This document shows positions 1 to 51,364 of a stretch of DNA of 51,364 nt, piece by piece. Location of the stretch: the IMG/VR virus record IMGVR_UViG_3300030104_002039, positions 1 through 51,364 of that record. One strand, 5' to 3'. Each line of letters opens with the position of its first letter. Positions within the stretch are counted from its first letter, which is position 1. A model generated the notes under the pieces. The model saw only the letters and a list, made by a program, of their open reading frames with translations, did not search any database and was not told the DNA's origin. This DNA comes from a virus. Lineage: Duplodnaviria; Caudoviricetes. The translations under genes and the position numbers were made by a program.

Positions 1-35
1 GAAAAATGGTTAACGGAACTTATAAAAAAGATTAA
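1..35 (+). CDS. 3' end of a probable MazG-like nucleotide pyrophosphohydrolase (partial)
   Basis: Frame 3 reads KMVNGTYKKD* (stop 33-35), resembling the 'GKM(I/V)NG(T/V)FVK' C-terminus of phage MazG-like proteins. Only 10 codons are visible. Confidence 0.45.
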   Translation, partial: KMVNGTYKKD

Positions 36-36
36 T

Positions 37-345
37 ATGAGCAGTAGAGAAATATACGATGCCAAAAACGGTATCACATCAAGAAAAGAATATGGATTCA
101 GAGATCCTGTAGTTAGAAATGTAGTTGATAAATTTGTTTCAAGGTCAGATATTGGCTATGAAAAATATGGCTCAACATTAGATGATGAGCGTAGACTTAA
201 AATGAAAAACCTTCAAGGTTATTTAAATGATATACAAGAAGAGCTTATGGATGCTGTGCTATACATACAAGCTGCACGTGAAGAATTACAAGACTTATCT
301 GAAGAGTCAATGATAGATAAATTTAGATATGAAAAAGAAATATAA
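37..345 (+). CDS. Conserved phage protein, all-alpha NTP-pyrophosphatase-like
   Basis: Motif RSDIGYEKYG...IQEELMDAVLY (EExxD acidic helix); located in the nucleotide-metabolism block. Confidence 0.5.
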   Translation: MSSREIYDAKNGITSRKEYGFRDPVVRNVVDKFVSRSDIGYEKYGSTLDDERRLKMKNLQGYLNDIQEELMDAVLYIQAAREELQDLSEESMIDKFRYEKEI

Positions 346-772
346 ACGTAAACGTGGTCCTGTCAGAGCTAAAAAAGTTAGCTTTGATGGGATAACTTTC
401 GCCTCTGGTTTAGAAAAGTATATGTATATAGCTTTAAAAAAAGCTAAAATAAAGTCTAAGTATGAAGGTGAAACATATATAGTTCAAGAAGGTTTTATGT
501 TTAATAATGAAAGTTATGAACGACAAGGTAATGGTAAAGGTGATTTAGTTAATAGAGGTTGTAAAAAAATATTACCTATAAAATACACTCCCGATTTTAT
601 ATCTGATTCATTTATAATTGAATGCAAGGGTAGAGCAAACGAATCATTTCCTTTACGATGGAAAATGTTTAAAAAATATGTAAATGATAATCTAAAACAT
701 GTAACCTTATATAAGCCTCAGAACCAAAAAGAATGTGATAAAGTAGTAGAATTAATTAAAAAAAATAAATGA
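329..772 (+). CDS. T7 endonuclease I-like Holliday junction resolvase
   Basis: FASGLE...YTPDF...IIECKGR matches the endonuclease I PD-(D/E)xK signature. Confidence 0.85.
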   Translation: MKKKYKRKRGPVRAKKVSFDGITFASGLEKYMYIALKKAKIKSKYEGETYIVQEGFMFNNESYERQGNGKGDLVNRGCKKILPIKYTPDFISDSFIIECKGRANESFPLRWKMFKKYVNDNLKHVTLYKPQNQKECDKVVELIKKNK

Positions 773-2643
773 ATAACGACTTAAATAAAAAAATATTATC
801 TGATTTAACTGTGCATATGAAGTACGCTAAATTTATACCAGAGTTAAACAGAAGAGAGACATGGGAAGAATTGGTTACGAGGAATAAAGAAATGCACCAA
901 AAAAGATATCCACAACTAACAGATGAAATACAATTAGCATATAAATATGTTTATGATAAAAAAGTTTTACCATCTATGCGATCGCTTCAGTTTAGCGGCA
1001 AGCCAATTGAGATTTCGCCGAATCGATTATACAACTGTAGCTACTTACCTATCGACCACGTTGATAGCTTTAGTGAGTGTATGTTCCTTTTGCTATCTGG
1101 TTGTGGTGTTGGTTATAGTGTTCAAAAACACCATATAAATTTATTACCTCACATAACAAAGCCTTTTGAAGGAAGAACAAGAAGATTTGTTATTGGTGAC
1201 AGTATTGAGGGTTGGTCAGACTCTATTAAGGTTTTAATCAAGTCTTATTTAGGCTCTAGGAGATCATCTAAGATAAAATTTGATTATTCTGACATTAGAC
1301 CTAAAGGAGCTAGGCTGGTAACTTCAGGTGGAAAAGCTCCCGGGCCTCAACCATTAAAAGAATGTTTAGTAAAAATTAAAGGAATATTAGATGCTAAAGA
1401 AGATGGTGCAAAACTTACAACGCTTGAAGTTCATGATATTGTATGTTATATTGCTGATGCTGTGCTCGCAGGTGGTATTAGACGGGCCGCGCTAATATCT
1501 TTGTTTTCAGCGTATGATGAAGAAATGATATCTTGTAAATCAGGTAATTGGTGGGAGAAAAACCCACAAAGAGGTAGAGCTAATAACTCTGCTGTTTTAA
1601 TGAGACATAAAATAACAAAGGAATTTTTCTTAGATTTGTGGAAACGTATTGAATTATCCGGAGCTGGTGAGCCAGGAATATATTTTAATCATGATAAAGA
1701 TTGGGGAACTAATCCATGTTGTGAAATAGCCCTAAGGCCATATCAATTCTGTAATCTTTGCGAAGTTAATGTAAGTGATATCACAAGCCAAGAAGATCTT
1801 AATGCTCGCGTTAAGGCCGCATCTTTTATAGGCACGCTTCAAGCGGGTTATACGGAATTCCACTATCTAAGAGAAATATGGCAAGAAACAACAGAGAAAG
1901 ACGCACTTATAGGTGTGTCAATGACAGGAATAGGGAGTGCCGCTGTGCTCCAAATGGATATGAAGGTCGCTGCAAGTATAGTGAAAAGAGAAAATACAAG
2001 AGTAGCAAAGCTAATAGGAATAAACAAAGCAGCTAGAACAACATGTGTTAAACCTGCAGGAACAACCTCTCTTGTACTTGGAACTTCTTCAGGTATTCAC
2101 GCTTGGCATAATGACTTTTATATTAGAAGATTACGTGTAGGTAAAAATGAACCTATATATAATTACTTAAAGAAAAATAATCCGGATTTAGTTGCGGATG
2201 AATATTTTAGACCTCATGATACCGCTGTTATTGAAATACCACAATCAGCTCCAAAAGGTTCTATATTAAGAACTGAATCTGCTTTTGACTTACTCAAAAG
2301 AGTTAAACAAGTTGCTACCGAATGGGTTAAACCTGGACACCGTAAAGGTTCTAATACTCACAACGTGTCTGCAACAATAAGTTTAAAAGCAAATGAATGG
2401 GATAAGGCTGGAAAATGGATGTGGGATAATAGAGAGTGTTATAATGGTTTATCAGTACTACCTTATGATGGTGGTAGTTACACTCAGGCTCCGTTTGAAG
2501 ATATAACAAAGCAAGAGTTTAATAAGAGAGTCAAACTCTTAAACGATGTAGATTTATCTAACATTGTTGAAACAACTGACGAAACTGATCTATCTGGTGA
2601 ATTAGCCTGTGCCGGTGGATCTTGTGAAATAACGGGCTTATAA
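769..2643 (+). CDS. nrdJ: Class II (adenosylcobalamin-dependent) ribonucleotide reductase, monomeric RTPR type
   Basis: NPCCEI catalytic loop, CNLCEVN, TTCVKPAGT, GGIRRAALI and a C-terminal CAGGSC redox pair; no adjacent NrdB small subunit. Confidence 0.92.
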   Translation: MNNDLNKKILSDLTVHMKYAKFIPELNRRETWEELVTRNKEMHQKRYPQLTDEIQLAYKYVYDKKVLPSMRSLQFSGKPIEISPNRLYNCSYLPIDHVDSFSECMFLLLSGCGVGYSVQKHHINLLPHITKPFEGRTRRFVIGDSIEGWSDSIKVLIKSYLGSRRSSKIKFDYSDIRPKGARLVTSGGKAPGPQPLKECLVKIKGILDAKEDGAKLTTLEVHDIVCYIADAVLAGGIRRAALISLFSAYDEEMISCKSGNWWEKNPQRGRANNSAVLMRHKITKEFFLDLWKRIELSGAGEPGIYFNHDKDWGTNPCCEIALRPYQFCNLCEVNVSDITSQEDLNARVKAASFIGTLQAGYTEFHYLREIWQETTEKDALIGVSMTGIGSAAVLQMDMKVAASIVKRENTRVAKLIGINKAARTTCVKPAGTTSLVLGTSSGIHAWHNDFYIRRLRVGKNEPIYNYLKKNNPDLVADEYFRPHDTAVIEIPQSAPKGSILRTESAFDLLKRVKQVATEWVKPGHRKGSNTHNVSATISLKANEWDKAGKWMWDNRECYNGLSVLPYDGGSYTQAPFEDITKQEFNKRVKLLNDVDLSNIVETTDETDLSGELACAGGSCEITGL

Positions 2644-2657
2644 CTAAAACAATTATT

Positions 2658-3056
2658 ATGAAAAAACTATTTTTAATGGCAAGTCTTATTTTTGCTACAA
2701 CTTTATGTTCTGCGCAGTTCTTGGCTATAACAACCATAAACACGCCAGAAGATAATGCAGAGTGGGAAATGTCAAACGTCACCGATAACATAGGTGTTGG
2801 CTACATATTTACTGACAAAATAGTAGCTGGACTTGTAAAAAACGGTGAAGAGTACGATCTGTGGGGTAGATACCATTTTAGTAACTGCTACGCAGCTGTA
2901 CAAGCTCCTATGGAAGAAGCAACCGACAACATGATGTTCGGTGTTGGTTATTCTATGAAAGTTTGGAAAGACTTATATGTTGATCCAAGCTATATGATGT
3001 CTACGAAAGAAGACTCAGAGGGAGAGTTTAGGTTAGGAATATCTTATCGATTTTAA
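2658..3056 (+). CDS. Small outer-membrane beta-barrel protein with signal peptide
   Basis: Signal peptide MKKLFLMASLIFATTLCSA|Q, amphipathic beta-strands (NIGVGYIF, MFGVGYSM) and a C-terminal beta-signal FRLGISYRF. Confidence 0.75.
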   Translation: MKKLFLMASLIFATTLCSAQFLAITTINTPEDNAEWEMSNVTDNIGVGYIFTDKIVAGLVKNGEEYDLWGRYHFSNCYAAVQAPMEEATDNMMFGVGYSMKVWKDLYVDPSYMMSTKEDSEGEFRLGISYRF

Positions 3057-3077
3057 TTCAAATATTTATTAAATAAT

Positions 3078-3105
3078 AAAGGGAGCTTTTTAGCTCCCTT
3101 TTTTT
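3078..3105. terminator. Bidirectional intrinsic terminator between the convergent transcription units
   Basis: aaaGGGAGCT-tttt-AGCTCCCttttttt: perfect stem, T-tract on +, A-rich flank giving a T-rich tail on -. Confidence 0.9.
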
Positions 3106-3181
3106 ATAATGCTATCAAAAAGATAGTGATCATTAGTACTAAGTATATAACCGCACTAAGATCTTTGGTTTGTGTTTCCAT
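3104..3181 (-). CDS. Unannotated 25-aa single-TM peptide (METQTKDLSAVIYLVLMITIFLIAL)
   Basis: Translated by hand. ATG at 3181 has an A/T-rich leader; the stop lies within the terminator; the hydrophobic stretch is long enough for a TM helix. Confidence 0.55.
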   Translation of the reverse strand: METQTKDLSAVIYLVLMITIFLIAL

Positions 3182-3237
3182 ATATTTATTTTCACTAATA
3201 AATATAAATATTTAATTATTATAGTGTTAAGTAATTG

Positions 3238-3693
3238 TTAAATTACCATATATTTAGTTCTACCATTTTCTTTATATGCTTTTAAACACTTTTTTCTATT
3301 TTTCTCAGGAGATACATAACTAACATGAACCCAGTTAGGATTATCATCATTTCCAAACTCCCATATCATTTGATCAAAATCTAAATGCTCTTTTATAAAG
3401 TGGTACATTTCGGCATTTGTTGCTTTGCCAAATGTATCGTCAATATCCATTGCTTGACCTTTACAGTGTTGTGAAGTAGTAGATCCACCAATAGCTTTAT
3501 TTAAATCAGCACTTCTAAAAAAACTATTAATTTTTATTGGACCACCAACATATATTCTTAATGGCTCAAATATTTCTTTAGCAAGAGTTTCCATGTTTTT
3601 TAACTGTTCTTCATTAGGTGTATTTTCTATACCTCTTCTCAAAGCCGTTGTGCTATACACGCCCTCCTTGTAACTTATGTGTTTACTTATCAT
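3238..3693 (-). CDS. Endolysin, peptidase M15A (Zn D-Ala-D-Ala peptidase) family
   Basis: NSFFRS..LNKAIGG...SQHCKGQAMD and WVHVS are the M15 zinc-binding motifs. Confidence 0.88.
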   Translation of the reverse strand: MISKHISYKEGVYSTTALRRGIENTPNEEQLKNMETLAKEIFEPLRIYVGGPIKINSFFRSADLNKAIGGSTTSQHCKGQAMDIDDTFGKATNAEMYHFIKEHLDFDQMIWEFGNDDNPNWVHVSYVSPEKNRKKCLKAYKENGRTKYMVI

Positions 3694-3705
3694 TTTATTT
3701 TATTA

Positions 3706-4776
3706 TTAAGGTGTTGAATCTATTTCTCTTGTTGATCCAGCTAAATATGTAGACCAATCATCTTCTATTACTAATGTTAAAAATATCCTCTCATTACTAC
3801 CTGTTATACTTGTATCTGATTGTATTGATATAGCAAACATATCTGTAGAATCCCAATGTTTAGCCGAATCAAAAACAACATGCCATAGATGTTGGTCAGC
3901 TTCGTCATTAATAGTAATAGCTTCTGTTTCTTGAACAGAATAACCACCAGAATACGAACTTCCTACAGTGTTTGTTTCAACTCCAAAAGTAACCGTAGCA
4001 TCACCACTATGAGTGTTGAAGGCTTCCCCTCTGTATGTTACAGAAACTAATCTACCATCACAAACCGCTACTTCTTGCATTTCCTCTCTAGTTAATACAG
4101 TTTGTTCATCTTGTGATTTTAATGGTAAATAATATTTTGTAGTACCTATATTTGCTCTAAAGTTACAATTTACTATTCTATAGTTTTTACCAGATTGAGC
4201 ACCTGTTGTACTACCTGTACCACCATTACCTAAAGCTAAAGTACCAGTTACACCGTGAGTGTTTGCAGCACTTCCATCAAAGTTAGTGGAAGATGTACTA
4301 GCAAGATCAGTTTGAAAAGCTCTTGTAGTTGTAAGTGTGGCAGCGGATCCAGTTGTATTTTGATTTAACGTAGGTATATTGCTAGCATGTATTGTAGCTG
4401 TACTACTTACATCATTATCCCATCTTAAATGTTCGTTTGCTACAAAATTTAACAATGAATCATGATCTATTTCTCCAGGAACAGATGTAACGGTTATAGC
4501 TTGACCAGAGTTAGTCACACCCACACCACTAGTTCCTAATAAACCAAATGACGCTGATCCAGAATCAACTTGTGCTGGGCTACCAGCACCAGTATCAGTT
4601 GTAAATTTTATAGCGGTAATATCGCCAGAAGCTTCTGTGGCTTTTACTATTTTGTTATTAGAATCTAAACCTAAATTACCACCACTAGCTATAGTACCAG
4701 TAGATATACTTTCTAAATATACATCATTACGAAATCTAGATATTTGATCCCAAATATTTTGCCCGATCCATTTCAT
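3706..4776 (-). CDS. Putative tail fibre/virion structural protein
   Basis: T/S/G-rich with fibre-like segments (IPTLNQNTTGSAATLTT, GTLALGNGGTG) and a beta-rich C-terminal domain. Confidence 0.6.
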   Translation of the reverse strand: MKWIGQNIWDQISRFRNDVYLESISTGTIASGGNLGLDSNNKIVKATEASGDITAIKFTTDTGAGSPAQVDSGSASFGLLGTSGVGVTNSGQAITVTSVPGEIDHDSLLNFVANEHLRWDNDVSSTATIHASNIPTLNQNTTGSAATLTTTRAFQTDLASTSSTNFDGSAANTHGVTGTLALGNGGTGSTTGAQSGKNYRIVNCNFRANIGTTKYYLPLKSQDEQTVLTREEMQEVAVCDGRLVSVTYRGEAFNTHSGDATVTFGVETNTVGSSYSGGYSVQETEAITINDEADQHLWHVVFDSAKHWDSTDMFAISIQSDTSITGSNERIFLTLVIEDDWSTYLAGSTREIDSTP

Positions 4777-4777
4777 A

Positions 4778-5293
4778 TTAAGTTATTATTACGTCTACTA
4801 AAGCAGTTGGATTACAATCTGGAGATGTATCGTTTGCTAAATCACTACCAAAAGCTGCTGTTACCGTAGCCGTTGTATCACCTGTGATTGTTGCTATTGT
4901 TCTGGTTTCTCCAGATACAACTATTTCGTCTCCTACAGAAAGTTCAGAAGTATATAAGGTACTAGTACCAGGAACATTTATGTTAGTGCCCGTTACATCT
5001 ATAGATCCTGTTAAAGTAAAAGATGCACCGTCTGTTAGCTTTATATACAAGCCGTATTCTTTAGACGCACTATTAATACTTATATCATCAAAAACTAAAG
5101 TAGCGCCTATAGGTAGTTCTACTTGTTTTAAAAAATAAAACTTTCCTTTAAGCTTTTTTTCAATATACAAGTCTACCTTGCATTTGCTAACTTTTTGAAT
5201 ATTAGTTAAACAAACTTTAGATATACTTAGATTATCGCCAGGAGCTATTAACTCTTGAGTAAGTTCACCAGATATATTGAAATGGTTAGCCAT
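4778..5293 (-). CDS. Putative structural/decoration protein with an inserted fibre-type beta domain
   Basis: The segment GSIDVTGT...GTSTLYTSELSVGDEI...TATVTAAF is typical of fibre domains; structural gene context. Confidence 0.5.
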   Translation of the reverse strand: MANHFNISGELTQELIAPGDNLSISKVCLTNIQKVSKCKVDLYIEKKLKGKFYFLKQVELPIGATLVFDDISINSASKEYGLYIKLTDGASFTLTGSIDVTGTNINVPGTSTLYTSELSVGDEIVVSGETRTIATITGDTTATVTAAFGSDLANDTSPDCNPTALVDVIIT

Positions 5294-5296
5294 TTT

Positions 5297-5722
5297 TTAT
5301 TCGTAAAAACAAGTATACTCTAAAGTAGTTTCAGTAGTGTCCGAAGCTGTAAATTCAATATCTTTTCCGTCCGCTGCACACCAAGGAATAAACATCCAGT
5401 CTCCACCGTATAATCTACCTATTTCTACTGCTGCTAATAAAATATTTACAAATTTAGTACCGTCACCCCTGTCATTCATATTTTTAATATAAACTTTAGC
5501 TGATTTATCTGCAGTTACATCTGCCGCTATACCAGAAGTTAATCCACCATCTAATAAAACTATATTAGAATCTGATGCTACTTTTTTTCTACCAAGACCA
5601 GTAGTTTCTGAAATACCAGTGTCAGTACCTGCTGTGTAAAGTGTACTAGTGTTAGATACTGAAATAGCGTTATCAGCTATATCAGAACTTGCAATTGTTA
5701 TTGTTGCTGTTGTTGTTGCCAT
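5297..5722 (-). CDS. Putative structural protein, paralog B
   Basis: MATTTATITIASSD...EIGRLYGGDWMFIPW; clear paralog of 5749-6186. Confidence 0.6.
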   Translation of the reverse strand: MATTTATITIASSDIADNAISVSNTSTLYTAGTDTGISETTGLGRKKVASDSNIVLLDGGLTSGIAADVTADKSAKVYIKNMNDRGDGTKFVNILLAAVEIGRLYGGDWMFIPWCAADGKDIEFTASDTTETTLEYTCFYE

Positions 5723-5748
5723 TTTTATTTATTTTTATTTGTTAATTA

Positions 5749-6186
5749 TTAATCTCCAGCTGTTAGTAAAGTTTCACCACTGTGAAATAACATGTACTCT
5801 ATAGTAGCGTCATGAGTAAAAGCTTGTATTTCTATAGACGAATCTGCTGTTGCGTGCGTTAAATCACAATCCCAAGGCATGAATAACCAATCTCCCGCGT
5901 ATAATCTACCGATTTCTTCACTGTTTATTGATATTTTAACGTAATCTGTTACATCTGTGTTTTTAAGACATATGTATACATAAGATGCGTCTTCTGATAA
6001 TGCGGCGCTTTCTGGTATAAGGTCAAAATTAGTTCCCGTTGGGATTAACGCTCTGTGATAGTTTAATTGTTCTAGTCCAGTAGCCGTTGTGCCATCTTTA
6101 TACAGATTCATAGTAGCTGACAACGACATGTTGTCACTAAGCAAATCCGCACTAGAAAGCGTTATTGTCGCTGTTGTTGTTGCCAT
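5749..6186 (-). CDS. Putative structural protein, paralog A
   Basis: MATTTATITLSSAD...EIGRLYAGDWLFMPW. Confidence 0.6.
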   Translation of the reverse strand: MATTTATITLSSADLLSDNMSLSATMNLYKDGTTATGLEQLNYHRALIPTGTNFDLIPESAALSEDASYVYICLKNTDVTDYVKISINSEEIGRLYAGDWLFMPWDCDLTHATADSSIEIQAFTHDATIEYMLFHSGETLLTAGD

Positions 6187-6190
6187 AATT

Positions 6191-8596
6191 TTACTTTTTA
6201 ATTAATTGTTTTGTTATTGATTTGTTTTTGTAATTTATTTGTAGTATATAAACACCATTGCTAAACTTAGACATATCTAAAGTGTTTGTATTTGTTTTTG
6301 ATATAATTATATTTCCAATTTGATCATATACGTTTATATCAACATTTTTATTTATATTTACTTTGTTTTTAGTAGGATTTGGGTATATAACTAAATGATC
6401 ATCTAAACTTTGTCTTACTGGTATTGCACCAACCCAAGTGCTATCACAGTAATTATATGTTAGTTGACATATTTCATCCCACTCATTTTCACAACAGTAA
6501 TCATCTACTGAAATAACCCAAGCGTAGCATTCGTCATTAAGCCAGTAAGGATTTCCTGCACCAGTAACGCAACCAGCGTCATATAAACAAGATAAAGTAT
6601 CATTAACATTAGCAGTTGACTCGTAGTTATACGCATTTGGATCCATGCAACCCATAACCACTTCGATGCACGAACCGTTATCCGTGTTAGCAAGTGGATC
6701 AAAGTTAAGAGCTGTACTATCCATACACCCATAAACATAAGAAATACAACTAAAGTCCTCCGTGTTTGCTTGTGAGTTATAGTTAAGCATAGAAGGATCC
6801 GTGCAGCCATATATGTAAGGTATACAAGAATTATTATCACTATTTGCTAAGGGGTTATAATTAAACATGGTTGAATCAGTACATCCAAAAACGTAAGGCA
6901 AACATGATTCATCATCAGTATTAGCTGATGCATCAAAGTTAAACATTGTAGGGTCAGTACACCCATATATAAATGGAACACAACTATTATCATCAACATT
7001 TGCATTAGGATTATAGTTAAAAGCAAGTGGCTGCATACAACCATATATAACACCTATACAACCACCATTGTCTAAATTAGCTAAACTATCGTAATTAAAA
7101 GCTAGACTATCAGTACAACCCCATATAGCTTCCATTTGACAATCACCATTATTATAATCAGCTGTAAAACCTTGAGTGTAATATTCTAAATATTGTGGAT
7201 CAGCACAACCTGGATTATAATAGCAACTACCGTTATCAGTGTTTGCTGTATCGTTATAATTATAAGCTATAGAATCCATACAGCCATAAACGTAAGGAGT
7301 ACATACTGTAGGACAGTTAGGTAGCGCTATATATTTATCTGGAAACAACATTATTCTATCACTCCAAGGATTTGTGCCTCCTGAAGCTATAACAATACCT
7401 TCTGGATTTATTAATTTAAAACCTATTTGATCTATAGTAGCATCAGAACTTGTTTGTGAATAAGCTCTAATTGTAACTGGGTGGTTTGATTTTAATTCTA
7501 AATTTATAATTTCAACAAAAGAACTTGTGTTAGTATAAGGACCGTAAGAATTACCTAGTTGATTTATCATAACATAAGCGCCTAACCAACCATCACCACC
7601 ACCATCTATTAACTCAATAGTATAACTACAAGTATCCTCCATAAGTGGAGTGTTAGCAATAGAATTAAAATCAAACATAGTACTATCCATGCAACCTATC
7701 ACTCTAGGTGTAACACATAGAGCTGGGTTCATTTGGTCAGCAGCTGGATTAAACTCTAAATAAGCTGGGTTAGGACAACCAACAACAGGTATCCAACTAC
7801 AATCTTTCATCACAAACAAATCTGAAGTATCGCTATGTCCAAAATTTAAATTATCACCAGGCGTTAAACTATATATAGTATCACCGCACTCATCTGTAAT
7901 CAAAGCATTACCATCAATACCACCAAAACAAGAGCCACATATACCATCTCCATAAGAATCATATATAATAAATTTTATTGTATCGCCTATAGGTACACAT
8001 ATCGTATTGCTATAAAAGTTACCAGGGCCAATGCTATTAAAAAACCCTTGAGGTATATCATGTAAAACACTATCGTTTTGATTTACAATTTTCATAGAGG
8101 TTTCTCCAGAATAAGTATCTGGCGTAAACTCAATTGTTATAGATGTTTTTGTAGTATCAGCACAATCATCTTGTGGCGGTGGTATAGCTAAACAAACATC
8201 CGGTATGTTAGCTAAAGGATCGTAGTTGTCATAAGAAGGATCCATACAGCCTGAAATACAAGTAAATTCATTAGCATAAACTGTGTCAGTAAAACTTCCA
8301 TCACTCATTTCTAAAACTATCCAAAAACCAGCTGAACTAGCAAACGGATCACCAGGACTATAGTTGTTATAAAAAGAATAATTAGTTAAATTTTGGTCAT
8401 ACCAGTTCCAAGAGTACGTGTTATAAGGTGTTCCTCTATGAATATTATTTATTGTACAACCACTGTCTAAAGGTTGCCACTCTACCCATGTTCTAGCATA
8501 ACCATACATACATGTATCAGTAGATACTAATGTGGGCGCACAGTTTTGTGCAAAACTAAATATTGGTAATAATAATAATAATAATAATTTTTTCAT
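6191..8596 (-). CDS. Secreted Cys-rich repeat protein with a T9SS type A C-terminal sorting domain
   Basis: Signal peptide MKKLLLLLLLPIFSFA|Q; about 12 GC[MT]DxxAxN[YF]xxxAN repeats; C-terminus IYPNPT...VYDQIG...SNGVYILQI...TKQLIKK is a canonical Por/T9SS CTD. Confidence 0.88.
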   Translation of the reverse strand: MKKLLLLLLLPIFSFAQNCAPTLVSTDTCMYGYARTWVEWQPLDSGCTINNIHRGTPYNTYSWNWYDQNLTNYSFYNNYSPGDPFASSAGFWIVLEMSDGSFTDTVYANEFTCISGCMDPSYDNYDPLANIPDVCLAIPPPQDDCADTTKTSITIEFTPDTYSGETSMKIVNQNDSVLHDIPQGFFNSIGPGNFYSNTICVPIGDTIKFIIYDSYGDGICGSCFGGIDGNALITDECGDTIYSLTPGDNLNFGHSDTSDLFVMKDCSWIPVVGCPNPAYLEFNPAADQMNPALCVTPRVIGCMDSTMFDFNSIANTPLMEDTCSYTIELIDGGGDGWLGAYVMINQLGNSYGPYTNTSSFVEIINLELKSNHPVTIRAYSQTSSDATIDQIGFKLINPEGIVIASGGTNPWSDRIMLFPDKYIALPNCPTVCTPYVYGCMDSIAYNYNDTANTDNGSCYYNPGCADPQYLEYYTQGFTADYNNGDCQMEAIWGCTDSLAFNYDSLANLDNGGCIGVIYGCMQPLAFNYNPNANVDDNSCVPFIYGCTDPTMFNFDASANTDDESCLPYVFGCTDSTMFNYNPLANSDNNSCIPYIYGCTDPSMLNYNSQANTEDFSCISYVYGCMDSTALNFDPLANTDNGSCIEVVMGCMDPNAYNYESTANVNDTLSCLYDAGCVTGAGNPYWLNDECYAWVISVDDYCCENEWDEICQLTYNYCDSTWVGAIPVRQSLDDHLVIYPNPTKNKVNINKNVDINVYDQIGNIIISKTNTNTLDMSKFSNGVYILQINYKNKSITKQLIKK
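6590..7290 (-). repeat. Tandem array of about nine ~26-aa GC[MT]D...AN...C repeats in the T9SS cargo gene
   Basis: GCMDSIAYNY, GCADPQYLEY, GCTDSLAFNY, GCMQPLAFNY, GCTDPTMFNF, GCTDSTMFNY, GCTDPSMLNY, GCMDSTALNF, GCMDPNAYNY. Confidence 0.85.
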
Positions 8597-8745
8597 ATTT
8601 CAAATCCAAAGTTTAATATGATACATCTATGATCTATACCGGGGTTGCAGTACAACTCTAATATTGTAAACCTACCAATTCTAATAGATATATCATATAC
8701 ATTATCTTTTTTATTTCCTTTTTTCCAACTGTTTATCCAATTCAT
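8593..8745 (-). CDS. Unannotated 50-aa protein (MNWINSWKKGNKKDNVYDISIRIGRFTILELYCNPGIDHRCIILNFGFEI)
   Basis: Fills the gap exactly: starts just after the nuclease stop, and its TGA overlaps the next ATG (ATGA coupling). Confidence 0.75.
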   Translation of the reverse strand: MNWINSWKKGNKKDNVYDISIRIGRFTILELYCNPGIDHRCIILNFGFEI

Positions 8746-8747
8746 AA

Positions 8748-9116
8748 TTATCTTTTTCCGCCGTGATATTCTACGGCATGTCCTTCTTTAATTAATAATT
8801 CATTTATGCTTTCTAAAGTCATTTTTTCTTTACCGTCAACTATATCTACAAATAACTCCCCTAAACATCTACCATATTTTCCAACACCATGAGATTGTAA
8901 TGTTATTTCTTTTGATCCTTCTAGTAATTGCTTAACTCTATCTTTAGCTGCTAAACCTTTAGCTTTTTCTTCTAAGTCTCTTGTTCTTGATTCTGGAGTA
9001 TTAATACCTAAAAACCTTATTCTTTTTTTAGTAGATATATCAAAGCCTAAATCTATATGAGCATCAATAGTGTCACCATCAATAACTCTGTCTAATTTTA
9101 TTTTATAAGTATACAT
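8748..9116 (-). CDS. Thermonuclease (staphylococcal nuclease-like) family protein
   Basis: RVIDGDTID...RIRFLGINTPE...GKYGRCLG. The start is most likely 9116 (TAATG overlap), not 9131. Confidence 0.9.
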   Translation of the reverse strand: MYTYKIKLDRVIDGDTIDAHIDLGFDISTKKRIRFLGINTPESRTRDLEEKAKGLAAKDRVKQLLEGSKEITLQSHGVGKYGRCLGELFVDIVDGKEKMTLESINELLIKEGHAVEYHGGKR

Positions 9117-9319
9117 TATTTTGGTATGCAATTAGGAACTGTTCTTCCGTTTTTCTTTTTATAACCAGCTTGCTTATGCGTTTTCCAACATTTCATTGGT
9201 GACTTCATTTTAAATGGGCCTAATTTTCCTAACATAGATTTAACTGTTTTAGCTTGTCCAGCGTGCATTTTACTAGCTTTTTCTAATTCTTCAGCTACTT
9301 TTTTTAATTTATTTTTCAC
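9116..9319 (-). CDS. Small basic protein with a CWK...VPNC[IV]P motif
   Basis: CWKTHKQAGYKKKNGRTVPNCIPK is a motif recurrent in marine phage small proteins; the ORF overlaps both neighbours. Confidence 0.7.
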   Translation of the reverse strand: MKNKLKKVAEELEKASKMHAGQAKTVKSMLGKLGPFKMKSPMKCWKTHKQAGYKKKNGRTVPNCIPK

Positions 9320-9593
9320 CGCATTTCTTTTTAGGATTATTAACTTGTCTCCAGTCTTCTTTTTGAAACCAATCTCTTAATGTAGCACCTTTTTTACGAG
9401 CGCTTTTTACGTTTGTTTTTGAAGAACGTTTATACTTACCAGCTTTGCCAGATTTTTGTTTAGCACTAACTAAACGTTGCTTTTCTTTTTTACTCATGCT
9501 GGCAATTTTAGCGGCAGGCAAACATGTTTTACGTGTGCCTCCGCCTTTTTGCTTTTTCTTTTTTTTTAAAGGATTGTTCTCCTGAACGTACAT
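9309..9593 (-). CDS. Small basic protein (LRDWFQKEDW motif; DUF5872-like)
   Basis: Lys-rich, with CLPAAK...MSKKEK and TLRDWFQKEDW...KCG. Family name is from recall and unverified. Confidence 0.65.
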   Translation of the reverse strand: MYVQENNPLKKKKKQKGGGTRKTCLPAAKIASMSKKEKQRLVSAKQKSGKAGKYKRSSKTNVKSARKKGATLRDWFQKEDWRQVNNPKKKCGEK

Positions 9594-9595
9594 TA

Positions 9596-9862
9596 CTACT
9601 TCTTTTTCATTTTCATTTTCATAGCTGTAGCTTTTTTCATCATTACGGCTGACTTTTTAAGCATCATAGCTGATTCTTTTTTTAACTTCATTGCAGCTTT
9701 TTTCATTTTAGCCGGAGAATCTAGTATTTTCTTTTTTAAAGCGTCAGGTAAGTTTTTTTGTTTACCAACTAATGCTTTTTTCATTGGAGCTTTTTTCATT
9801 TTAGCAGGAGCTTTTTTCATTTTCATTGCTGCTTTTTTCATTTTTGCGGGTGCTTTTTTCAT
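9596..9862 (-). CDS. Lys/Met/Ala low-complexity, histone H1-like basic protein
   Basis: Repeats MKKAPAK / MKKAAMK; the DNA shows repeated GCTTTTTTCAT units. Confidence 0.75.
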   Translation of the reverse strand: MKKAPAKMKKAAMKMKKAPAKMKKAPMKKALVGKQKNLPDALKKKILDSPAKMKKAAMKLKKESAMMLKKSAVMMKKATAMKMKMKKK

Positions 9863-9863
9863 T

Positions 9864-10391
9864 TTAAATTTTGTTTTTAATATGTTTATACATTTGTTTT
9901 CCTAATTCTGTTCCGTTTTTACTATCGCTTTTATAATGAGCATGTGCTACATTTCTACTGTCAGATATATTTTTAGCTGTTTGCATAAACGCAGAGCTCT
10001 TGCCGTACTTATCTTTTAATACCGATGCTATAAGTATACCTTGTGCAGAATGACCAGATGGATATGACGGAGTGTTCATTGAATCCATTTTAACTGAGCT
10101 TAAGTTTTTATCTAGCTCATACGGTCTTGGTCTATTATGGTATTTCTTTAGTTTTAATATTACAGGTGCAGACTCTTTTATAAGTTTAGAAGCAATATTT
10201 TTGTCATAATCTTTTATACCTTGCTCTTTAGCTGTTTTTTTAAACGCAGCTTCTATATTGTCGTATTTCTTAACAAAACTTTTATTTAGTTTTATTTTTT
10301 TTAAAGTTTTAATTTCTTGAGCAGTGTCAAAGCCACTATCACTAGGTGGTTTCATTTTCTTGAAACTTGATATATCAAAATCTTTAAACAT
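9864..10391 (-). CDS. PAP2 superfamily phosphatase (soluble)
   Basis: All three PAP2 motifs: KKYHNRPRP, PSYPSGHS, SRNVAHAHYKSD; no TM segments. Confidence 0.88.
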   Translation of the reverse strand: MFKDFDISSFKKMKPPSDSGFDTAQEIKTLKKIKLNKSFVKKYDNIEAAFKKTAKEQGIKDYDKNIASKLIKESAPVILKLKKYHNRPRPYELDKNLSSVKMDSMNTPSYPSGHSAQGILIASVLKDKYGKSSAFMQTAKNISDSRNVAHAHYKSDSKNGTELGKQMYKHIKNKI

Positions 10392-10612
10392 TATTTCTTT
10401 TTAAAATCACCTCTAGTACAACGTACGCCCCAGCCAGAAGCATAAGCACTAGGCCATACTTTAAATTTCTTTTTTGCTTGAGCTTTACAACTAGCAGATA
10501 TTTTAGCTAATGCTGGACTTATTTTTTTAAGCATCTTATTTGGATTACCTTTACCTCCATCAGCTTTACTAGCATGTACAGCTTTTCTTTGTGCATCACT
10601 TACGTATCCCAT
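10391..10612 (-). CDS. Small basic protein (YVSDAQRKAVHA and KKKFKVWPSAYASG motifs)
   Basis: Lys-rich, with two short motifs recurrent in marine phages; TAATG overlap with the PAP2 gene. Confidence 0.7.
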   Translation of the reverse strand: MGYVSDAQRKAVHASKADGGKGNPNKMLKKISPALAKISASCKAQAKKKFKVWPSAYASGWGVRCTRGDFKKK

Positions 10613-10623
10613 AATTATTTATT

Positions 10624-10998
10624 TTAACATTTCCAGCGTCTACGCGCTGCTTTACCTCTTTCTCCAGTCCAACCTTTTGATCTAGCACAGAAAGACTTTC
10701 TTCTTTTTGCGGCTTTACTACCTGGTTTAACTTTTCCCGTTACAGCTGTTTTAAGCTTACTTCCAGGGTTTTTACGTCTATAAGTTTCAACTCCCTTAGA
10801 AGTCATCCCAGCACCCTCTTCTACTGTTCTAAAGTTACGACCTTTTCCTTTTGTAGTTTTTCTAGGTTCATTGCTTTTTTGTAATGGTGAACCATCATTT
10901 CTTCTTCGGCCACAACTAGTAACAGCAAAAGGGTTACCTTCTTGAACGTATCCTTTAGTTTTTTTAAACATACTGTTTTGTTTTTTGCTTCCAGGCAT
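10624..10998 (-). CDS. Small basic protein (DUF6321-like)
   Basis: GMTSKGVETYRRKNPGSKLKTAVTG...RRKSFCARS...RRRWKC. Family name is from recall and unverified. Confidence 0.7.
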   Translation of the reverse strand: MPGSKKQNSMFKKTKGYVQEGNPFAVTSCGRRRNDGSPLQKSNEPRKTTKGKGRNFRTVEEGAGMTSKGVETYRRKNPGSKLKTAVTGKVKPGSKAAKRRKSFCARSKGWTGERGKAARRRWKC

Positions 10999-11000
10999 AA

Positions 11001-11336
11001 TTAAAAGTCACTCATTAGTTGATTACTTATTTCTTCTTGCACTTCTTCTTTTGTTGCTGCCATTTTAAAACTAAGATCAGCTTGAAACCTAGCAACCTCT
11101 TCTCCATCTTTAAATATTATAATAGTAGGTACTACAGCTATTTTATGTTTACTTGCGCTAGCAGCATCTGAAGCTATATCCGTGTAGCCTATAGTTTTAC
11201 AATCTTTTAAGCTCATCACCCAATTAACATCATTAGCTTTATTCCAACCAGCGTTAAATTGTACTACTTTTATTTGGCCAAAAGTAATATTAGCTAGCAA
11301 TGTAAATAATACCCAAGTAACGTAAAATTTTTTCAT
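11001..11336 (-). CDS. Exported thioredoxin-fold protein lacking CxxC
   Basis: Signal peptide ending TFG|Q; VVQFNAGWN stands where FxAxWCxxC is expected; cis-Pro motif VVPTIIIFKDGEEVARF. Confidence 0.8.
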   Translation of the reverse strand: MKKFYVTWVLFTLLANITFGQIKVVQFNAGWNKANDVNWVMSLKDCKTIGYTDIASDAASASKHKIAVVPTIIIFKDGEEVARFQADLSFKMAATKEEVQEEISNQLMSDF

Positions 11337-11340
11337 TTAA

Positions 11341-11652
11341 TTATCTATTATATAATTTGTCTTCTATTTTTTCTAATGTTTTTTTTATTTCAGTAACATC
11401 TTCTTGTGTGGTCATAATAGTGTTACGTATCATTTCATCTTTCATTTGAAACTCCATACGTGTAACTTCATCTGGTGGTAGTTTTTCTATCCACTCAGGG
11501 TTCCACTCGTTAGCAGGTAGTTCTTTTGCTTCAGCTATATCTGACTGTAATGTAAACCACATACCAGCTAATGTAGCTATAGCAAAACCTATACCTATTA
11601 ATGTTTTTATACTTAATTTAAAGCTAGTATCTTCGTTTAATTCTTTTGCCAT
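11341..11652 (-). CDS. Single-pass membrane protein with a C-terminal coiled coil
   Basis: TM segment IKTLIGIGFAIATLAGMWF; heptad pattern in VTEIKKTLEKIEDKL. Confidence 0.75.
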   Translation of the reverse strand: MAKELNEDTSFKLSIKTLIGIGFAIATLAGMWFTLQSDIAEAKELPANEWNPEWIEKLPPDEVTRMEFQMKDEMIRNTIMTTQEDVTEIKKTLEKIEDKLYNR

Positions 11653-11653
11653 A

Positions 11654-12754
11654 TTAAAAAATTGTGTAATTTAATCCTAATTTAAAATCGTACCACTCTC
11701 TATTCCAGTACTTATTATATTTACCTTCTACAAAATAACCTAGCTGTTTGTTTACTTTTATGCCGTATATTAAACCACCTGAATAATCATACCATTGCCC
11801 ATCAACGTAGTTGTGATATGAAAACTCACTACCATCATCATAGTGATATGGCATTAAACTACCCCAAGCATGTAACCATGTGTTTTTAGAATATTTATAA
11901 TAATCAAAACCAACAACTAAAGAATGTTGTATTGTTTTCTTTAATTCATTTCTTTTTTTTTGTGTGTAATCCGATAACACTTCTGGAACAACTACAGCCT
12001 CCCAAACCTCGGCACTAGTAGCAACTAGTTCTCCAGCTGGATTGTAATACTCGCTGCTATACACATCTACCGTGTAACCTTCTTGTAATGCTAAATAAGT
12101 ATAGTGAATATTACCGTTGTCAAGCATCCACTCATCTAAAGCATTGTAACCATATGGTTCTGCAAGTCTATGTGTTAAGCCAATATTCCAAGACAAGTTA
12201 GCGTTTTTACGATGTCTATATCTTTCTGATGCTTCAAAATATTTAATATCAGCAAAACCATCTTCAAGATACTCTAGTTTTAAAGCAAAAAAGTTTACAC
12301 ATAACTCATCAGGACAACCATCATCGGAGCTAAACCTAACAAAATGATGTTGATCCATATAATCAACACCTTCTTGTCTTTTGTAATCAACTTCAAATAA
12401 ATATTCAACTCCTCTAACTTTACCTACAGTGGCCGCATCACTATAGTTAGACTCCGTTCCGTCATAAAAAGTTTGAGCTTTATTTTCATATCCAAATCTT
12501 GCTATCTTACGTAAACCTATGGTAAAATTATAATCATAAGGAGTTGAAACAGTTTGTGTAGATAAACCATTGTCTACTGAAAATACATCAACGTCAGACA
12601 ATGATGTACCGCCATTAACGGCTGCATAAAAAGTAGAATACTTTAACATATCTTTAAAGTCTTCTATGCCAAGCTTTTGAGCGCAACATTTTTTAGACGT
12701 TGTACACGCTATTAAAACTGTTGTTAATATTATTATTATTAGTTTTTTCACCAT
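11654..12754 (-). CDS. Predicted outer-membrane beta-barrel protein
   Basis: N-terminal signal (LIAC lipobox-like, or CCA|Q), many amphipathic strands, C-terminal FKLGLNYTIF beta-signal. Confidence 0.75.
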   Translation of the reverse strand: MVKKLIIIILTTVLIACTTSKKCCAQKLGIEDFKDMLKYSTFYAAVNGGTSLSDVDVFSVDNGLSTQTVSTPYDYNFTIGLRKIARFGYENKAQTFYDGTESNYSDAATVGKVRGVEYLFEVDYKRQEGVDYMDQHHFVRFSSDDGCPDELCVNFFALKLEYLEDGFADIKYFEASERYRHRKNANLSWNIGLTHRLAEPYGYNALDEWMLDNGNIHYTYLALQEGYTVDVYSSEYYNPAGELVATSAEVWEAVVVPEVLSDYTQKKRNELKKTIQHSLVVGFDYYKYSKNTWLHAWGSLMPYHYDDGSEFSYHNYVDGQWYDYSGGLIYGIKVNKQLGYFVEGKYNKYWNREWYDFKLGLNYTIF

Positions 12755-12759
12755 TTTTA

Positions 12760-12778
12760 TATAGTCACTTATTTTTTT
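12760..12778 (-). promoter_or_regulatory. Candidate phage late promoter (A-tract + GTGACTATA)
   Basis: The minus strand reads AAAAAAATAAGTGACTATA just before ATG 12754; a similar motif lies at 25871-25886. Confidence 0.45.
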
Positions 12779-12787
12779 AATTCTTTA

Positions 12788-15700
12788 CTATCTTTGTATA
12801 ATAACTCTCTTTTTTTTGCTATCCTTTTTAGATTGTTTTTCTTTGTCTTTTTTCTTGTTTTCTTTTTCTTGCTCTTTTAATTTCTTTTTTCTTCTTTTTA
12901 TTTCTTCTTTTGTTTGAAGTAAATCTTGATCTTTAATGCCAAGATCCCAAGTATTCCAACCTAAAAGTAAAGCTATTCTCTGCCAAGTTTCATTATTAGA
13001 ATCCAAAACATTATCTATGTTTAACATTTTGTTAGATATTCTACCAAGAGGCAAATTAGTAACACCTTCTACAACGTTTCCAATAGCGCTCCAAGTTGGG
13101 TTATCTAAAGTAAAACCTCTTTCTTTCATTACTTCTCTATTGTATTTTTCAGTTTGTATAGATGAGTATATTTTTCTAAGCTTAGAGCCAATTGGTGGTG
13201 AAAAGCCAATAGCTTGTAGCAACGTATATGTTTGGTCAGCATTCCAACCTTTATCTCTTTGCTTTTGATATTCTCTTACAGTATTTTTTGCAGCACCAAT
13301 GGCTTTACCGCCGTAACCTATACCCGCTAACCAAGAATCAACCATTCCATTAATTATTCTTTCTTTCTTTTTGTCATACTCTTCTTCGTCTTCATCTCCA
13401 ATAACAGCAAACAAAGCAGATTGCATAGCGCCAAATATTATACTTTGAATAACGCCGTAGTATATTATTTTAGACATATGCGTTTTGTAATCACCTCTAC
13501 GATTTGTAATATCCCTAGCTGCTTTGTTCATTATTCTAGCATATTGCATTGGTGTGTTTTGAAAAGATAATATTAACCTACCAAGTGGAGAGGCTTGTTG
13601 TTGTGATATCATATCAGGCCTTGCTGATTGCTGTGATACTTCTGTAGCTTCTTGAAAATCTAAAAATGCTTTTAACTCAGCGTCTGCTTTTGACATACCT
13701 TGTTTTACATATGAATTAACTCTATTTCTATAAAAACTAGCACCACCAGAAGCAATAGCAAAACTATCCGCAATTTGCGTAGGTAAAAAACCTTTTTTAA
13801 GTAACCAACGTATTACCGCTTTACTTTGCTCATAAGCACCAACGCCTTTTACAGCTTGTGATAATTCAGCTTCATTTATACCTCTTTTGTTACCAGATCT
13901 TCTTTGTTTTAAGAAGTCAGAATTAAATAGCATTGTAAAATCAGACCAAAATTGTTTTTGATTAGCAAAAGCCATACCTGCTTTAAGTGGGTTGTTGTCG
14001 CTCCAATTAATATAGTTAGTAGCAGATATAGTTTGTAGTATTGCAGATCTCATATTAAAGAACATAATAGCACCAACAGAACCGTTAACCCAATTCATAT
14101 ACTCATTCATTATTCTACTATTACCAGTAGGTCTATTTCTACCGTTTTTCATACGATAGATTACATCTTCTAAAGCTTCTCTAAACTTACTACCGTATAT
14201 TGCCTCTATTTTATTTAAGTTTTCTTTAGAGAATATAACATCTACATTTGCTTGCCACTCTTGTAATACTTCCGCTCTACCAGTATCTACAGATTGTTCG
14301 CTTAATAAATCAGAATTAATATTTTCCACAAACCAATATTCACCAGGTTTTGTATAACCCTCTTTCTTTTTAGATATTAAACTTATAGTTTCAGCAAAAG
14401 ATTGTAATTCAGTGTCATTTTTAATAATACCATCTAAAGTTTCTATATTTTTCTTTGATAAACCTGGTATATCAAAACCTGCTTTATTCCACAAGTAAAC
14501 TCTCACGGCTTGGTCATAAGTAAAATCAGTACCAGTTATTTTCTTTTTTAATTTTTTCTTAATTTTAGGTGATTGTTTGAATAAGTTTTTTAAATCATTA
14601 GCTTTAGCTTGTCTAGAACTATTTAACTCGTCTACACCTCTAGCAAAAGGATCAACTAAAGCTTTCTTGAAAAAAGCTAAATCATTTTCACCTTCTTTAC
14701 CCTTGCCTAAAAAGTTGTATAATAATCCCATGAAATCTTGAGCAGATGCTGGTATTATAGATTTATACTTTGTTTTTCTACCGGCCAACTTAGCTTCAAC
14801 ATTGTCAAACTGTTTTTCAGAATCAATACCTGTTACTCTTTCTAATATATCATTAAAGTTTTTACTCATACCCTTGCTAAACTTAGTTTTAGCTTGCTGA
14901 ACCTTAGACTTAACGTCAAATTGTTCTAACATGTTAGCTACAGCTTGTACATTTTGTAAGGCATCATCAGCAAAATAAAAGTCATTGTAGCCCTCACCAA
15001 CTTTTTCAGCCATCCAAAGAGCTTTAGCCTCAGCGGTAGAGTTAGCTAAACCAGTAATGTTTTTTAAAGGTATGTTTAATCCATTAGCTTTTAAGAAAGT
15101 GTGTATTGCTAAAGCTGATTCTTCTGGTCTAGCTGTTAATACAAACATGTCTTTATTACCAAACTTACTTTGTAGTTTTAAAGCTTTATTAAACAACGGC
15201 GCTGTCTTACCTTTTACTACCTTTGTGAATTCAGAAAAATCAAACTCATACCCTTGTCCTAATAGGTCTTCGTAAGTTCTAGCGTATTCCTCAGCGTTCA
15301 ACTTACCTTTAGTGCCATCTGGCCTTGTAAATCTAATTCTAGACTTAGTAGTAGCTAATGTATCATCAAAATCTAAAACAGTAATTCCTTTTGTTTTGGC
15401 TTTAGGGTTACGAGATTGTTTAGTAGCCATATCCATAGTCATTCCTATTTCAGTAGAATTCAACAGTGATTTATTTATCTTGCTTACGAAAGCGTCCATA
15501 TTAGCTTTGTTAGCTAAGTTAAACGATGATTTAGTGGGAAAGTTTGTCTTAGATTTAGAGTCTATAATAGGTTCTATTCTAATTGTAGTTGCATAAGTAT
15601 TACCTTTTGTTGATCTTGGTTTGGAACCAACGTTCATTCTTGATATTAATTCAAAAGTTCCAGTTATATCACCATTTGTATCTTCACCTAACCTAGGTAT

Positions 15701-18700
15701 ACCAAGTTCGTTTGCTATTCTAACGACCATAGCGTTAACGTTAGGATTGCTACCTAACATGTAATATGCTCCAGCCTCGCCAATATTAATGAAATACTCA
15801 GGTATTGCTTTGTTAGTATAATGATACTCTAAATATGCAGCTGTAACAGATTCACTGTGAATAAACATGTTCTTATGTATCATTAAATCTTTACGTTGAC
15901 TAGCATCTACACCTTTTTTGAAATCCATACCAATAAACCTAGGATCATTCATTGTTTCTAAAATCTTTTTCTTAAGGTTGTTTTGTGCTGTTGTATTTGT
16001 TGGGTTTGGATTTGTAGTTGGTCCCTCCCATTTCCAAGTAACAGAAACCGCTCTTGCTGAATCCATTTTTATTTCAAGACCCATAGAAACACCATTGGTA
16101 GTTGTAAAATGAACATCTGGTATACCTCCCTCTCTAACGTATGGGTTTACTACTACAGTTTTTATACCCTTAACTTTAAGTTTTTTTACTGCATTCTCGG
16201 CTAGTTCAATAAAAAATTGCTCGTATATAGTACTAACTTTTAACTTTTTTCTTCCTTTTAATTTGTTTTTAATAAATTTTACTATAGTTTTATTATCTAC
16301 TCTTTCCATACCTCTGTTAACATAAGCATCAACAGTAACGTCTACTATAAATTTACCACCATACTTGTTAGCATCTTTTTCTGACAAGTTTCTATAATAA
16401 TTAATTTTACCTTGATCGTTAAACTCATTATTGTAGTTCCATAAATCATTTAATACTTTTTGTGCACCACTAAAATCTACATAAACTTTATCACCTACTA
16501 TTTTAATAGATCTATTTTTATATGTTACCTTAATATCTTTTCTTCCTTCACTAAATTTAACATTAGGATCTCTTTGTATTGTTCTCGCTAAATTATCTAA
16601 GTCGTTTTGTAATATTTCAACATTGTTTAGTTCAGCTATCTCTTGTCGTTTTTGAACCACGTCAGGTTCTTGAGCTACTTGTAAAATAGCATCGTATGCC
16701 AAAGCACCAGCTATATTTCTAGCTAAAGTATCTTTTCTAGTTCCACGCTTACCAGATCTTTGACCTGTAACAGGGTTAAACGATGGTATATCAAAATAAG
16801 ATAAAAACTCTGCTTCAGTAGGTATTCTTTTTGTATATAAATTCACAGCTTGGCCTTTACCTATTGTAACTAAAGCGCTTTCAGGTAATAAGTTTTGATT
16901 TACTGCTGCTTCAACATCTTCTATGTTTGTAAGTTTTTTAACAAACTTAGTAAATATTTTTTGATCATCTGGTACGTTTCTTTCTAATTGAACTAAATCA
17001 GAAACAAATAAAGAATTCATTATAGGTACTCTAAACTTTTTTAAATTACTAGTATATTGTTTAGTACCTAATAAGTTTTTAATCTCTTTAAATATATAAC
17101 TATTAGCCTGATCTCTTAGTTTTCTTTGTATGTTTCTTGCTGATGTGCCAGTTTCATATGCTTTTAATAAAGCTTGACGTGCTGCATCTAAAACTTTATT
17201 ATACATTTGATCTCCAGTTTCGATACCAAGTTCTTTTCTAAAATCAGACTCTCTTTGAACTTTGTCTTGCTCTTTTTGAGCTTTTTCTCTAGCTCTTGCA
17301 GCAGGAGATATATCTTTCTCTTCAAACTCTTTCATTCTAGAGTCTTCTTCAGCCGCAACTTGAACTTTTACATCACCTTCTTTTGTTCTATCGTCTACGT
17401 CTTTAGCTCTTTTCTCTTGCTCTGTTTTCTTATATATTTTGTTGTAAACATCACCCGCTCTAAATGTAATTCTACCTTGTAAGTAACCAAATAAACTATC
17501 GTTTTCTTCTGGATTAAAGTTCTTTATATCTTTTGTTAATTCTGACATAACATCACTAACAAAATTAACAGGTACTTTATCCGCTTTATATTTAGCGGCT
17601 ATTAAATTATCTAAATAACCTTTTTCTTTTATTTGTTTTATAATACTGTCTACTTCTGCTTGATAAAGAAACTTACCTACACCTTTTTCTCTAAGATTAT
17701 TACCATCTTGATCTACTTTACCAAGCTTATCAATTTGATTTTTTATGTCAGCTTTTTGTTTAGATGTCATAGATCTTTTAGTAACAAAATCTTCTTCACC
17801 TGTTAAACCTTTTTTCTTTCTAGCTTTAATTCTTCTTTTAGCTAGTTTAGGTGCTTTTGTTTTTCCAGGGCTTTCTTGAAAAGACTTTAAAAAACTACCC
17901 ATATAAACAGCAGCGTCTTTATCTGTTTTTATTTTATAATCTTGAGATAAAACATTTGCCCAACTTTGAGAAAGACCTGTTATACTTTTTAAATCATCTT
18001 TTGATGCGTATCTAGTATCTCCAGCTGGAACCATTTGAAATATCTCTTGAACACTTCTAGTATATTCATCAAAAAACCGCTTAGCAAACTGTTCTTTTGT
18101 TTCTGCCCTTGCTTCTTTTTCTGTGTATTTTTTACCAGTTTTTTCGTTTATTGTTCCTTTTTTCAATATATCATTAACAACATAATCTTCTACGTATTTT
18201 GAAGAGTATTCAGGAGTTCCATCGTTATTTAATCTATAGTTTCCAATATTAGATTGTCTACGTATAGCTTCGTCGTGTATTTTTTTAAAATTATTTTTAA
18301 TATAATTATGTAGCTTTTTATTATAATCAAACAAACCAGCTTCGTCAAAAGCTTTAAAATCTAAAGCATGACTAAACTCGTGAGCTATAGCTGTTGCGGG
18401 TAAAATATTACCAGCCTCTAATTGTTTTCTAGCCGCTGTTTCACTTCTAACTATATAAGTTCCTTTAGCCCCATGATTACCTCTAATAAAAGCATTTGTA
18501 GCACCACTAGCAACACTAACAAACATATCGTTTATATTACGTTTATTTATTTCTTTTGCTTTATCTATTTCAATCTTTTTTTGTTCTTTAGATATATCTC
18601 TTGAGTTTATTTCATCTATATCTCTCTGAAGTGAATCTTCATATGCTTCTTTAATTGCTTTTTTAAGCTCTGTATTGTTTTTTGCTGACTTATAGCTAAT

Positions 18701-21700
18701 ACCATCTAAATCTTCATCTTTAAGCATATCTATAATAGCATTGTTCTGCTTAGTAGTCATAACAATTGCTTTGTCTGTTTTAGCCATTGTTAAAGCTCCT
18801 ATTTGTCTATGGATATCGTTTTCTTTTTTTATATCTCTATTTTTTCTTTTTTTACCGTCTTTTGTTTTAGCATTGTCAAATCCACCTGGGCCATATGTCA
18901 TTTCATCAACAAACTGTTCGTTTTCAGGTCTAGTTCTACTTACGGCAACCTGACTATTACCCATTAATCGTTTAAACTCATTATGAACAGCAATAGCCTG
19001 CTCTTTAGGATCAGCGTTTTTTAGATTAGGATTTTTATCTTTTAAACTATTTAACATTATATCAGCATCTTCACCATAAACATCTTTAATTATAGTCATG
19101 TAGTCTTTGCCGCTGTCTAAAATAGATTTTTTAGTTTCTAATGCAGAGTTATAATCTTTCATAAACTTTTTTCTCTTCTCTGGATTTAATCCCTCTGCAT
19201 AATCTTTTAAAAGCTTTTCCTTTTTTTTACTGTCCATAGTAGGGTCAATTCCAGCTTTTGTCAGTAGCTCTTCTTCAAGTTTTCCTGCTATAAGAAGTTG
19301 TTGAAGTTTTTTACCACTTAAACCCATTGCTTTTAGCTCAACCTCACTGTTCACATTAGTTATACTAGAGTTGATTTCACCTAATTGACTTGCTAAAAGT
19401 TTTCTTCTTGCAGGATCTTTCTCATCACGCAGTTCGGCCTTTTTTAACTTGTGTTGTTTAGTTAATTCTTTAAGATATTTTCTTATTGGAGCATTAGCTA
19501 CTTGATTAGTTACTGTAGAGTAAAAAGCACCTGTTCCGTTCATTGGTCCAGCTACTATTGCCGCATTAACAACAACTTCATCCCAATTGCTCATATCAAA
19601 GTCTTTACCAAGAAACGCGACATTACTAAGAGCTTCACCACCATATATAACATATTCCTCAAGTGACTCTAAAGTCATGCCCCCTACAGTAGTAAGAGGC
19701 ATGTTGTAAAGAAAAGCCTTAGTATTACCTCTAGTAACTCTCTCTGCTGTTCTTGCTACTAAATCTTTTCCCCCTATTTGTCTAGCATATTTAACAGATG
19801 GAAGACCACCTATATACCTAACGGCCAAACCTTCAACTATCATAGCGCTAGCTATAGAGGCAGTTTTTTGATACCACTCATAGTCATTTTCTTCTATAGC
19901 CATATCTAGCTCAAGCATTAGATCTTTATACTTTTCTTCTGGTATACCTCCTTTTTGATATGCAGCCGTTAGTTCTTCTTTCGTTTTTTTCCACTCTTCA
20001 ACGTTTTCACTAGCGTTCCATAATTGAATTCTTTTACCACCACCAGCTGGAAGAGCAAATATAGCGCCTTGAGACCACAATACTGTTTTAGCGCTAAGAT
20101 TAAGAGCTGTACCTGTCCCTGCCGTAGCTAAACTAGTAAATACCATAGCATTGTTTTCTGCAAAAGCTTGTTTTGCGTACTCCCATTTTTTACCATGCTC
20201 AATAGCTTGTTTATAAGTTAATTGTGGAAATGATTTTAAATAATCTTGCTCTTCTTGATTGTAAGCTTCTTTAGCACTTTCGCTACCAAAAAGAGCTCCT
20301 ATTTCATAAATTGATTGGCTCCAACTTTTGCCCCAAGCATAATCCTCTTTAGCTTCTGGGTCATAGCTCATATCTAATACTTGTCCTCTATTTCTAAGTA
20401 ATTCTGCTTTTTCTAGGTTTTTATCTCTTATAGTTTTGTACTCTATAAAAGCGGCTTCATATTTATCATAAAGTGTTTCGGCCTCATATTGCCATTTACC
20501 TATTTTTCCAGCGTATTCATATAAAAGTTTTTCTTTTTTAGGATCTATAGATTGTCCTACGTTTGGGTTTTTGTAACTTACTTCCCACACATTGTTAACT
20601 AATTTTAAGTCAAAATCTTCTGCAATAGCGCCGCCAAATATTTCATCTCTTTCCTTGATCTTTAAATTATAATCTTTTAAATATATCTCATTAATAGCTT
20701 TGACATTTTCTTCGTTAGCTCTATCGTTTTCTTTTAACTCCATTACATCTAAAAAATCAACTGTAGCTATTGTGTTTTGAACACTCCTATCTTCAAATTG
20801 AAGTATTTCAGACATGGCTTTTGCACCAACCTTACTCTCAATTCCGGCTTTCTTTATAGTGGCTCTTCTTTTCGTATTTAACGTTTCGTATTGCTCAGGT
20901 GTTATATTACCTTCTAAAGCATACTTAAGCATAAAATCAGTCAAATTAAGACCTTGAACAGTTTCTCCTGAAATAGTACCCACAGCTTTTCTACCGGATA
21001 TATTGTAATTTCTATCTCCTGAAAAAACATAACCCTGAGGGTCTTTACCCGCAAAACCTACGTTATAACTACCATCTCCACTAGCAGCGCCTCTAAAAAT
21101 AACTTCCCCATCTTTTTCAACTACATAATAATTATATGTATCTCCCATTATCATATTTGTGAGTTGTGCCGCATATTTACCTGGCGCTGGACGGTTTCCC
21201 TTTCTTATTGTCAACCCTATATTCTTGTATAACTCTGCTGTTTTATCTACATCTAATAACTCATTATAATCATCAATATCATTACTTTCAAATTTATTAG
21301 CTTTAAAATCAAGGGCTACAGCATGTGCTTGTGGATTTTCTACTTCTGATTTCCTGTAGTCTAATATTTTTTGAATAACTTCTTGCGCTTCTCTTGGATC
21401 ACCACCTATACCAAAAGTACCAGCTTGAAGATTTATTTTAAAATTACCTTCATTAGGAATATGAACCTGTATAGCTTCACCAAGTCCTGTTTGTTCAAAT
21501 CTAATTCCAGTTTGTTGTTCTATATTACCACCAACATCTACTCCAAATAAAGTTTGCATCCACTCGTTTTTAAAGTTTTCTTCAGTCATGTCAGCAACTT
21601 CTTTTGTATTTGTTGTTGCTCCATTAAAGTAATATTCCTTATCTTCTTTACTCATAGGGGTTTTTAAGCCATCTTGCTTTGATATCCAAGTTTTTAAATC

Positions 21701-22351
21701 TTTCCAATTCCTTTGCGCTTCTGGTTTGTCTACGTTAACTTCTAGCGTGTAAAAATTATCTGGATCAACCTCTCCGTTTGGATTGTTAGGTGCAAAAACT
21801 TTTATATAACCATCACCTTCCCATGTACCATCATCAGTAGTAATACCATAATCTCCAAAATACGTTTCAATATTAATCATAGATGTCATCTCGTTTTGAG
21901 ATACTTGCCATCCATCTGTGAATTTATCTTTGTTTAAAATTTCTGATCTAAGAGCCTTATCTCTTTCTGTTTCTTGAAAGTTAACTTTTTCTTCTTCAAA
22001 ATCAAATAGTTTATCAGTTCTTTGTGTTTGCCAAGCTTCTTCATCGAAAGCATCACCCTGAGACTGCCTAAGCTCTTCTTCTTCTCTATCTAACTCAGCT
22101 GTAAATGTTTCTGTAGTATAACCAAGTTCCGCGTGAGATTGTTGCTCTTTACCTAAAAGCTCGTTAAAATAGTTTATTTGCTCAATACCAGGGCCCGATC
22201 CTGTAAACTCTTTATAAGCAACATCAATAGCAGTATCAAAATCTTTTGATAATAAATATTTTACATTACTTTCTAAACTTTCGTTAGAAATATCTGGTGC
22301 AAATTCAGAAAAAAATGCTCTATAAATCTTATCTTTTATTATGTCAGACAT
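12788..22351 (-). CDS. Giant polyvalent virion (ejection/cargo) protein: zincin, sigma70-r2-like, PD-(D/E)xK, HAD and C-terminal helical domain
   Basis: HEFSH (18368-18382); IAAKY...KNFNPEENDSLFGYL; IPDVHF...LEIK; VLDFDDTL/LTAR/FADD. Sits at the end of the ejection-protein operon. Confidence 0.8.
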   Translation of the reverse strand: MSDIIKDKIYRAFFSEFAPDISNESLESNVKYLLSKDFDTAIDVAYKEFTGSGPGIEQINYFNELLGKEQQSHAELGYTTETFTAELDREEEELRQSQGDAFDEEAWQTQRTDKLFDFEEEKVNFQETERDKALRSEILNKDKFTDGWQVSQNEMTSMINIETYFGDYGITTDDGTWEGDGYIKVFAPNNPNGEVDPDNFYTLEVNVDKPEAQRNWKDLKTWISKQDGLKTPMSKEDKEYYFNGATTNTKEVADMTEENFKNEWMQTLFGVDVGGNIEQQTGIRFEQTGLGEAIQVHIPNEGNFKINLQAGTFGIGGDPREAQEVIQKILDYRKSEVENPQAHAVALDFKANKFESNDIDDYNELLDVDKTAELYKNIGLTIRKGNRPAPGKYAAQLTNMIMGDTYNYYVVEKDGEVIFRGAASGDGSYNVGFAGKDPQGYVFSGDRNYNISGRKAVGTISGETVQGLNLTDFMLKYALEGNITPEQYETLNTKRRATIKKAGIESKVGAKAMSEILQFEDRSVQNTIATVDFLDVMELKENDRANEENVKAINEIYLKDYNLKIKERDEIFGGAIAEDFDLKLVNNVWEVSYKNPNVGQSIDPKKEKLLYEYAGKIGKWQYEAETLYDKYEAAFIEYKTIRDKNLEKAELLRNRGQVLDMSYDPEAKEDYAWGKSWSQSIYEIGALFGSESAKEAYNQEEQDYLKSFPQLTYKQAIEHGKKWEYAKQAFAENNAMVFTSLATAGTGTALNLSAKTVLWSQGAIFALPAGGGKRIQLWNASENVEEWKKTKEELTAAYQKGGIPEEKYKDLMLELDMAIEENDYEWYQKTASIASAMIVEGLAVRYIGGLPSVKYARQIGGKDLVARTAERVTRGNTKAFLYNMPLTTVGGMTLESLEEYVIYGGEALSNVAFLGKDFDMSNWDEVVVNAAIVAGPMNGTGAFYSTVTNQVANAPIRKYLKELTKQHKLKKAELRDEKDPARRKLLASQLGEINSSITNVNSEVELKAMGLSGKKLQQLLIAGKLEEELLTKAGIDPTMDSKKKEKLLKDYAEGLNPEKRKKFMKDYNSALETKKSILDSGKDYMTIIKDVYGEDADIMLNSLKDKNPNLKNADPKEQAIAVHNEFKRLMGNSQVAVSRTRPENEQFVDEMTYGPGGFDNAKTKDGKKRKNRDIKKENDIHRQIGALTMAKTDKAIVMTTKQNNAIIDMLKDEDLDGISYKSAKNNTELKKAIKEAYEDSLQRDIDEINSRDISKEQKKIEIDKAKEINKRNINDMFVSVASGATNAFIRGNHGAKGTYIVRSETAARKQLEAGNILPATAIAHEFSHALDFKAFDEAGLFDYNKKLHNYIKNNFKKIHDEAIRRQSNIGNYRLNNDGTPEYSSKYVEDYVVNDILKKGTINEKTGKKYTEKEARAETKEQFAKRFFDEYTRSVQEIFQMVPAGDTRYASKDDLKSITGLSQSWANVLSQDYKIKTDKDAAVYMGSFLKSFQESPGKTKAPKLAKRRIKARKKKGLTGEEDFVTKRSMTSKQKADIKNQIDKLGKVDQDGNNLREKGVGKFLYQAEVDSIIKQIKEKGYLDNLIAAKYKADKVPVNFVSDVMSELTKDIKNFNPEENDSLFGYLQGRITFRAGDVYNKIYKKTEQEKRAKDVDDRTKEGDVKVQVAAEEDSRMKEFEEKDISPAARAREKAQKEQDKVQRESDFRKELGIETGDQMYNKVLDAARQALLKAYETGTSARNIQRKLRDQANSYIFKEIKNLLGTKQYTSNLKKFRVPIMNSLFVSDLVQLERNVPDDQKIFTKFVKKLTNIEDVEAAVNQNLLPESALVTIGKGQAVNLYTKRIPTEAEFLSYFDIPSFNPVTGQRSGKRGTRKDTLARNIAGALAYDAILQVAQEPDVVQKRQEIAELNNVEILQNDLDNLARTIQRDPNVKFSEGRKDIKVTYKNRSIKIVGDKVYVDFSGAQKVLNDLWNYNNEFNDQGKINYYRNLSEKDANKYGGKFIVDVTVDAYVNRGMERVDNKTIVKFIKNKLKGRKKLKVSTIYEQFFIELAENAVKKLKVKGIKTVVVNPYVREGGIPDVHFTTTNGVSMGLEIKMDSARAVSVTWKWEGPTTNPNPTNTTAQNNLKKKILETMNDPRFIGMDFKKGVDASQRKDLMIHKNMFIHSESVTAAYLEYHYTNKAIPEYFINIGEAGAYYMLGSNPNVNAMVVRIANELGIPRLGEDTNGDITGTFELISRMNVGSKPRSTKGNTYATTIRIEPIIDSKSKTNFPTKSSFNLANKANMDAFVSKINKSLLNSTEIGMTMDMATKQSRNPKAKTKGITVLDFDDTLATTKSRIRFTRPDGTKGKLNAEEYARTYEDLLGQGYEFDFSEFTKVVKGKTAPLFNKALKLQSKFGNKDMFVLTARPEESALAIHTFLKANGLNIPLKNITGLANSTAEAKALWMAEKVGEGYNDFYFADDALQNVQAVANMLEQFDVKSKVQQAKTKFSKGMSKNFNDILERVTGIDSEKQFDNVEAKLAGRKTKYKSIIPASAQDFMGLLYNFLGKGKEGENDLAFFKKALVDPFARGVDELNSSRQAKANDLKNLFKQSPKIKKKLKKKITGTDFTYDQAVRVYLWNKAGFDIPGLSKKNIETLDGIIKNDTELQSFAETISLISKKKEGYTKPGEYWFVENINSDLLSEQSVDTGRAEVLQEWQANVDVIFSKENLNKIEAIYGSKFREALEDVIYRMKNGRNRPTGNSRIMNEYMNWVNGSVGAIMFFNMRSAILQTISATNYINWSDNNPLKAGMAFANQKQFWSDFTMLFNSDFLKQRRSGNKRGINEAELSQAVKGVGAYEQSKAVIRWLLKKGFLPTQIADSFAIASGGASFYRNRVNSYVKQGMSKADAELKAFLDFQEATEVSQQSARPDMISQQQASPLGRLILSFQNTPMQYARIMNKAARDITNRRGDYKTHMSKIIYYGVIQSIIFGAMQSALFAVIGDEDEEEYDKKKERIINGMVDSWLAGIGYGGKAIGAAKNTVREYQKQRDKGWNADQTYTLLQAIGFSPPIGSKLRKIYSSIQTEKYNREVMKERGFTLDNPTWSAIGNVVEGVTNLPLGRISNKMLNIDNVLDSNNETWQRIALLLGWNTWDLGIKDQDLLQTKEEIKRRKKKLKEQEKENKKKDKEKQSKKDSKKKRVIIQR

Positions 22352-22379
22352 GTATTATATATTATATTTACTAATTAAC

Positions 22380-24551
22380 TTAATTTCTCTTTAGTTTTGT
22401 TGGATCAACTTCAACTTCTTTCGCTTCCTTTTGCTTCTTAGTTATCTCTCGCAGGTTCCATTCGCCATAAGCCTTCATTTGCCCGTTCATCCATTTTGTC
22501 ATTTCTTCAATAAAATTATGTACTGACACGTCATTAACGTTAAATGTTTTGGATTTATCACCCATCCCCATAGTGCCTTTCCATTGTACTTTTACTCGAT
22601 TCTTACCCTCTCCTCCAGGATTTTCAAAATTAAAATAATCTGAAGCTTCTGCAAACTTTTTAGCTATATACACATCATCATAAGCCTTACCAGCCCCGAA
22701 TAAATCAGTAAACCAATCGTCACCAGCTAATAAATCATCATGTAAATTTTTAAACGTTTGAGGGTCATAATAGTTACCACCTAACATAGCATCTAAATCT
22801 TTATTTGCTTTATTTCCGCTATCACTATGGTCTAACGTGCCCTCCGCATCAGGTCTTCCTAATCTTATTTTTATACCCGTCTTACCACCTTGTTTTACTT
22901 TTTGAGATGATGTTACAAACTGACTTCCGTCCCAATCATTCATGTATTGAGTCCATTGTAATGCTGCTGATCTACTGTAGTTTTCACCATAAATATTAGC
23001 TAACAAACTATCTAAATTAGGTATTATTATATCGTCTTCTCCTTTTGCTCTATAGACATATGTGTTTTTTGATTTATCAAAAACGTAATTACCACCACCA
23101 TCTGCAGGAACTGATTCACCAGAACTAATTCTTCTCATAATAGTTGTTATTGCATTGTTTGATATTTTACCTCCACCTTCGTCTTTTGGAATCATATATG
23201 TTGAACCACTAGCTGGTGGTAGTTTTATTGGTGGTGGCGGTGGAGGTCCACCTTTTCCTCCTTTTCCTACTTTTTTCCTACTGTATTGCCACATTTTTTC
23301 ACCAACACCTTTAGCATAATCTAAAAATAAAGAACGCGTTGTTTCTGCGTTGTAATTTTTATTTGTTTTATCTAGTACAGCCTGCCTTACTATTTTAAAA
23401 TTTTGTTCTTTAGCTTTTTCATTTCCAATACCTACAAAATCATCTTTATCTACATCACCATCATCATCAGTGTCTACAATACCTATTTCCCTAAGTTTTG
23501 CCTCGCCAATAGTAGCATACATTTCTGCAGATGTAACACTAGGATTACTTAAATCATCAACAAAACTAGTTGCGTTGTCTCCAAGACCTTTATGCATGAG
23601 TGAGTGTAAATTATCTTCGCTTTCTACGTAAGGCGCTAATTTGTTAGCTAATATATTACCAGCGTATGTTTCTGTTCTAGATACCATTTCATCTCTAAAT
23701 ATTTTTGTAACAGCGTTTTCATCTTCTTTACTAATTGATTTGTTAAGCATACCACCCATGTTATCAACTGGTATTGAATAAGCTTTATCACCATCTGTTG
23801 TTAACTCACCATCTAAATCCATACCTGTTACAAAATTACCTTGTGCATCTTGTAGTTTAAAAACTAGTTTATCATTATTGTCTTTTCCTAAAACAGATTT
23901 ATAACCCTTATAAGGACCATCTTGTATTATTCCAGATTTTGTTTTATAAGCTGTTAAAGCTTTTTTTGCTACAAGATTTAGTTTTCCTGTAGCTTTTAAA
24001 TCAACCGTACCATTTTTTAAAGCATCATTATTAAAGTTTTCTGCGTTATCAATAACCGCAAGTTGTGATAATAATTGATCTTTTTCTTGTTGAAGCGCAT
24101 ATTTCTTTTTTTTATCTTCAGCCGTAAGAGCAATGCCAAAAGGTCCAGTTTGATATATTTCTTTTCTTATACGTCTTAACTCATCTCCAATAGTTGTAGA
24201 TTCAAATAGTTCTTTAGGATCATCAGCTTTATCAGTAGTAATTAAACTACCAGGCTCTCCTGATTGTTCTTCCGTTAAAGGTCCAGTAATTTTTCTATTA
24301 AATGCGTAAAAATCACCCTTTGTTGCATTTTGATCATAGGCAATAGCATCTTGAACAACTGATTTACCTAGTGTAACAGTTTCTTTAGCAATCTCGCCAT
24401 AGGCTTTGCCAATGTTTTGCATCATTGTATCATAACCTCTTGCCACACTTTCAAAAGTCCTGCTAAGATCTTTAGGTACATTAGCCATAGCCGCTTTAGT
24501 AGCAGCGGCTACCAAAGTTGCATCAGCACCTGGATTTAATTTACTTGCCAT
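22380..24551 (-). CDS. Putative internal virion/ejection protein with an EF-hand-like loop and Pro-rich linker
   Basis: Helical N-terminus; DTDDDGDVDKDD; GKGGKGGPPPPPP; lies between the pilot and giant proteins. Confidence 0.6.
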   Translation of the reverse strand: MASKLNPGADATLVAAATKAAMANVPKDLSRTFESVARGYDTMMQNIGKAYGEIAKETVTLGKSVVQDAIAYDQNATKGDFYAFNRKITGPLTEEQSGEPGSLITTDKADDPKELFESTTIGDELRRIRKEIYQTGPFGIALTAEDKKKKYALQQEKDQLLSQLAVIDNAENFNNDALKNGTVDLKATGKLNLVAKKALTAYKTKSGIIQDGPYKGYKSVLGKDNNDKLVFKLQDAQGNFVTGMDLDGELTTDGDKAYSIPVDNMGGMLNKSISKEDENAVTKIFRDEMVSRTETYAGNILANKLAPYVESEDNLHSLMHKGLGDNATSFVDDLSNPSVTSAEMYATIGEAKLREIGIVDTDDDGDVDKDDFVGIGNEKAKEQNFKIVRQAVLDKTNKNYNAETTRSLFLDYAKGVGEKMWQYSRKKVGKGGKGGPPPPPPIKLPPASGSTYMIPKDEGGGKISNNAITTIMRRISSGESVPADGGGNYVFDKSKNTYVYRAKGEDDIIIPNLDSLLANIYGENYSRSAALQWTQYMNDWDGSQFVTSSQKVKQGGKTGIKIRLGRPDAEGTLDHSDSGNKANKDLDAMLGGNYYDPQTFKNLHDDLLAGDDWFTDLFGAGKAYDDVYIAKKFAEASDYFNFENPGGEGKNRVKVQWKGTMGMGDKSKTFNVNDVSVHNFIEEMTKWMNGQMKAYGEWNLREITKKQKEAKEVEVDPTKLKRN

Positions 24552-24553
24552 AT

Positions 24554-25399
24554 CTATATTTGTTTAAATTCTACGTCTAACTTACTATAGTCAACCATGT
24601 CATAACCATCTTTTGTTTTAACTGCCGTTTGCGGTATTTCGTCGGACATTACACCTTGGAATTCACCTGAACCATATTTAGAATTTTTAAACTCAAAACT
24701 ATATATGTTTAACCCACTAGGTGATTCACCTATTTTATTTATATTTTTCTTCAATCTTCTATCTGACGCTGCATTTATTGCAGAGCTTGTTATTTGAGCA
24801 GCCGCACCAACTTGAGAACTTAACATGTTTGCTCTCATGCCAAAGCCTGACATTTGATTGGCATAGGCGGCTTGCACACCAGCGTTAGCTCCAGCCATAC
24901 CACCATAAGCTATTCCTAGCAAAGTAGATTGTCTACCCATTTCAGCTGATTGAACCATAGCAGCACCACCTCTTTGTGTCATATCTATTTGCCCAGCCAT
25001 TTGTGCTTGAGCCATAGCGTTTTGTCTTTCTTGTGCACCTATATTAGCAGCTATTTGCTGTGTTTGTAATTGTCCTTGCATAGCCATAGACTGTGCTAAA
25101 CTAGCTATACCACTACCACCTGCAGCGCCACGAAGAGCTTGTAATATATTAGCTCTTTGTTGTTCTCCTTGTTGTCTTTGAAAATCAGCTGCCCTCATAT
25201 CAACTGTCATATCTTCCATGACGTTTTCCATGTTAGCATAAGGGTTTTTAAACTCAAACTCTCTATATCGATCTTTTTGTTCTTCTAACAACTTTCTTTG
25301 AACAACCTGCTCATCATTATATCTTTCAAGTTGTTTTTCAGTAGCTTCAAACATTTCTGAACTTAGCTCTGCTTGTTTATTTTTAGCGCTTCTTCCCAT
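24554..25399 (-). CDS. Putative DNA-pilot/ejection protein with a C-terminal peptidase S74 (intramolecular chaperone) domain
   Basis: Q/A/G/M-rich helical body; SDRRLKKNI...GLNIYSF...GVMSDE...VDYSKL. Confidence 0.75.
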   Translation of the reverse strand: MGRSAKNKQAELSSEMFEATEKQLERYNDEQVVQRKLLEEQKDRYREFEFKNPYANMENVMEDMTVDMRAADFQRQQGEQQRANILQALRGAAGGSGIASLAQSMAMQGQLQTQQIAANIGAQERQNAMAQAQMAGQIDMTQRGGAAMVQSAEMGRQSTLLGIAYGGMAGANAGVQAAYANQMSGFGMRANMLSSQVGAAAQITSSAINAASDRRLKKNINKIGESPSGLNIYSFEFKNSKYGSGEFQGVMSDEIPQTAVKTKDGYDMVDYSKLDVEFKQI

Positions 25400-25847
25400 A
25401 GTTTTTATCTATTTTTTTTAAGTTATTTTCTATATACTTAAATGCTTCATATTTAGATGGTGACATGTCCCAACCTAATTCTTTGTGTATATCTGAAACA
25501 TGTACATCGTTGCAAACAGTAAATATTTGTAATATACCATATTTTTCTGCTTCTTTTTCAACACCTTGTATTAACAAGTGCATTAAATCTCTTCTATCAT
25601 TTTCCCTGTATTTAGGGTTTGAAACCAAATAAGTCGTCCAAGCAACTGCTGGTATTTCTGTTAAAAACAAAAATGTAGCAGCAACTGGAGTATTGTTTTT
25701 TTCTATTATAAAACATCTTTCATTTTTTGGTAAAAAACCCCTTCTAATTGGTTCTGCTTTAAACTTTCCCCACCACCATCTCCACCATTCACAACAAGTT
25801 TCATAATCTCCTTCTGTAAAAGATCTAAAGTTTATATTATTATTCAT
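25383..25847 (-). CDS. GNAT-like acetyltransferase-fold protein
   Basis: CFIIEKNNTPVAA...YLVSNPKYR...LLIQGVEKEA...HKELGW follows GNAT topology. Position resembles T7 gp13-like genes ahead of ejection genes. Confidence 0.65.
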   Translation of the reverse strand: MNNNINFRSFTEGDYETCCEWWRWWWGKFKAEPIRRGFLPKNERCFIIEKNNTPVAATFLFLTEIPAVAWTTYLVSNPKYRENDRRDLMHLLIQGVEKEAEKYGILQIFTVCNDVHVSDIHKELGWDMSPSKYEAFKYIENNLKKIDKNYGKKR

Positions 25848-25870
25848 TTAATTTAATTTAAGTGTACTCT

Positions 25871-25886
25871 TATAATCACACTTTTT
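25871..25886 (-). promoter_or_regulatory. Candidate phage late promoter (A-tract + GTGTGATTATA)
   Basis: The minus strand reads AAAAAGTGTGATTATA in the intergenic gap heading the ejection operon. Confidence 0.45.
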
Positions 25887-25901
25887 CGCTTTTTTTTACT
25901 T

Positions 25902-27884
25902 TTATGAAGCCTCGTTAGAAGCAACCATAAACTTTTCTAAATCAAAATTTAAAGTTAAAGCAGCTATACCAGTCTTAATAATTTTAACATTACCAGTTAT
26001 AGTTGCTAACTCTCCACTACCGGTAAAAGTTAATCTTGTTCCACTTTCTAAAATTTGAGCTGCGCTTAAAACAATAGAAGCGGTTGTTCCAGAATAACTA
26101 TTAATAGTGGTTACAGTTGGATCTGCAACGCTAGAATCTATACCAATCCCACTAACAACACTAACACCTTCAACTATACCATCGCCGCTAGCTATAGGCA
26201 CAGTAGTACTTGAGTGCACAGCGGCTGTTGTGGTTGTTGTTACGTCTGTTAACTCTACTTTTAAGTCAGTAATATCTACATCCCAACCTGTTAATGTTTT
26301 TATTTGGTCTCTACCATAAGCTCTTATTGTTATACTTGATGATTCTGCGTCAAGTGGTTGTTGTTGATTAAAAGAAATATCCCCAACTCTAGTAGTTGTA
26401 ACTAGTTTTGTTGTAGCATTTCTTGTTATAGTTGGTTTAACATATGATTCAATTGCTCTTTTTTCTTTTAATATTTTTTCAGAAGCATAAGAAGTGCCTT
26501 CGTTTTCAATCGCAGTGGTTGAATAACGCTTAATAGTAGTTGCATCATCAATTCTAGCTCCTGTTACCGTCATGCCATCAGCTAAACCATCTATATTGTC
26601 TATACCAAAGCTGTAGTTTCTTTTATTAGCAAAAGTTAAAGGTTGATCATCTCTAAATTGAATAGCTTGTGACATTGTAAAATCAGTGGCTGTACCGCTA
26701 GTTTCCACAACGCCTACAGTTGTTAAACTTCTATTAACTTTAGAACTAAAAGTTAAAGTTACACCATCGCTTATTACAACTGAATCTGATAAAGCAAATA
26801 TATTAGTATCTACTAATGTTGCCACTGTAATTGTCCTCGCATCAAGAGCCACAGTACCTGTAACTCTATCTCCAACGGCCATTTTTGTGGCTACAGCCGC
26901 GTTCATTCTCACGTTTACACCACTAGAAACAGCACCGTTTACCGTATCAGTAGTTACAGGTGAAGTTATTTTATCTCCAGGTTTAATAACAGCTGATAAA
27001 TCAGTGTTATCCATCCTAACTACAACTCCACTAGTTATAGCGCCATTTACATCATCACCCGTGAAAGCAGTTGTAGCTGTTGGGTATAAGTTTTCTCCAT
27101 CTATATCAGCGTGTTCCCCTAAAGTTCTTGTTACAGAGGCAAAGACATGTTTAGCTGTTGGCTGACTTTTTATTTGAAATGCCTTTGTAGAGGCTGATGT
27201 TGCTGTTATACTAAAAGGCAGCTTAGATGTAACTTTATCATATTGAGTTGTTATAACTTGAGTTGTGACAGACATACTATCAAAATCATTACTACTTGTT
27301 GGGGATATAGGTGTAATTGTTAAATCTACATTTGCTTTTTGATATAATACTTTTTTTATCAATAAAGAGTCAGATCCAGTAGTTTTGTTTATATCAATAC
27401 TATTATCCGCAAATCTAACTTCTTTATATTCTGCGTGCTTTGTACCTACTTCTGCAAATAAAAACACGTCGTATTGATCAGCGTCGCCTACCAACGGAAA
27501 AACTATATTGTTACTATAAAAACCCCCCTCTACAGTGATATTATTAAGTCTATATTGAGTTGCTTGAAACAATCTAGTGTTAAAGTTGTAGTAATAATTA
27601 TCTTCATTAGTAATAAACATACTAAACTTAGCTCCTGGCGTGGCCTCTATAGTAAAACTTCTTTGTTCTCCTGAAATTTTTAAATCGCTAGTATCTAAAT
27701 CTAAACCTATTATAGTGTGTTCTGCTCCAAATTTTAAAGCATGCTCAGCGTCAGACATTAACTTACCATCAGGCATGTAGTGATAGCCTTCTGGCGCCAT
27801 TTTACCTTGTTGATTAGTTCTAGATCTACTAGTTGTTGATCTACTACTAGCCCCATAAGTTGTTTGTGAGTATCCGTTTGCCAT
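25902..27884 (-). CDS. Tail-associated structural protein with internal beta repeats
   Basis: T/V/S-rich; repeats DVNGAITSGVVVRMD / TVNGAVSSGVNVRMN and recurrent '(D/S)GxxLTF'. Confidence 0.6.
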   Translation of the reverse strand: MANGYSQTTYGASSRSTTSRSRTNQQGKMAPEGYHYMPDGKLMSDAEHALKFGAEHTIIGLDLDTSDLKISGEQRSFTIEATPGAKFSMFITNEDNYYYNFNTRLFQATQYRLNNITVEGGFYSNNIVFPLVGDADQYDVFLFAEVGTKHAEYKEVRFADNSIDINKTTGSDSLLIKKVLYQKANVDLTITPISPTSSNDFDSMSVTTQVITTQYDKVTSKLPFSITATSASTKAFQIKSQPTAKHVFASVTRTLGEHADIDGENLYPTATTAFTGDDVNGAITSGVVVRMDNTDLSAVIKPGDKITSPVTTDTVNGAVSSGVNVRMNAAVATKMAVGDRVTGTVALDARTITVATLVDTNIFALSDSVVISDGVTLTFSSKVNRSLTTVGVVETSGTATDFTMSQAIQFRDDQPLTFANKRNYSFGIDNIDGLADGMTVTGARIDDATTIKRYSTTAIENEGTSYASEKILKEKRAIESYVKPTITRNATTKLVTTTRVGDISFNQQQPLDAESSSITIRAYGRDQIKTLTGWDVDITDLKVELTDVTTTTTAAVHSSTTVPIASGDGIVEGVSVVSGIGIDSSVADPTVTTINSYSGTTASIVLSAAQILESGTRLTFTGSGELATITGNVKIIKTGIAALTLNFDLEKFMVASNEAS

Positions 27885-27894
27885 GTTTTATTAT

Positions 27895-30800
27895 TTATTT
27901 ACTACTTTCTGTTACTTCAGCACCAACTGAAAATAATTCAGCTTTTACCAATGAATTGTTTTTAATGTTTACATCTGCAAAATAACCTAATAAACTAGAT
28001 GTGTTTACAACCTCTGGTTTTACAAACATAGTGTAGGCAGTTACTAATTGTTGGGCTTTAAAAGTATCTACAACTCCCGTTGCAGGGTCGGTTGCAATAG
28101 TTATTGAAGTATCTGTATAATCTAAAACAGTACCTAATTTAAAAAGATCACTAGCTGGGGTTCCAAATAAATTGTTTTGAAGTTGATTCTCACCCAACTC
28201 TACAGTCTCTGTAATATCTTTTAAAGTCATATCTTGTATTTCAACATATGTAGACGTTCCATCACTCCAACCACCTCCATATATAAGAGCCATTACGAAA
28301 AACTGTAGATTAAGAGTACTAGAAAGATTTGCACCTGGAAGGGCTGGTTCGTTAAACGTAAATTGATATGTTGCGGTTTGATTGCTATACATAGGTTCAA
28401 AGTTGATGGTGCTACCACCGCCATGCACGCTAAACGTAACCGCGTTAGGGTCGCCATCAATTACACCACCAATCTTAATATTTCCAGTAGTAATTGTAGC
28501 TTCATATGTGTTTCCATCCACTAACGTGATTTCTGGAGATATTATATTAACGTGGGCTTGCTGGGGAAACGAAAAAGGCAGAAAACCATCGTGATCTAAT
28601 ATTACATTGTTTGGGTTGGACCAATCAACTTGTATCCCTGATGCTAATGTCCCAGCGCTATCTGACCAACCATTAGCTAGCGTCATATTAGGCACTAAGT
28701 CTGGTCCTATTGTTGTTATAGTAGTTTCTAGCGTAGTAGTTGTATAAATTGTATCTCCAATACTAACAGAGCTATTTATGTTATCACTAAAATTAATTGT
28801 AAATTTATTTTGCGAACCTGGGGCTGTTCCACTTTCAAACCCTTCTACGTCTAAAATACTACCAAGACCCTGCGCATTGAAAGAGCCAACATCTATTTCA
28901 GTTGTTACAGTAGAGTTTAATCCTCTTATGTAGTTAAACCATTTCCCTTCTTTTTCTACAAACTCTATTAAACTACCTTCTTGTTTGTTTGTTTTTACAG
29001 TTTCCGTATACCAACCATCGTTGAACTTAGTGTTAAACGCACCAATAGATCTTTCTTCATTAAAAGTAGTGATTATATCTCCAACCTTCCAGTCGTTATT
29101 TTGGGTGGTAAAATAACCAACAGGTCTAGAATCTGTAAAGTCTCCATTTGGATAAAATTGTATTTGTCCGGTAGTAACGTATTGAACAATACCATTAATT
29201 TCTCTATAAACTTTAACGTATGTATCTCCAATATACCAAGGATATGGATCTGAAGTTACTGGTCCTATCATGTCAATAAGTTTATCAATACCTTCTTCAT
29301 TAATTACAAATACATCACCAGCATTAAAACCAGACGTAGCAATATCATTATCTATAACCTTAACATGTCTCAACCCTTCAGTTCTAGCTTGACTACCCTC
29401 ATAGTCTAAAGTATGGAATGTTTTTACGCTTCCAGGATTATCGTTAAACAATAAGTTTACACTAGATTCAGTATACTTATCACGAGCGTTAAGATTATTA
29501 ACACCTGGATCTATAACAACCAAATCACCAACTTGCCATTGACCACTAGCAGCACCAGAATTTGCAAGCCCTGCGGTTGATTGTAAGCCATAATTACCAA
29601 CACCTGGATCTAGCTCTCTTCTACCGTGGGCTAATAGCTGTCCTTGTTCGTTTTCTAAAGCATTACCACTTAATGAGCCAAAAAGAGCCACAGCTCCATC
29701 ATATATTAACTCACCTTTTCTGTATTGTTTTATTTTTGTTATCCAAGTTGACGTCCCACTCCAACCGTCTAGTGTAATAAAAGTTTCAGGATTAAACCAA
29801 AAATATTGACCATTAGTACCAAGAGATGGGTGCGGACCTATATTTTCTACTTCTACAGCATCAAGATAAAAAGTGTTTCTAAGAGAGTTTTCGTTGTGGT
29901 GGTGGTATAATCTACCACTTTTAAGTGTGTAATATTCATTAGCGCAACTAACCGCGTTTTCAGGTGTAAAAGATTTAAAACTAACCCATCCTTTCACATC
30001 TTCTCTAAATGAAACAGTGTCGTTAGTTTCTTGTAACGATATATTGTATTCTTCTTTTTTATCATCATAACTACCTATTAAAGTTTTGTTTAGTTTTAAA
30101 TTATCTCTAAACCAATCTTTCATACCGTGATCAGATATAGGCGTTAAACCATCTCTTGACAATCTTATTACAGCACCTCTAACTTTGTCTGTAAAATAAG
30201 CTCTATAAGCTTCAGATACAAATGATTCTGGATTTTTAGATATACCATATTCACCTACAAAAGGAACTGTTTGTCCTAAGACATTTATATTAGCGGTAAG
30301 TTGAGAATTACCATCAGCATTAAATACAGCATCTTTATTTGCTAGTATTTTTAATATTTTATCTTCACACAAAGCTAGTATATCTGAATCTCTTGAGTGA
30401 AGCTTTTGTATACTACCGTATATAGGATTTACATCTTTTGTTATTTTATTAGCGGCAATAAATTGATTTAAACCGTTTTCACCACTAATAGAGTTATATA
30501 TACCAGAAAATATTAATCCGTATTTTCTATGTTCTTCCTTGTAAGGATCAAAAGTTGTAGAAACCTTAGCACCGTTTGTTAAAGTTTGTAAATTAAAAGA
30601 ATCTCTTATTCTATCTGACTCAACACCATTACCAAATGAAATGCAATTATACCAAGATAACTCGTGCTCGGTATCTTGATTATAGAGACTTTCGTTTATA
30701 TAAATACCAGCTCCACCAGACGGGATTCTACCATCACTTATGTTTGTAGCGCCCCACCAACCAGTAACCGTTAGAGATACTGATTGTCCAGAGATTGAAG

Positions 30801-33800
30801 TTATTTTAATTTGATCACCAACGTTTATATACTGACCTCCAACTATAGGATCTAATAGTGGATCACCAAACTTATTATTAATTTCTAAATAATAACCACT
30901 AGTACCACTCGGCCAAGAGGTGCCAACCGGCGAACTATGATAGCTTAGTTTATAAAACCTGTTTAAAGAATTAATTGAGTTTGCGTTTTGAACATGTGCT
31001 ATTGCCGAACCACGAGGAATTGCGTTTTCGTAATTTTCTAAATTTAATTTGATTGGTATCGCGTTACTAGCTTCGTAATATAGGTCAATATCAGTTGTAG
31101 TTTCTTTAGGCTCTGTTTCCCATATAGCTGGGTTGGTTGGCATTTCAGGTTCAGCATCTATTTCTTCTAAAAACTCTATTTCATAACCAACAGCTCCAAC
31201 ACCTGGATCACTTAAACTGAAACCTTGTTGATCTTGGTCTTGTGCGTTAATTCTATTTACAGAATATTGACTATATCCATTCATAGCGGCTTGTTGGAAT
31301 ATAATTTGCTGTGCAGTGTTTATCGCTGTGCCACCTGCCCTCATTGATTCATGAGCGTAGAATCTTATAGGAGTACCTTTGTAGGTACCCATATCACTGT
31401 ACAAACCACCCGTAGTTCCATATGAAAAATTAGGTTCTCTATATCCAATAAGTCTTAAGTCATAATTATTACCAACAGGAACAATTCTATGTACTAAAAG
31501 TTCTTGATGACTGTTACTGCCATCTAAACTAACACCACCGTTGTTATAACTGGTCATTATCATACCTTCAGATATATCTCTTGATCCAAAAACAGGATCT
31601 GTGCAGGTTAAACTACTTAGTCTTAATACTAAATGTGTAGTATAAACCGTAGCGCTAATAGCGTTGGTAGTGGGTAAATACAAACCATTTGGTATTGGTC
31701 CTAAAGTACCACCATTAGTAGGATCCCAGTTCATCGTTTTAGTTCCACTAGAGTTTCTATAAGGAAGATCCCAAGTAACAGAAGTGTTTGTGCTAAGTTG
31801 AGCTAAAACTTGTGTTTGGTCCCCGTGGTAAATACTTGTTGTCTGCCCAGATAATGGCCAATCGCCACTTGAATAAGCTCTTGCATAAGGAAATTCCGTT
31901 GAACTATGTCGGAAGGGCCTCCAAAGTTTTTGACCCGTTTGTATTGTGTAAACCTCTCTAGTTGGGTCATCTTTCCATCTAAACTTAGAACCTGGATAAA
32001 ACTTATTAACTAATTTTACTATACCATCATGCTGGTAGTTTGGATTTTCACCATATACATCATAATGACCAACTCCAAAAACACCTTGAACAGCAACACC
32101 ACCCGCGCTAGTTGATCCATAAGTAGAGTAACCAACGTCTTCATAATAAATACCACCCATACCAATGTTTATTTTACCATTAGCAGTGTCTATGCCGGGA
32201 CGTTGACCTTGATTAGGGGAAGTGTACTGCCAATGTATACCAGGGTCGTATCTATATCCTTCATATTTCCCTTTGTCAATAAACCATACTTCGCCTTTTT
32301 CTTGCTCCATTTTAGAGTTGAACTTTCCAGCTCTTTCAGAAGCAGTATAGCCACTACCATCTGCTATTTTAGCCTTAGCTTTTATATTAAAACCTGTGTT
32401 ACCAAATAAAGCAGCACCTGTTCCAGGATCTACACATGCGTATGTTGGATCAGTATCACCGGCAGGCTTATAGTAACCCATATAAGTATCATTTATAGGC
32501 GTGGTAATATAAGTTATTTCAAACTTCCAATCATTTGTGTCGTTTCCAAATCTATATTGACCAGCATGTTTTTCAGTAGTACTAGCGGGTAAGGCTATAT
32601 TTGATGGGACTAAGTTGTTACCATCGTATGGCGTAATAGCATCATATAGTTCTTCACTGCTTTCTGTGTATTCATAATTTCTAAAAAACGGAGCAAATCT
32701 ACCAAAATGATTATCTCTTTGAACAACAGTACCACTATCAATACCAATACCCGTTATCCATGTAAAATAAGAATCGTCATTTCCTGAAACTGGATTAAAA
32801 GTTGCTATACCACCACCGTTGCTAACATGTTGGTAAACGGAGTCATCGTGGTACGCCCCATGTCTTTGTCCTGTTACGTTGTGAGAATGCTTAATGTTAT
32901 GATCTGTTCCGTTCATAAAATATAACTTCCTAGTTTTTGCTACCCTATACTCTTCTTCAATAACACTTTTAACAGCAATTTCACCATTAAAAATATCATC
33001 ATTATTTATTTTAACAAAAAATCTACCAGTAAACTCTTTTGTGTTTTCAACACTATATCTATATACACAAAATGAAATACCGTTTTCAACAGCTGTTGGA
33101 TTTGACGAATTATTTACAATAAAACTAACGTCACCTTCAAAGGGTTTTTCTGTAATAAAACTATAATAAGCAGTACCAGCTCCCGCCGAAAGACCATCCC
33201 AATCAGTTGTTACAGAGGAAACTCTATATCTATTAGACGTAATACCGTTTGTTTTATCTTCAAACTCTATATATAATAACCCTTCTTCGTTATGTAAATC
33301 AGACCCTGTGCTTTGGAAAAATGGTTGGTATTTTAACTTAAATACATTTACACCTACTAGTGGAGCATCGTCTATATCGTCTGCAAACACATCAAATTGA
33401 GTTCCACTTTGTGTTGTGTCATGCGTTTTGGATTCTATTTTTAATTTTTTATACTTTATGTCTTCTGGGGCTTCATTTTCTATAGCTAATACTTTGTACC
33501 GAGCTTTTTGTATAATTTGATCATTAGATTCTAAACCCTTTTTTAATATTAAAAACGTATCTAAATCTATTTTATTTCTTTCAGAAGATGGGAATGTTAT
33601 CCAAACGTTATTGTCACCAGCATCATAAAAACGGTCCATAGCCATGTTATAGTATTCGCCAGAAGTTTCTTTTACAAAAAACTTCATATACTCCATGTTT
33701 AGTGGATAATTATCGTTGTTAAAACTTACAACAAGTTTATTTTGGTTTTGAGATTCATCTTGTTCAACCGCATCAACAAATGTCTCGTTAGATATAACAG

Positions 33801-36456
33801 GTGTTTCTCTACCATATTTATCAAGAAAAACAACACCTAGTTGATATTCTCTGAGTGACTTTATAGATTTAACAGCATTCAAACCTTGGTGCTCTCCAAA
33901 AACAGCAAAATTAAAACTAGGTTCGAAAGAATTTATTCCTGGTAAATTATTTAAATTATCAAGGTCATAACCTTGCACATAATTTCCATATATAATCCTA
34001 TTACCACTAACGTCTTGTGCTAAAGCTTTTTTAGGAACATTATCCCATGATCTTAATATTTGATCAGAAGGTATAGCTGATTTAACCATTTCAGAATTAA
34101 TATTGTAATTCGGGGCATCAAACTTACCACTATTTGAAGTTGCAGATAATGTATCAACAATATATATATTTGGAGAAACTTCGTTTTTATAAAGTATTTC
34201 AACTTCATAAACGTCATCTGGCATATCAGATGTCCAATTTTTCAACCCAATATTGGTTACATTATTAGTCATCCCTATGTTGTATCCTTCAGTGGGATGG
34301 TAATTAAAAGCACCTGGTTCAAAAACAACATTTGTAAACGGTGAGATTGTAGAGTATTCATTATCTAAGTATTTCCATCTATAAGCAAATCTAGGAAATT
34401 TAAACTCAAAAGGTTTTACATCTTTTAACAACTTGTCAACAACATATTTTCTTTCTGCAAACCCAGGTGGAACAGACGGCGTACTACCTTGACGACCTAC
34501 AATTTTAACGCCTACCCTAGCATTACTACTGTCGTTATCTATTACGGTAACACTATTTATATGACCTACATAACCAATATTTGATGTTTGTAAAACTAAC
34601 GGTCCACTCTGCATATAGAACGTCATATCAGTAGTTGGGATAGGCTTATATCCACCTGTATTAATATTAAAAATATGATCCCCATCACTCGCACAGTTTG
34701 TTGCTATAGTACCGTCGTTGTTGTAGTAGATGTAAGGGAAATTGTTACCGCTATAAATGTCTCCATCTACTAATATTCTAGGGCTTAACTCTCCACTTAC
34801 GTAATTAGATACATTTACAATAATAGTATAACTACGGTTGTTAACAAAAGAGCCCAAGGGCATAGAAGCTGTTTTATAATAGTATTTTTCATAACTATTA
34901 GCCGATCCTGGAGCGTTTATTTCCATTCTTGAATCGTTAGCGTTGTAAGTCATTAAAGCGCTAGCACTAGGAGACATTCCCCAACCTTCTGGATTTGTAC
35001 CACTAATATTTGGTATACTAAGATCAGAGTTTTCAATCATATCACTAGCGGCGTCAACAAAACTATTTGCCCCAGTATCAAAAATTTTTACTTTTAAGTT
35101 CCAATCGTTTAAAGGTAGATCTGGTTGTGTTAATGTAGGTACTCCGTCTGGGGTAAAATTAAGATCGTAAGCTTTAAGAAGTAGGGTATCTCCAACTGCG
35201 TAATCTAAAGTAAAACCACTTTGACCTACAGTATCGGTTTCTATCTCCATGTAGAACTTATGTCCAAGGGCTCCAAAAGCATTATCAAAATTATACATAA
35301 GGGGTCCTGAGTTATTCCAATACTCATCTACAGTTCTTAAAGAAGAATCGTTTGCAGCGGTAGATCCTGATTGGCTAGCCGAAGTTCTAAATATACCAGC
35401 GTTTATTTTTCCAGGCGCAGGACCACTTGTTGCAACTTGTGCATTCAACATTGCCTTTGGCGCTGGCTTTATAACTGTTATGTGTTTTTCTTCAATATCT
35501 TTTGTTATACCTCTAGGCTCGTTTATAAGTTGTGTATGTGTAAAATTAGCGTCTTGTACATTTGTACCTTGTATACACCTGTTTATATTTATTTTTTTAG
35601 GTTCACCAAGATTATCAGTCCAAAATAACAAATCATTTATAATGTTTATACCAGTTATAACTTTATCATAACGAAACTTTAAAACAGTGTTATATCTATC
35701 AACAAACACTGGAGTTATTTCTTTTGTAACTGTATCGTATTGTATTATTTTACTTGCTTTAACCTCTAGTATTTCAACATTTTTTATAGTACCATTGTAG
35801 TCTGTATCGTCTTCAATAGCGAAATTAGTAGAAGTTTTTACCCATTGTGCAGTAACCCTGCTAGGTTTGTTTAAAAACGAAGAAGAACTTAGAACATCTA
35901 AATCAGTATTTAAACCAGGGCCACCTATATTAATATAAGGATTACCAGTACCTTGCCATATTTTTAATGTACCGTTGTACGTTGGAGCAACAACCTGGTC
36001 ATATGTTATTTCGTATCTAACGCCATCTTGTAAATTTAAAGAGCTACTTTGTAAAAACCCATAACTGTTGTAAATAGCACTAGCACCATTATTGTTTAAT
36101 ATCCAGTTGTTTTGTGAATCTGTCCAATCTTGTATTGGTTCAATATCTAAAGGAGTTCCGTTAGTAATAAAAAAATAAAGCTTATCATTAGCTTCATCTG
36201 AAATTGATCCAACACATTTATACCCTTCATATATAGAATCTACATAAGAAATTTGATTACCGTTTTCATCAGTAAAATAAGACTGGTTTGGTATTAAATA
36301 ATTACCTAATATGTTTTGAGCCGTACCAACATCAGAACCTTCTGAAGTCGAGACCTGTATATTCATCGCGTCCGTATACTCTCCATTTGGAACAAGTCTT
36401 TCATCAAGATCTTTGTTCATTTTACCACCGGTAAAATTATGCTTAATCTCTGGCAT
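27895..36456 (-). CDS. Tail muzzle/stabilisation protein (crAss-like) with multiple inserted domains
   Basis: N-terminus MPEIKHNFTGGKMNKDLDERLVPNGEY; also FGNGVESDRIRD, EYGISKNPESF, FVEKEGKWFNYI and a C-terminal ELFSVGAEVTESSK. Confidence 0.8.
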   Translation of the reverse strand: MPEIKHNFTGGKMNKDLDERLVPNGEYTDAMNIQVSTSEGSDVGTAQNILGNYLIPNQSYFTDENGNQISYVDSIYEGYKCVGSISDEANDKLYFFITNGTPLDIEPIQDWTDSQNNWILNNNGASAIYNSYGFLQSSSLNLQDGVRYEITYDQVVAPTYNGTLKIWQGTGNPYINIGGPGLNTDLDVLSSSSFLNKPSRVTAQWVKTSTNFAIEDDTDYNGTIKNVEILEVKASKIIQYDTVTKEITPVFVDRYNTVLKFRYDKVITGINIINDLLFWTDNLGEPKKININRCIQGTNVQDANFTHTQLINEPRGITKDIEEKHITVIKPAPKAMLNAQVATSGPAPGKINAGIFRTSASQSGSTAANDSSLRTVDEYWNNSGPLMYNFDNAFGALGHKFYMEIETDTVGQSGFTLDYAVGDTLLLKAYDLNFTPDGVPTLTQPDLPLNDWNLKVKIFDTGANSFVDAASDMIENSDLSIPNISGTNPEGWGMSPSASALMTYNANDSRMEINAPGSANSYEKYYYKTASMPLGSFVNNRSYTIIVNVSNYVSGELSPRILVDGDIYSGNNFPYIYYNNDGTIATNCASDGDHIFNINTGGYKPIPTTDMTFYMQSGPLVLQTSNIGYVGHINSVTVIDNDSSNARVGVKIVGRQGSTPSVPPGFAERKYVVDKLLKDVKPFEFKFPRFAYRWKYLDNEYSTISPFTNVVFEPGAFNYHPTEGYNIGMTNNVTNIGLKNWTSDMPDDVYEVEILYKNEVSPNIYIVDTLSATSNSGKFDAPNYNINSEMVKSAIPSDQILRSWDNVPKKALAQDVSGNRIIYGNYVQGYDLDNLNNLPGINSFEPSFNFAVFGEHQGLNAVKSIKSLREYQLGVVFLDKYGRETPVISNETFVDAVEQDESQNQNKLVVSFNNDNYPLNMEYMKFFVKETSGEYYNMAMDRFYDAGDNNVWITFPSSERNKIDLDTFLILKKGLESNDQIIQKARYKVLAIENEAPEDIKYKKLKIESKTHDTTQSGTQFDVFADDIDDAPLVGVNVFKLKYQPFFQSTGSDLHNEEGLLYIEFEDKTNGITSNRYRVSSVTTDWDGLSAGAGTAYYSFITEKPFEGDVSFIVNNSSNPTAVENGISFCVYRYSVENTKEFTGRFFVKINNDDIFNGEIAVKSVIEEEYRVAKTRKLYFMNGTDHNIKHSHNVTGQRHGAYHDDSVYQHVSNGGGIATFNPVSGNDDSYFTWITGIGIDSGTVVQRDNHFGRFAPFFRNYEYTESSEELYDAITPYDGNNLVPSNIALPASTTEKHAGQYRFGNDTNDWKFEITYITTPINDTYMGYYKPAGDTDPTYACVDPGTGAALFGNTGFNIKAKAKIADGSGYTASERAGKFNSKMEQEKGEVWFIDKGKYEGYRYDPGIHWQYTSPNQGQRPGIDTANGKINIGMGGIYYEDVGYSTYGSTSAGGVAVQGVFGVGHYDVYGENPNYQHDGIVKLVNKFYPGSKFRWKDDPTREVYTIQTGQKLWRPFRHSSTEFPYARAYSSGDWPLSGQTTSIYHGDQTQVLAQLSTNTSVTWDLPYRNSSGTKTMNWDPTNGGTLGPIPNGLYLPTTNAISATVYTTHLVLRLSSLTCTDPVFGSRDISEGMIMTSYNNGGVSLDGSNSHQELLVHRIVPVGNNYDLRLIGYREPNFSYGTTGGLYSDMGTYKGTPIRFYAHESMRAGGTAINTAQQIIFQQAAMNGYSQYSVNRINAQDQDQQGFSLSDPGVGAVGYEIEFLEEIDAEPEMPTNPAIWETEPKETTTDIDLYYEASNAIPIKLNLENYENAIPRGSAIAHVQNANSINSLNRFYKLSYHSSPVGTSWPSGTSGYYLEINNKFGDPLLDPIVGGQYINVGDQIKITSISGQSVSLTVTGWWGATNISDGRIPSGGAGIYINESLYNQDTEHELSWYNCISFGNGVESDRIRDSFNLQTLTNGAKVSTTFDPYKEEHRKYGLIFSGIYNSISGENGLNQFIAANKITKDVNPIYGSIQKLHSRDSDILALCEDKILKILANKDAVFNADGNSQLTANINVLGQTVPFVGEYGISKNPESFVSEAYRAYFTDKVRGAVIRLSRDGLTPISDHGMKDWFRDNLKLNKTLIGSYDDKKEEYNISLQETNDTVSFREDVKGWVSFKSFTPENAVSCANEYYTLKSGRLYHHHNENSLRNTFYLDAVEVENIGPHPSLGTNGQYFWFNPETFITLDGWSGTSTWITKIKQYRKGELIYDGAVALFGSLSGNALENEQGQLLAHGRRELDPGVGNYGLQSTAGLANSGAASGQWQVGDLVVIDPGVNNLNARDKYTESSVNLLFNDNPGSVKTFHTLDYEGSQARTEGLRHVKVIDNDIATSGFNAGDVFVINEEGIDKLIDMIGPVTSDPYPWYIGDTYVKVYREINGIVQYVTTGQIQFYPNGDFTDSRPVGYFTTQNNDWKVGDIITTFNEERSIGAFNTKFNDGWYTETVKTNKQEGSLIEFVEKEGKWFNYIRGLNSTVTTEIDVGSFNAQGLGSILDVEGFESGTAPGSQNKFTINFSDNINSSVSIGDTIYTTTTLETTITTIGPDLVPNMTLANGWSDSAGTLASGIQVDWSNPNNVILDHDGFLPFSFPQQAHVNIISPEITLVDGNTYEATITTGNIKIGGVIDGDPNAVTFSVHGGGSTINFEPMYSNQTATYQFTFNEPALPGANLSSTLNLQFFVMALIYGGGWSDGTSTYVEIQDMTLKDITETVELGENQLQNNLFGTPASDLFKLGTVLDYTDTSITIATDPATGVVDTFKAQQLVTAYTMFVKPEVVNTSSLLGYFADVNIKNNSLVKAELFSVGAEVTESSK

Positions 36457-36459
36457 GTA

Positions 36460-37959
36460 CTAGTGTTTTATTTGTTTTGATTTACCCCTTAAAATTTGAG
36501 TTAATTCTTCTAATTTAAAATTTGATAGTCTAAGTTTTGCTTGTCTAGTAGCGGCAAATTTTTCTTTTTTAAATCTAGGTGCTAATTGCTGATGTATTCT
36601 GTTAGAGGAAGTAGACAGAATAGCGTAAGCTATATGTTTGTACATAGCTTCTTCAGCAAATTTGTGTACTTGCATCTCTTCGTCTGTACCAAGACTATCG
36701 CTTATATAATCTAAGATCACAGTTTTTCCTGATATATTAGAGCTAAAATATATTCTTCCAAGCATTTGATCTATATAAAAAGATCCGTTAACTTGAGCTT
36801 GTGATGGTTCTAACCCATAACGTTCTCCATTATATGGCCAATAAGTATCGTCTTCATAATTATCAGCATTGTTTTCTGATGGCGTAACAGACTTGTAATT
36901 AGTCCAGGTAGTTGAATCTCCTGTAGTTTGTAAAACGTGAGAAACGGCGTCACAAGTTATTACCAAATCATCAACTTTATTTTCACTATTACTCAGTGAT
37001 GTATCAGTAAAGCTTTCAATAAAACTAGTTATTAATAAATAAACTGTAGTTTCATTACTAACATCGACATTTGTAACTTTAGAGGTTGATTCTACACCAG
37101 TACCATCATTAAATTTTAACAAAGCTCTATTGCCCCCAACGGTGTATATATCAAATACTTCATCTATATTGTTAAGCGAAGGATTAATAGCAAAATTTGG
37201 ATTACTTCTAGATGGGTCATAAGTGCCAGAGTTTACGTTTGGATATGTTAGTGTACTAATACCAACTCTTACTGTTCCAACACCTTTACCAGTAACAGCA
37301 ACAGCTGACGTTCCAGCTGCAGATAAATCTAAAACGTCTATATTTGTAACATCTATTTCTTGGTAAACAGCGTAAGCTCTACTAGTAAAACTAGAGCTTG
37401 CAGGCGGTATAGGGGCACTAGCACCGTGTTCAAAAGTTAACTTTTCATTAACTATATGTACTTTGTCTGTTGAATTAGTAGTATGTTTTGTCCAATCAGC
37501 ACCAGCTGTTAATATACTTGTCCCACTTGAAAAATCACCTTTAGTAACAAGGCTATCTGATGGTTTTGTAAAATCATAAGATTTATCTGGGTCTTGTTTT
37601 ATATTAAAAGGATTTGATGTATGTTTAGTTGAATACAAAGGATGTTTTACACCAGAGCTATCGCTCCAAGATATTTTTGTGTAATTAACATAATCGTGAG
37701 GAAGTATCATTGTTAATGAAGGGGGAAGTTCTATCTCTTGCGATTTAACAGACTTAAAAGTATCAAAAGAAAGTTCTTGTAATGCTCTTTGAGCAAAAAA
37801 AGATATATCAGCTCTTTTTATTTTTGGTATTATTTTATTTTCACCTACATAAGCTATTGTAAACTGAGTTATAATATCATCCAATGAAGTAAATTGATAG
37901 TTCCCTAAATCGTTACCTAAATAATATTCTCTTTGTGTAGTACTGTCTAGTAATCCCAT
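36460..37959 (-). CDS. Tail ring/tubular structural protein (crAss-like) with an inserted domain
   Basis: AQRALQELSFD...LPHDYVNY...LDYISD...VHKFAEEAMY...AKLRLS; gene order. Confidence 0.7.
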   Translation of the reverse strand: MGLLDSTTQREYYLGNDLGNYQFTSLDDIITQFTIAYVGENKIIPKIKRADISFFAQRALQELSFDTFKSVKSQEIELPPSLTMILPHDYVNYTKISWSDSSGVKHPLYSTKHTSNPFNIKQDPDKSYDFTKPSDSLVTKGDFSSGTSILTAGADWTKHTTNSTDKVHIVNEKLTFEHGASAPIPPASSSFTSRAYAVYQEIDVTNIDVLDLSAAGTSAVAVTGKGVGTVRVGISTLTYPNVNSGTYDPSRSNPNFAINPSLNNIDEVFDIYTVGGNRALLKFNDGTGVESTSKVTNVDVSNETTVYLLITSFIESFTDTSLSNSENKVDDLVITCDAVSHVLQTTGDSTTWTNYKSVTPSENNADNYEDDTYWPYNGERYGLEPSQAQVNGSFYIDQMLGRIYFSSNISGKTVILDYISDSLGTDEEMQVHKFAEEAMYKHIAYAILSTSSNRIHQQLAPRFKKEKFAATRQAKLRLSNFKLEELTQILRGKSKQIKH

Positions 37960-37963
37960 TTAT

Positions 37964-38731
37964 TTATTGTTTTTCTTGTTGAATTTGAGCCGTTTGTAAT
38001 CCAGCCGCGATTTGTGTTAGTTGAGGTTTTTCTATAGTAACACCAGACAACGCTAGTATTCTATAAACTAGCTCCACTTCTTCTGATTGGTGTAACTGGA
38101 AATCTGTAGAGTTATTAGCATTATATAATGGTTTATTATTTACAACAATATAAGACCAATTAGGTTTTAATGGTTTTGCAATAAAATCTAATAGAATTTC
38201 AGGTTCGCTATCAAGCAGAATAGGTGCGGGATATATTCTTGTAACCGGTCCACTTCCCGTCCCTAAAAATCCCTCGTGCTCAGCATATACTGGCCTTGTC
38301 TTCGACCAAACCCCTAATGGTGAGTTACCATATCTATCTAGTTCGTTTACTTCAATGCGTTCCGCCACCTTATATCCATTTCCATAATTTACTCTTAATC
38401 TAGTTAGTCTATATAAATCTTGAGTCATTGCAAAGTTAACTATATGATCTACATCTTCACTCGTACTACTTAGATCAATTGGAAAATCTCTTCTTTCGAA
38501 TATACTTATTTTTTCTTGTATATTTGAAACTATATCAGAATGTGAAAAATCATTCCCAGGTAATCTAGCAAATTGATTTAAATCGTAAAAATATTGTTCA
38601 AATATTTCCATTTGAGCGTGGTCGGCAAATAAGTTAAATTCTTGTGGTGTTATATAACCCCTCTGTTCTTTGTTAGCTAATGCTAATACTTTTTGATAAA
38701 CTCTATCTACACTTATTTTTCCTATTGCCAT
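37964..38731 (-). CDS. Head-tail adaptor/ring protein (crAss-like)
   Basis: VYQKVLALANKEQRGYITPQEFNLFA..AQ; second gene downstream of the MCP. Confidence 0.7.
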   Translation of the reverse strand: MAIGKISVDRVYQKVLALANKEQRGYITPQEFNLFADHAQMEIFEQYFYDLNQFARLPGNDFSHSDIVSNIQEKISIFERRDFPIDLSSTSEDVDHIVNFAMTQDLYRLTRLRVNYGNGYKVAERIEVNELDRYGNSPLGVWSKTRPVYAEHEGFLGTGSGPVTRIYPAPILLDSEPEILLDFIAKPLKPNWSYIVVNNKPLYNANNSTDFQLHQSEEVELVYRILALSGVTIEKPQLTQIAAGLQTAQIQQEKQ

Positions 38732-38746
38732 AATTTCTTTTTAGTT

Positions 38747-38785
38747 TGTAGTTTGCAATCGCCCCGTAGAGCGACTGCATCTACA
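38747..38785 (-). promoter_or_regulatory. Intergenic RNA hairpin with a C(UACG)G tetraloop and no U-tract
   Basis: Minus-strand RNA UGUAG-A-UGCAGUCGCUC-UACG-GGGCGAUUGCA-AA-CUACA; two G-U pairs form only on the minus strand. Confidence 0.75.
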
Positions 38786-38791
38786 GTTAGA

Positions 38792-39610
38792 TTAATTTAA
38801 TCTTTTTTCAATATTGGAGTAAATCTCCATACCTTCGTCAGTTTTAAACCAAGCAGCTAAAGCTGAATAAGGGTGTTCATCAAACGGAACATTCATTAAC
38901 TTTCTGTCATTAGAACCCCATGAAAAAGTTCTTTGATCAGAAGACAATTTTAATATCCCCATTTCAGTTGCTCTAATACCAAAGTTTCTAAGTACGACAT
39001 TTTCATCGTTTACTAACTCTAAGAACAACTCTGGGTTTCTCTTAGCGTATAATAGTAAATCTCTTTTAAGTTCCTTAGAACTCATTTCTGATACCTTAGA
39101 ACCGACTTCAACACGCATAATAGCTTCAGCCATATCTATATCCATAGATTGAGCGGCGTTCAATGCTTCTATTTCTAATTCTAAGTTTTGAACTTCATTG
39201 TTAGCTACAGCCTCTGGTTTCCACTCGTAATAAATAATACCGTTCATTGGGTGGTATTTTGAAAGTAGTTTTTGTAATACTGTTTTTTCTTTTGGTACGT
39301 TTAAGTATCCGTTTCTAAAAATAATATGAGATAATCTTTGATCACCTTTCATCTCATCCACAAACGTTGTTCTTTGGTTTTCGCAGTATTTTAATTCTCT
39401 CTCATAACCTAATTCTTTATCAAACCAATATATGTTTGCAGATTTAATCATTTTAGATAAAGGTTTTTTATCGCCTTTTAACATATACATCCTATCCTTT
39501 ATTTCCCATTTAGGTTTTTTAGATTCAACTTTTTTAGGTTTTGGTGTTTCAACAACCGGTGTTTCAACAACAGGTACCTCTACCTTTTCTGTTTTTTGTT
39601 TTTTTGCCAT
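38792..39610 (-). CDS. Conserved crAss-like protein downstream of the MCP
   Basis: GYERELKYCENQ..FVDE and WFKTDEG motifs; position in the core block. Confidence 0.65.
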   Translation of the reverse strand: MAKKQKTEKVEVPVVETPVVETPKPKKVESKKPKWEIKDRMYMLKGDKKPLSKMIKSANIYWFDKELGYERELKYCENQRTTFVDEMKGDQRLSHIIFRNGYLNVPKEKTVLQKLLSKYHPMNGIIYYEWKPEAVANNEVQNLELEIEALNAAQSMDIDMAEAIMRVEVGSKVSEMSSKELKRDLLLYAKRNPELFLELVNDENVVLRNFGIRATEMGILKLSSDQRTFSWGSNDRKLMNVPFDEHPYSALAAWFKTDEGMEIYSNIEKRLN

Positions 39611-39634
39611 AATATAATATATAATAAAATTAAT

Positions 39635-39669
39635 AAAAATAAAGGGTCGAGGCCGAAGCCTCGATCCTT
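39635..39669 (-). terminator. Intrinsic terminator after the major capsid gene
   Basis: Minus strand AGGATCGAGGC-TTCG-GCCTCGACCCT followed by TTATTTTT; C(UUCG)G tetraloop. Confidence 0.88.
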
Positions 39670-39683
39670 AATATAATAAATGC

Positions 39684-41129
39684 TTAGTTCATTAACATGA
39701 AGTTGTTAGCACCTTGAGTAACTAAACATCTTTCAGATAAGTAGTTTACTCGCATTGCATCTAACTCAGATGTAGCAGCTCCAACAGAACCAGTAACCCA
39801 AGTCTTCATTTTTCTATCATCAGTTTGTGAAGCTCTATAACGTACGTGCAAGAAAGGTCTCTTAAGATTTTTTCCTAACATTTGGTCATAAACTGAAGAT
39901 ACACCAGCAGGAACAATAACTCCTCTAATTGCATCAGCAGTAGCTCTTGCGTTAATAGCACCTCTAGTACCAGCATCGTTTAAGTATTTCCAGTCAGATT
40001 TGTAGAAGTCATAAGATCCACGTCTAAAACCAGAGAAACCTAAGTTTAATGCCATGTCTTCAGAATTGTCAAATACTCCGTAAGAAGTACCACCAGCTCC
40101 GTAAGAATTCATAGAAGCTAACATGTCATCCATTGCTAACGACGTAGCTCTGTTTACAAACATCATGTTTTCTTCAATAGCACCTTGAGAATCAAACTCA
40201 GCTAAAATAGCGTCAAACTCAGCTAAATCAGTAGCAGCGTTAACACCAGTAACACCAGAAGTTGAATTACCTCTAGTAGAAATAGCATCAAATAAACCTT
40301 GAGTACCACCTTGTGGTAAAGCGCCACCGTTAGTTTGTGTATCAAGAGTTGTATCATTTGCGATTTCAACACCTTCAAGACATGTCATCTCACAGTTGTC
40401 AGCAAATCTCATTCTAGTTTCACCTTCAGCTTTTAAGTACCATAAGTAACCAGTAGCACCATCTTCACCAGCTACTTCAACCCAACCTACAGCAGAAACA
40501 TCTGATCCAGAAACGTGATACATGTCTCTTAAGATAACTGGCTTGTTAGTGAAAGATAAGAAATCTGGCTCGTTAGCCGTAGTATATGGAGTATCAGAAC
40601 CTTTAGGGAATTCAGAACCATACTTAAGAATAGTAACAGCCTCGTCACCCATACCAATACCAGCTTCACTTGCGTGACCTTGAGTGTAAGGTAAAACTGT
40701 AACAACATCAGTTGCTACAACAGTAACCCTACCTGGATACGTTACAGTAGCAGAAGCTACTAAACAAGTATCACCAACACGTAAACCATGAGATCCAGCA
40801 ACGTAAGTTGCATTTGTTCCAGCGTGAGCTGTAACTGTTACTTCAGAAGCAGACGCATCTATTGTACCTGTGTACGCTAAATGTAATCTACCTTGTTCAG
40901 ACCAGATGACTCTATCAGCCGTCATAGCCTCTTCAGCTCCTACTTGTGCAAGAAAACCTGAGATTGTTCTGTTTCCAAAAACCTCAGCTTCTTTTTCCAT
41001 AAGATCTGGTAAATATTGTTGTGCCCATCCTTCAGTAGCCGCCGTAGTAAAATCTACGTAATTTGAAGCTAATGTTGATTGGATTGGGCTTGGAGTCAAG
41101 TTAAGTGACCCACCTGCAGTAATTGCCAT
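39684..41129 (-). CDS. Major capsid protein
   Basis: 481 aa, biased codon use (many GCT/AAC/TTC), QQYLPDL...WSEQGRLH...SERCLVTQGANNF; order portal-scaffold-MCP-terminator. Confidence 0.88.
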   Translation of the reverse strand: MAITAGGSLNLTPSPIQSTLASNYVDFTTAATEGWAQQYLPDLMEKEAEVFGNRTISGFLAQVGAEEAMTADRVIWSEQGRLHLAYTGTIDASASEVTVTAHAGTNATYVAGSHGLRVGDTCLVASATVTYPGRVTVVATDVVTVLPYTQGHASEAGIGMGDEAVTILKYGSEFPKGSDTPYTTANEPDFLSFTNKPVILRDMYHVSGSDVSAVGWVEVAGEDGATGYLWYLKAEGETRMRFADNCEMTCLEGVEIANDTTLDTQTNGGALPQGGTQGLFDAISTRGNSTSGVTGVNAATDLAEFDAILAEFDSQGAIEENMMFVNRATSLAMDDMLASMNSYGAGGTSYGVFDNSEDMALNLGFSGFRRGSYDFYKSDWKYLNDAGTRGAINARATADAIRGVIVPAGVSSVYDQMLGKNLKRPFLHVRYRASQTDDRKMKTWVTGSVGAATSELDAMRVNYLSERCLVTQGANNFMLMN

Positions 41130-41149
41130 AATTTTAAATTTTTAAATTG

Positions 41150-42328
41150 TTATTTATTTTTGTTTCTAATTTTGAAATCAGAAGAGTTTTGCCCTAGCAC
41201 CTTGAACTTCATACCACCTGCTTCAATTTTCCCATGACTTTGTCTTGGATTCATATCTACGTTTTTGGCTTTAGCAATACTATTTTTCATAGCATCTGCT
41301 TTTCCTTGTTCGTAAAAGTGTTTTGCAACAGCATCTGCATTCATTGCTGTGTACAGAGATTTATGATAACCCTTAGCGTCTGTTAAAGCAGAGTTCTTAT
41401 CCAAAAACTTTTTGGTGAAATTGCTTATGTCGCTCTGAGTGTTTTTAACCTCTTCAGCATTGTTTACATTAAACCTGTATTTCTTGTCACCGACGTTATA
41501 TTCAAAACCTTTGAACTTGTCGTTAAAAACCTGCTCGGTTTTCTGTGTAAAAATATCAGAGTTTGTTTTAACTGTTTTTTGAGTTGCTTCTGATTCCTTG
41601 TTATATCTATTAAAGAAATCTATAGCTTTCTGTTGTTCAGTCGTGAGTTTCGATCCAGCTTTAATATCTTCATAGTATTTAGACTTTTGCCCGTCTAAGT
41701 GGCTTTTAGCGCTGGCAACTTGCTCTTTAAGCGCTAATTTCTTTCTACGTATATCTCTATCGTCATCTACATCTTCGTCATAAGAGAACGTATCTTCCAT
41801 AAGGAAGTTAATTTCTTCGTTATCTAAATGAGGTTTTGTTTGCTTGTAGTATTCTCTTAACAAAGCATTGTCATCTAGTTTGCTATAATCTTGATTAAGT
41901 TTTACATAATCACTTAAATCACCCCCAGTATCTTCCATAAAGTCCATTAACTTTTGAATATTCTCTGGTAGTGGTTTTCCGGTGGCTTCAGCTTCTGCTA
42001 CAGCTTCTTCTATTTTTTCTTCTACTTCAGTAACTTCTTCTTTGGTAGAATCTTCAGTTATTTCTTCTAATACTGGAGTTTCTTGTGCTTCTGCTTCCGG
42101 TTGTGTTTCTTCTTGCTCTTGTGCAGGCTCGGTATTTTTAGACTCTGCAGCTACTTCGTTGTTATCAGTGTTGTCTTCTTTAGTTTCATTTTTTTCTTTT
42201 GGTGGTGGATTATTTAGATCTACTTTAATAATGCTATCATCACCAGCAGATTCAAATTTACTTTCGTTAACCTGCTCTATTTTTTCTTGTGTAGTTTCTT
42301 CAACTACGTTTTCATTTTTTTCTTCCAT
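41150..42328 (-). CDS. Probable capsid scaffolding protein
   Basis: Very acidic E-rich N-terminal part, helical C-terminal part, basic tail; lies between portal and MCP. Confidence 0.7.
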   Translation of the reverse strand: MEEKNENVVEETTQEKIEQVNESKFESAGDDSIIKVDLNNPPPKEKNETKEDNTDNNEVAAESKNTEPAQEQEETQPEAEAQETPVLEEITEDSTKEEVTEVEEKIEEAVAEAEATGKPLPENIQKLMDFMEDTGGDLSDYVKLNQDYSKLDDNALLREYYKQTKPHLDNEEINFLMEDTFSYDEDVDDDRDIRRKKLALKEQVASAKSHLDGQKSKYYEDIKAGSKLTTEQQKAIDFFNRYNKESEATQKTVKTNSDIFTQKTEQVFNDKFKGFEYNVGDKKYRFNVNNAEEVKNTQSDISNFTKKFLDKNSALTDAKGYHKSLYTAMNADAVAKHFYEQGKADAMKNSIAKAKNVDMNPRQSHGKIEAGGMKFKVLGQNSSDFKIRNKNK

Positions 42329-42355
42329 AATATAATATAATAATAATTAATAAAT

Positions 42356-44776
42356 TTACCTAGGTCCAAAAGAACTTAAATCAAAACCTCCCTCCATTAA
42401 ATCATTACCTGAAGACTCAAAGTTTTTTGGTGGTTTTCCTGATTTTCTTTGTTCAATCATTTCGCTTTGTTGAGATGCTTGTAATTTTGTTCTTTTGTCT
42501 TTTCTATCTTCTTTTACTTGCTCTCTTGATTTGTAACCTTCAGCTTCAACACTTTTAAGCTGCATGTTCATTTCAAATTCCATTTGCATTAACTCTTTTT
42601 TAAGGTTTGCTTCTTGCTGCATTTTTTGAGAATCAATTTGAGCTTTCATTTGTTGTAGCTTAACTTCGTTTTCTAATAACACTTGATTTTTTTGAACATC
42701 TAATTGTGCAGCCATTTGCGCTGACTGATTGTTAGACTTAGTTTGAGCTTCTATGTTTTGCAGTTGTAATTGTCTATCTCTTTCTTCTTTTCTTTTTCTA
42801 CGTAGCTTTAAAAGTTTATTAGCTAGTTTTACGTTTCTAATTTCTCTTAAATCAATAGCGTCTTCTACGTTTATATTTTTTTGTTGAATAGCCATTTGAA
42901 TATTGTTTTCTAACATGGCTTTTTCTTCTTCATCTGGTTGTAATTCTATAAATATTCCAAAATCATATAAGTGTAATTCTTTTATTTCATCAAGAGTTGC
43001 TACATTATGTGCTCCAATTGCTTGTATAAAAGCATCTGCGGTTGGAGAATATTCTAATATATCTGAAACTCTTAAAGATAAACACTCTGCCGTTTCTGCT
43101 GTTAAATATAGTCCCGCTTGTAAAATATGCCTTGTTGCTGTATTTGAATTTGCAGCGGCTAATTTTTGAACACCTACTAAAGCATTTTTATCTGGCATAC
43201 TACCGTCTCTAGCTTCATTTAACCCTGTAGTATCTCTAATCATTTGTAAATAGTAATTATAAGTACCAATTAAACTCTGTAGTTTAGCCCCACCATTTCC
43301 TGATTGTATTTCTTGAATAGGAACTTTACCAGGGTTCATATCACCATCAGAAGTAAAAGATCTACCAATTACACTACCTGTTTGGAAGAACATGTTTAAT
43401 GCTTCTTGAGGATTATAGTTTGTTCCATTACCTAAGTCTATTTCAGCAAGTCCATCCGCATCTAAATAAACACCATCTGGCGTTATTCTAGACATAACCT
43501 GTTGTAACTTTAAGTGTGTTAACTGTATCATGTCAGCAAAACCAGTTATACGTTTTACTAAACTTTCTATTTTACCATTGTATATTCTAGGTGCTACAAT
43601 AGCGTAGTTCATTTTAACTTTAGTAAAATCACTTTTAGGTCTCATCATGTTTGTGGCCATTTCCCATTTAAGTAGTTTTTCTGTGCCTAAAATCATAACG
43701 CCTTCATACAAGCACTCTATAGACCTTAATATTCTGCTATACCCACCTTCCATATCTTCCGGAGGATTAAACGAATCGTCTTTAGGAATAATTTTTTCAG
43801 CACCACTACCAGTTTCTTTTACTTTATAGACTTCGTTCATATAAGTTTTATAATTAAAATATAAAACCTGTATAGTGTTATTATCTTCTTTGTCATAACT
43901 ATGTGTTGAATTATAGTTAGACCTGTTATTGTGTTTATTTTTCATTATATCCTCAAGATCAGCTTCTGTTAAATGAGGAAATTGTTTTGCTAATTCGTTC
44001 ACAGGGATACTCTTTACTTCGCCAACATAATATATGTCATCAAAATAAGGAGAATCACTATATGAATAAACCAAATTAGCTGGATCTACATATTTTATAG
44101 TTACACCTTCTGAAGTTGTAAAATCTGTTTTAACCGCTCCAATACCTAAGACAGTAAGATCGTAATAAAACCTTTTTTTAGTTAATTCATATTTATTTCC
44201 TTCAAACAAAACTTTTAAAGCTTGTTCTTCTGCTAGCTCAATAGCTTGCTTATAATTAAGTTGCATGTGTATACCTAGCTCTTCAGTGTCTTCTGGTAGT
44301 TCTTTGACTTGACTTTCTTTTAAATCTACACCTAATTTAGCGTTTATTTCATCATCAAAAGATTTCATTTTCATGTCTTGCATTAAAGCCTCCATGTAGT
44401 CTGTTCTTTTTTGTATACCATTAGGTGATTGCGAATAAGCTTTTACATCATATAACCTTTCAGATATACCATTAACAACTATATCTACAAATTTAGGTAT
44501 AATTGGAACTGGTGTCCAATCTAAATTTAAATAGGACAAATCACCATTTATAGATAACTCATCCTTGTATTTTTGTATAGACTGTTCGCCTCTAGCGTAT
44601 AGTCTTAAATTATGAAAATTATTATAGTTATTCTTATATTTATTAAGATTTCTATTATCATTAAACCATTCTGTTTGTATTGCTTTGCCTACTTTTAAAC
44701 CATAATCATAGCTTAACTTTTCAGCATCACTTACAGTTTGACTTGGGAAATAACTTTTAATGCCATACTCTGCCAT
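42356..44776 (-). CDS. Portal protein
   Basis: 806 aa after TerL; SYLNLDWTPVPIIPKFVDIVVNG and MIRDTTGLNEARDG; Q-rich C-terminal barrel. Confidence 0.88.
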   Translation of the reverse strand: MAEYGIKSYFPSQTVSDAEKLSYDYGLKVGKAIQTEWFNDNRNLNKYKNNYNNFHNLRLYARGEQSIQKYKDELSINGDLSYLNLDWTPVPIIPKFVDIVVNGISERLYDVKAYSQSPNGIQKRTDYMEALMQDMKMKSFDDEINAKLGVDLKESQVKELPEDTEELGIHMQLNYKQAIELAEEQALKVLFEGNKYELTKKRFYYDLTVLGIGAVKTDFTTSEGVTIKYVDPANLVYSYSDSPYFDDIYYVGEVKSIPVNELAKQFPHLTEADLEDIMKNKHNNRSNYNSTHSYDKEDNNTIQVLYFNYKTYMNEVYKVKETGSGAEKIIPKDDSFNPPEDMEGGYSRILRSIECLYEGVMILGTEKLLKWEMATNMMRPKSDFTKVKMNYAIVAPRIYNGKIESLVKRITGFADMIQLTHLKLQQVMSRITPDGVYLDADGLAEIDLGNGTNYNPQEALNMFFQTGSVIGRSFTSDGDMNPGKVPIQEIQSGNGGAKLQSLIGTYNYYLQMIRDTTGLNEARDGSMPDKNALVGVQKLAAANSNTATRHILQAGLYLTAETAECLSLRVSDILEYSPTADAFIQAIGAHNVATLDEIKELHLYDFGIFIELQPDEEEKAMLENNIQMAIQQKNINVEDAIDLREIRNVKLANKLLKLRRKRKEERDRQLQLQNIEAQTKSNNQSAQMAAQLDVQKNQVLLENEVKLQQMKAQIDSQKMQQEANLKKELMQMEFEMNMQLKSVEAEGYKSREQVKEDRKDKRTKLQASQQSEMIEQRKSGKPPKNFESSGNDLMEGGFDLSSFGPR

Positions 44777-44781
44777 ATTTA

Positions 44782-46995
44782 TTATTTAATTATTTGTGAA
44801 TTAGTTCCAGTATTAGTATACTTAGAAATGTTTATATTTAGTTTAGGTTTTTCAACCTTAGCGTTTGGAGCATATAAGTGTCTGTTGTTAGCCATTATAG
44901 CTAAACCACTACTTATAGTTGCATCAAACTTTGTTCTTTTCGTAATATCAAATCTACTCCAGTCGTTTAACAAGTCATTAAAGTACAAATCACCAAATGT
45001 TCCATCTTGATTCATACCAACGTGGTCTTGAATATACATTTCAATAGCAGCAGCGTGTGCTTGCTTTATATCTTCACTTGAGTTTGGCATGCCTCCAACT
45101 TCTTTTTCTGCTACAGATAATTTATTCCAAATTTTATCAGGCCTATTCATACTAAAACCTCTATAACCCCTACGCCTTAAATAATATAAAAGCCTAGGTT
45201 TATTATTTTCTGCTAGTATTGGCATACCATAAAACACTAACGCCATTAATACGTCTTCAAAGAATATTTCAGCTGTAGGTGGTCTTGATAAGTATTCTAA
45301 AAAAAAGCTATTCGCAGGAGCGTCTTCCATGCTAAACTTGGTTAGGCCGTGTAATGCTCCTTTAGAACCTTGACCATCTACAGTTCCCGATATATCGTAA
45401 GAGTCACAACCAAATGCACCTACGTGTTCATTACCAGGATGTTTTACACCATTTTTCAATATTACTCTATTTTGTAGCTGTTGAGGTGGTACCCAACTAA
45501 CTTTAAATCTTCCTTTTTTATCTGGATAAAATATAACTTGAGAATCTTTTATACCGTTTACCCATTGAAAATTACCAGTTGTAATACCAAGTGTTCTAGA
45601 CATTTCTTCGTTGTAATCTATTTGTTCGTATATTTTTACTAAATTAAATATACTATTTTTTGTTTCGTCACGAAAAGCATGCTCTTCAGTTCTTGGGAAT
45701 TGTCTATAAAACTCATTTAAAGCGTCTTGGTCATCTTTAAGCCCGTCTACTTCGTTTTGCCAGCTATCTATTACGCCTACATCTATCAGTTCACCGTCTG
45801 GGGCAAACACATCTGCGTTAGGAGTAGTGAATACTGGAACTCCGTGCTCGTCAATAAATCCTTCGTAGTTCCATTCCATTGGGATAAACAAAGAGTATAA
45901 ACCAGATTTTGTTTGACCATTTTTATTTCGTTTAGTGACATCTGATGCATTATATAATTTTTTAAAGTTATCACCACCTTTGTCTAAAGCGTTTGAAGTT
46001 GATCCCATCATACACTTTCCTATAATTCTACTACCTAATCTTAAACATGTCTTTGTAACCCTCCAGTTGTTTAGTATATTATCAGGTCTTTCCCATTTAC
46101 CGCTTTCATCATGCACTAGTAAATTAAGTTTTTCACCATCATAACTATTGTCACCCGTGTTCTTCCAATCTATTGTAGTATCTAGCCCTTTTATTTCTTC
46201 TAACTTTTCGTTAGCTGTTATTTTTTTTCTTGTAAACTTACTAGCAGGCACTCTATAGGCAAGTTCTGACTTAGGACGATCCATACCATCTTGAATAGGT
46301 TTAAAAAAAAACGGGTAGTTAATACTAATAGGTACCACTTTGTCAGTAAACATTTTTTTAGCATCAGAACCAGTTTTAGAAAGTATACCATATCTACTAT
46401 CACTCGCAAGAGTAGCTAAATTAACTGTTTCTGCAGATGACATAAACGAAAACCCTGATCTTCTGTTCTTTAAATAACACATACCATAGCATCTTTTATC
46501 TGCTTTACAAGCTTCCCAGAATATAAAAAACAATCTATTTGCTTCTCTAAAGTCAGGTGCGCCTACATCTATTTTACTCCATTGAAGGTACATGTAGTGG
46601 GCACCCGTTATATACGTTGGCTTATTGTTGTTCATAAACCAAAACCCTTCTTCTCTACGTTTAAATTCTTCGTCTATATAGTCGTACCACTTTTCTTTAT
46701 TACTTTCAGGATATGATTTCCAGTCAAATATATTTTTAAGTTTACTTAGTTCTTTTGGGTATTCTATTTTTTGCCATCTAGAGGATTTGTGCACGTGCAC
46801 TCGCATTGGTTCCATCGGCAAGCCGATACGCAAATTTTGTATTTCAACCACTTCGCCAATTTTTCCAGTTTTAGAGATAATGACGATATCATGTTCTTTA
46901 TTGTATCCATATTTCCATTTTTTAGATTTATTAAGACGACTAATAGTCGTTTTTTTAATAGGTTTTATTGTTTTAACTAAATTCTGCTCGTACAT
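44782..46995 (-). CDS. terL: Terminase large subunit
   Basis: KNRRSGFS (Walker A variant), LLVHDESGKW (Walker B), GSTSN, FGCDSYD nuclease motif, C-terminal FDATISSG. Confidence 0.92.
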   Translation of the reverse strand: MYEQNLVKTIKPIKKTTISRLNKSKKWKYGYNKEHDIVIISKTGKIGEVVEIQNLRIGLPMEPMRVHVHKSSRWQKIEYPKELSKLKNIFDWKSYPESNKEKWYDYIDEEFKRREEGFWFMNNNKPTYITGAHYMYLQWSKIDVGAPDFREANRLFFIFWEACKADKRCYGMCYLKNRRSGFSFMSSAETVNLATLASDSRYGILSKTGSDAKKMFTDKVVPISINYPFFFKPIQDGMDRPKSELAYRVPASKFTRKKITANEKLEEIKGLDTTIDWKNTGDNSYDGEKLNLLVHDESGKWERPDNILNNWRVTKTCLRLGSRIIGKCMMGSTSNALDKGGDNFKKLYNASDVTKRNKNGQTKSGLYSLFIPMEWNYEGFIDEHGVPVFTTPNADVFAPDGELIDVGVIDSWQNEVDGLKDDQDALNEFYRQFPRTEEHAFRDETKNSIFNLVKIYEQIDYNEEMSRTLGITTGNFQWVNGIKDSQVIFYPDKKGRFKVSWVPPQQLQNRVILKNGVKHPGNEHVGAFGCDSYDISGTVDGQGSKGALHGLTKFSMEDAPANSFFLEYLSRPPTAEIFFEDVLMALVFYGMPILAENNKPRLLYYLRRRGYRGFSMNRPDKIWNKLSVAEKEVGGMPNSSEDIKQAHAAAIEMYIQDHVGMNQDGTFGDLYFNDLLNDWSRFDITKRTKFDATISSGLAIMANNRHLYAPNAKVEKPKLNINISKYTNTGTNSQIIK

Positions 46996-47270
46996 TACTT
47001 AGATCTTCCTTCTGCAAATCCTTTAAATACTTTTTCTTTTTTATCTTCAGGTAATCTGCCTTCAAGTAAGTTTTCTTCTTCTTGAATTCTGTTAAGTATT
47101 TCAAACGCATCAAATATAGCTAGTTTTTTAGTGGCCGCTGCGTTTTTAAGTCTATCTGCTGATATATCATCGTCTGAATCTACAATTGCTTCTTTTGCTA
47201 CTTTAATTAGTTCTTCAACTGCTTTATGCCCAGCTTGGATTATATTCTTCTTCGTCTCCTTGATATTCAT
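46995..47270 (-). CDS. Small helical protein, possible terminase small subunit
   Basis: Probable start MNIKETKK at 47270 (91 aa); TAATG-coupled to terL; ADRLKNAAATKKLAIFDAFEIL. Confidence 0.55.
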   Translation of the reverse strand: MNIKETKKNIIQAGHKAVEELIKVAKEAIVDSDDDISADRLKNAAATKKLAIFDAFEILNRIQEEENLLEGRLPEDKKEKVFKGFAEGRSK

Positions 47271-47805
47271 ATTTGATTGTAATAAAATTAGATAAAACTC
47301 GATATAGTCTTTCGTTATCAACGACAAACTCGTATTGACTACTTGGTCTAAAACCAACTAAATCATTAACCTCTACTGTACCGTCTGAATATTTGACAAT
47401 ACCTTGTAATGGCTTTTCAGATTCAATATTAAATTGATCTATTGCTTTCAAAGGTTTTACAAAACAATAACCTTTTGGAGCTATCCACTTGTTTTTTCTT
47501 TTGTATAAAAAAATTTGATCGTGGTTTATAAAATAAGTAGATTCATTAAAATAAGCCCTACTATTTTTTTCAATACCTTTTACGTTATGCCACCTACGAA
47601 AAACATTGTGATGTACTATAACTGTATCTCCTGCTTTTATATTTGTATCACCAACAATTGGTATTGATATAACTTTAGCTTCTCTATTTATATATTGGTG
47701 GTTAAATATTTCAGTGTTAAGTATTAACTCTGAATCACCAACTTTTGTTTTATTGTTATATCTTTCCCCTTTTGGCGTTACAACAAAGTTGTGAACGCTT
47801 TTCAT
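47224..47805 (-). CDS. GroES-like co-chaperonin (apparently two GroES-like units)
   Basis: FVVTP...AKVISIP...IKAGDTVIV, then FVKP...GIVKY...VNDLVGF...EFVVDNERLYRV. Confidence 0.65.
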   Translation of the reverse strand: MKSVHNFVVTPKGERYNNKTKVGDSELILNTEIFNHQYINREAKVISIPIVGDTNIKAGDTVIVHHNVFRRWHNVKGIEKNSRAYFNESTYFINHDQIFLYKRKNKWIAPKGYCFVKPLKAIDQFNIESEKPLQGIVKYSDGTVEVNDLVGFRPSSQYEFVVDNERLYRVLSNFITIKYEYQGDEEEYNPSWA

Positions 47806-48026
47806 TAGTATTCGAGATTATATTCTACAGATACAGCCATGTTCTTGTTAAAATCTTTCCAAGGTAATACATTTTTATTTTTTCTAATATAAATAGAGTA
47901 CTTGTCATCTTCTTCTAATATATCACAAATAGTATGTCCACCGTAAACCTCTTGACCAACAGCGTAGTGCATAGCGTCGTTTTTATAATCTTTACCTACA
48001 CTAATCTTTCTTATCAGCTTCGCCAT
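47805..48026 (-). CDS. Conserved hypothetical phage protein
   Basis: IRKISVGKDYKNDAMHYAVGQEVYGGH; overlaps both neighbours. Confidence 0.75.
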   Translation of the reverse strand: MAKLIRKISVGKDYKNDAMHYAVGQEVYGGHTICDILEEDDKYSIYIRKNKNVLPWKDFNKNMAVSVEYNLEY

Positions 48027-48288
48027 TTTCTGGATAATTTATTGTTCCGTTTCTCAAATCAACATCTGTTGTGCCGTATTCTTTTTGCAGTTCATCTTGA
48101 AGCAGTACTAATTCATCTTTAAAACCAGCTATACGATGTGATATTTCGTGTTTTTGAAGCTCCATACGTCCTATTTCTAAAGTAGAAGCATTAATACTAT
48201 TTACTGTATTTTGAATTCTTTCTAGTTGATTGTCAGTTACTTTTTCTGGTTTAGACTTTAAGTCTACTATCTTTTCTTTTTTTGCCAT
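48001..48288 (-). CDS. Coiled-coil hypothetical protein
   Basis: Helical hairpin ending LQKEYGTTDVDLRNGTI. Confidence 0.7.
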   Translation of the reverse strand: MAKKEKIVDLKSKPEKVTDNQLERIQNTVNSINASTLEIGRMELQKHEISHRIAGFKDELVLLQDELQKEYGTTDVDLRNGTINYPENGEADKKD

Positions 48289-48315
48289 TTTTATTTAATT
48301 TAAGTTAATTTTATT

Positions 48316-49140
48316 TTATTGTCCTTCTATATAGTCAAATATTTCTTTTCTATCTCCTGAGCTAGCAGCGGTTCCATCCCACATAAGTACGTCTTTGAAA
48401 AAACCTTGAAAGTTACCACTATCATTATTTGCACCAGCACCCCCAGTATCTGTAGTTGCCCCTATATCACTTATTGTTATTTCACCAGCGTCTGTTAACT
48501 GACTACCTACTTGTGTTCCTGTTGCGGTGCCGTCTAAAGATTCGTTTCCTCTAATAAACACGTTTAAATTTCCTGTAGAACCATCACTTCTAACAATAAG
48601 AAGTGTATAATACTCATCAGTTGCCATGTTTCCACTGGCTAACGCAAAATCTCTATTTGTACCATTTATTTTAGCCCTTAAAGTGGTATTGTTATTTAAT
48701 CTTAAAAACTCGGTAGCACCACTACCCATAAGACCACGAGATTGGCTAAAGTTAGTGCATTTAAACCTTAAAGCTATTGTAAAATCTGTATTCGCATCTA
48801 AAACAACATTTGCAGAAAGATCCATAAACTTAATAGCATTGTGTAGCTTTATACCTCCAGCATCAGCAGCATCTGTTTCCCAAAGAGGTTTGTCTCCATA
48901 GACGTCTTGAACCGCATTTATACTAGTGTTACCAAAAGCATTCCAAGCATTAATTCGGTCTTCATCCCCCATGTTACCAGCAGCGGTACTATGATCGACT
49001 GACGAACTATCGCCCGAATTGTCTTGATCCGCAGTAATATTTTGATTAAACTTTAGCCACAATGTTAAGTTTGATAAACTTGCTGGTGTCCACTCTGATG
49101 GTGCGCCACCTGTTACTATGCTAGCTCCTAATCCTAACAT
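48316..49140 (-). CDS. Concanavalin A/LamG-like lectin-fold virion protein
   Basis: MLGLGASI start; WTPASL..LTLWL...DFTIALR...FQGFFKDVLMWD pattern. Confidence 0.65.
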   Translation of the reverse strand: MLGLGASIVTGGAPSEWTPASLSNLTLWLKFNQNITADQDNSGDSSSVDHSTAAGNMGDEDRINAWNAFGNTSINAVQDVYGDKPLWETDAADAGGIKLHNAIKFMDLSANVVLDANTDFTIALRFKCTNFSQSRGLMGSGATEFLRLNNNTTLRAKINGTNRDFALASGNMATDEYYTLLIVRSDGSTGNLNVFIRGNESLDGTATGTQVGSQLTDAGEITISDIGATTDTGGAGANNDSGNFQGFFKDVLMWDGTAASSGDRKEIFDYIEGQ

Positions 49141-49529
49141 TAGTCGCCTAAATATCCAATTATCATTTTAGAAGTAGTAGCTTCTATTCTAGTAAATCTA
49201 CCATATATAATAGTTCCTTTTGGAATAGTGTTACTATTATCTACTACTAAACCACCAGCGCCGGTAACAGCAGTAACTGTACCATCATGCGCGACGTCGT
49301 GAGCTGTTTGTGCATTGCCGCTAGCGTCTTCAGTAGATATAAACTCTAAACCATTTGCTGAGTCTTGCTCTGCAACTAAACCACCATGAGCTTCTAAAGC
49401 TGTGTCTTCTAAAAATTGAACAGCTACAAATACTTTTCCTGTTGGTGGAAACATAGGGTTCGCACTATCGTTAAATATGCTACCCATTTGTCCAAAGCCG
49501 TAAGAGACTTCTGTTGAATTTATTCCCAT
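49140..49529 (-). CDS. Putative structural (head fibre/decoration-like) protein
   Basis: Probable start MGINST at 49529; ends TIPKGTIIYGRFT.IE....IIGYLG. Confidence 0.6.
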   Translation of the reverse strand: MGINSTEVSYGFGQMGSIFNDSANPMFPPTGKVFVAVQFLEDTALEAHGGLVAEQDSANGLEFISTEDASGNAQTAHDVAHDGTVTAVTGAGGLVVDNSNTIPKGTIIYGRFTRIEATTSKMIIGYLGD

Positions 49530-49533
49530 AATT

Positions 49534-49920
49534 TTATTTTTTTGTTTTTTCAAATGATCGTCCGCCAAAATAAGCACCGATCACAGTTATTAATACTAAT
49601 TGTAATAAATCTACCCATGTATCTTTAACGTCGAACTTTATAGCGCCTGCGTCTATAAATATTAATAACATTGTACATACTATTAAAAATATTAAAACCA
49701 TAGGTCTAACATTTTTACTAAGCCATGAGTCTGACTTTAAATCCGCTTGCCAACGACTAGTGATGTTTTTTTCCATTTCTATTTCGTAGTTAGCAATTAA
49801 TTCTTTTACTTTCTGCTCTGCAGCAAGTTTTTCTTCATCTGAAGTGTGTAAGTTATCTATAACACCACCTACACCCTTTACTAGTTCCGCGGCTCCACCG
49901 CTAAATAATTTACCTAACAT
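49534..49920 (-). CDS. Holin (3TM gene-transfer-release holin type)
   Basis: RWQADLKSDSWLSKNVRP followed by TM helices and C-terminal AYFGGRSFEK. Confidence 0.8.
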   Translation of the reverse strand: MLGKLFSGGAAELVKGVGGVIDNLHTSDEEKLAAEQKVKELIANYEIEMEKNITSRWQADLKSDSWLSKNVRPMVLIFLIVCTMLLIFIDAGAIKFDVKDTWVDLLQLVLITVIGAYFGGRSFEKTKK

Positions 49921-49964
49921 TTACAATTTTTTTTAAATTTTTTACACTTAGGACATTTTTTCAT
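49914..49964 (-). CDS. Unannotated 16-aa Cys/Lys micropeptide (MKKCPKCKKFKKNCKC)
   Basis: Translated by hand; fills the intergenic gap, has an A-rich leader and overlaps the holin start by 7 nt. Confidence 0.45.
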   Translation of the reverse strand: MKKCPKCKKFKKNCKC

Positions 49965-49975
49965 TTTAATATTTT

Positions 49976-50203
49976 TTAATAACCAGAACCTCCGCCTCCA
50001 GTGTTATTACTTTGTGATGGTGGTGCATTACTGTTCATTGGTAAACCAGTTGCTTCTATGTGGCTAGTACCACCCATGTAGCCTACTTGTCCTTGCCAGT
50101 TATGAATGTGATACCCGCTTAATCCATTTTGAGCCGCCCAAGATAAAGCTTCTTGAGTAGTAGTGTAAAGTGGTATACCAGCTATTGTAGTTAATAAAGC
50201 CAT
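49976..50203 (-). CDS. Small hypothetical protein with a His-rich motif
   Basis: PLYTTTQEA...GYHIH...YMGGTSH. Confidence 0.7.
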   Translation of the reverse strand: MALLTTIAGIPLYTTTQEALSWAAQNGLSGYHIHNWQGQVGYMGGTSHIEATGLPMNSNAPPSQSNNTGGGGSGY

Positions 50204-50204
50204 T

Positions 50205-50420
50205 TTATTTCTTTTTTGCGAATTTCTCTAATCCACTTATACCGAAGCAACCAATCACTACAAATACAAATGAATCATATATAAATTCATTAATTACTAG
50301 GTCTTTACCAAAATAACCTGTTATTACATCCACTAACATAATCACACACATTATTGCAAATGCTAAAAATCCTATAACAGATTTTTCATTATAATCGTTA
50401 TTATCTTTAAATATCTCCAT
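50205..50420 (-). CDS. Two-TM membrane protein (holin/antiholin-like)
   Basis: Probable start MEIFKDNND at 50420; NEKSVIGF, two hydrophobic helices and a basic tail. Confidence 0.7.
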   Translation of the reverse strand: MEIFKDNNDYNEKSVIGFLAFAIMCVIMLVDVITGYFGKDLVINEFIYDSFVFVVIGCFGISGLEKFAKKK

Positions 50421-50829
50421 TGTTTGCTTCTTTTTCCCACGGAAAACCAGTGTCACCAGCCTCTTTCCACTCTCCGTCTACCATTATCATGTCTTTACCA
50501 TTTATATCACGTCTTTCAAACTTTTCACCGTTGTACGATATATAATCATCTGTATATGCTAGTTTTCCTATTCTCATATCTGTAGAGTGTCTCATCTCGT
50601 GGTTTATCACTTGCTTATCTTCACGACTGCCAGGTATTATATTTTCATTAACATATATGCTACCATCCATATTAGCCTCACCCATTATTCCTTCATCTAA
50701 AGGCACTCTAATAACAGGTGTACCAGGTACAGAACCTACATCTCCAGCTTGCTTACCAAAACGCATTTTTGTTTTGATTTCACCATTGCTAGCTTCTAAT
50801 CCTCTATTTTTACCGAGTTTAAATCCCAT
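50407..50829 (-). CDS. Zincin-like metalloprotease
   Basis: GEAN.DGSIYVN...VINHEMRH...FPWEKEAN (HExxH plus a distal Glu). Confidence 0.8.
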   Translation of the reverse strand: MGFKLGKNRGLEASNGEIKTKMRFGKQAGDVGSVPGTPVIRVPLDEGIMGEANMDGSIYVNENIIPGSREDKQVINHEMRHSTDMRIGKLAYTDDYISYNGEKFERRDINGKDMIMVDGEWKEAGDTGFPWEKEANNGDI

Positions 50830-51179
50830 TATGCACCGTAGTATCCTTTCTTATAATTTTTTGTAGTAGCAGATTTAAAAGGAAAAGCACTATTGTTTCC
50901 TTGGTATTTCATTGTAAAAAAACTTGATACTTTGTCTATAGCTTTTTTAACTTTTGATTTTTTTCTTATTTTTTTAAGCCTTTTAGGTATTGTTACTTTT
51001 GAATCAAGCAGCTTAGGCTCGTTGACCATCATTTTACGCGGAACATCATGGTTTAAAAATGGGTCTGTTATTCTTCCTTCAAATTCTTTTTTTATTAGAT
51101 CATTGTCAAACTTCTTAAACCTTTCATTTCTTTCTTGCTGTTCCTTGCTTATTCTACGTTTCTTTTTTTTGTTTGGCAT
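50829..51179 (-). CDS. Basic hypothetical protein
   Basis: K/R-rich; C-terminal FTMKYQGNNSAFPFKS; TAATG-coupled to the zincin gene. Confidence 0.65.
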   Translation of the reverse strand: MPNKKKKRRISKEQQERNERFKKFDNDLIKKEFEGRITDPFLNHDVPRKMMVNEPKLLDSKVTIPKRLKKIRKKSKVKKAIDKVSSFFTMKYQGNNSAFPFKSATTKNYKKGYYGA

Positions 51180-51180
51180 G

Positions 51181-51364
51181 TTATCTGTCTTTATCTTTAA
51201 TCATATCATCTATAGCTTTATTATAAACTTTATCTGTATATGACTTGTTATTATAAAATACACTTCTTTCTGATGTAGGAAGATCTTCCTCACCTAGAAG
51301 TATTCTGTAAATTCTACTTATCATTTGAGAGCATTTAAAAGAAGTTTTAAATACAGAGTACATT
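51181..51364 (-). CDS. C-terminal part of a hypothetical phage protein (runs off the window edge)
   Basis: Open frame to the window end: SFKCSQMISRIYRILLGEEDLP. Confidence 0.6.
   Translation of the reverse strand, partial: MYSVFKTSFKCSQMISRIYRILLGEEDLPTSERSVFYNNKSYTDKVYNKAIDDMIKDKDR

Follow-up and report, generated by a model that had tools for sequence, protein, structure and literature searches.

Phage genes that carry an address for the Bacteroidota type IX secretion system (T9SS) are not without precedent. Three variable genes of Cryophage, a Bacteroidetes phage of 76 kb found in cryoconite, carry T9SS type A sorting domains; the authors who described it suggest that the T9SS of the host is hijacked and that the genes act in competition or in the exclusion of superinfecting phage (Bellas 2020, PMC7468147). 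ORFs with T9SS sorting domains also occur on gut phage contigs of crAss-BACON cluster 2 (de Jonge 2019, PMC6949934). The concept of a phage T9SS cargo is, with these two reports, already published. The gene analysed here encodes an 801-aa protein and lies on a 51,364-bp virus record, taken over its whole length and referred to below as the window. As in the published account of Cryophage, we are dealing with phage-encoded proteins that end in a type A C-terminal domain (CTD) and vary strongly between phage variants; however, the Cryophage cargoes are described as an endoglucanase, a GH39 and a PA14 protein, whereas the cargo family of this study is marine and non-enzymatic, belongs to a podophage-like genome unrelated to Cryophage, and alternates between the CTD and a short tail. 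With the crAss-BACON contigs it shares the Bacteroidota phage background and T9SS-domain ORFs, some of which are fused there to repeated binding domains, but those contigs belong to crAss-like phages of the gut, carry BACON repeats and have ORFs without assigned function. A third parallel concerns the N-terminus: signal-peptide proteins of Porphyromonas gingivalis phages follow the Bacteroidetes Q-rule (Matrishin 2023, PMC10367356), a comparable adaptation to host Sec and SPI in which Gln is exposed upon cleavage, and a search of that paper's text found no mention of T9SS or of a C-terminal domain. What is new in the present analysis is that the CTD has been replaced by a tail of about 40 aa, repeatedly, across the cargo family.

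Compared with the nuclease NucA, whose CTD is seen in the translocon of Flavobacterium johnsoniae (PDB 8glk chain D), and other type A cargo of Flavobacteriia, the likeness lies in the N-terminal Sec signal and in a CTD of about 70 aa that passes TIGR04183 and PF18962 and has a predicted Ig-like sandwich; the phage protein, whose export is predicted, differs in having beta-sandwiches and Cys-rich repeats and no enzyme domain. Phage T5 Llp and the Lom and Bor proteins of phage lambda are phage proteins of the envelope, sent there by host export signals, that act in receptor blocking or superinfection exclusion; they come from enterobacterial phages and are either small lipoproteins or outer-membrane proteins. 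They may serve as a functional analogy for the role proposed below, although they are dissimilar in sequence and architecture. Phage genes that use host secretion to alter the surface of the infected cell represent a little-studied layer of the phage-host relationship, and for the T9SS the open-access literature searched contains two metagenomic mentions and zero experiments.

The window is rated 94% complete and, with genes for terminase, portal, virion proteins, endolysin and holin, reads as a near-complete 51-kb podophage-like contig. Its terminase matches 87 phage records, 86 of which infect Flavobacterium, Cellulophaga, Tenacibaculum or Maribacter, the remaining one being uncultured, and all cultured relatives infect Flavobacteriaceae. 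The source would appear to be a marine phage of flavobacteria, the host group being read from the terminase relatives; bearing on the T9SS of such hosts, TIGR04183 is present in 300 out of 301 sampled genomes of a Flavobacteriales-type order. A DNA search with the first 25 kb gave no match among deposited phages.

The modules of the cargo protein are laid out in Table 1. Judged by eye, its N-terminus shows a 12-residue hydrophobic run between MKK and SFA with Gln at the predicted +1 position, which agrees with the Sec signal read there in the original prediction (for the Q-rule of Bacteroidota signal peptides, see the description in PMC5837995). Among the homologues whose 5' end is complete, 51 of 62 show the strict pattern of a hydrophobic run and then Q; judged by eye, the remaining 11 comprise six in which N, Y or H breaks the run ahead of the Q and four with signal-peptide-like N-termini, including a possible lipobox, besides one with a mis-called start. 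The module that follows is limited to the closest relatives, and other family members have MAM or different modules in its place (N-terminal MAM in 13 of 64 scanned relatives; a Pfam scan found no MAM domain, PF00629, in the window's own protein). The original prediction had further announced about 12 Cys/Asp-rich repeats, two beta-sandwich-like domains and a DYCCENEWDEIC motif. Exactly 12 repeats that start with GC, and are also Asn-rich, can be counted (at residues 116, 273, 301, 438, 463, 493, 519, 545, 571, 597, 623 and 649), the tandem array differing in copy number among homologues. The protein has 42 Cys, which lie in paired repeat positions, and the nine-repeat array is a probable disulfide-stapled stalk. 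The DYCCENEWDEIC motif lies near residues 699-710, its Cys, Trp and Asp columns being invariant across 15 homologues, and both sandwiches are recovered in an AlphaFold2 model of residues 140-435 (59-sequence alignment, mean pLDDT 83.5) as two all-beta domains, at about 150-257 and 322-424, with a Cys-rich linker between them.

Table 1. Features of the cargo gene and of its surroundings in the window (nucleotide positions in the window; aa, residues of the cargo protein).
Feature	Position	Strand	Remarks
Envelope-directed neighbours	11001..12754	(-)	conserved; 366-aa, 103-aa and 111-aa proteins
Upstream 50-aa ORF	8593..8745	(-)	stop overlaps cargo start as ATGA
Whole cargo gene	6191..8596	(-)	801 aa + stop; secreted-type, modular, Cys-rich, T9SS type A CTD
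Signal peptide, aa 1-17	8546..8596	(-)	MKK, hydrophobic run, SFA; cleavage predicted before Gln18
N-terminal beta-rich module, aa 18-115	8252..8545	(-)	predicted strands, pLDDT about 55-78
Single Cys-rich repeat, linker, aa 116-136	8189..8251	(-)	
Beta-sandwich domain 1, aa 150-257	7826..8149	(-)	includes DSYGDG motif
Two Cys-rich repeats between sandwiches, aa 273-321	7634..7780	(-)	
Beta-sandwich domain 2, aa 322-424	7325..7633	(-)	includes DGGGDGW motif
Nine-repeat tandem array, aa 438-670	6587..7285	(-)	Cys/Asp/Asn-rich, period about 26 aa
Cys-rich pre-tag module, aa 675-725	6422..6574	(-)	conserved; DYCCENEWD motif
T9SS type A CTD, aa 737-801	6194..6388	(-)	PF18962, TIGR04183, model, 8glk_D match

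The CTD, which had been predicted to be intact, with a TIGR04183 search suggested as the check, matches that model over its full length (profile positions 1-72 of 72, residues 737-801) at 40.9 bits against a curated cut-off of 23 (E 1.5e-10), and PF18962 over positions 1-74 of 75 (residues 737-799) at 44.4 bits against a cut-off of 27 (E 2e-11). This part of the structure model has a pLDDT of 73-90 and shows an Ig-like beta-sandwich fold that superposes on 8glk_D, the NucA CTD bound in the Flavobacterium T9SS translocon (Foldseek probability 1.00, target TM 0.70; rmsd 3.0 over 73 columns, 26% identity); a sequence search of solved structures matched the CTD to 7pzj_A (E 0.0025) and 8glj_D (E 0.0076). 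The T9SS type C domain model (NF033708) scored 13.5 bits, under its cut-off of 40, and NCBIfam type B models gave no match listed at E <= 1, in a search whose HMMER filters discard most weak matches. No counterpart of the 82-aa CTD region was found in deposited phages by tblastn at E <= 0.1. Since the sequence features of a T9SS type A cargo are all present, the assignment as a putative phage-encoded T9SS cargo is well supported by sequence. As regards a likeness to carbohydrate-binding, C2 or PLAT-like modules, the best fold match of the two sandwiches reached a Z of 6.0 (1olp_A), and that of domain 2 a Z of 5.6 (2xhh_A, a calcium-dependent CBM), both below the noise level of the tool and generic in nature; Foldseek gave TM <= 0.19 for the two domains, and an Atlas search with residues 140-430 returned only unnamed or weakly named clusters (< 0.9). 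Pfam and NCBIfam searches with the 801-aa protein and fold searches with the sandwiches found no enzyme family or fold, only beta-sandwiches. The model of the whole protein is poor with the exception of the CTD region (mean pLDDT 44), and its matches to SiiE and to FnIII arrays were discarded at TM < 0.3.

There are 70 viral loci that contain a homologue of the cargo, and the genes around it are conserved; a search of one genome per prokaryote species found only partial relatives and no close bacterial homologue, the matches that span residues 147-800 being 31-37% identical. The gene thus belongs to the phage, as had been proposed, and appears as a stable, syntenic part of a marine phage lineage. 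The next gene begins 4 nt past the cargo stop codon, and membership in a late operon with translational coupling is suggested by gene packing only; the 50-aa ORF with the overlapping stop was found in 9 of the 70 related loci (tblastn). A sigma-70 promoter scan, whose model does not cover Bacteroidota promoters, returned fewer sites than were found in shuffles. Three neighbours are directed to the envelope: one of 366 aa with a lipobox and a C-terminus resembling an outer-membrane barrel, one of 103 aa that is a single-pass membrane protein, and one of 111 aa that is thioredoxin-like, has a signal peptide and is without CxxC. Within 6 kb of the homologue, and on its strand, they recur in 58, 58 and 59 of the 70 loci, respectively; tblastn with the 366-aa neighbour found nothing in deposited phages.

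The canonical CTD is not the rule in this family. In 136 of 176 members a tail of about 40 aa stands in its place at an identical junction, and we infer at least 16 swaps between CTD and short tail within the family. The consensus of the tail is ..L-x-x-I-T-D-L-L-G-R-P..N-x-L-L-F-Y-I-Y-x-D-G-T-V-E-K-K..., for which there is no Pfam or NCBIfam model. A profile search placed it at the end of many secreted enzymes of Flavobacteriales (131 of 301 genomes) and in none of 201 gammaproteobacterial genomes; these bacterial tails were detected solely when whole genomes were searched with a profile, and no short tail was found when 80 bacterial loci surrounding distant relatives were scanned by regex. 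In a first profile comparison, phage short tails and phage CTDs agreed in the linker and first strand only (78%), and their relation emerged only with broader alignments, in which the tail aligns with CTD strands beta3-beta4 and beta6-beta7. The open-access literature searched contained nothing relevant on the tail motif or on a new flavobacterial sorting signal, and the tail seems to be undescribed; it is possibly a minimal sorting signal. Because 136 of the 176 members are without the canonical CTD, routing through the T9SS is not established for the family as a whole unless the tail is itself a T9SS signal. Taken together, the shuffling of modules, the variation in stalk length and the tag swaps fit a host-interaction protein under diversifying pressure.

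In our opinion the phage protein is probably built for export by the host machinery and may modify the surface of the infected cell. In the infected cell it would pass the inner membrane via Sec, lose its signal peptide ahead of Gln18 and fold in the periplasm, where as many as 21 disulfides could form, whereupon the CTD would be delivered to the T9SS translocon (SprA/PorV); upon crossing of the outer membrane the CTD would be removed and the protein either anchored at the cell surface or released. The function is the least certain part: the N-terminal modules could, held out on the repeat stalk, bind to a glycan or protein, either on a surface or in the environment. The surface of the infected cell would be changed as a consequence, most plausibly by receptor masking, and we can only speculate that superinfecting phage would thereby be excluded or progeny spared. 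The original prediction had proposed a cargo of the host T9SS that is displayed as an adhesin-like protein, for receptor masking, aggregation or attachment, or grazer interaction, or that jams the T9SS or gliding; its first part stands on the sequence, while for the putative functions the fold searches yielded generic matches only.

Type A cargo can be released as well as anchored, and the protein could perceivably follow the same Sec and T9SS route to act as a released auxiliary factor, nutrient-related or particle-binding, with no masking of the surface. This would suit the module relatives found in secreted proteins of Flavobacteriales and the MAM domains among the scanned homologues, and also the glycoside hydrolases and PA14 protein that make up the T9SS-tagged genes of Cryophage as published (PMC7468147). 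We nevertheless regard it as unlikely, given that no catalytic domain was found in the protein or in its 64 scanned relatives and that the gene, rather than being inserted sporadically, keeps a fixed position in the lineage beside a tail-fibre-like gene and lysis genes. The vicinity of lysis genes (28 of the 70 loci have an endolysin no more than 6 kb away), the conserved neighbours with their lipobox, signal peptide and outer-membrane-barrel-type C-terminus, and the lack of a canonical CTD in most orthologues would also be compatible with a T9SS-independent role of a Sec-exported protein in the periplasm or outer membrane, for example in an envelope-remodelling or lysis cassette that would include the conserved OM-barrel-like lipoprotein, and in which the CTD would be just a structural Ig-like domain. 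This explanation strikes us as quite improbable, however, for the CTD fits sorting-domain models over their full length as well as the structure of a translocon-bound CTD, and the alternative tail is the C-terminal tag of diverse Flavobacteriales secreted enzymes, which indicates sorting and not lysis.

Ig-like domains are common on phage particles, and since the gene is flanked by structural genes and a tail-fibre-like gene and its product has a modular, hypervariable N-terminus like that of receptor-binding proteins, one might consider a part of the virion, such as a fibre, a receptor-binding protein or a decoration protein, with incidental hydrophobic and Ig-like features in place of a true signal peptide and CTD. 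Such a function is very improbable in view of the cleavable signal-peptide-type N-terminus kept in nearly all complete homologues, the paired cysteines, which require an oxidising compartment, and the two C-terminal tags, both of which are common to bacterial secreted proteins; moreover, the 801-aa protein matched 0 PHROG families at E <= 1, and tblastn of the whole protein against deposited phage genomes gave a repeat match only, to one single-cell marine virus record. Finally, the record is a metagenomic assembly and the CTD and repeat modules are bacterial in type, as would be expected if bacterial DNA had been mis-assembled onto a phage contig or had recently entered it as a passenger without a phage role. 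This we hold to be exceedingly unlikely: no close bacterial homologue was found, the same neighbourhood surrounds the gene in 58-59 of the 70 independent viral loci, and its G+C matches that of the rest of the window. A chimeric assembly had been named as an outcome that would speak against the original prediction; contigs of three marine metagenome runs, independent of one another and belonging to three studies, extend over positions 6200/6214-6505 with 0, 0 and 1 differences and bridge the junction between body and CTD near nt 6388, and the tag is thus not an assembly chimera.

With regard to the export and surface modification that we favour, a more specific reading of the short tail can be offered tentatively, as a possibility that we consider rather less than even. 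The tail would be a minimal sorting signal of Flavobacteriales that has so far gone undescribed. It would consist of four strands of the type A CTD, the beta4-beta3-beta6-beta7 sheet, with the beta1-beta2-beta5 sheet lost, and would retain the beta3-beta4 loop and the C-terminus, the two motifs reported to be important for T9SS function. The lineage would swap full CTD and mini-tag, at least 16 times so far as counted above, to match the export machinery of the flavobacterium infected, and the cargo might belong to an envelope-remodelling cassette together with the OM-barrel-like lipoprotein, the membrane protein and the periplasmic thioredoxin-like protein. Whatever its function, a short C-terminal tag carried by many flavobacterial secreted enzymes escapes current domain libraries, and if it is a sorting signal, predictions of marine flavobacterial secretomes miss a class of proteins. 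The family supplies a defined cargo for such questions, its tag swaps amounting to a natural experiment on the address requirements of the T9SS.

A lone RNA run contained small pieces at 90-95% likeness, which are not assignable to the window's phage. In each of the best 120 clusters formed at 90% identity, 82% of the query or more is covered, with 60-100% identity, and the stretch is present, whole or in part, in 20 public runs of 14 studies; the cargo family is abundant in marine metagenomes.

The original prediction that the 801-aa product of the cargo gene is a phage-encoded substrate of the host type IX secretion system (T9SS) is well supported by the protein's sequence and by the fold of its type A C-terminal sorting domain (CTD). 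All the sequence features first noted for it are present. The protein opens with a textbook signal peptide that ends in SFA/Q, and Gln at +1 is the Bacteroidetes "Q-rule" (PMC5837995). The CTD is indeed intact: the proposed TIGR04183 check gave 40.9 bits (cut-off 23) over the full model length in the C-terminal 65 residues, and PF18962 gave 44.4 bits (cut-off 27), again over the full model length. An AlphaFold2 model of the whole protein is poor (mean pLDDT 44), with the CTD modelled confidently (73-90), and Foldseek matches the modelled CTD to 8glk_D, the NucA CTD as bound in the Flavobacterium T9SS translocon (target TM 0.70, rmsd 3.0, 73 columns, 26% identity). The two anticipated beta-sandwich-like domains appear as two all-beta sandwiches plus a Cys-rich linker in a separate, good model (mean pLDDT 83.5) that covers residues 140-435 and draws on 59 diverse homologues; with this model both Foldseek (TM at most 0.19) and an exhaustive fold search (best Z 6.0, a level the tool rates common) returned generic sandwiches only. 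About 12 Cys-rich GC repeats had been expected, and 12 repeats starting GC are counted in a protein with 42 Cys, nine of them as a tandem array (residues 438-670, period ~26 aa); the Cys/Trp/Asp motif is present as DYCCENEWD, and in its module the Cys, Trp and Asp columns do not vary across 15 homologues. Pfam, NCBIfam, PHROG and solved-structure searches detected no enzyme family or fold in the cargo protein. The Cys-rich repeat is very widespread (a search with an E limit of 0.001 gave 9,637 representative proteins, some with dozens of copies), and the repeats of homologues at two loci, L051 and L063, have weak, sub-threshold matches to PF25721, the Pfam phage T4 Y03C family.

That the gene is part of the phage is borne out by homologues in 70 distinct viral loci with conserved neighbours (see the table). 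On the same strand and within 6 kb of the homologue, the 366-aa and 103-aa genes recur in 58/70 loci each and the 111-aa gene in 59/70; the two downstream paralogues recur in 28/70, as does the endolysin. Going by coordinates read by eye, the 366-aa gene lies upstream of the homologue in 46 loci and on its downstream side in the other 12. Its product is 62-93% identical across those 58 loci, matches nothing in Pfam, NCBIfam or PHROG and has no counterpart in deposited phages; among named Atlas clusters the closest to it belong to outer-membrane barrel families (0.93), which we take as a lead only. Each viral locus carries a single tagged gene. Each of the best 120 database clusters (90% identity) aligns to 82% or more of the query, with identities of 60-100%. 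A search of one genome per prokaryote species gave partial or distant relatives only, mostly in Flavobacteriales and Saprospiraceae MAGs; those matches that span residues 147-800 are 31-37% identical. A chimeric assembly, which would have undermined the prediction, is not seen at the tag: three metagenome runs, each from a different study, have contigs that bridge the junction between body and CTD, covering 6200/6214-6505 with 0, 0 and 1 differences. The genes here are tightly packed: the cargo start codon shares an ATGA with the stop codon of a 50-aa ORF, and 4 nt past the cargo stop another gene begins; translational coupling and "late" timing would fit this arrangement.

Features of the window around the cargo gene and elsewhere
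Feature	Position	Strand	Remarks
132-aa protein	2658-3056	+	signal peptide; C-terminus ...YRF
Hairpin plus T-run	3078-3101		between two convergent gene blocks; sole strong one in 3,000-13,000
Two paralogous ~140-aa ORFs	5749-6186, 5297-5722	-	both start MATTTATIT; directly downstream of cargo gene; no family match
Cargo gene	6191-8596	-	801 aa
Run of small, very basic, Lys-rich ORFs	9309-9862, 10391-10998	-	between structural block and cargo gene
111-aa signal-peptide protein	11001-11336	-	weak sub-threshold thioredoxin match; CxxC motif absent
103-aa single-pass membrane protein	11341-11652	-	C-terminal half charged
366-aa protein	11654-12754	-	lipoprotein-type signal (...LIAC...); outer-membrane-barrel-type C-terminus (...NYTIF)
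Giant ORF, 3,187 aa	12788-22351	-	no family match whatever
Giant ORF, 2,853 aa	27895-36456	-	matches virion structural PHROG

The window is a complete IMG/VR virus record (51,364 bp, linear, completeness rating 94%), with a uniform G+C of ~33% and no tRNA genes found along its length. Nearly all genes lie on the minus strand, from ~51,179 down to 3,238, and include those for the large terminase and the portal, for several proteins of the virion structure, and for lysis (an M15 endolysin and a holin-like protein). Ribonucleotide reductase is encoded at the left end, in a short block on the plus strand. The terminase matched 87 deposited phage records, those of 68 Flavobacterium, 15 Cellulophaga, 2 Tenacibaculum and 1 Maribacter phages at ~45% identity and one uncultured phage at 64%, and a virion protein search gave the same host picture; by these relatives the window is a phage predicted to infect Flavobacteriaceae-like hosts. 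A DNA search with the first 25 kb of the window against deposited phages found no similarity to any of them. Weak matches below threshold to outer-membrane beta-barrel models make the 132-aa plus-strand protein a possible second phage-encoded outer-membrane protein, and in the Lys-rich run one ORF is made of KKAPAKMKK-like repeats and one carries DUF6321.

Phage-encoded T9SS cargo is a concept already in print: the available text of the respective papers describes three variable "Cryophage" genes with type A sorting domains (Bellas et al. 2020, PMC7468147), ORFs with a T9SS sorting domain on crAss-BACON contigs (de Jonge et al. 2019, PMC6949934) and P. gingivalis phage genes with Q-rule signal peptides (Matrishin et al. 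2023, PMC10367356), and in that text none of the three reports an experimental secretion test. The open-access literature searched yielded no paper on marine phage T9SS cargo or on the short tail described below. What merits follow-up is tag swapping and this unannotated tail.

The family is modular, with a conserved signal peptide followed by a first module that varies between relatives (MAM in 13/64 homologues scanned, other unnamed modules in the rest), 3 to 17 strict-pattern repeats and lengths of 616 to 1,133 aa. The 5' end is complete in 62 homologues; 51 of these fit a strict hydrophobic-run-then-Q pattern, and ten of the other 11 resemble, by eye, signal peptides or lipoprotein signals. 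At loci L021 and L056 a lipobox-like N-terminus (...SC...) replaces the usual Q-rule signal peptide, which hints at lipoprotein variants of the cargo. PF18962 is passed by only 12/64 viral homologues scanned and by 29 of the best 120 database clusters. A CTD closes 40 of the 176 distinct family proteins; the other 136 carry instead a ~40-aa short tail, which starts at the CTD's junction, following a conserved W-x-G-P..R linker. On a tree of the 260 residues preceding the tag, tag type changes at least 16 times, against a mean of 34.0 (range 29-39) in 200 label shuffles, a count that is rough because the region is repeat-rich and probably recombining; differing tags occur on proteins 88-89% identical over those residues. 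The phages may exchange tags to suit their hosts.

In 52 phage homologues scanned Pfam matched nothing on the short tail, a search with six phage short-tail proteins gave no NCBIfam hit up to E 10, and in eight bacterial proteins no library model reaches the tail. A profile of 49 phage short tails, used to search whole genomes, finds it in 131/301 genomes sampled from the order to which a Flavobacteriales MAG belongs, with as many as 12 copies in one genome, and in 0/201 from the class of a Pseudoalteromonas genome. The canonical CTD is present in 300/301 of the former, and PorV scores above its cut-off in 5/5 short-tail genomes checked. All bacterial examples inspected carry the tail at their very C-terminus, and wherever the 5' end is complete (10 proteins) there is also a signal peptide followed by Gln at +1. 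In other respects the proteins are unrelated to one another: a multicopper oxidase, aryl-sulfate sulfotransferases, an extracellular PHB depolymerase and a choice-of-anchor J protein. When broader alignments of 63 short tails and 47 type A CTDs were compared with hhalign, the tail aligned to beta3-loop-beta4 and beta6-beta7 of the CTD and skipped the beta5 segment (probability 89%, score 31.4, P 2.3e-6), as against a probability of at most 1.0% and scores of 7-12 for one reversed and eight column-shuffled targets. According to Mizgalska et al. 2024 (PMC11285876), the CTD comprises a four-stranded (beta4-beta3-beta6-beta7) and a three-stranded (beta5-beta2-beta1) sheet, the beta3-beta4 loop and the C-terminus are the two motifs that matter for its function, and CTDs cannot be exchanged between species. 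Given this layout, the short tail looks like the four-stranded half of a CTD, with both motifs, and may work as a sorting signal.

A third type of C-terminal tail, with two D-x-N/D-G-D-G segments paired as in dockerins and Cys as its last residue, occurs on Flavobacteriales MAG proteins that share beta-sandwich and repeat modules with the cargo (bacterial loci L072, L074-L077, L079, L081-L083, L090, L101 and L103); it suggests yet another C-terminal anchoring module in those bacteria.

Follow-up and report, generated by a model that had tools for sequence, protein, structure and literature searches.

We find that, of three adjacent genes in a 51,364-nucleotide stretch of viral DNA (the window), the two that encode a small membrane protein (TM) and a secreted, cysteine-less protein with a thioredoxin fold (Trx) form a strict pair in phage genomes, and that the third, encoding a predicted outer-membrane β-barrel, is usually nearby and dispensable. 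The source contig belongs to a marine flavobacterial podophage and is 94% complete; the three genes represent three uncharacterised, virus-only families with thousands of relatives in marine viromes. A first-pass annotation had listed superinfection exclusion, an uptake pore, a non-canonical spanin and an anchor or chaperone for a secreted cargo protein as possible functions of the trio. Among these, a lysis role like that of a non-canonical spanin fits the gene context best, because in distant relatives the pair lies between holin-like genes and an endolysin. We tentatively propose that the trio is a lysis-associated, spanin-like envelope module that works without a lipoprotein, a reading that we consider possible, if short of probable; such a module may be a new route by which marine flavobacterial phages breach the cell envelope.

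The three genes are genuine open reading frames, read on the minus strand from 12754 to 11654, 11652 to 11341 and 11336 to 11001:

11654..12754, minus strand: barrel gene (ORF, 366 aa)
11341..11652, minus strand: TM gene (ORF, 103 aa)
11001..11336, minus strand: Trx gene (ORF, 111 aa)

The gaps within the trio are 1 nt and 4 nt, so the tight packing that had been described is there, but it runs on past the trio on both sides and spacing does not mark the three genes off as a unit: a DUF6321 gene begins 2 nt past Trx, and 33 nt separate the stop of a 3187-aa open reading frame from the barrel start. The candidate promoter that had been placed ahead of the trio is not supported, as this 33-nt spacer contains no sigma-70-type site; the scan as a whole returned 21 sites against 20.8 ± 4.0 in shuffled sequences, and promoters of the Bacteroidota type lie outside the models of the tool. 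The trio stands at the end of a long same-strand string of virion and lysis genes, not among the early genes. In three studies, marine RNA libraries yielded contigs that match parts of the region, near-identical pieces among them, and one from a relative covers Trx, TM and the end of the barrel gene, but these contigs are uninformative on transcription, transcript starts and strand.

The three genes had been taken together as one module, and when this was examined by co-occurrence in relatives it held without exception for TM and Trx and with exceptions for the barrel. TM and Trx are adjacent or overlapping in all 72 close and all 71 distant loci (gaps of -53 to +10 nt), the distant set being the one in which the barrel is ~34% identical to that of the window, and they are likewise adjacent in 79/79 loci collected by anchoring on Trx, which is to say in every locus where both were seen. 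Of the 76 Trx-anchored loci whose upstream sequence is long enough, 70 contain the barrel and six lack it; in five of these six it is absent from the whole contig (these contigs are 58-79% complete). One contig (that behind L048) has a barrel and no Trx match, but it is only 20% complete and therefore uninformative. Searches of a collection of cultured phages matched neither the DNA nor, by tblastn, the barrel, Trx, TM or a distant barrel.

These distributions bear on the possibility that there is no common machine at all, the barrel and the TM-Trx pair being independent accessory genes that merely happen to lie in one variable region, flanked by the virion and replication modules. The distance from barrel to pair ranges from 0 to 7.1 kb, with the pair sometimes on the other strand, small genes are abundant and shuffled throughout the region, and the six barrel-less loci point the same way. 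Against this, the trio is kept together down to ~34% barrel identity across at least eight genome architectures, and in two relatives with the same virion module all three genes are absent together, the same Trx-profile search having found Trx in 4/4 records known to carry it. We consider independent genes an unlikely explanation. A complex prediction for the TM ectodomain (residues 36-103) with mature Trx (residues 22-111), run with alignments, gave a score of 0.00, which weighs neither way on binding.

The assignment of Trx to the periplasm, and its description as a cysteine-less thioredoxin fold that is probably redox-inactive, both stood up. A secretion leader is present, and a profile of 24 Trx homologues matches solved thioredoxins (E 1.4e-8); the single sequence matches PF00085 with E 6.9e-4 (20.0 bits, under the 23.5-bit cut-off) and TIGR01068 with E 1.2e-4, below the NCBIfam threshold. 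The homology to PF00085 thioredoxins is thus clear at profile level and extends to the Trp before the active site and to the cis-Pro loop, but both catalytic cysteines are replaced by invariant asparagines, and Trx, unlike those thioredoxins, is encoded by phages, has a signal peptide and is invariably paired with a small membrane protein. In the window the active-site stretch reads FNAGWN, WNxxN standing in place of WCGPC. WNxxN is found in 328 of 329 unique Trx relatives, the remaining one having GNxxN; in the alignment of 24 sequences W31, N32 and N35 never vary, and there is no CxxC. The cis-Pro pair P70-T71 is also invariant in that alignment, and [VIL]PT is present in 328/329 relatives. 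A single-sequence AlphaFold2 model of Trx (pLDDT 49.6) was too poor to use. Thioredoxin folds serve as redox-independent binding modules in the T7 polymerase-Trx complex and in the b' domains of PDI, and the exchange of both catalytic cysteines for conserved asparagines makes the phage protein an unusual case of the fold. A thioredoxin-type chaperone of T. brucei has been described as a further redox-independent use of it (PMC6783113).

Among full-length Trx relatives, a small residue followed by Gln is found in 268/269, as in the signal peptidase I substrates of Bacteroidota, for which a Q-rule has been described (PMC5837995, PMC10653852), and the mature N-terminus is predicted from the sequence to be the invariant Gln21. 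A canonical lipobox occurs in 9/269, and the leader of the window Trx has no Cys. The family is large: 5161 of the candidate clusters scored at 90% identity belong to it, and more than 581 IMG/VR contigs gave a match to Trx. A search of longer Trx forms found no TM-Trx fusion, which is weak evidence; the sole longer form is a 340-aa protein with AAA-type domains and is probably a chimeric call.

The TM protein had been placed in the inner membrane, and we agree: it has a single hydrophobic segment at residues ~13-35, flanked by Lys on the N side and acidic residues on the C side, from which we predict an N-in, single-pass topology. Residues ~75-103 show a 3-4-3-4 hydrophobic heptad pattern that is conserved in 17 homologues, which makes the ectodomain a candidate coiled coil, preceded by a Pro-rich linker; P46, E67, K71 and R76 are invariant. 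The protein has no family match in Pfam, PHROGs or NCBIfam and no match in the PDB. DUF2730 was considered as a relative and dropped, its score of 0.82 being within the chance range.

For the barrel, an outer-membrane location had likewise been proposed and is borne out by an N-terminal hydrophobic leader and a predicted barrel of ~14 strands whose structural neighbours are outer-membrane proteins (OMPs). The AlphaFold2 model, built with 26 homologues (mean pLDDT 72.5), has a helical insert at residues 205-270, and superposes on OmpG (Z 11.4, rmsd 5.7, 204 aligned) and KdgM (Z 11.2, rmsd 4.4, 160 aligned), with autotransporter and TamA barrels at Z about 10; Foldseek returned NanC, FapF and KdgM as neighbours. 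We predict on this basis that the protein is a signal-peptide-bearing outer-membrane β-barrel. It has no match in Pfam, PHROGs or NCBIfam; at E ≤ 0.1 none of 26 homologues matches any Pfam OMP family, PorP_SprF included, and neither the window barrel nor P0256 matches an NCBIfam OMP model. The barrel family is virus-only and has no curated model; of the candidate clusters scored at 90% identity, 3613 are relatives at E ≤ 1e-3, and at 50% identity there are 311 clusters. Two other assignments did not find support: the window protein contains the lipobox-like LIAC, yet in the majority of homologues the leader is a plain one that ends in ...xQ, and a lipoprotein is not confirmed; the similarity to a cyanophage Phage_OMP cluster (score 0.93) is within the chance range. 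Outer-membrane barrels are reported to be common in phages, and neighbouring envelope genes have been reported for them (bioRxiv 10.64898/2026.10.24.761521). Like λ Lom and the OMPs of huge phages, the present protein is a phage-encoded, signal-peptide-bearing barrel; it differs from them in its ~14 strands, in a helical insert of 65 residues and in the strong conservation of the loop at residues 84-114, in occurring in phages of 30-90 kb, in belonging to no known OMP family and in its linkage to TM-Trx and lysis genes.

The evidence that favours a lysis role comes from the neighbourhood of the pair. The window itself encodes the following lysis proteins:

3238..3693, minus strand: M15 peptidase endolysin (PF08291, E 6.2e-15; phrog_894 endolysin, E 6.5e-30)
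49534..49920, minus strand: holin, a homologue of cluster c8 (phrog_3427, E 2.3e-29; two hydrophobic segments; tblastn of cluster c8)
50205..50456, minus strand: small two-TM holin-like protein, cluster c12 (by hydropathy; no family match)

In the window the endolysin is 7.3 kb downstream of the trio and the holin is at the opposite end of the contig, and an endolysin-like gene is within three genes of Trx in 0/72 close loci. In the distant loci the arrangement is closer: an endolysin-like gene directly follows Trx in 28/71 and lies within three genes of it in 36/71, counts in which c66 (phrog_33083) is an endolysin and c13 (DUF5675) is taken as endolysin-like on weak grounds. Holin-like genes are found at most three genes after Trx in 30/71 distant loci and at most two genes before TM in 20/71; the c8 holin sits directly behind the endolysin near TM-Trx in distant relatives, and c12 is often just before TM or just after Trx. 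This adjacency of TM-Trx to endolysin and holin recurs in several genome architectures. The three families form a unit that is met again and again in the lysis cassettes of phages of several unrelated types. The module and the lysis genes also share a small, shuffled accessory region, and part of their adjacency may be circumstantial.

The arrangement is most compact in a complete (100%) genome of 31.6 kb, where the block 6953-10324 consists of the barrel, c6 (a secreted Cys-rich protein), c63 (a small two-TM holin-like gene, placed before TM), TM, Trx, M15 and c8. This block holds every protein of that genome with an N-terminal leader or anchor, plus the two-TM holin c8, and our scans of the genome outside it found no N-terminal leader or lipobox; a few proteins encoded there have internal hydrophobic segments only. 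In the window phage a hydropathy screen gave no spanin candidate bearing a lipobox, though holin and endolysin are both present.

Two-component spanins, as defined in PMC6139136, consist of an i-spanin with an N-terminal TM domain, N-in/C-out topology and a helical, often coiled-coil, periplasmic domain and of an o-spanin, an outer-membrane lipoprotein with a lipobox Cys, encoded in the lysis cassette by genes that are adjacent, overlapping or embedded. Compared with λ Rz/Rz1 and T4 PseT.3/PseT.2, TM and Trx are likewise adjacent or overlapping late genes in which the TM gene precedes that of an exported protein, and in relatives, but not in the window, they stand beside holin and endolysin genes. 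The TM protein resembles an i-spanin in its predicted N-in single pass, its C-out orientation and its putative helical, candidate coiled-coil periplasmic domain. Trx does not resemble an o-spanin: it is globular, with predicted cleavage by signal peptidase I, and is not a lipoprotein (lipobox in 9/269 relatives), so that the only outer-membrane candidate of the trio is a β-barrel and not a lipid anchor. No member of the trio has sequence similarity to a spanin family in PHROGs. An ectodomain of ~65 residues and a globule of ~3 nm would, by our estimate, be too short to span the periplasm alone, and the loss of the barrel from six otherwise similar loci was counted against a spanin-like function.

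We envisage that, at a late stage of the infection of a marine flavobacterium, the Sec pathway of the host would export all three proteins. The barrel would insert into the outer membrane and, where present, supply the outer-membrane component; TM (103 aa) would be anchored in the inner membrane, its ~65-residue helical heptad-repeat ectodomain extending into the periplasm, where Trx would be freed by signal peptidase I cleavage ahead of the invariant Gln. TM and Trx would act as one functional unit. The Trx fold would have no redox chemistry, and its old active-site groove (the Trp, the two Asn and the cis-Pro loop) would most likely be a protein-binding surface. As part of the lysis apparatus, and like a two-component spanin, TM-Trx would come into play once the holin and the M15 endolysin have acted, at the periplasm/outer-membrane step. 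Both binding between the parts and a role in disrupting the outer membrane are inferred from these features. In its most explicit form, which we regard as somewhat unlikely, the proposal is a three-part, lipoprotein-free spanin: the TM coiled coil would hold the Trx adaptor with its WNxxN groove, the adaptor would dock on the barrel, and the assembly would breach the outer membrane once the M15 endolysin has cleared away the murein.

A 2025 survey describes only unimolecular spanins for the phages of Bacteroidetes (PMC12596118), and a report on North Sea flavophages gives spanin candidates in only two genera (PMC8776804); going by these two sources, the outer-membrane step is unassigned in most such phages. 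The trio is a concrete, testable candidate for this step of Bacteroidota phage lysis and, if the three-part proposal is true, marine Bacteroidota phages would complete lysis by a new mechanism, in a phylum in which two-component spanins have not been found. Should the lysis reading be wrong, the genes would still represent a means, widespread among phages, of remodelling the envelope of an abundant group of marine bacteria.

The same cassettes could instead point to a control of lysis timing, with TM as a single-pass, holin- or antiholin-like protein, Trx as a secreted regulator that binds it, and the barrel as a sensor or unrelated. In T4, the secreted periplasmic antiholin RI binds the holin T, which crosses the membrane once, N-in, and has a periplasmic domain. 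The likeness to T/RI lies in the predicted N-in/C-out single pass of TM and in its pairing with a small secreted periplasmic partner, here of ~90 residues. We detect no homology to T/RI, however, nor any sequence or profile link to holin or antiholin families in Pfam, PHROGs or NCBIfam, and the same cassettes already contain other holin-type genes, c8 being a true holin family member and c12 and c63 two-TM proteins. Timing control thus appears improbable to us.

Superinfection exclusion or receptor masking, in which the barrel would alter or mask outer-membrane receptors and TM and Trx would block the periplasmic or inner-membrane stages by which an incoming phage delivers its genome, is in our view somewhat improbable. 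It draws on analogy with λ Lom and T4 Imm/Sp; phage barrels are common, and Lom is reported to block LamB (bioRxiv 10.64898/2026.10.24.761521). The module is also accessory, as its absence from the two relatives with the same virion genes indicates, it moves between genome architectures, and all three of its proteins are predicted to be exported. The position of the genes behind the virion and lysis genes rather than among the early ones is at odds with exclusion, which would also not lead one to expect endolysin and holin as immediate neighbours so repeatedly, and PHROGs gave no match.

A further function proposed for the trio was that of an anchor or chaperone for a cargo protein encoded 2.4 kb downstream in the window:

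6191..8596, minus strand: Cys-rich secreted protein with a T9SS type A C-terminal sorting domain (PF18962, E 2e-11; TIGR04183, E 1.5e-10)

In such a helper set for T9SS-secreted Cys-rich proteins, Trx would be a redox-inactive holdase, TM a tether and the barrel a cargo partner resembling PorP/SprF. The link is real as a neighbourhood but does not follow the barrel, as the cargo gene remains directly behind Trx in loci from which the barrel has been lost. The PorP/SprF comparison finds no match to that or any other OMP family among the 26 barrel homologues at the threshold given above, and c6 and most cargo homologues are without a recognisable T9SS sorting domain; a Por_Secre_tail search of five records gave 0 matches but had no positive control and is uninformative. 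We hold a helper function to be quite unlikely, even though the pair has a cargo homologue or the gene of the secreted, Cys-rich c6 no more than a few genes away in 27/72 close and 45/71 distant loci, c6 stands immediately behind the barrel in the majority of distant loci, and in two MAG-derived contigs the cargo gene stands directly before the barrel.

Among 80 viral loci retrieved with the window's outer-membrane β-barrel protein (barrel) as query (set A; 76-95% identity), the gene for the inner-membrane single-pass protein (TM) is found in 75 and that for the secreted thioredoxin-fold protein (Trx) in 72; a contig edge ends four of the five TM-less loci and all three loci with TM and no Trx. 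At the related locus L048, whose contig is a 20% fragment, a nuclease gene lies directly behind the barrel. A further 80 loci, obtained with a barrel query only about 34% identical to the window's (set B), carry TM in 75 cases and Trx in 71. We observed that TM and Trx are adjacent in 72/72 and 71/71 loci of sets A and B, respectively, with gaps of -53 to +10 nt, and that TM adjoins Trx in all 79 additional, Trx-anchored loci (set C). The two are adjacent in two of the three MAG contigs having both; in L086, a MAG contig, two small genes part them by 838 nt. As for the barrel, in set A it abuts TM-Trx or is separated from it by one small basic gene; in set B the distance is 0.5-7.1 kb, and at times the barrel is on the other side or strand. 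Of the 76 set C loci with at least 2.5 kb of upstream sequence, 70 have the barrel; in the six barrel-less loci the giant ORF leads straight into TM, and for five of these (35-46 kb, 58-79% complete) no barrel was found anywhere on the contig. All three genes are absent, in profile searches at E ≤ 1, from the uncultured freshwater podophage MW202828.1 and from elemoF, which have the same virion module; as a control for absence, the Trx profile recovered its gene in 4/4 records known to carry it. The first-pass annotation had proposed a three-gene envelope module. In these loci TM-Trx is an obligate pair, and the barrel often accompanies it but can be dispensed with. That the barrel and TM-Trx have no common function we judge improbable.

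The three ORFs of the window match their description: all are on the minus strand, with the barrel first, then TM, then Trx. Gaps of 1 nt and 4 nt confirm tight packing inside the trio, but spacing does not set the trio off: the DUF6321 gene follows Trx after only 2 nt, an equally tight junction, and the stop of the 3187-aa ORF is only 33 nt from the barrel. A sigma-70-type scan for the candidate promoter said to precede the trio gave no excess over shuffled sequence and no candidate in the 33-nt spacer. Given the 2-nt gap, the 33-nt spacer and the scan at shuffle level, both the promoter and a spaced three-gene unit are therefore unsupported. The minus strand at 9116-10998 encodes a series of small, extremely basic proteins, possibly internal proteins of the virion or membrane-active peptides; relatives (loci L001, L008, L016, L018, L026, L028 and others) have variable small basic genes ('MAFKMKG...') between barrel and TM.

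The window, the whole of one IMG/VR virus record (51,364 bases, G+C 33%, estimated 94% complete), carries nearly all its genes on the minus strand and, among products assigned to PHROG families, codes for a terminase, a portal and virion proteins. Features referred to here, with names such as c8 denoting ORF clusters from the neighbourhoods of related loci, are:

2658-3056, plus strand, a further secreted protein of 132 aa (leader '...TTLCSAQ'), beside a class II ribonucleotide reductase
3238-3693, M15 endolysin (phrog_894)
6191-8596, T9SS type A sorting-domain protein (cargo)
9596-9862, minus strand, 88-aa protein of KMKK-type repeats
10624-10998, minus strand, DUF6321 protein
12788-22351, giant ORF of 3187 aa in the virion gene string
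27895-36456, giant ORF of 2853 aa in the virion gene string
49534-49920, holin, homologue of c8 (phrog_3427, E 2.3e-29)
50205-50456, small two-TM protein, c12-like

By eye, the 3187-aa ORF shows an HExxH-like 'HEFSH' and a HAD-like 'DFDDT' motif; homologous giant genes in elemo phages carry structural-protein annotation.

The large terminase is closest to that of MW202828.1 (64%), next to those of Flavobacterium 'elemo' phages (45%), and then to those of Cellulophaga, Tenacibaculum and Maribacter phages, a kinship that points to a member of the Flavobacteriia as the host. In every secreted protein of the window, the leader is predicted to be cleaved where Gln comes after a small residue, which matches the Bacteroidetes 'Q-rule' (PMC5837995, PMC10653852). 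The module, giant-ORF and T9SS-cargo genes also occur on contigs in Parvibaculum, Maricaulis, Rickettsiales and Sphingobacteriales MAGs (L082-L086); binning has probably drawn in phage contigs here, so the MAG labels are uninformative on the host.

No curated family exists for barrel, TM or Trx: barrel and TM have no match in Pfam, PHROGs or NCBIfam, and 0/26 barrel homologues match OMP families. Even so, the families are very large: among the candidates scored, 3613 clusters (90% identity) for the barrel and 5161 for Trx were above the threshold, marine metagenomes being the source of nearly all, and the barrel family comprises 311 clusters at 50% identity. The closest ESM Atlas clusters are 100% viral by label, the five species-genome matches are all MAG contigs with the same phage genes, and 50,697 deposited phage records gave no match. 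The components are individually known in kind (a phage OMP, a redox-dead thioredoxin fold, an i-spanin-like protein), and the literature searched and the family libraries contain no description of the three-protein composition. What is new is the conserved combination of the trio and its lysis-cassette link in Bacteroidota phages.

The single Trx sequence stays under the family cut-offs (PF00085, 20.0 bits where 23.5 are needed; TIGR01068, E 1.2e-4), and a profile of 24 homologues matches solved thioredoxins at E 1.4e-8. Invariant residues are W31, N32, N35, P70, T71, F111 and the first mature residue, Q21. Because WNxxN is found in 328/329 unique relatives, as is the [VIL]PT cis-Pro motif, the loss of WCxxC first noted in the window proves family-wide, with conserved Asn at both catalytic Cys positions. 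Trx is thus incapable of thiol-disulfide chemistry at the active-site position, yet the surface around the former active site is under selection. A canonical lipobox occurs in just 9/269 full-length relatives.

TM has one hydrophobic segment (residues 13-35) with Lys residues on its N side, followed by a Pro-rich linker and a conserved 'MEFxMKDxxxR' in which E67, K71 and R76 are invariant; from about residue 75 to 103, hydrophobic residues are spaced 3-4-3-4 (17 homologues).

The barrel bears a leader peptide; about 14 strands and a helical insert at 205-270 are seen in its AlphaFold2 model (mean pLDDT 72.5, built with 26 homologues). Independently of Foldseek, which likewise returns outer-membrane barrels, we compared the model with 48,161 solved chains; the top matches were the outer-membrane barrels OmpG (Z 11.4, rmsd 5.7, 204 residues) and KdgM (Z 11.2), with autotransporter and TamA barrels at Z about 10, scores that indicate the fold class but no closer assignment. 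For the best-conserved stretch, residues ~80-118 ('RKIARFxYE...FYDGTE...GxEY'), the model shows a long loop at low confidence; given 14 strands, and with both termini on the periplasmic side, this loop would be periplasmic as well. Superinfection exclusion or receptor masking, for which phage OMPs and Lom-LamB offer precedent (bioRxiv 10.64898/2026.10.24.761521), seems rather unlikely. The window barrel has a lipobox-like LIAC; most homologues, including ones as close as 82% identity, have an ordinary leader ending in ...xQ, and lipidation is therefore no family trait. A Trx with a lipobox leader '...STKKCCAQ' was seen in the MAG-derived contig L082 (2915-3253); since this leader is nearly the same as the unusual window barrel leader (12754-12677), it suggests that leaders have been swapped between module genes.

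The ORFs of 166 loci were clustered, and the clusters named by family searches. The groups recurring around TM-Trx are endolysin-like (M15 peptidase, phrog_894; c66, phrog_33083, endolysin, E 1.9e-15; c13, with DUF5675 and a weak Tlde1-like match, a less certain assignment), holin-type (c8, phrog_3427 holin, and the small two-TM proteins c12 and c63) and the secreted Cys-rich c6. In set B, an endolysin-like gene is immediately after Trx in 28/71 loci and at most three genes away in 36/71, and holin-type genes are at most three genes after Trx in 30/71 and at most two before TM in 20/71. Direct adjacency of Trx and an endolysin-like gene was observed in three genome architectures (17/21, 8/8 and 1/1 loci); in two others an endolysin-like gene precedes the barrel by no more than three genes (10/10 and 5/5), and one (six loci) has no such neighbour. 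In a 31.6-kb genome rated 100% complete, a block at 6953-10324 consists of barrel, c6, c63, TM, Trx, M15 endolysin and c8 holin. This block holds every protein with an N-terminal leader or anchor, plus the two-TM holin c8; outside it, scans find no N-terminal leader or lipobox, and a few proteins have internal hydrophobic segments only. The window's own lineage differs: in the window, 7.3 kb separate Trx from the endolysin downstream, the holin and c12-like genes are near the opposite contig end, upstream of the terminase, and 0/72 close loci have an endolysin-like gene within three genes of Trx. The window's lysis genes are dispersed, with the M15 endolysin at the far end of the same-strand string; other module-bearing phages have them in one compact cassette. 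A holin/antiholin-type timing role for TM-Trx strikes us as quite unlikely.

By the definitions in PMC6139136, the pair resembles a two-component spanin in having a small N-in membrane protein with a coiled-coil-like ectodomain, then an overlapping gene for an exported protein, and, in distant relatives, in being placed between holin and endolysin genes. A 2025 survey (PMC12596118) reports that the only spanins of Bacteroidetes phages are unimolecular, North Sea flavophage isolates gave spanin candidates in two genera only (PMC8776804), and about 15% of phages are reported to be without spanins, one using a cationic peptide instead (bioRxiv 10.1101/515445). Our screens of the window phage and the 31.6-kb phage gave no lipobox-bearing spanin candidate. 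On the spanin-like layout, the scarcity of Bacteroidetes spanins and the lack of lipobox candidates, we tentatively rank first a possible lysis-associated, spanin-like role, with the barrel as its outer-membrane component. The dispensable barrel, the short ectodomain and the distance of the trio from the lysis genes in the window lineage stand against it. The exported partner is no lipoprotein and so lacks a defining spanin feature; the module is therefore no member of the spanin family and would at most be spanin-like in action. A three-part, lipoprotein-free spanin is on balance unlikely.

TM-Trx has the cargo or c6 a few genes away at most in 27/72 set A and 45/71 set B loci, so the neighbourhood that the first-pass annotation saw is real, and it is what favours a trio that helps the T9SS cargo; but the cargo persists where the barrel is lost, the barrel has no PorP/SprF profile match, and no sorting domain is recognisable in c6 and most cargo homologues, and we regard such help as very unlikely. 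Repeats of a Cys-containing 'GC[MT]D...A.N[YF]...' module make up the window cargo; in related phages, the majority of its homologues have a different, shorter C-terminus, 'TDLLGRP...YIYSDGTVERKLIK', matched by no sorting-domain model. Without match in Pfam, PHROGs or NCBIfam, c6 (77 members) is a secreted, Cys-rich, acidic protein immediately following the barrel, as in most of loci L087-L166 (e.g. L087:10539-11456). Its leader ends in Q, its N-terminal domain is Cys-rich and contains 'DGWxDCVDxSDE', it has long acidic Thr/Glu/Val/Ile repeats, and by eye its C-terminus looks like the final strands of a T9SS sorting domain.

Follow-up and report, generated by a model that had tools for sequence, protein, structure and literature searches.

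Can one very large phage protein carry several effectors that are later separated from each other, and if so, where along the chain would it be cut? This question is raised by a 3187-amino-acid protein (P0001) whose open reading frame was called and translated at positions 12,788-22,351 of the 51,364-nt contig analysed here (the window); the gene, and hence every feature of P0001 described below, lies on the minus strand. The contig stems from an uncultured marine podovirus whose host is probably a member of the Flavobacteriia. The initial annotation viewed P0001 as a self-cleaving polyprotein with K-x-S sites between its domains. Our analysis leads to a related but altered reading, which we favour tentatively and with somewhat less than even confidence: P0001 may be a polyvalent polyprotein processed at a conserved junction motif, probably by its own zincin.

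Genomic context of the giant gene

The gene for P0001 is the second-to-last large gene in a co-directional block of virion genes that starts at the large terminase subunit (44,782-46,995). Maribacter phage Panino possesses a giant gene in the equivalent position, and it is from these gene positions that we infer the packaging of P0001 into the virion and its ejection. The Panino protein contains neither HExxH nor the junction motif described below and served as a negative control. Relatives of P0001 are abundant: 1,494 proteins were matched, and a profile search with the zincin region yielded 1,419 clusters at 50% identity, which suggests that the family comprises over 1,400 giant proteins of marine podoviruses with a presumed role in the virion. 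A tblastn search of 50,697 phage records with residues 1118-3187 gave no match. The N-terminal part of the chain (residues 1-1200; 18,752-22,351) is variable, found hardly any homologue in the set of 119 proteins used for comparison, and is free of the junction motif.

Protease families, including prohead proteases, were sought with PHROGs and Pfam in 28 open reading frames of the window, and none was found; the open reading frame between the portal and capsid genes is acidic and scaffold-like rather than protease-like. Within the window, the idea that P0001 is the substrate of a prohead protease thus found no support; the capsid, scaffold and portal proteins also lack the motif. The contig carries no replication genes, and a search of its ends for a terminal repeat found none, so that it may be incomplete and a protease gene could sit beyond it.

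Domain architecture of P0001

Read from its N-terminus, P0001 appears to consist of the variable part, a zincin-like domain with HExxH, a region resembling sigma-factor region 2, a PD-(D/E)xK nuclease, a T4 Pnkp-like phosphatase and a conserved C-terminal domain. The putative zincin domain, presumably of the gluzincin type (about residues 1230-1500; 17,852-18,664), carries the sequence HEFSH (residues 1324-1328; 18,368-18,382) with the candidate catalytic residues H1324, E1325 and H1328. HExxH is present in all 72 aligned sequences (72/72) and lies on a helix of the structural model (model residues 115-131). The column that may provide the third metal ligand is located on a further helix (model residues 183-195) and holds Glu in 71 of the 72 sequences; P0001 is the exception, with D1389 in this position and E1388 directly adjacent (18,185-18,190). 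Among the relatives, a single HExxH is found just upstream of the first junction in 118 of 118 proteins, at 79 of 79 usable loci and in 69 of 72 cluster representatives, the remaining three representatives possessing two copies. Five of the 72 members match Pfam Peptidase_M78 (best E-value 4.8e-5). The model of this region has a mean pLDDT of 64; Foldseek against the PDB returned no match at E <= 0.001, VIA-align recovered helical hairpin matches alone (Z < 6, residues 1-99), and a profile search of the PDB found no peptidase for this region. It is thus by its motifs that we recognize this domain as a putative zincin.

Domain A (residues 1528-1931; 16,559-17,770) follows and occurs in every relative. 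Over its first ~115 residues it is predicted to resemble sigma-factor region 2: sigma chains account for at least 12 of the best 50 structure matches (model residues 33-153), with Z-scores of 5.7-7.1, a range that is common for helical domains. The sigma-like region of the initial annotation hence survives as a weaker likeness in the model, while the Sigma70 family was not among the 17 Pfam families matched by the 34 members searched (E <= 0.1).

The two enzymatic assignments made in the initial annotation were both substantiated. The nuclease module (residues 1935-2310; 15,422-16,549) retains its catalytic residues E2044, D2079, E2093 and K2095 in 34 of 34 sequences, and its model adopts a restriction-endonuclease-like fold, the top match among 48,161 chains being HhaI (6uke_X) with a moderate Z-score of 8.9 and an rmsd of 3.5 Å over 173 residues (model residues 539-796). 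Roughly one relative in two lacks this module or has another in its place. The HAD phosphatase module (residues 2314-2489; 14,885-15,412) contains DxDxT at residues 2327-2331; D2327, D2329, T2331, the Thr of 'LTAR' and the 'DD' motif are invariant in the alignment. Its modelled fold is Pnkp-like, as judged from the matches to 5uj0_B (Z 8.1, rmsd 3.2 Å, 118 residues), 1ltq_A (Z 7.8) and 4xrp_A (Z 7.8), and it matches PHROG 415 weakly (E 0.0013). The module thus resembles the 3'-phosphatase of T4 Pnkp but is embedded in a giant chain; some relatives have a P-loop kinase inserted into it, which P0001 lacks. The C-terminal domain (residues 2493-3187; 12,791-14,875) is the most conserved part of P0001, belongs to no known family, and contains one strongly hydrophobic segment (residues 2962-2986).

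A conserved motif at the module junctions

Mapping of residues to nucleotides on P0001 placed HEFSH and four K-x-S triplets exactly where the initial annotation had seen them: K1525-R-S (site 1; 17,771-17,779), K1932-F-S (site 2; 16,550-16,558; context NVKFSE), K2311-Q-S (site 3; 15,413-15,421) and K2490-F-S (site 4; 14,876-14,884; context AKTKFSKG). K-x-S as such is not the conserved element. It is depleted in P0001 (10 observed versus 18.9 +/- 4.0 in 2000 shuffles), and only four of these ten triplets lie at junctions, K2038-V-S for instance being located inside the nuclease fold. The narrower pattern [TV]K[RFQ]S occurs four times versus 0.28 expected, a number that proves little by itself because the pattern was defined post hoc. 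What the homologue alignments support in its place is the family-wide conserved core [VIL]-K-F-S-[KR]-[ST]. P0001 has canonical copies only at sites 2 and 4; those at sites 1 and 3 occupy homologous positions but are degenerate and lack the Phe, site 1 being a variant of the class K-[FKRL]-S-[KMLIV]-[ST] and site 3 aligning with K-F-S-R-S of relatives.

F-S is near-invariant in the alignments A1, A3 and A4. It is retained in 123 of 138 distinct contexts at site 2 and in 133 of 138 at site 4, and the Ser is the most conserved residue of the motif. This Ser is encoded by TCN at 65 and by AGY at 63 of 128 sites, a mix that argues for selection on the protein level. The residue preceding the Phe covaries between sites 2 and 4 (Lys at both in 97 pairs, at neither in 18, discordant in 23; Fisher p = 5e-8, uncorrected for phylogeny).

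Each of the four sites marks a module boundary, both in the homologue comparison and in the predicted structure, in agreement with the initial annotation. Among the internal ends of BLAST HSPs from 119 homologues, 117 of 247 are no more than 10 aa away from one of the four sites, although the windows of +/-10 aa make up 4.4% of the interval scored (29, 43, 38 and 7 ends at sites 1, 2, 3 and 4, respectively). In an AlphaFold2 model of residues 1500-2540, sites 1, 2 and 4 lie in or adjoin stretches with pLDDT <60: site 1 follows a stretch with pLDDT <50 just ahead of the first helix, site 2 is directly followed by a disordered stretch (model residues 437-456), and site 4 lies within a region of pLDDT <50 (983-1041). 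Site 3 is predicted at a fraying helix end (pLDDT 62-66), eight residues ahead of the first strand of the HAD domain.

In the homologue alignments, the motif persists whereas the modules between its copies are exchanged. In relatives whose stretch between sites 2 and 3 is enlarged by an insertion of 840-1000 aa, additional copies occur, often as tandem pairs 10-27 aa apart, and a duplicated '...QQAKVKFSK' brackets modules inserted behind the HAD domain. The variable segments that lie downstream of the zincin hold 25 copies of the strict motif versus 0.047 expected, a count equalled in none of 300 shuffles; many of the variable modules are mutually homologous, and these copies are consequently not independent events. 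The distribution is strongly polar. Across 72 cluster representatives of nearly full length, [VIL]xFS[KR][ST] is found 79 times downstream of HExxH (1.28 expected) and not once upstream of it (0.32 expected); a separate count, with one motif copy upstream versus 0.06 expected, gave a similar polarity. None of the other 35 open reading frames of the window, among them those for capsid, portal and scaffold, contains the strict motif.

Comparison with known systems

Viral polyproteins such as those processed by picornavirus 3C and similar enzymes contain an in-chain protease and display one short consensus at their domain borders. P0001 shares the protease-like domain within the chain and the repeated border consensus, but it derives from a tailed DNA phage, its peptidase would be a metallopeptidase, it would be virion cargo, and its cleavage is putative. 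Among phages, the T4 prohead protease gp21 cuts at L/I-x-E, and the sites of phiKZ and SPN3US read S/A/G-x-E. Head internal proteins cut in this way are packaged, ejected and trimmed at a short consensus, traits that P0001 may share; the prohead protease that characterizes those systems was not found in the 28 open reading frames scanned, and the motif is missing from the head proteins of the window.

A close conceptual counterpart is provided by the polyvalent proteins, for which Iyer, Burroughs, Anand, de Souza and Aravind proposed zincin autoprocessing in general terms in 2017 (PMC5512222). As far as the accessible text of that paper goes, the likeness encompasses the giant multi-domain phage chain, the location of HExxH beside nuclease and phosphatase-type effectors, the extensive shuffling of modules and the proposed autoprocessing; P0001, in which HExxH, a PD-(D/E)xK nuclease, a HAD phosphatase and a sigma-like domain reside in one 3187-aa chain, differs by its defined junction motif with strict polarity, since the same portion of text names no site motif. 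Pfam LPD and MPTase-PolyVal models did not match the whole of P0001 (E up to 1) or the members of alignment A3 (E up to 0.1), nor were they among the 25 most populated families listed for A2 and A5 (E up to 0.1). LPD23, LPD1 and ART-PolyVal occur in the named Atlas clusters nearest to the zincin part, and we regard these as weak leads only. Very large podovirus virion cargo with a metallopeptidase domain is also known from the N4 virion RNA polymerase and from gp47 of phi24B, the latter described in the available part of its report as a virion protein of 2811 amino acids (PMC5512222; phi24B preprint). No sequence similarity of P0001 to either protein was detected, and P0001 has no visible RNA polymerase domain, in contrast to the N4 protein.

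Proposed processing and alternative explanations

In the reading that we tentatively favour, [VIL]-K-F-S-[KR]-[ST] would be a proteolytic processing site that joins the modules behind the zincin, with the zincin of P0001 as the likeliest cutter. The entire chain would be packed into the capsid, so that one packaging signal carries every module, and would then be split into separate proteins, either within the head or following ejection. HExxH peptidases usually prefer hydrophobic residues in S1'; the Lys-Phe bond, which would place Phe at P1', is hence a fitting candidate for the scissile bond. The self-cleavage envisioned in the initial annotation is in keeping with a motif that is conserved at junctions and occurs downstream of HExxH, and with the presence of HExxH in all relatives; the zincin fold was not confirmed by the structure searches. 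Two features of P0001 itself also speak against processing by its own zincin, namely the missing Phe at sites 1 and 3, and the Asp where nearly all other sequences have Glu. A more far-reaching version holds that the zincin cuts at the motif and thereby frees a sigma-like factor that redirects the host RNA polymerase, a nuclease, a Pnkp-type RNA-repair phosphatase and swappable effectors. Recombination between motif copies could then plug new effectors into the chain, and no earlier phage 'ejected polyprotein' would have had a cleavage code that can be read; in this full form we consider the idea speculative and rather unlikely.

The motif might instead never be cut and serve as a signal for docking, packaging or ejection, or as a site at which its invariant Ser is modified, with P0001 remaining intact and its zincin directed at, for example, host proteins or the cell envelope. 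We deem this unlikely, yet it deserves serious attention: according to the accessible text of PMC5512222, the N4 virion RNA polymerase, a zincin-bearing polyvalent protein, is packaged unprocessed, which also weighs against processing of P0001 by its own zincin, and the available part of the phi24B preprint proposes an envelope-degrading role for the gp47 metallopeptidase. An uncut motif is harder to reconcile with repeats that sit exactly at domain junctions, often in tandem with short spacers, which is the classic layout of polyprotein sites, with the confinement of the motif to the region downstream of the protease-like domain, and with its absence from the other virion open reading frames.

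Cleavage by another protease, either of the host or encoded by the phage off-contig or in unrecognised form, appears improbable to us. The possible incompleteness of the contig, the unconfirmed zincin fold and the Asp in the conserved Glu column of P0001 would all accommodate it, and head proteins of T4 and phiKZ-like phages are indeed cut by a prohead protease. Against it stand the 28 scanned open reading frames with no protease family, the scaffold-like product encoded in the portal-to-capsid interval and the motif-free capsid, portal and scaffold proteins, and it would leave both the strict polarity of the motif and the zincin in all relatives unexplained. Protease-free self-cleavage through an N-to-O acyl shift at the F-S bond, the mechanism of the H-F-S motifs in Nup98 and PIDD, would account for the invariant F-S core with its highly conserved Ser; we judge it very improbable, since Nup98 and PIDD require a dedicated fold directly upstream and a His before the Phe, whereas the motif studied here has Lys in this position and follows unrelated domains (domain A, HAD and various inserts). 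A chance pattern in Lys- and Ser-rich sequence is a notion to which we attach practically no weight: generic K-x-S is unenriched and the initially annotated pattern was chosen post hoc, but the motif is conserved and reused, and keeps its polarity, in hundreds of relatives, which contradicts it.

Implications

The family supplies the autoprocessing proposal of 2017 with a specific and conserved candidate for the cleavage site, well-delimited modules and a putative catalytic residue that can be mutated. If processing at the junction motif is true, the motif would become a tool with which thousands of giant phage proteins that lack annotation could be divided into functional units. It would also show how podoviruses use a single packaging signal to co-package and deliver a set of early effectors, perhaps with a sigma-like factor among them.

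Junctions and module borders of the giant protein

The giant protein (3187 residues; ORF 12788-22351, minus strand) consists of a variable N-terminal part, a putative HExxH-type zincin domain, a segment referred to here as domain A, a PD-(D/E)xK nuclease, a HAD phosphatase and a C-terminal domain. The initial annotation had placed in it the motif HEFSH (residues 1324-1328) and, at the domain boundaries that follow, four K-x-S triplets (K1525-R-S, K1932-F-S, K2311-Q-S and K2490-F-S; sites 1 to 4), and all five are found exactly at the positions then given. Generic K-x-S triplets are depleted in the giant protein (10 observed versus 18.9 expected), and [TV]K[RFQ]S, a pattern that was set post hoc, is enriched (4 observed versus 0.28 expected). 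The K-x-S pattern is by itself weak evidence, and the comparison among relatives is the real test.

Searches of the GenBank phages with the giant gene by Megablast and tblastn gave no match; its relatives (1,494 matches) all come from marine or other metagenomes, and the best 119 were analysed. In these 119 homologues, 117 of the 247 internal BLAST alignment ends fall at most 10 residues from the four sites, which make up 4.4% of the interval. The block formed by residues 1525-1932 is present in all relatives analysed, that of residues 1935-2310 in about half of them, and the part from residue 2311 onwards in nearly all; in five relatives, residue ~2493 is followed by an extra module. The alignment ends and the presence or absence of blocks bear out the proposal that the blocks between the sites differ among relatives. 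The sites were also expected to lie outside folded domains, and residues 1500-2540, as modelled by AlphaFold2 from a 34-row alignment (mean pLDDT 72.8), indeed have all four at domain borders or in low-pLDDT linkers. The next domain's first helix comes directly after site 1, site 2 is followed at once by a disordered stretch, site 3 occupies a fraying helix end (pLDDT 62-66) with the HAD domain's first strand eight residues on, and site 4 is found within a region of pLDDT <50. A long, charged loop of domain A (residues 1646-1689; 17285-17416, minus strand) also has a pLDDT <50 and is devoid of the junction motif; hence, disorder alone does not bring the motif.

One locus, L038, was considered as a natural split of the gene at a junction. 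Its giant gene (L038:7772-14906) is broken inside the HAD domain, not at the motif, and resumes in another frame; the gene of the close relative L039 is intact, and the break in L038 probably stems from a frameshift or from faulty assembly. Three short relatives (P0202, P0240 and P0242; 914-945 residues), which may be cut ORFs, begin just ahead of the HAD module. Their site 4 is decayed (KSSK, NSEAS and KMSKS), a site that other proteins of similar length keep.

A conserved motif at the junctions

The aligned junctions of the relatives yield [VIL]-K-F-S-[KR]-[ST] as the conserved element, so that of the K-x-S junction signal originally proposed the position stands and the triplet itself does not. 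Sequence contexts were collected from 80 further IMG/VR loci and the union of all proteins, which provided 138 distinct contexts per site. Phe-Ser is retained in 123 of these at site 2 and in 133 at site 4, the departures being FH, FA, FT, LS and AS, and in about one fifth of the cases Q, M, N, D, L, V or R stands in place of the Lys. The giant protein studied here has its canonical copies at sites 2 (NVKFSE) and 4 (KTKFSK); its site 3 (TKQSRN) is aligned to KFSRS of the relatives, and its site 1 (TKRSMT) falls into a variant class, K-[KR]-S-[MLIV]-[ST], common to many relatives. The residue preceding the Phe is Lys at both sites 2 and 4 in 97 pairs of contexts, another residue at both in 18, and discordant in 23 (p = 5e-8, a value that ignores phylogeny). 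Such a tendency to change jointly is consistent with a single reader that serves both.

Where 840-1000 residues separate sites 2 and 3 in a relative, further copies of the motif are present, often in tandem and 10-27 residues apart; those of P0119, for instance, are located at residues 1104/1131, 1701/1717, 2079/2102 and 2281. Likewise, modules inserted after the HAD domain in relatives have a duplicated '...QQAKVKFSK' on both of their sides. Pfam found no family in the long-insert relatives P0119, P0069 and P0052, and the swapped modules are therefore left unnamed. Inside variable segments lacking any alignment to the giant protein studied here, the strict motif was counted 25 times in 35,398 residues downstream of HExxH (0.047 expected) and once in 95,218 residues upstream of it (0.06 expected). 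Since many of the variable segments are mutually related, the 25 downstream copies are not 25 independent events; our estimate is that they stand for four or five further, distinct types of junction. Redundancy is lower in a set of 72 near-full-length representatives of 50%-identity clusters found with the zincin profile, and this set contains the motif 79 times downstream of HExxH (1.28 expected) and not once upstream (0.32 expected).

A compositional artefact is rejected as the cause, since these proteins show no enrichment in their N-terminal parts. A recombination signal at the DNA level is rejected on the strength of the serine codons of the motif, which split into 65 TCN and 63 AGY among 128 sites; the use of both codon families places selection at the protein level and not on a DNA signal. 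The strict motif is absent from the other 35 ORFs of the window. At residues ~2510-2519 (14795-14824, minus strand), 24 residues past site 4, the relatives have a conserved 'KKRFSxxK' and the giant protein reads EKQFDNVEAK; this region could be a second site lost from the latter, or a piece of the C-terminal fold.

The putative zincin

HExxH is found in every relative examined, usually 125-190 residues upstream of site 1. It is present as a single copy in 118 of 118 proteins, in 79 of 79 usable loci and in 69 of the 72 representatives, the remaining three having two copies. It is invariant in the 72-row alignment, in which a Glu residue ~65 positions downstream is present in 71 rows; the sole exception is the giant protein itself (E1388-D1389; 18185-18190, minus strand), with an Asp at the Glu column and a Glu one residue earlier, which could reflect a shift in register or an impaired enzyme. 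In the zincin model (mean pLDDT 64), HExxH and the later Glu are both helical and two short strands come first, a layout that matches the zincin core as section 8 of PMC5512222 describes it.

Pfam Peptidase_M78 matched five of the 72 members (best E 4.8e-5), and the Atlas returned polyvalent-protein families as leads only. Foldseek searches of the PDB with the zincin model and the 1041-residue model gave no match with E <= 0.001, VIA-align with the zincin model recovered no peptidase, all rows returned being helical hairpins, and nothing relevant emerged from PDB profile searches with the zincin alignment (A2) and two alignments of later parts of the protein (A3 and A5). A complex prediction for the zincin (A2 residues 20-305) and a 50-residue site-4 peptide (from alignment A4) scored 0.00 and counts neither way.

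Putative effector modules and the C-terminal domain

Searched as a whole against Pfam and PHROGs, the giant protein gave nothing significant, and the sole hint was a weak polynucleotide-kinase PHROG match on its HAD part. The PD-(D/E)xK nuclease recognised at the outset is corroborated by E2044, D2079, E2093 and K2095, which are invariant in 34 sequences, and by its model, for which HhaI, a restriction enzyme, is the best structural match among 48,161 chains (Z 8.9, rmsd 3.5 Å, 173 residues). The HAD assignment holds as well, with DxDxT at residues 2327-2331 and the other HAD motifs present, and the module aligns best to the T4 Pnkp phosphatase (Z 8.1 and 7.8) and to Pnkp1 of an RNA-repair complex (Z 7.8). 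The relatives P0142, P0214 and P0238 have a P-loop kinase, matched above cut-off by Pfam AAA_33 / Zeta_toxin, within the HAD module, where it is inserted ~30 residues past DxDxT, and the combination of the two is, as predicted from these sequences, a Pnkp-type kinase-phosphatase. The loci L002 and L005 carry an insertion of ~200 residues at the same point.

The likeness behind the proposed sigma-like region is weaker. Among the 50 rows listed, the model of the first ~115 residues of domain A aligns to sigma-factor region 2 chains only, in at least 12 rows (Z 5.7-7.1); no sigma Pfam model matches domain A, and 'sigma-like' therefore stays a lead. The C-terminal domain (650 residues) is the most conserved part of the protein (61% mean column identity), contains its only strongly hydrophobic segment, and matched no family and no solved structure.

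Genomic setting

The contig (51,364 bases, ~33% G+C) is without a terminal repeat and may be incomplete; most of its genes are carried by the minus strand, and the giant ORF is positioned near the end of a co-directional block of virion genes. PHROGs assigned a large terminase subunit (44782-46995), a portal protein (42356-44776) and several further virion structural proteins, one of which (481 residues; 39684-41129) has its nearest tblastn matches in Maribacter phage Panino (45.6% identity), the Flavobacterium 'elemo' podophages (38.9%) and Cellulophaga phages. At the position of the giant gene, Panino has an ORF of 1829 codons (L001:31774-37263) that is annotated in GenBank as 'tRNA methyltransferase'; its product has no similarity to the giant protein by BLASTP, no Pfam family at E <= 0.01, no HExxH and no junction motif. 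A second giant ORF of the contig (2853 residues; 27895-36456, minus strand) corresponds to PHROG 14478 'virion structural protein' (E 4.5e-123), and a scan of it found no junction motif. The ORF between portal and capsid encodes an acidic, scaffold-like protein, and no prohead protease was found among the 28 window ORFs scanned. Further genes encode a GroES-like co-chaperonin (47224-47805, minus strand; PHROG 13932) and a ribonucleotide reductase (769-2643, plus strand; PHROG 367). The 801-residue product of another ORF (6191-8596, minus strand) carries at its C-terminus a sorting domain for type IX secretion; the Pfam match (Por_Secre_tail, E 2e-11) exceeds the curated cut-off. The domain is a predicted export signal specific to Bacteroidota, here on a phage protein.

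Proposed processing of the giant protein

The giant protein combines independent modules, a repeated linker motif selected at the protein level, and the occurrence of this motif only after a universal HExxH domain. These three facts are most simply accounted for by a polyprotein whose own zincin processes it at the motif, a reading that we favour, if tentatively, at slightly less than an even chance. We regard it as somewhat more likely than not that the motif serves as a cleavage site, whichever enzyme cuts. The main rival explanation views the motif as an uncut linker signal in a giant protein that functions intact; the virion RNA polymerase of N4, reported in section 8 of PMC5512222 to work intact, speaks for it, and we consider it less probable. 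Under processing by the zincin, the whole chain would be packaged and cleaved afterwards, either within the head or following ejection, possibly at the K|F bond, and the early effectors released would be a sigma-like factor, a nuclease and an RNA-end phosphatase.

Autoprocessing of polyvalent proteins by zincins was proposed by Iyer et al. in 2017, without sites being named in the sections of that paper considered here (PMC5512222). The giant protein belongs among the polyvalent proteins in concept. None of the curated Pfam models for the class matches it. For phage phi24B, a 2026 preprint describes a polyvalent virion protein of 2811 residues with a metallopeptidase domain, and the portion of it considered here holds no processing data for this protein. 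Neither the motif nor the family was found described in searches of the full-text literature, to which the supplements and figures of PMC5512222 were external and on whose outcome they could bear. The junction motif is valuable for reducing a general proposal of zincin autoprocessing to a specific experiment.
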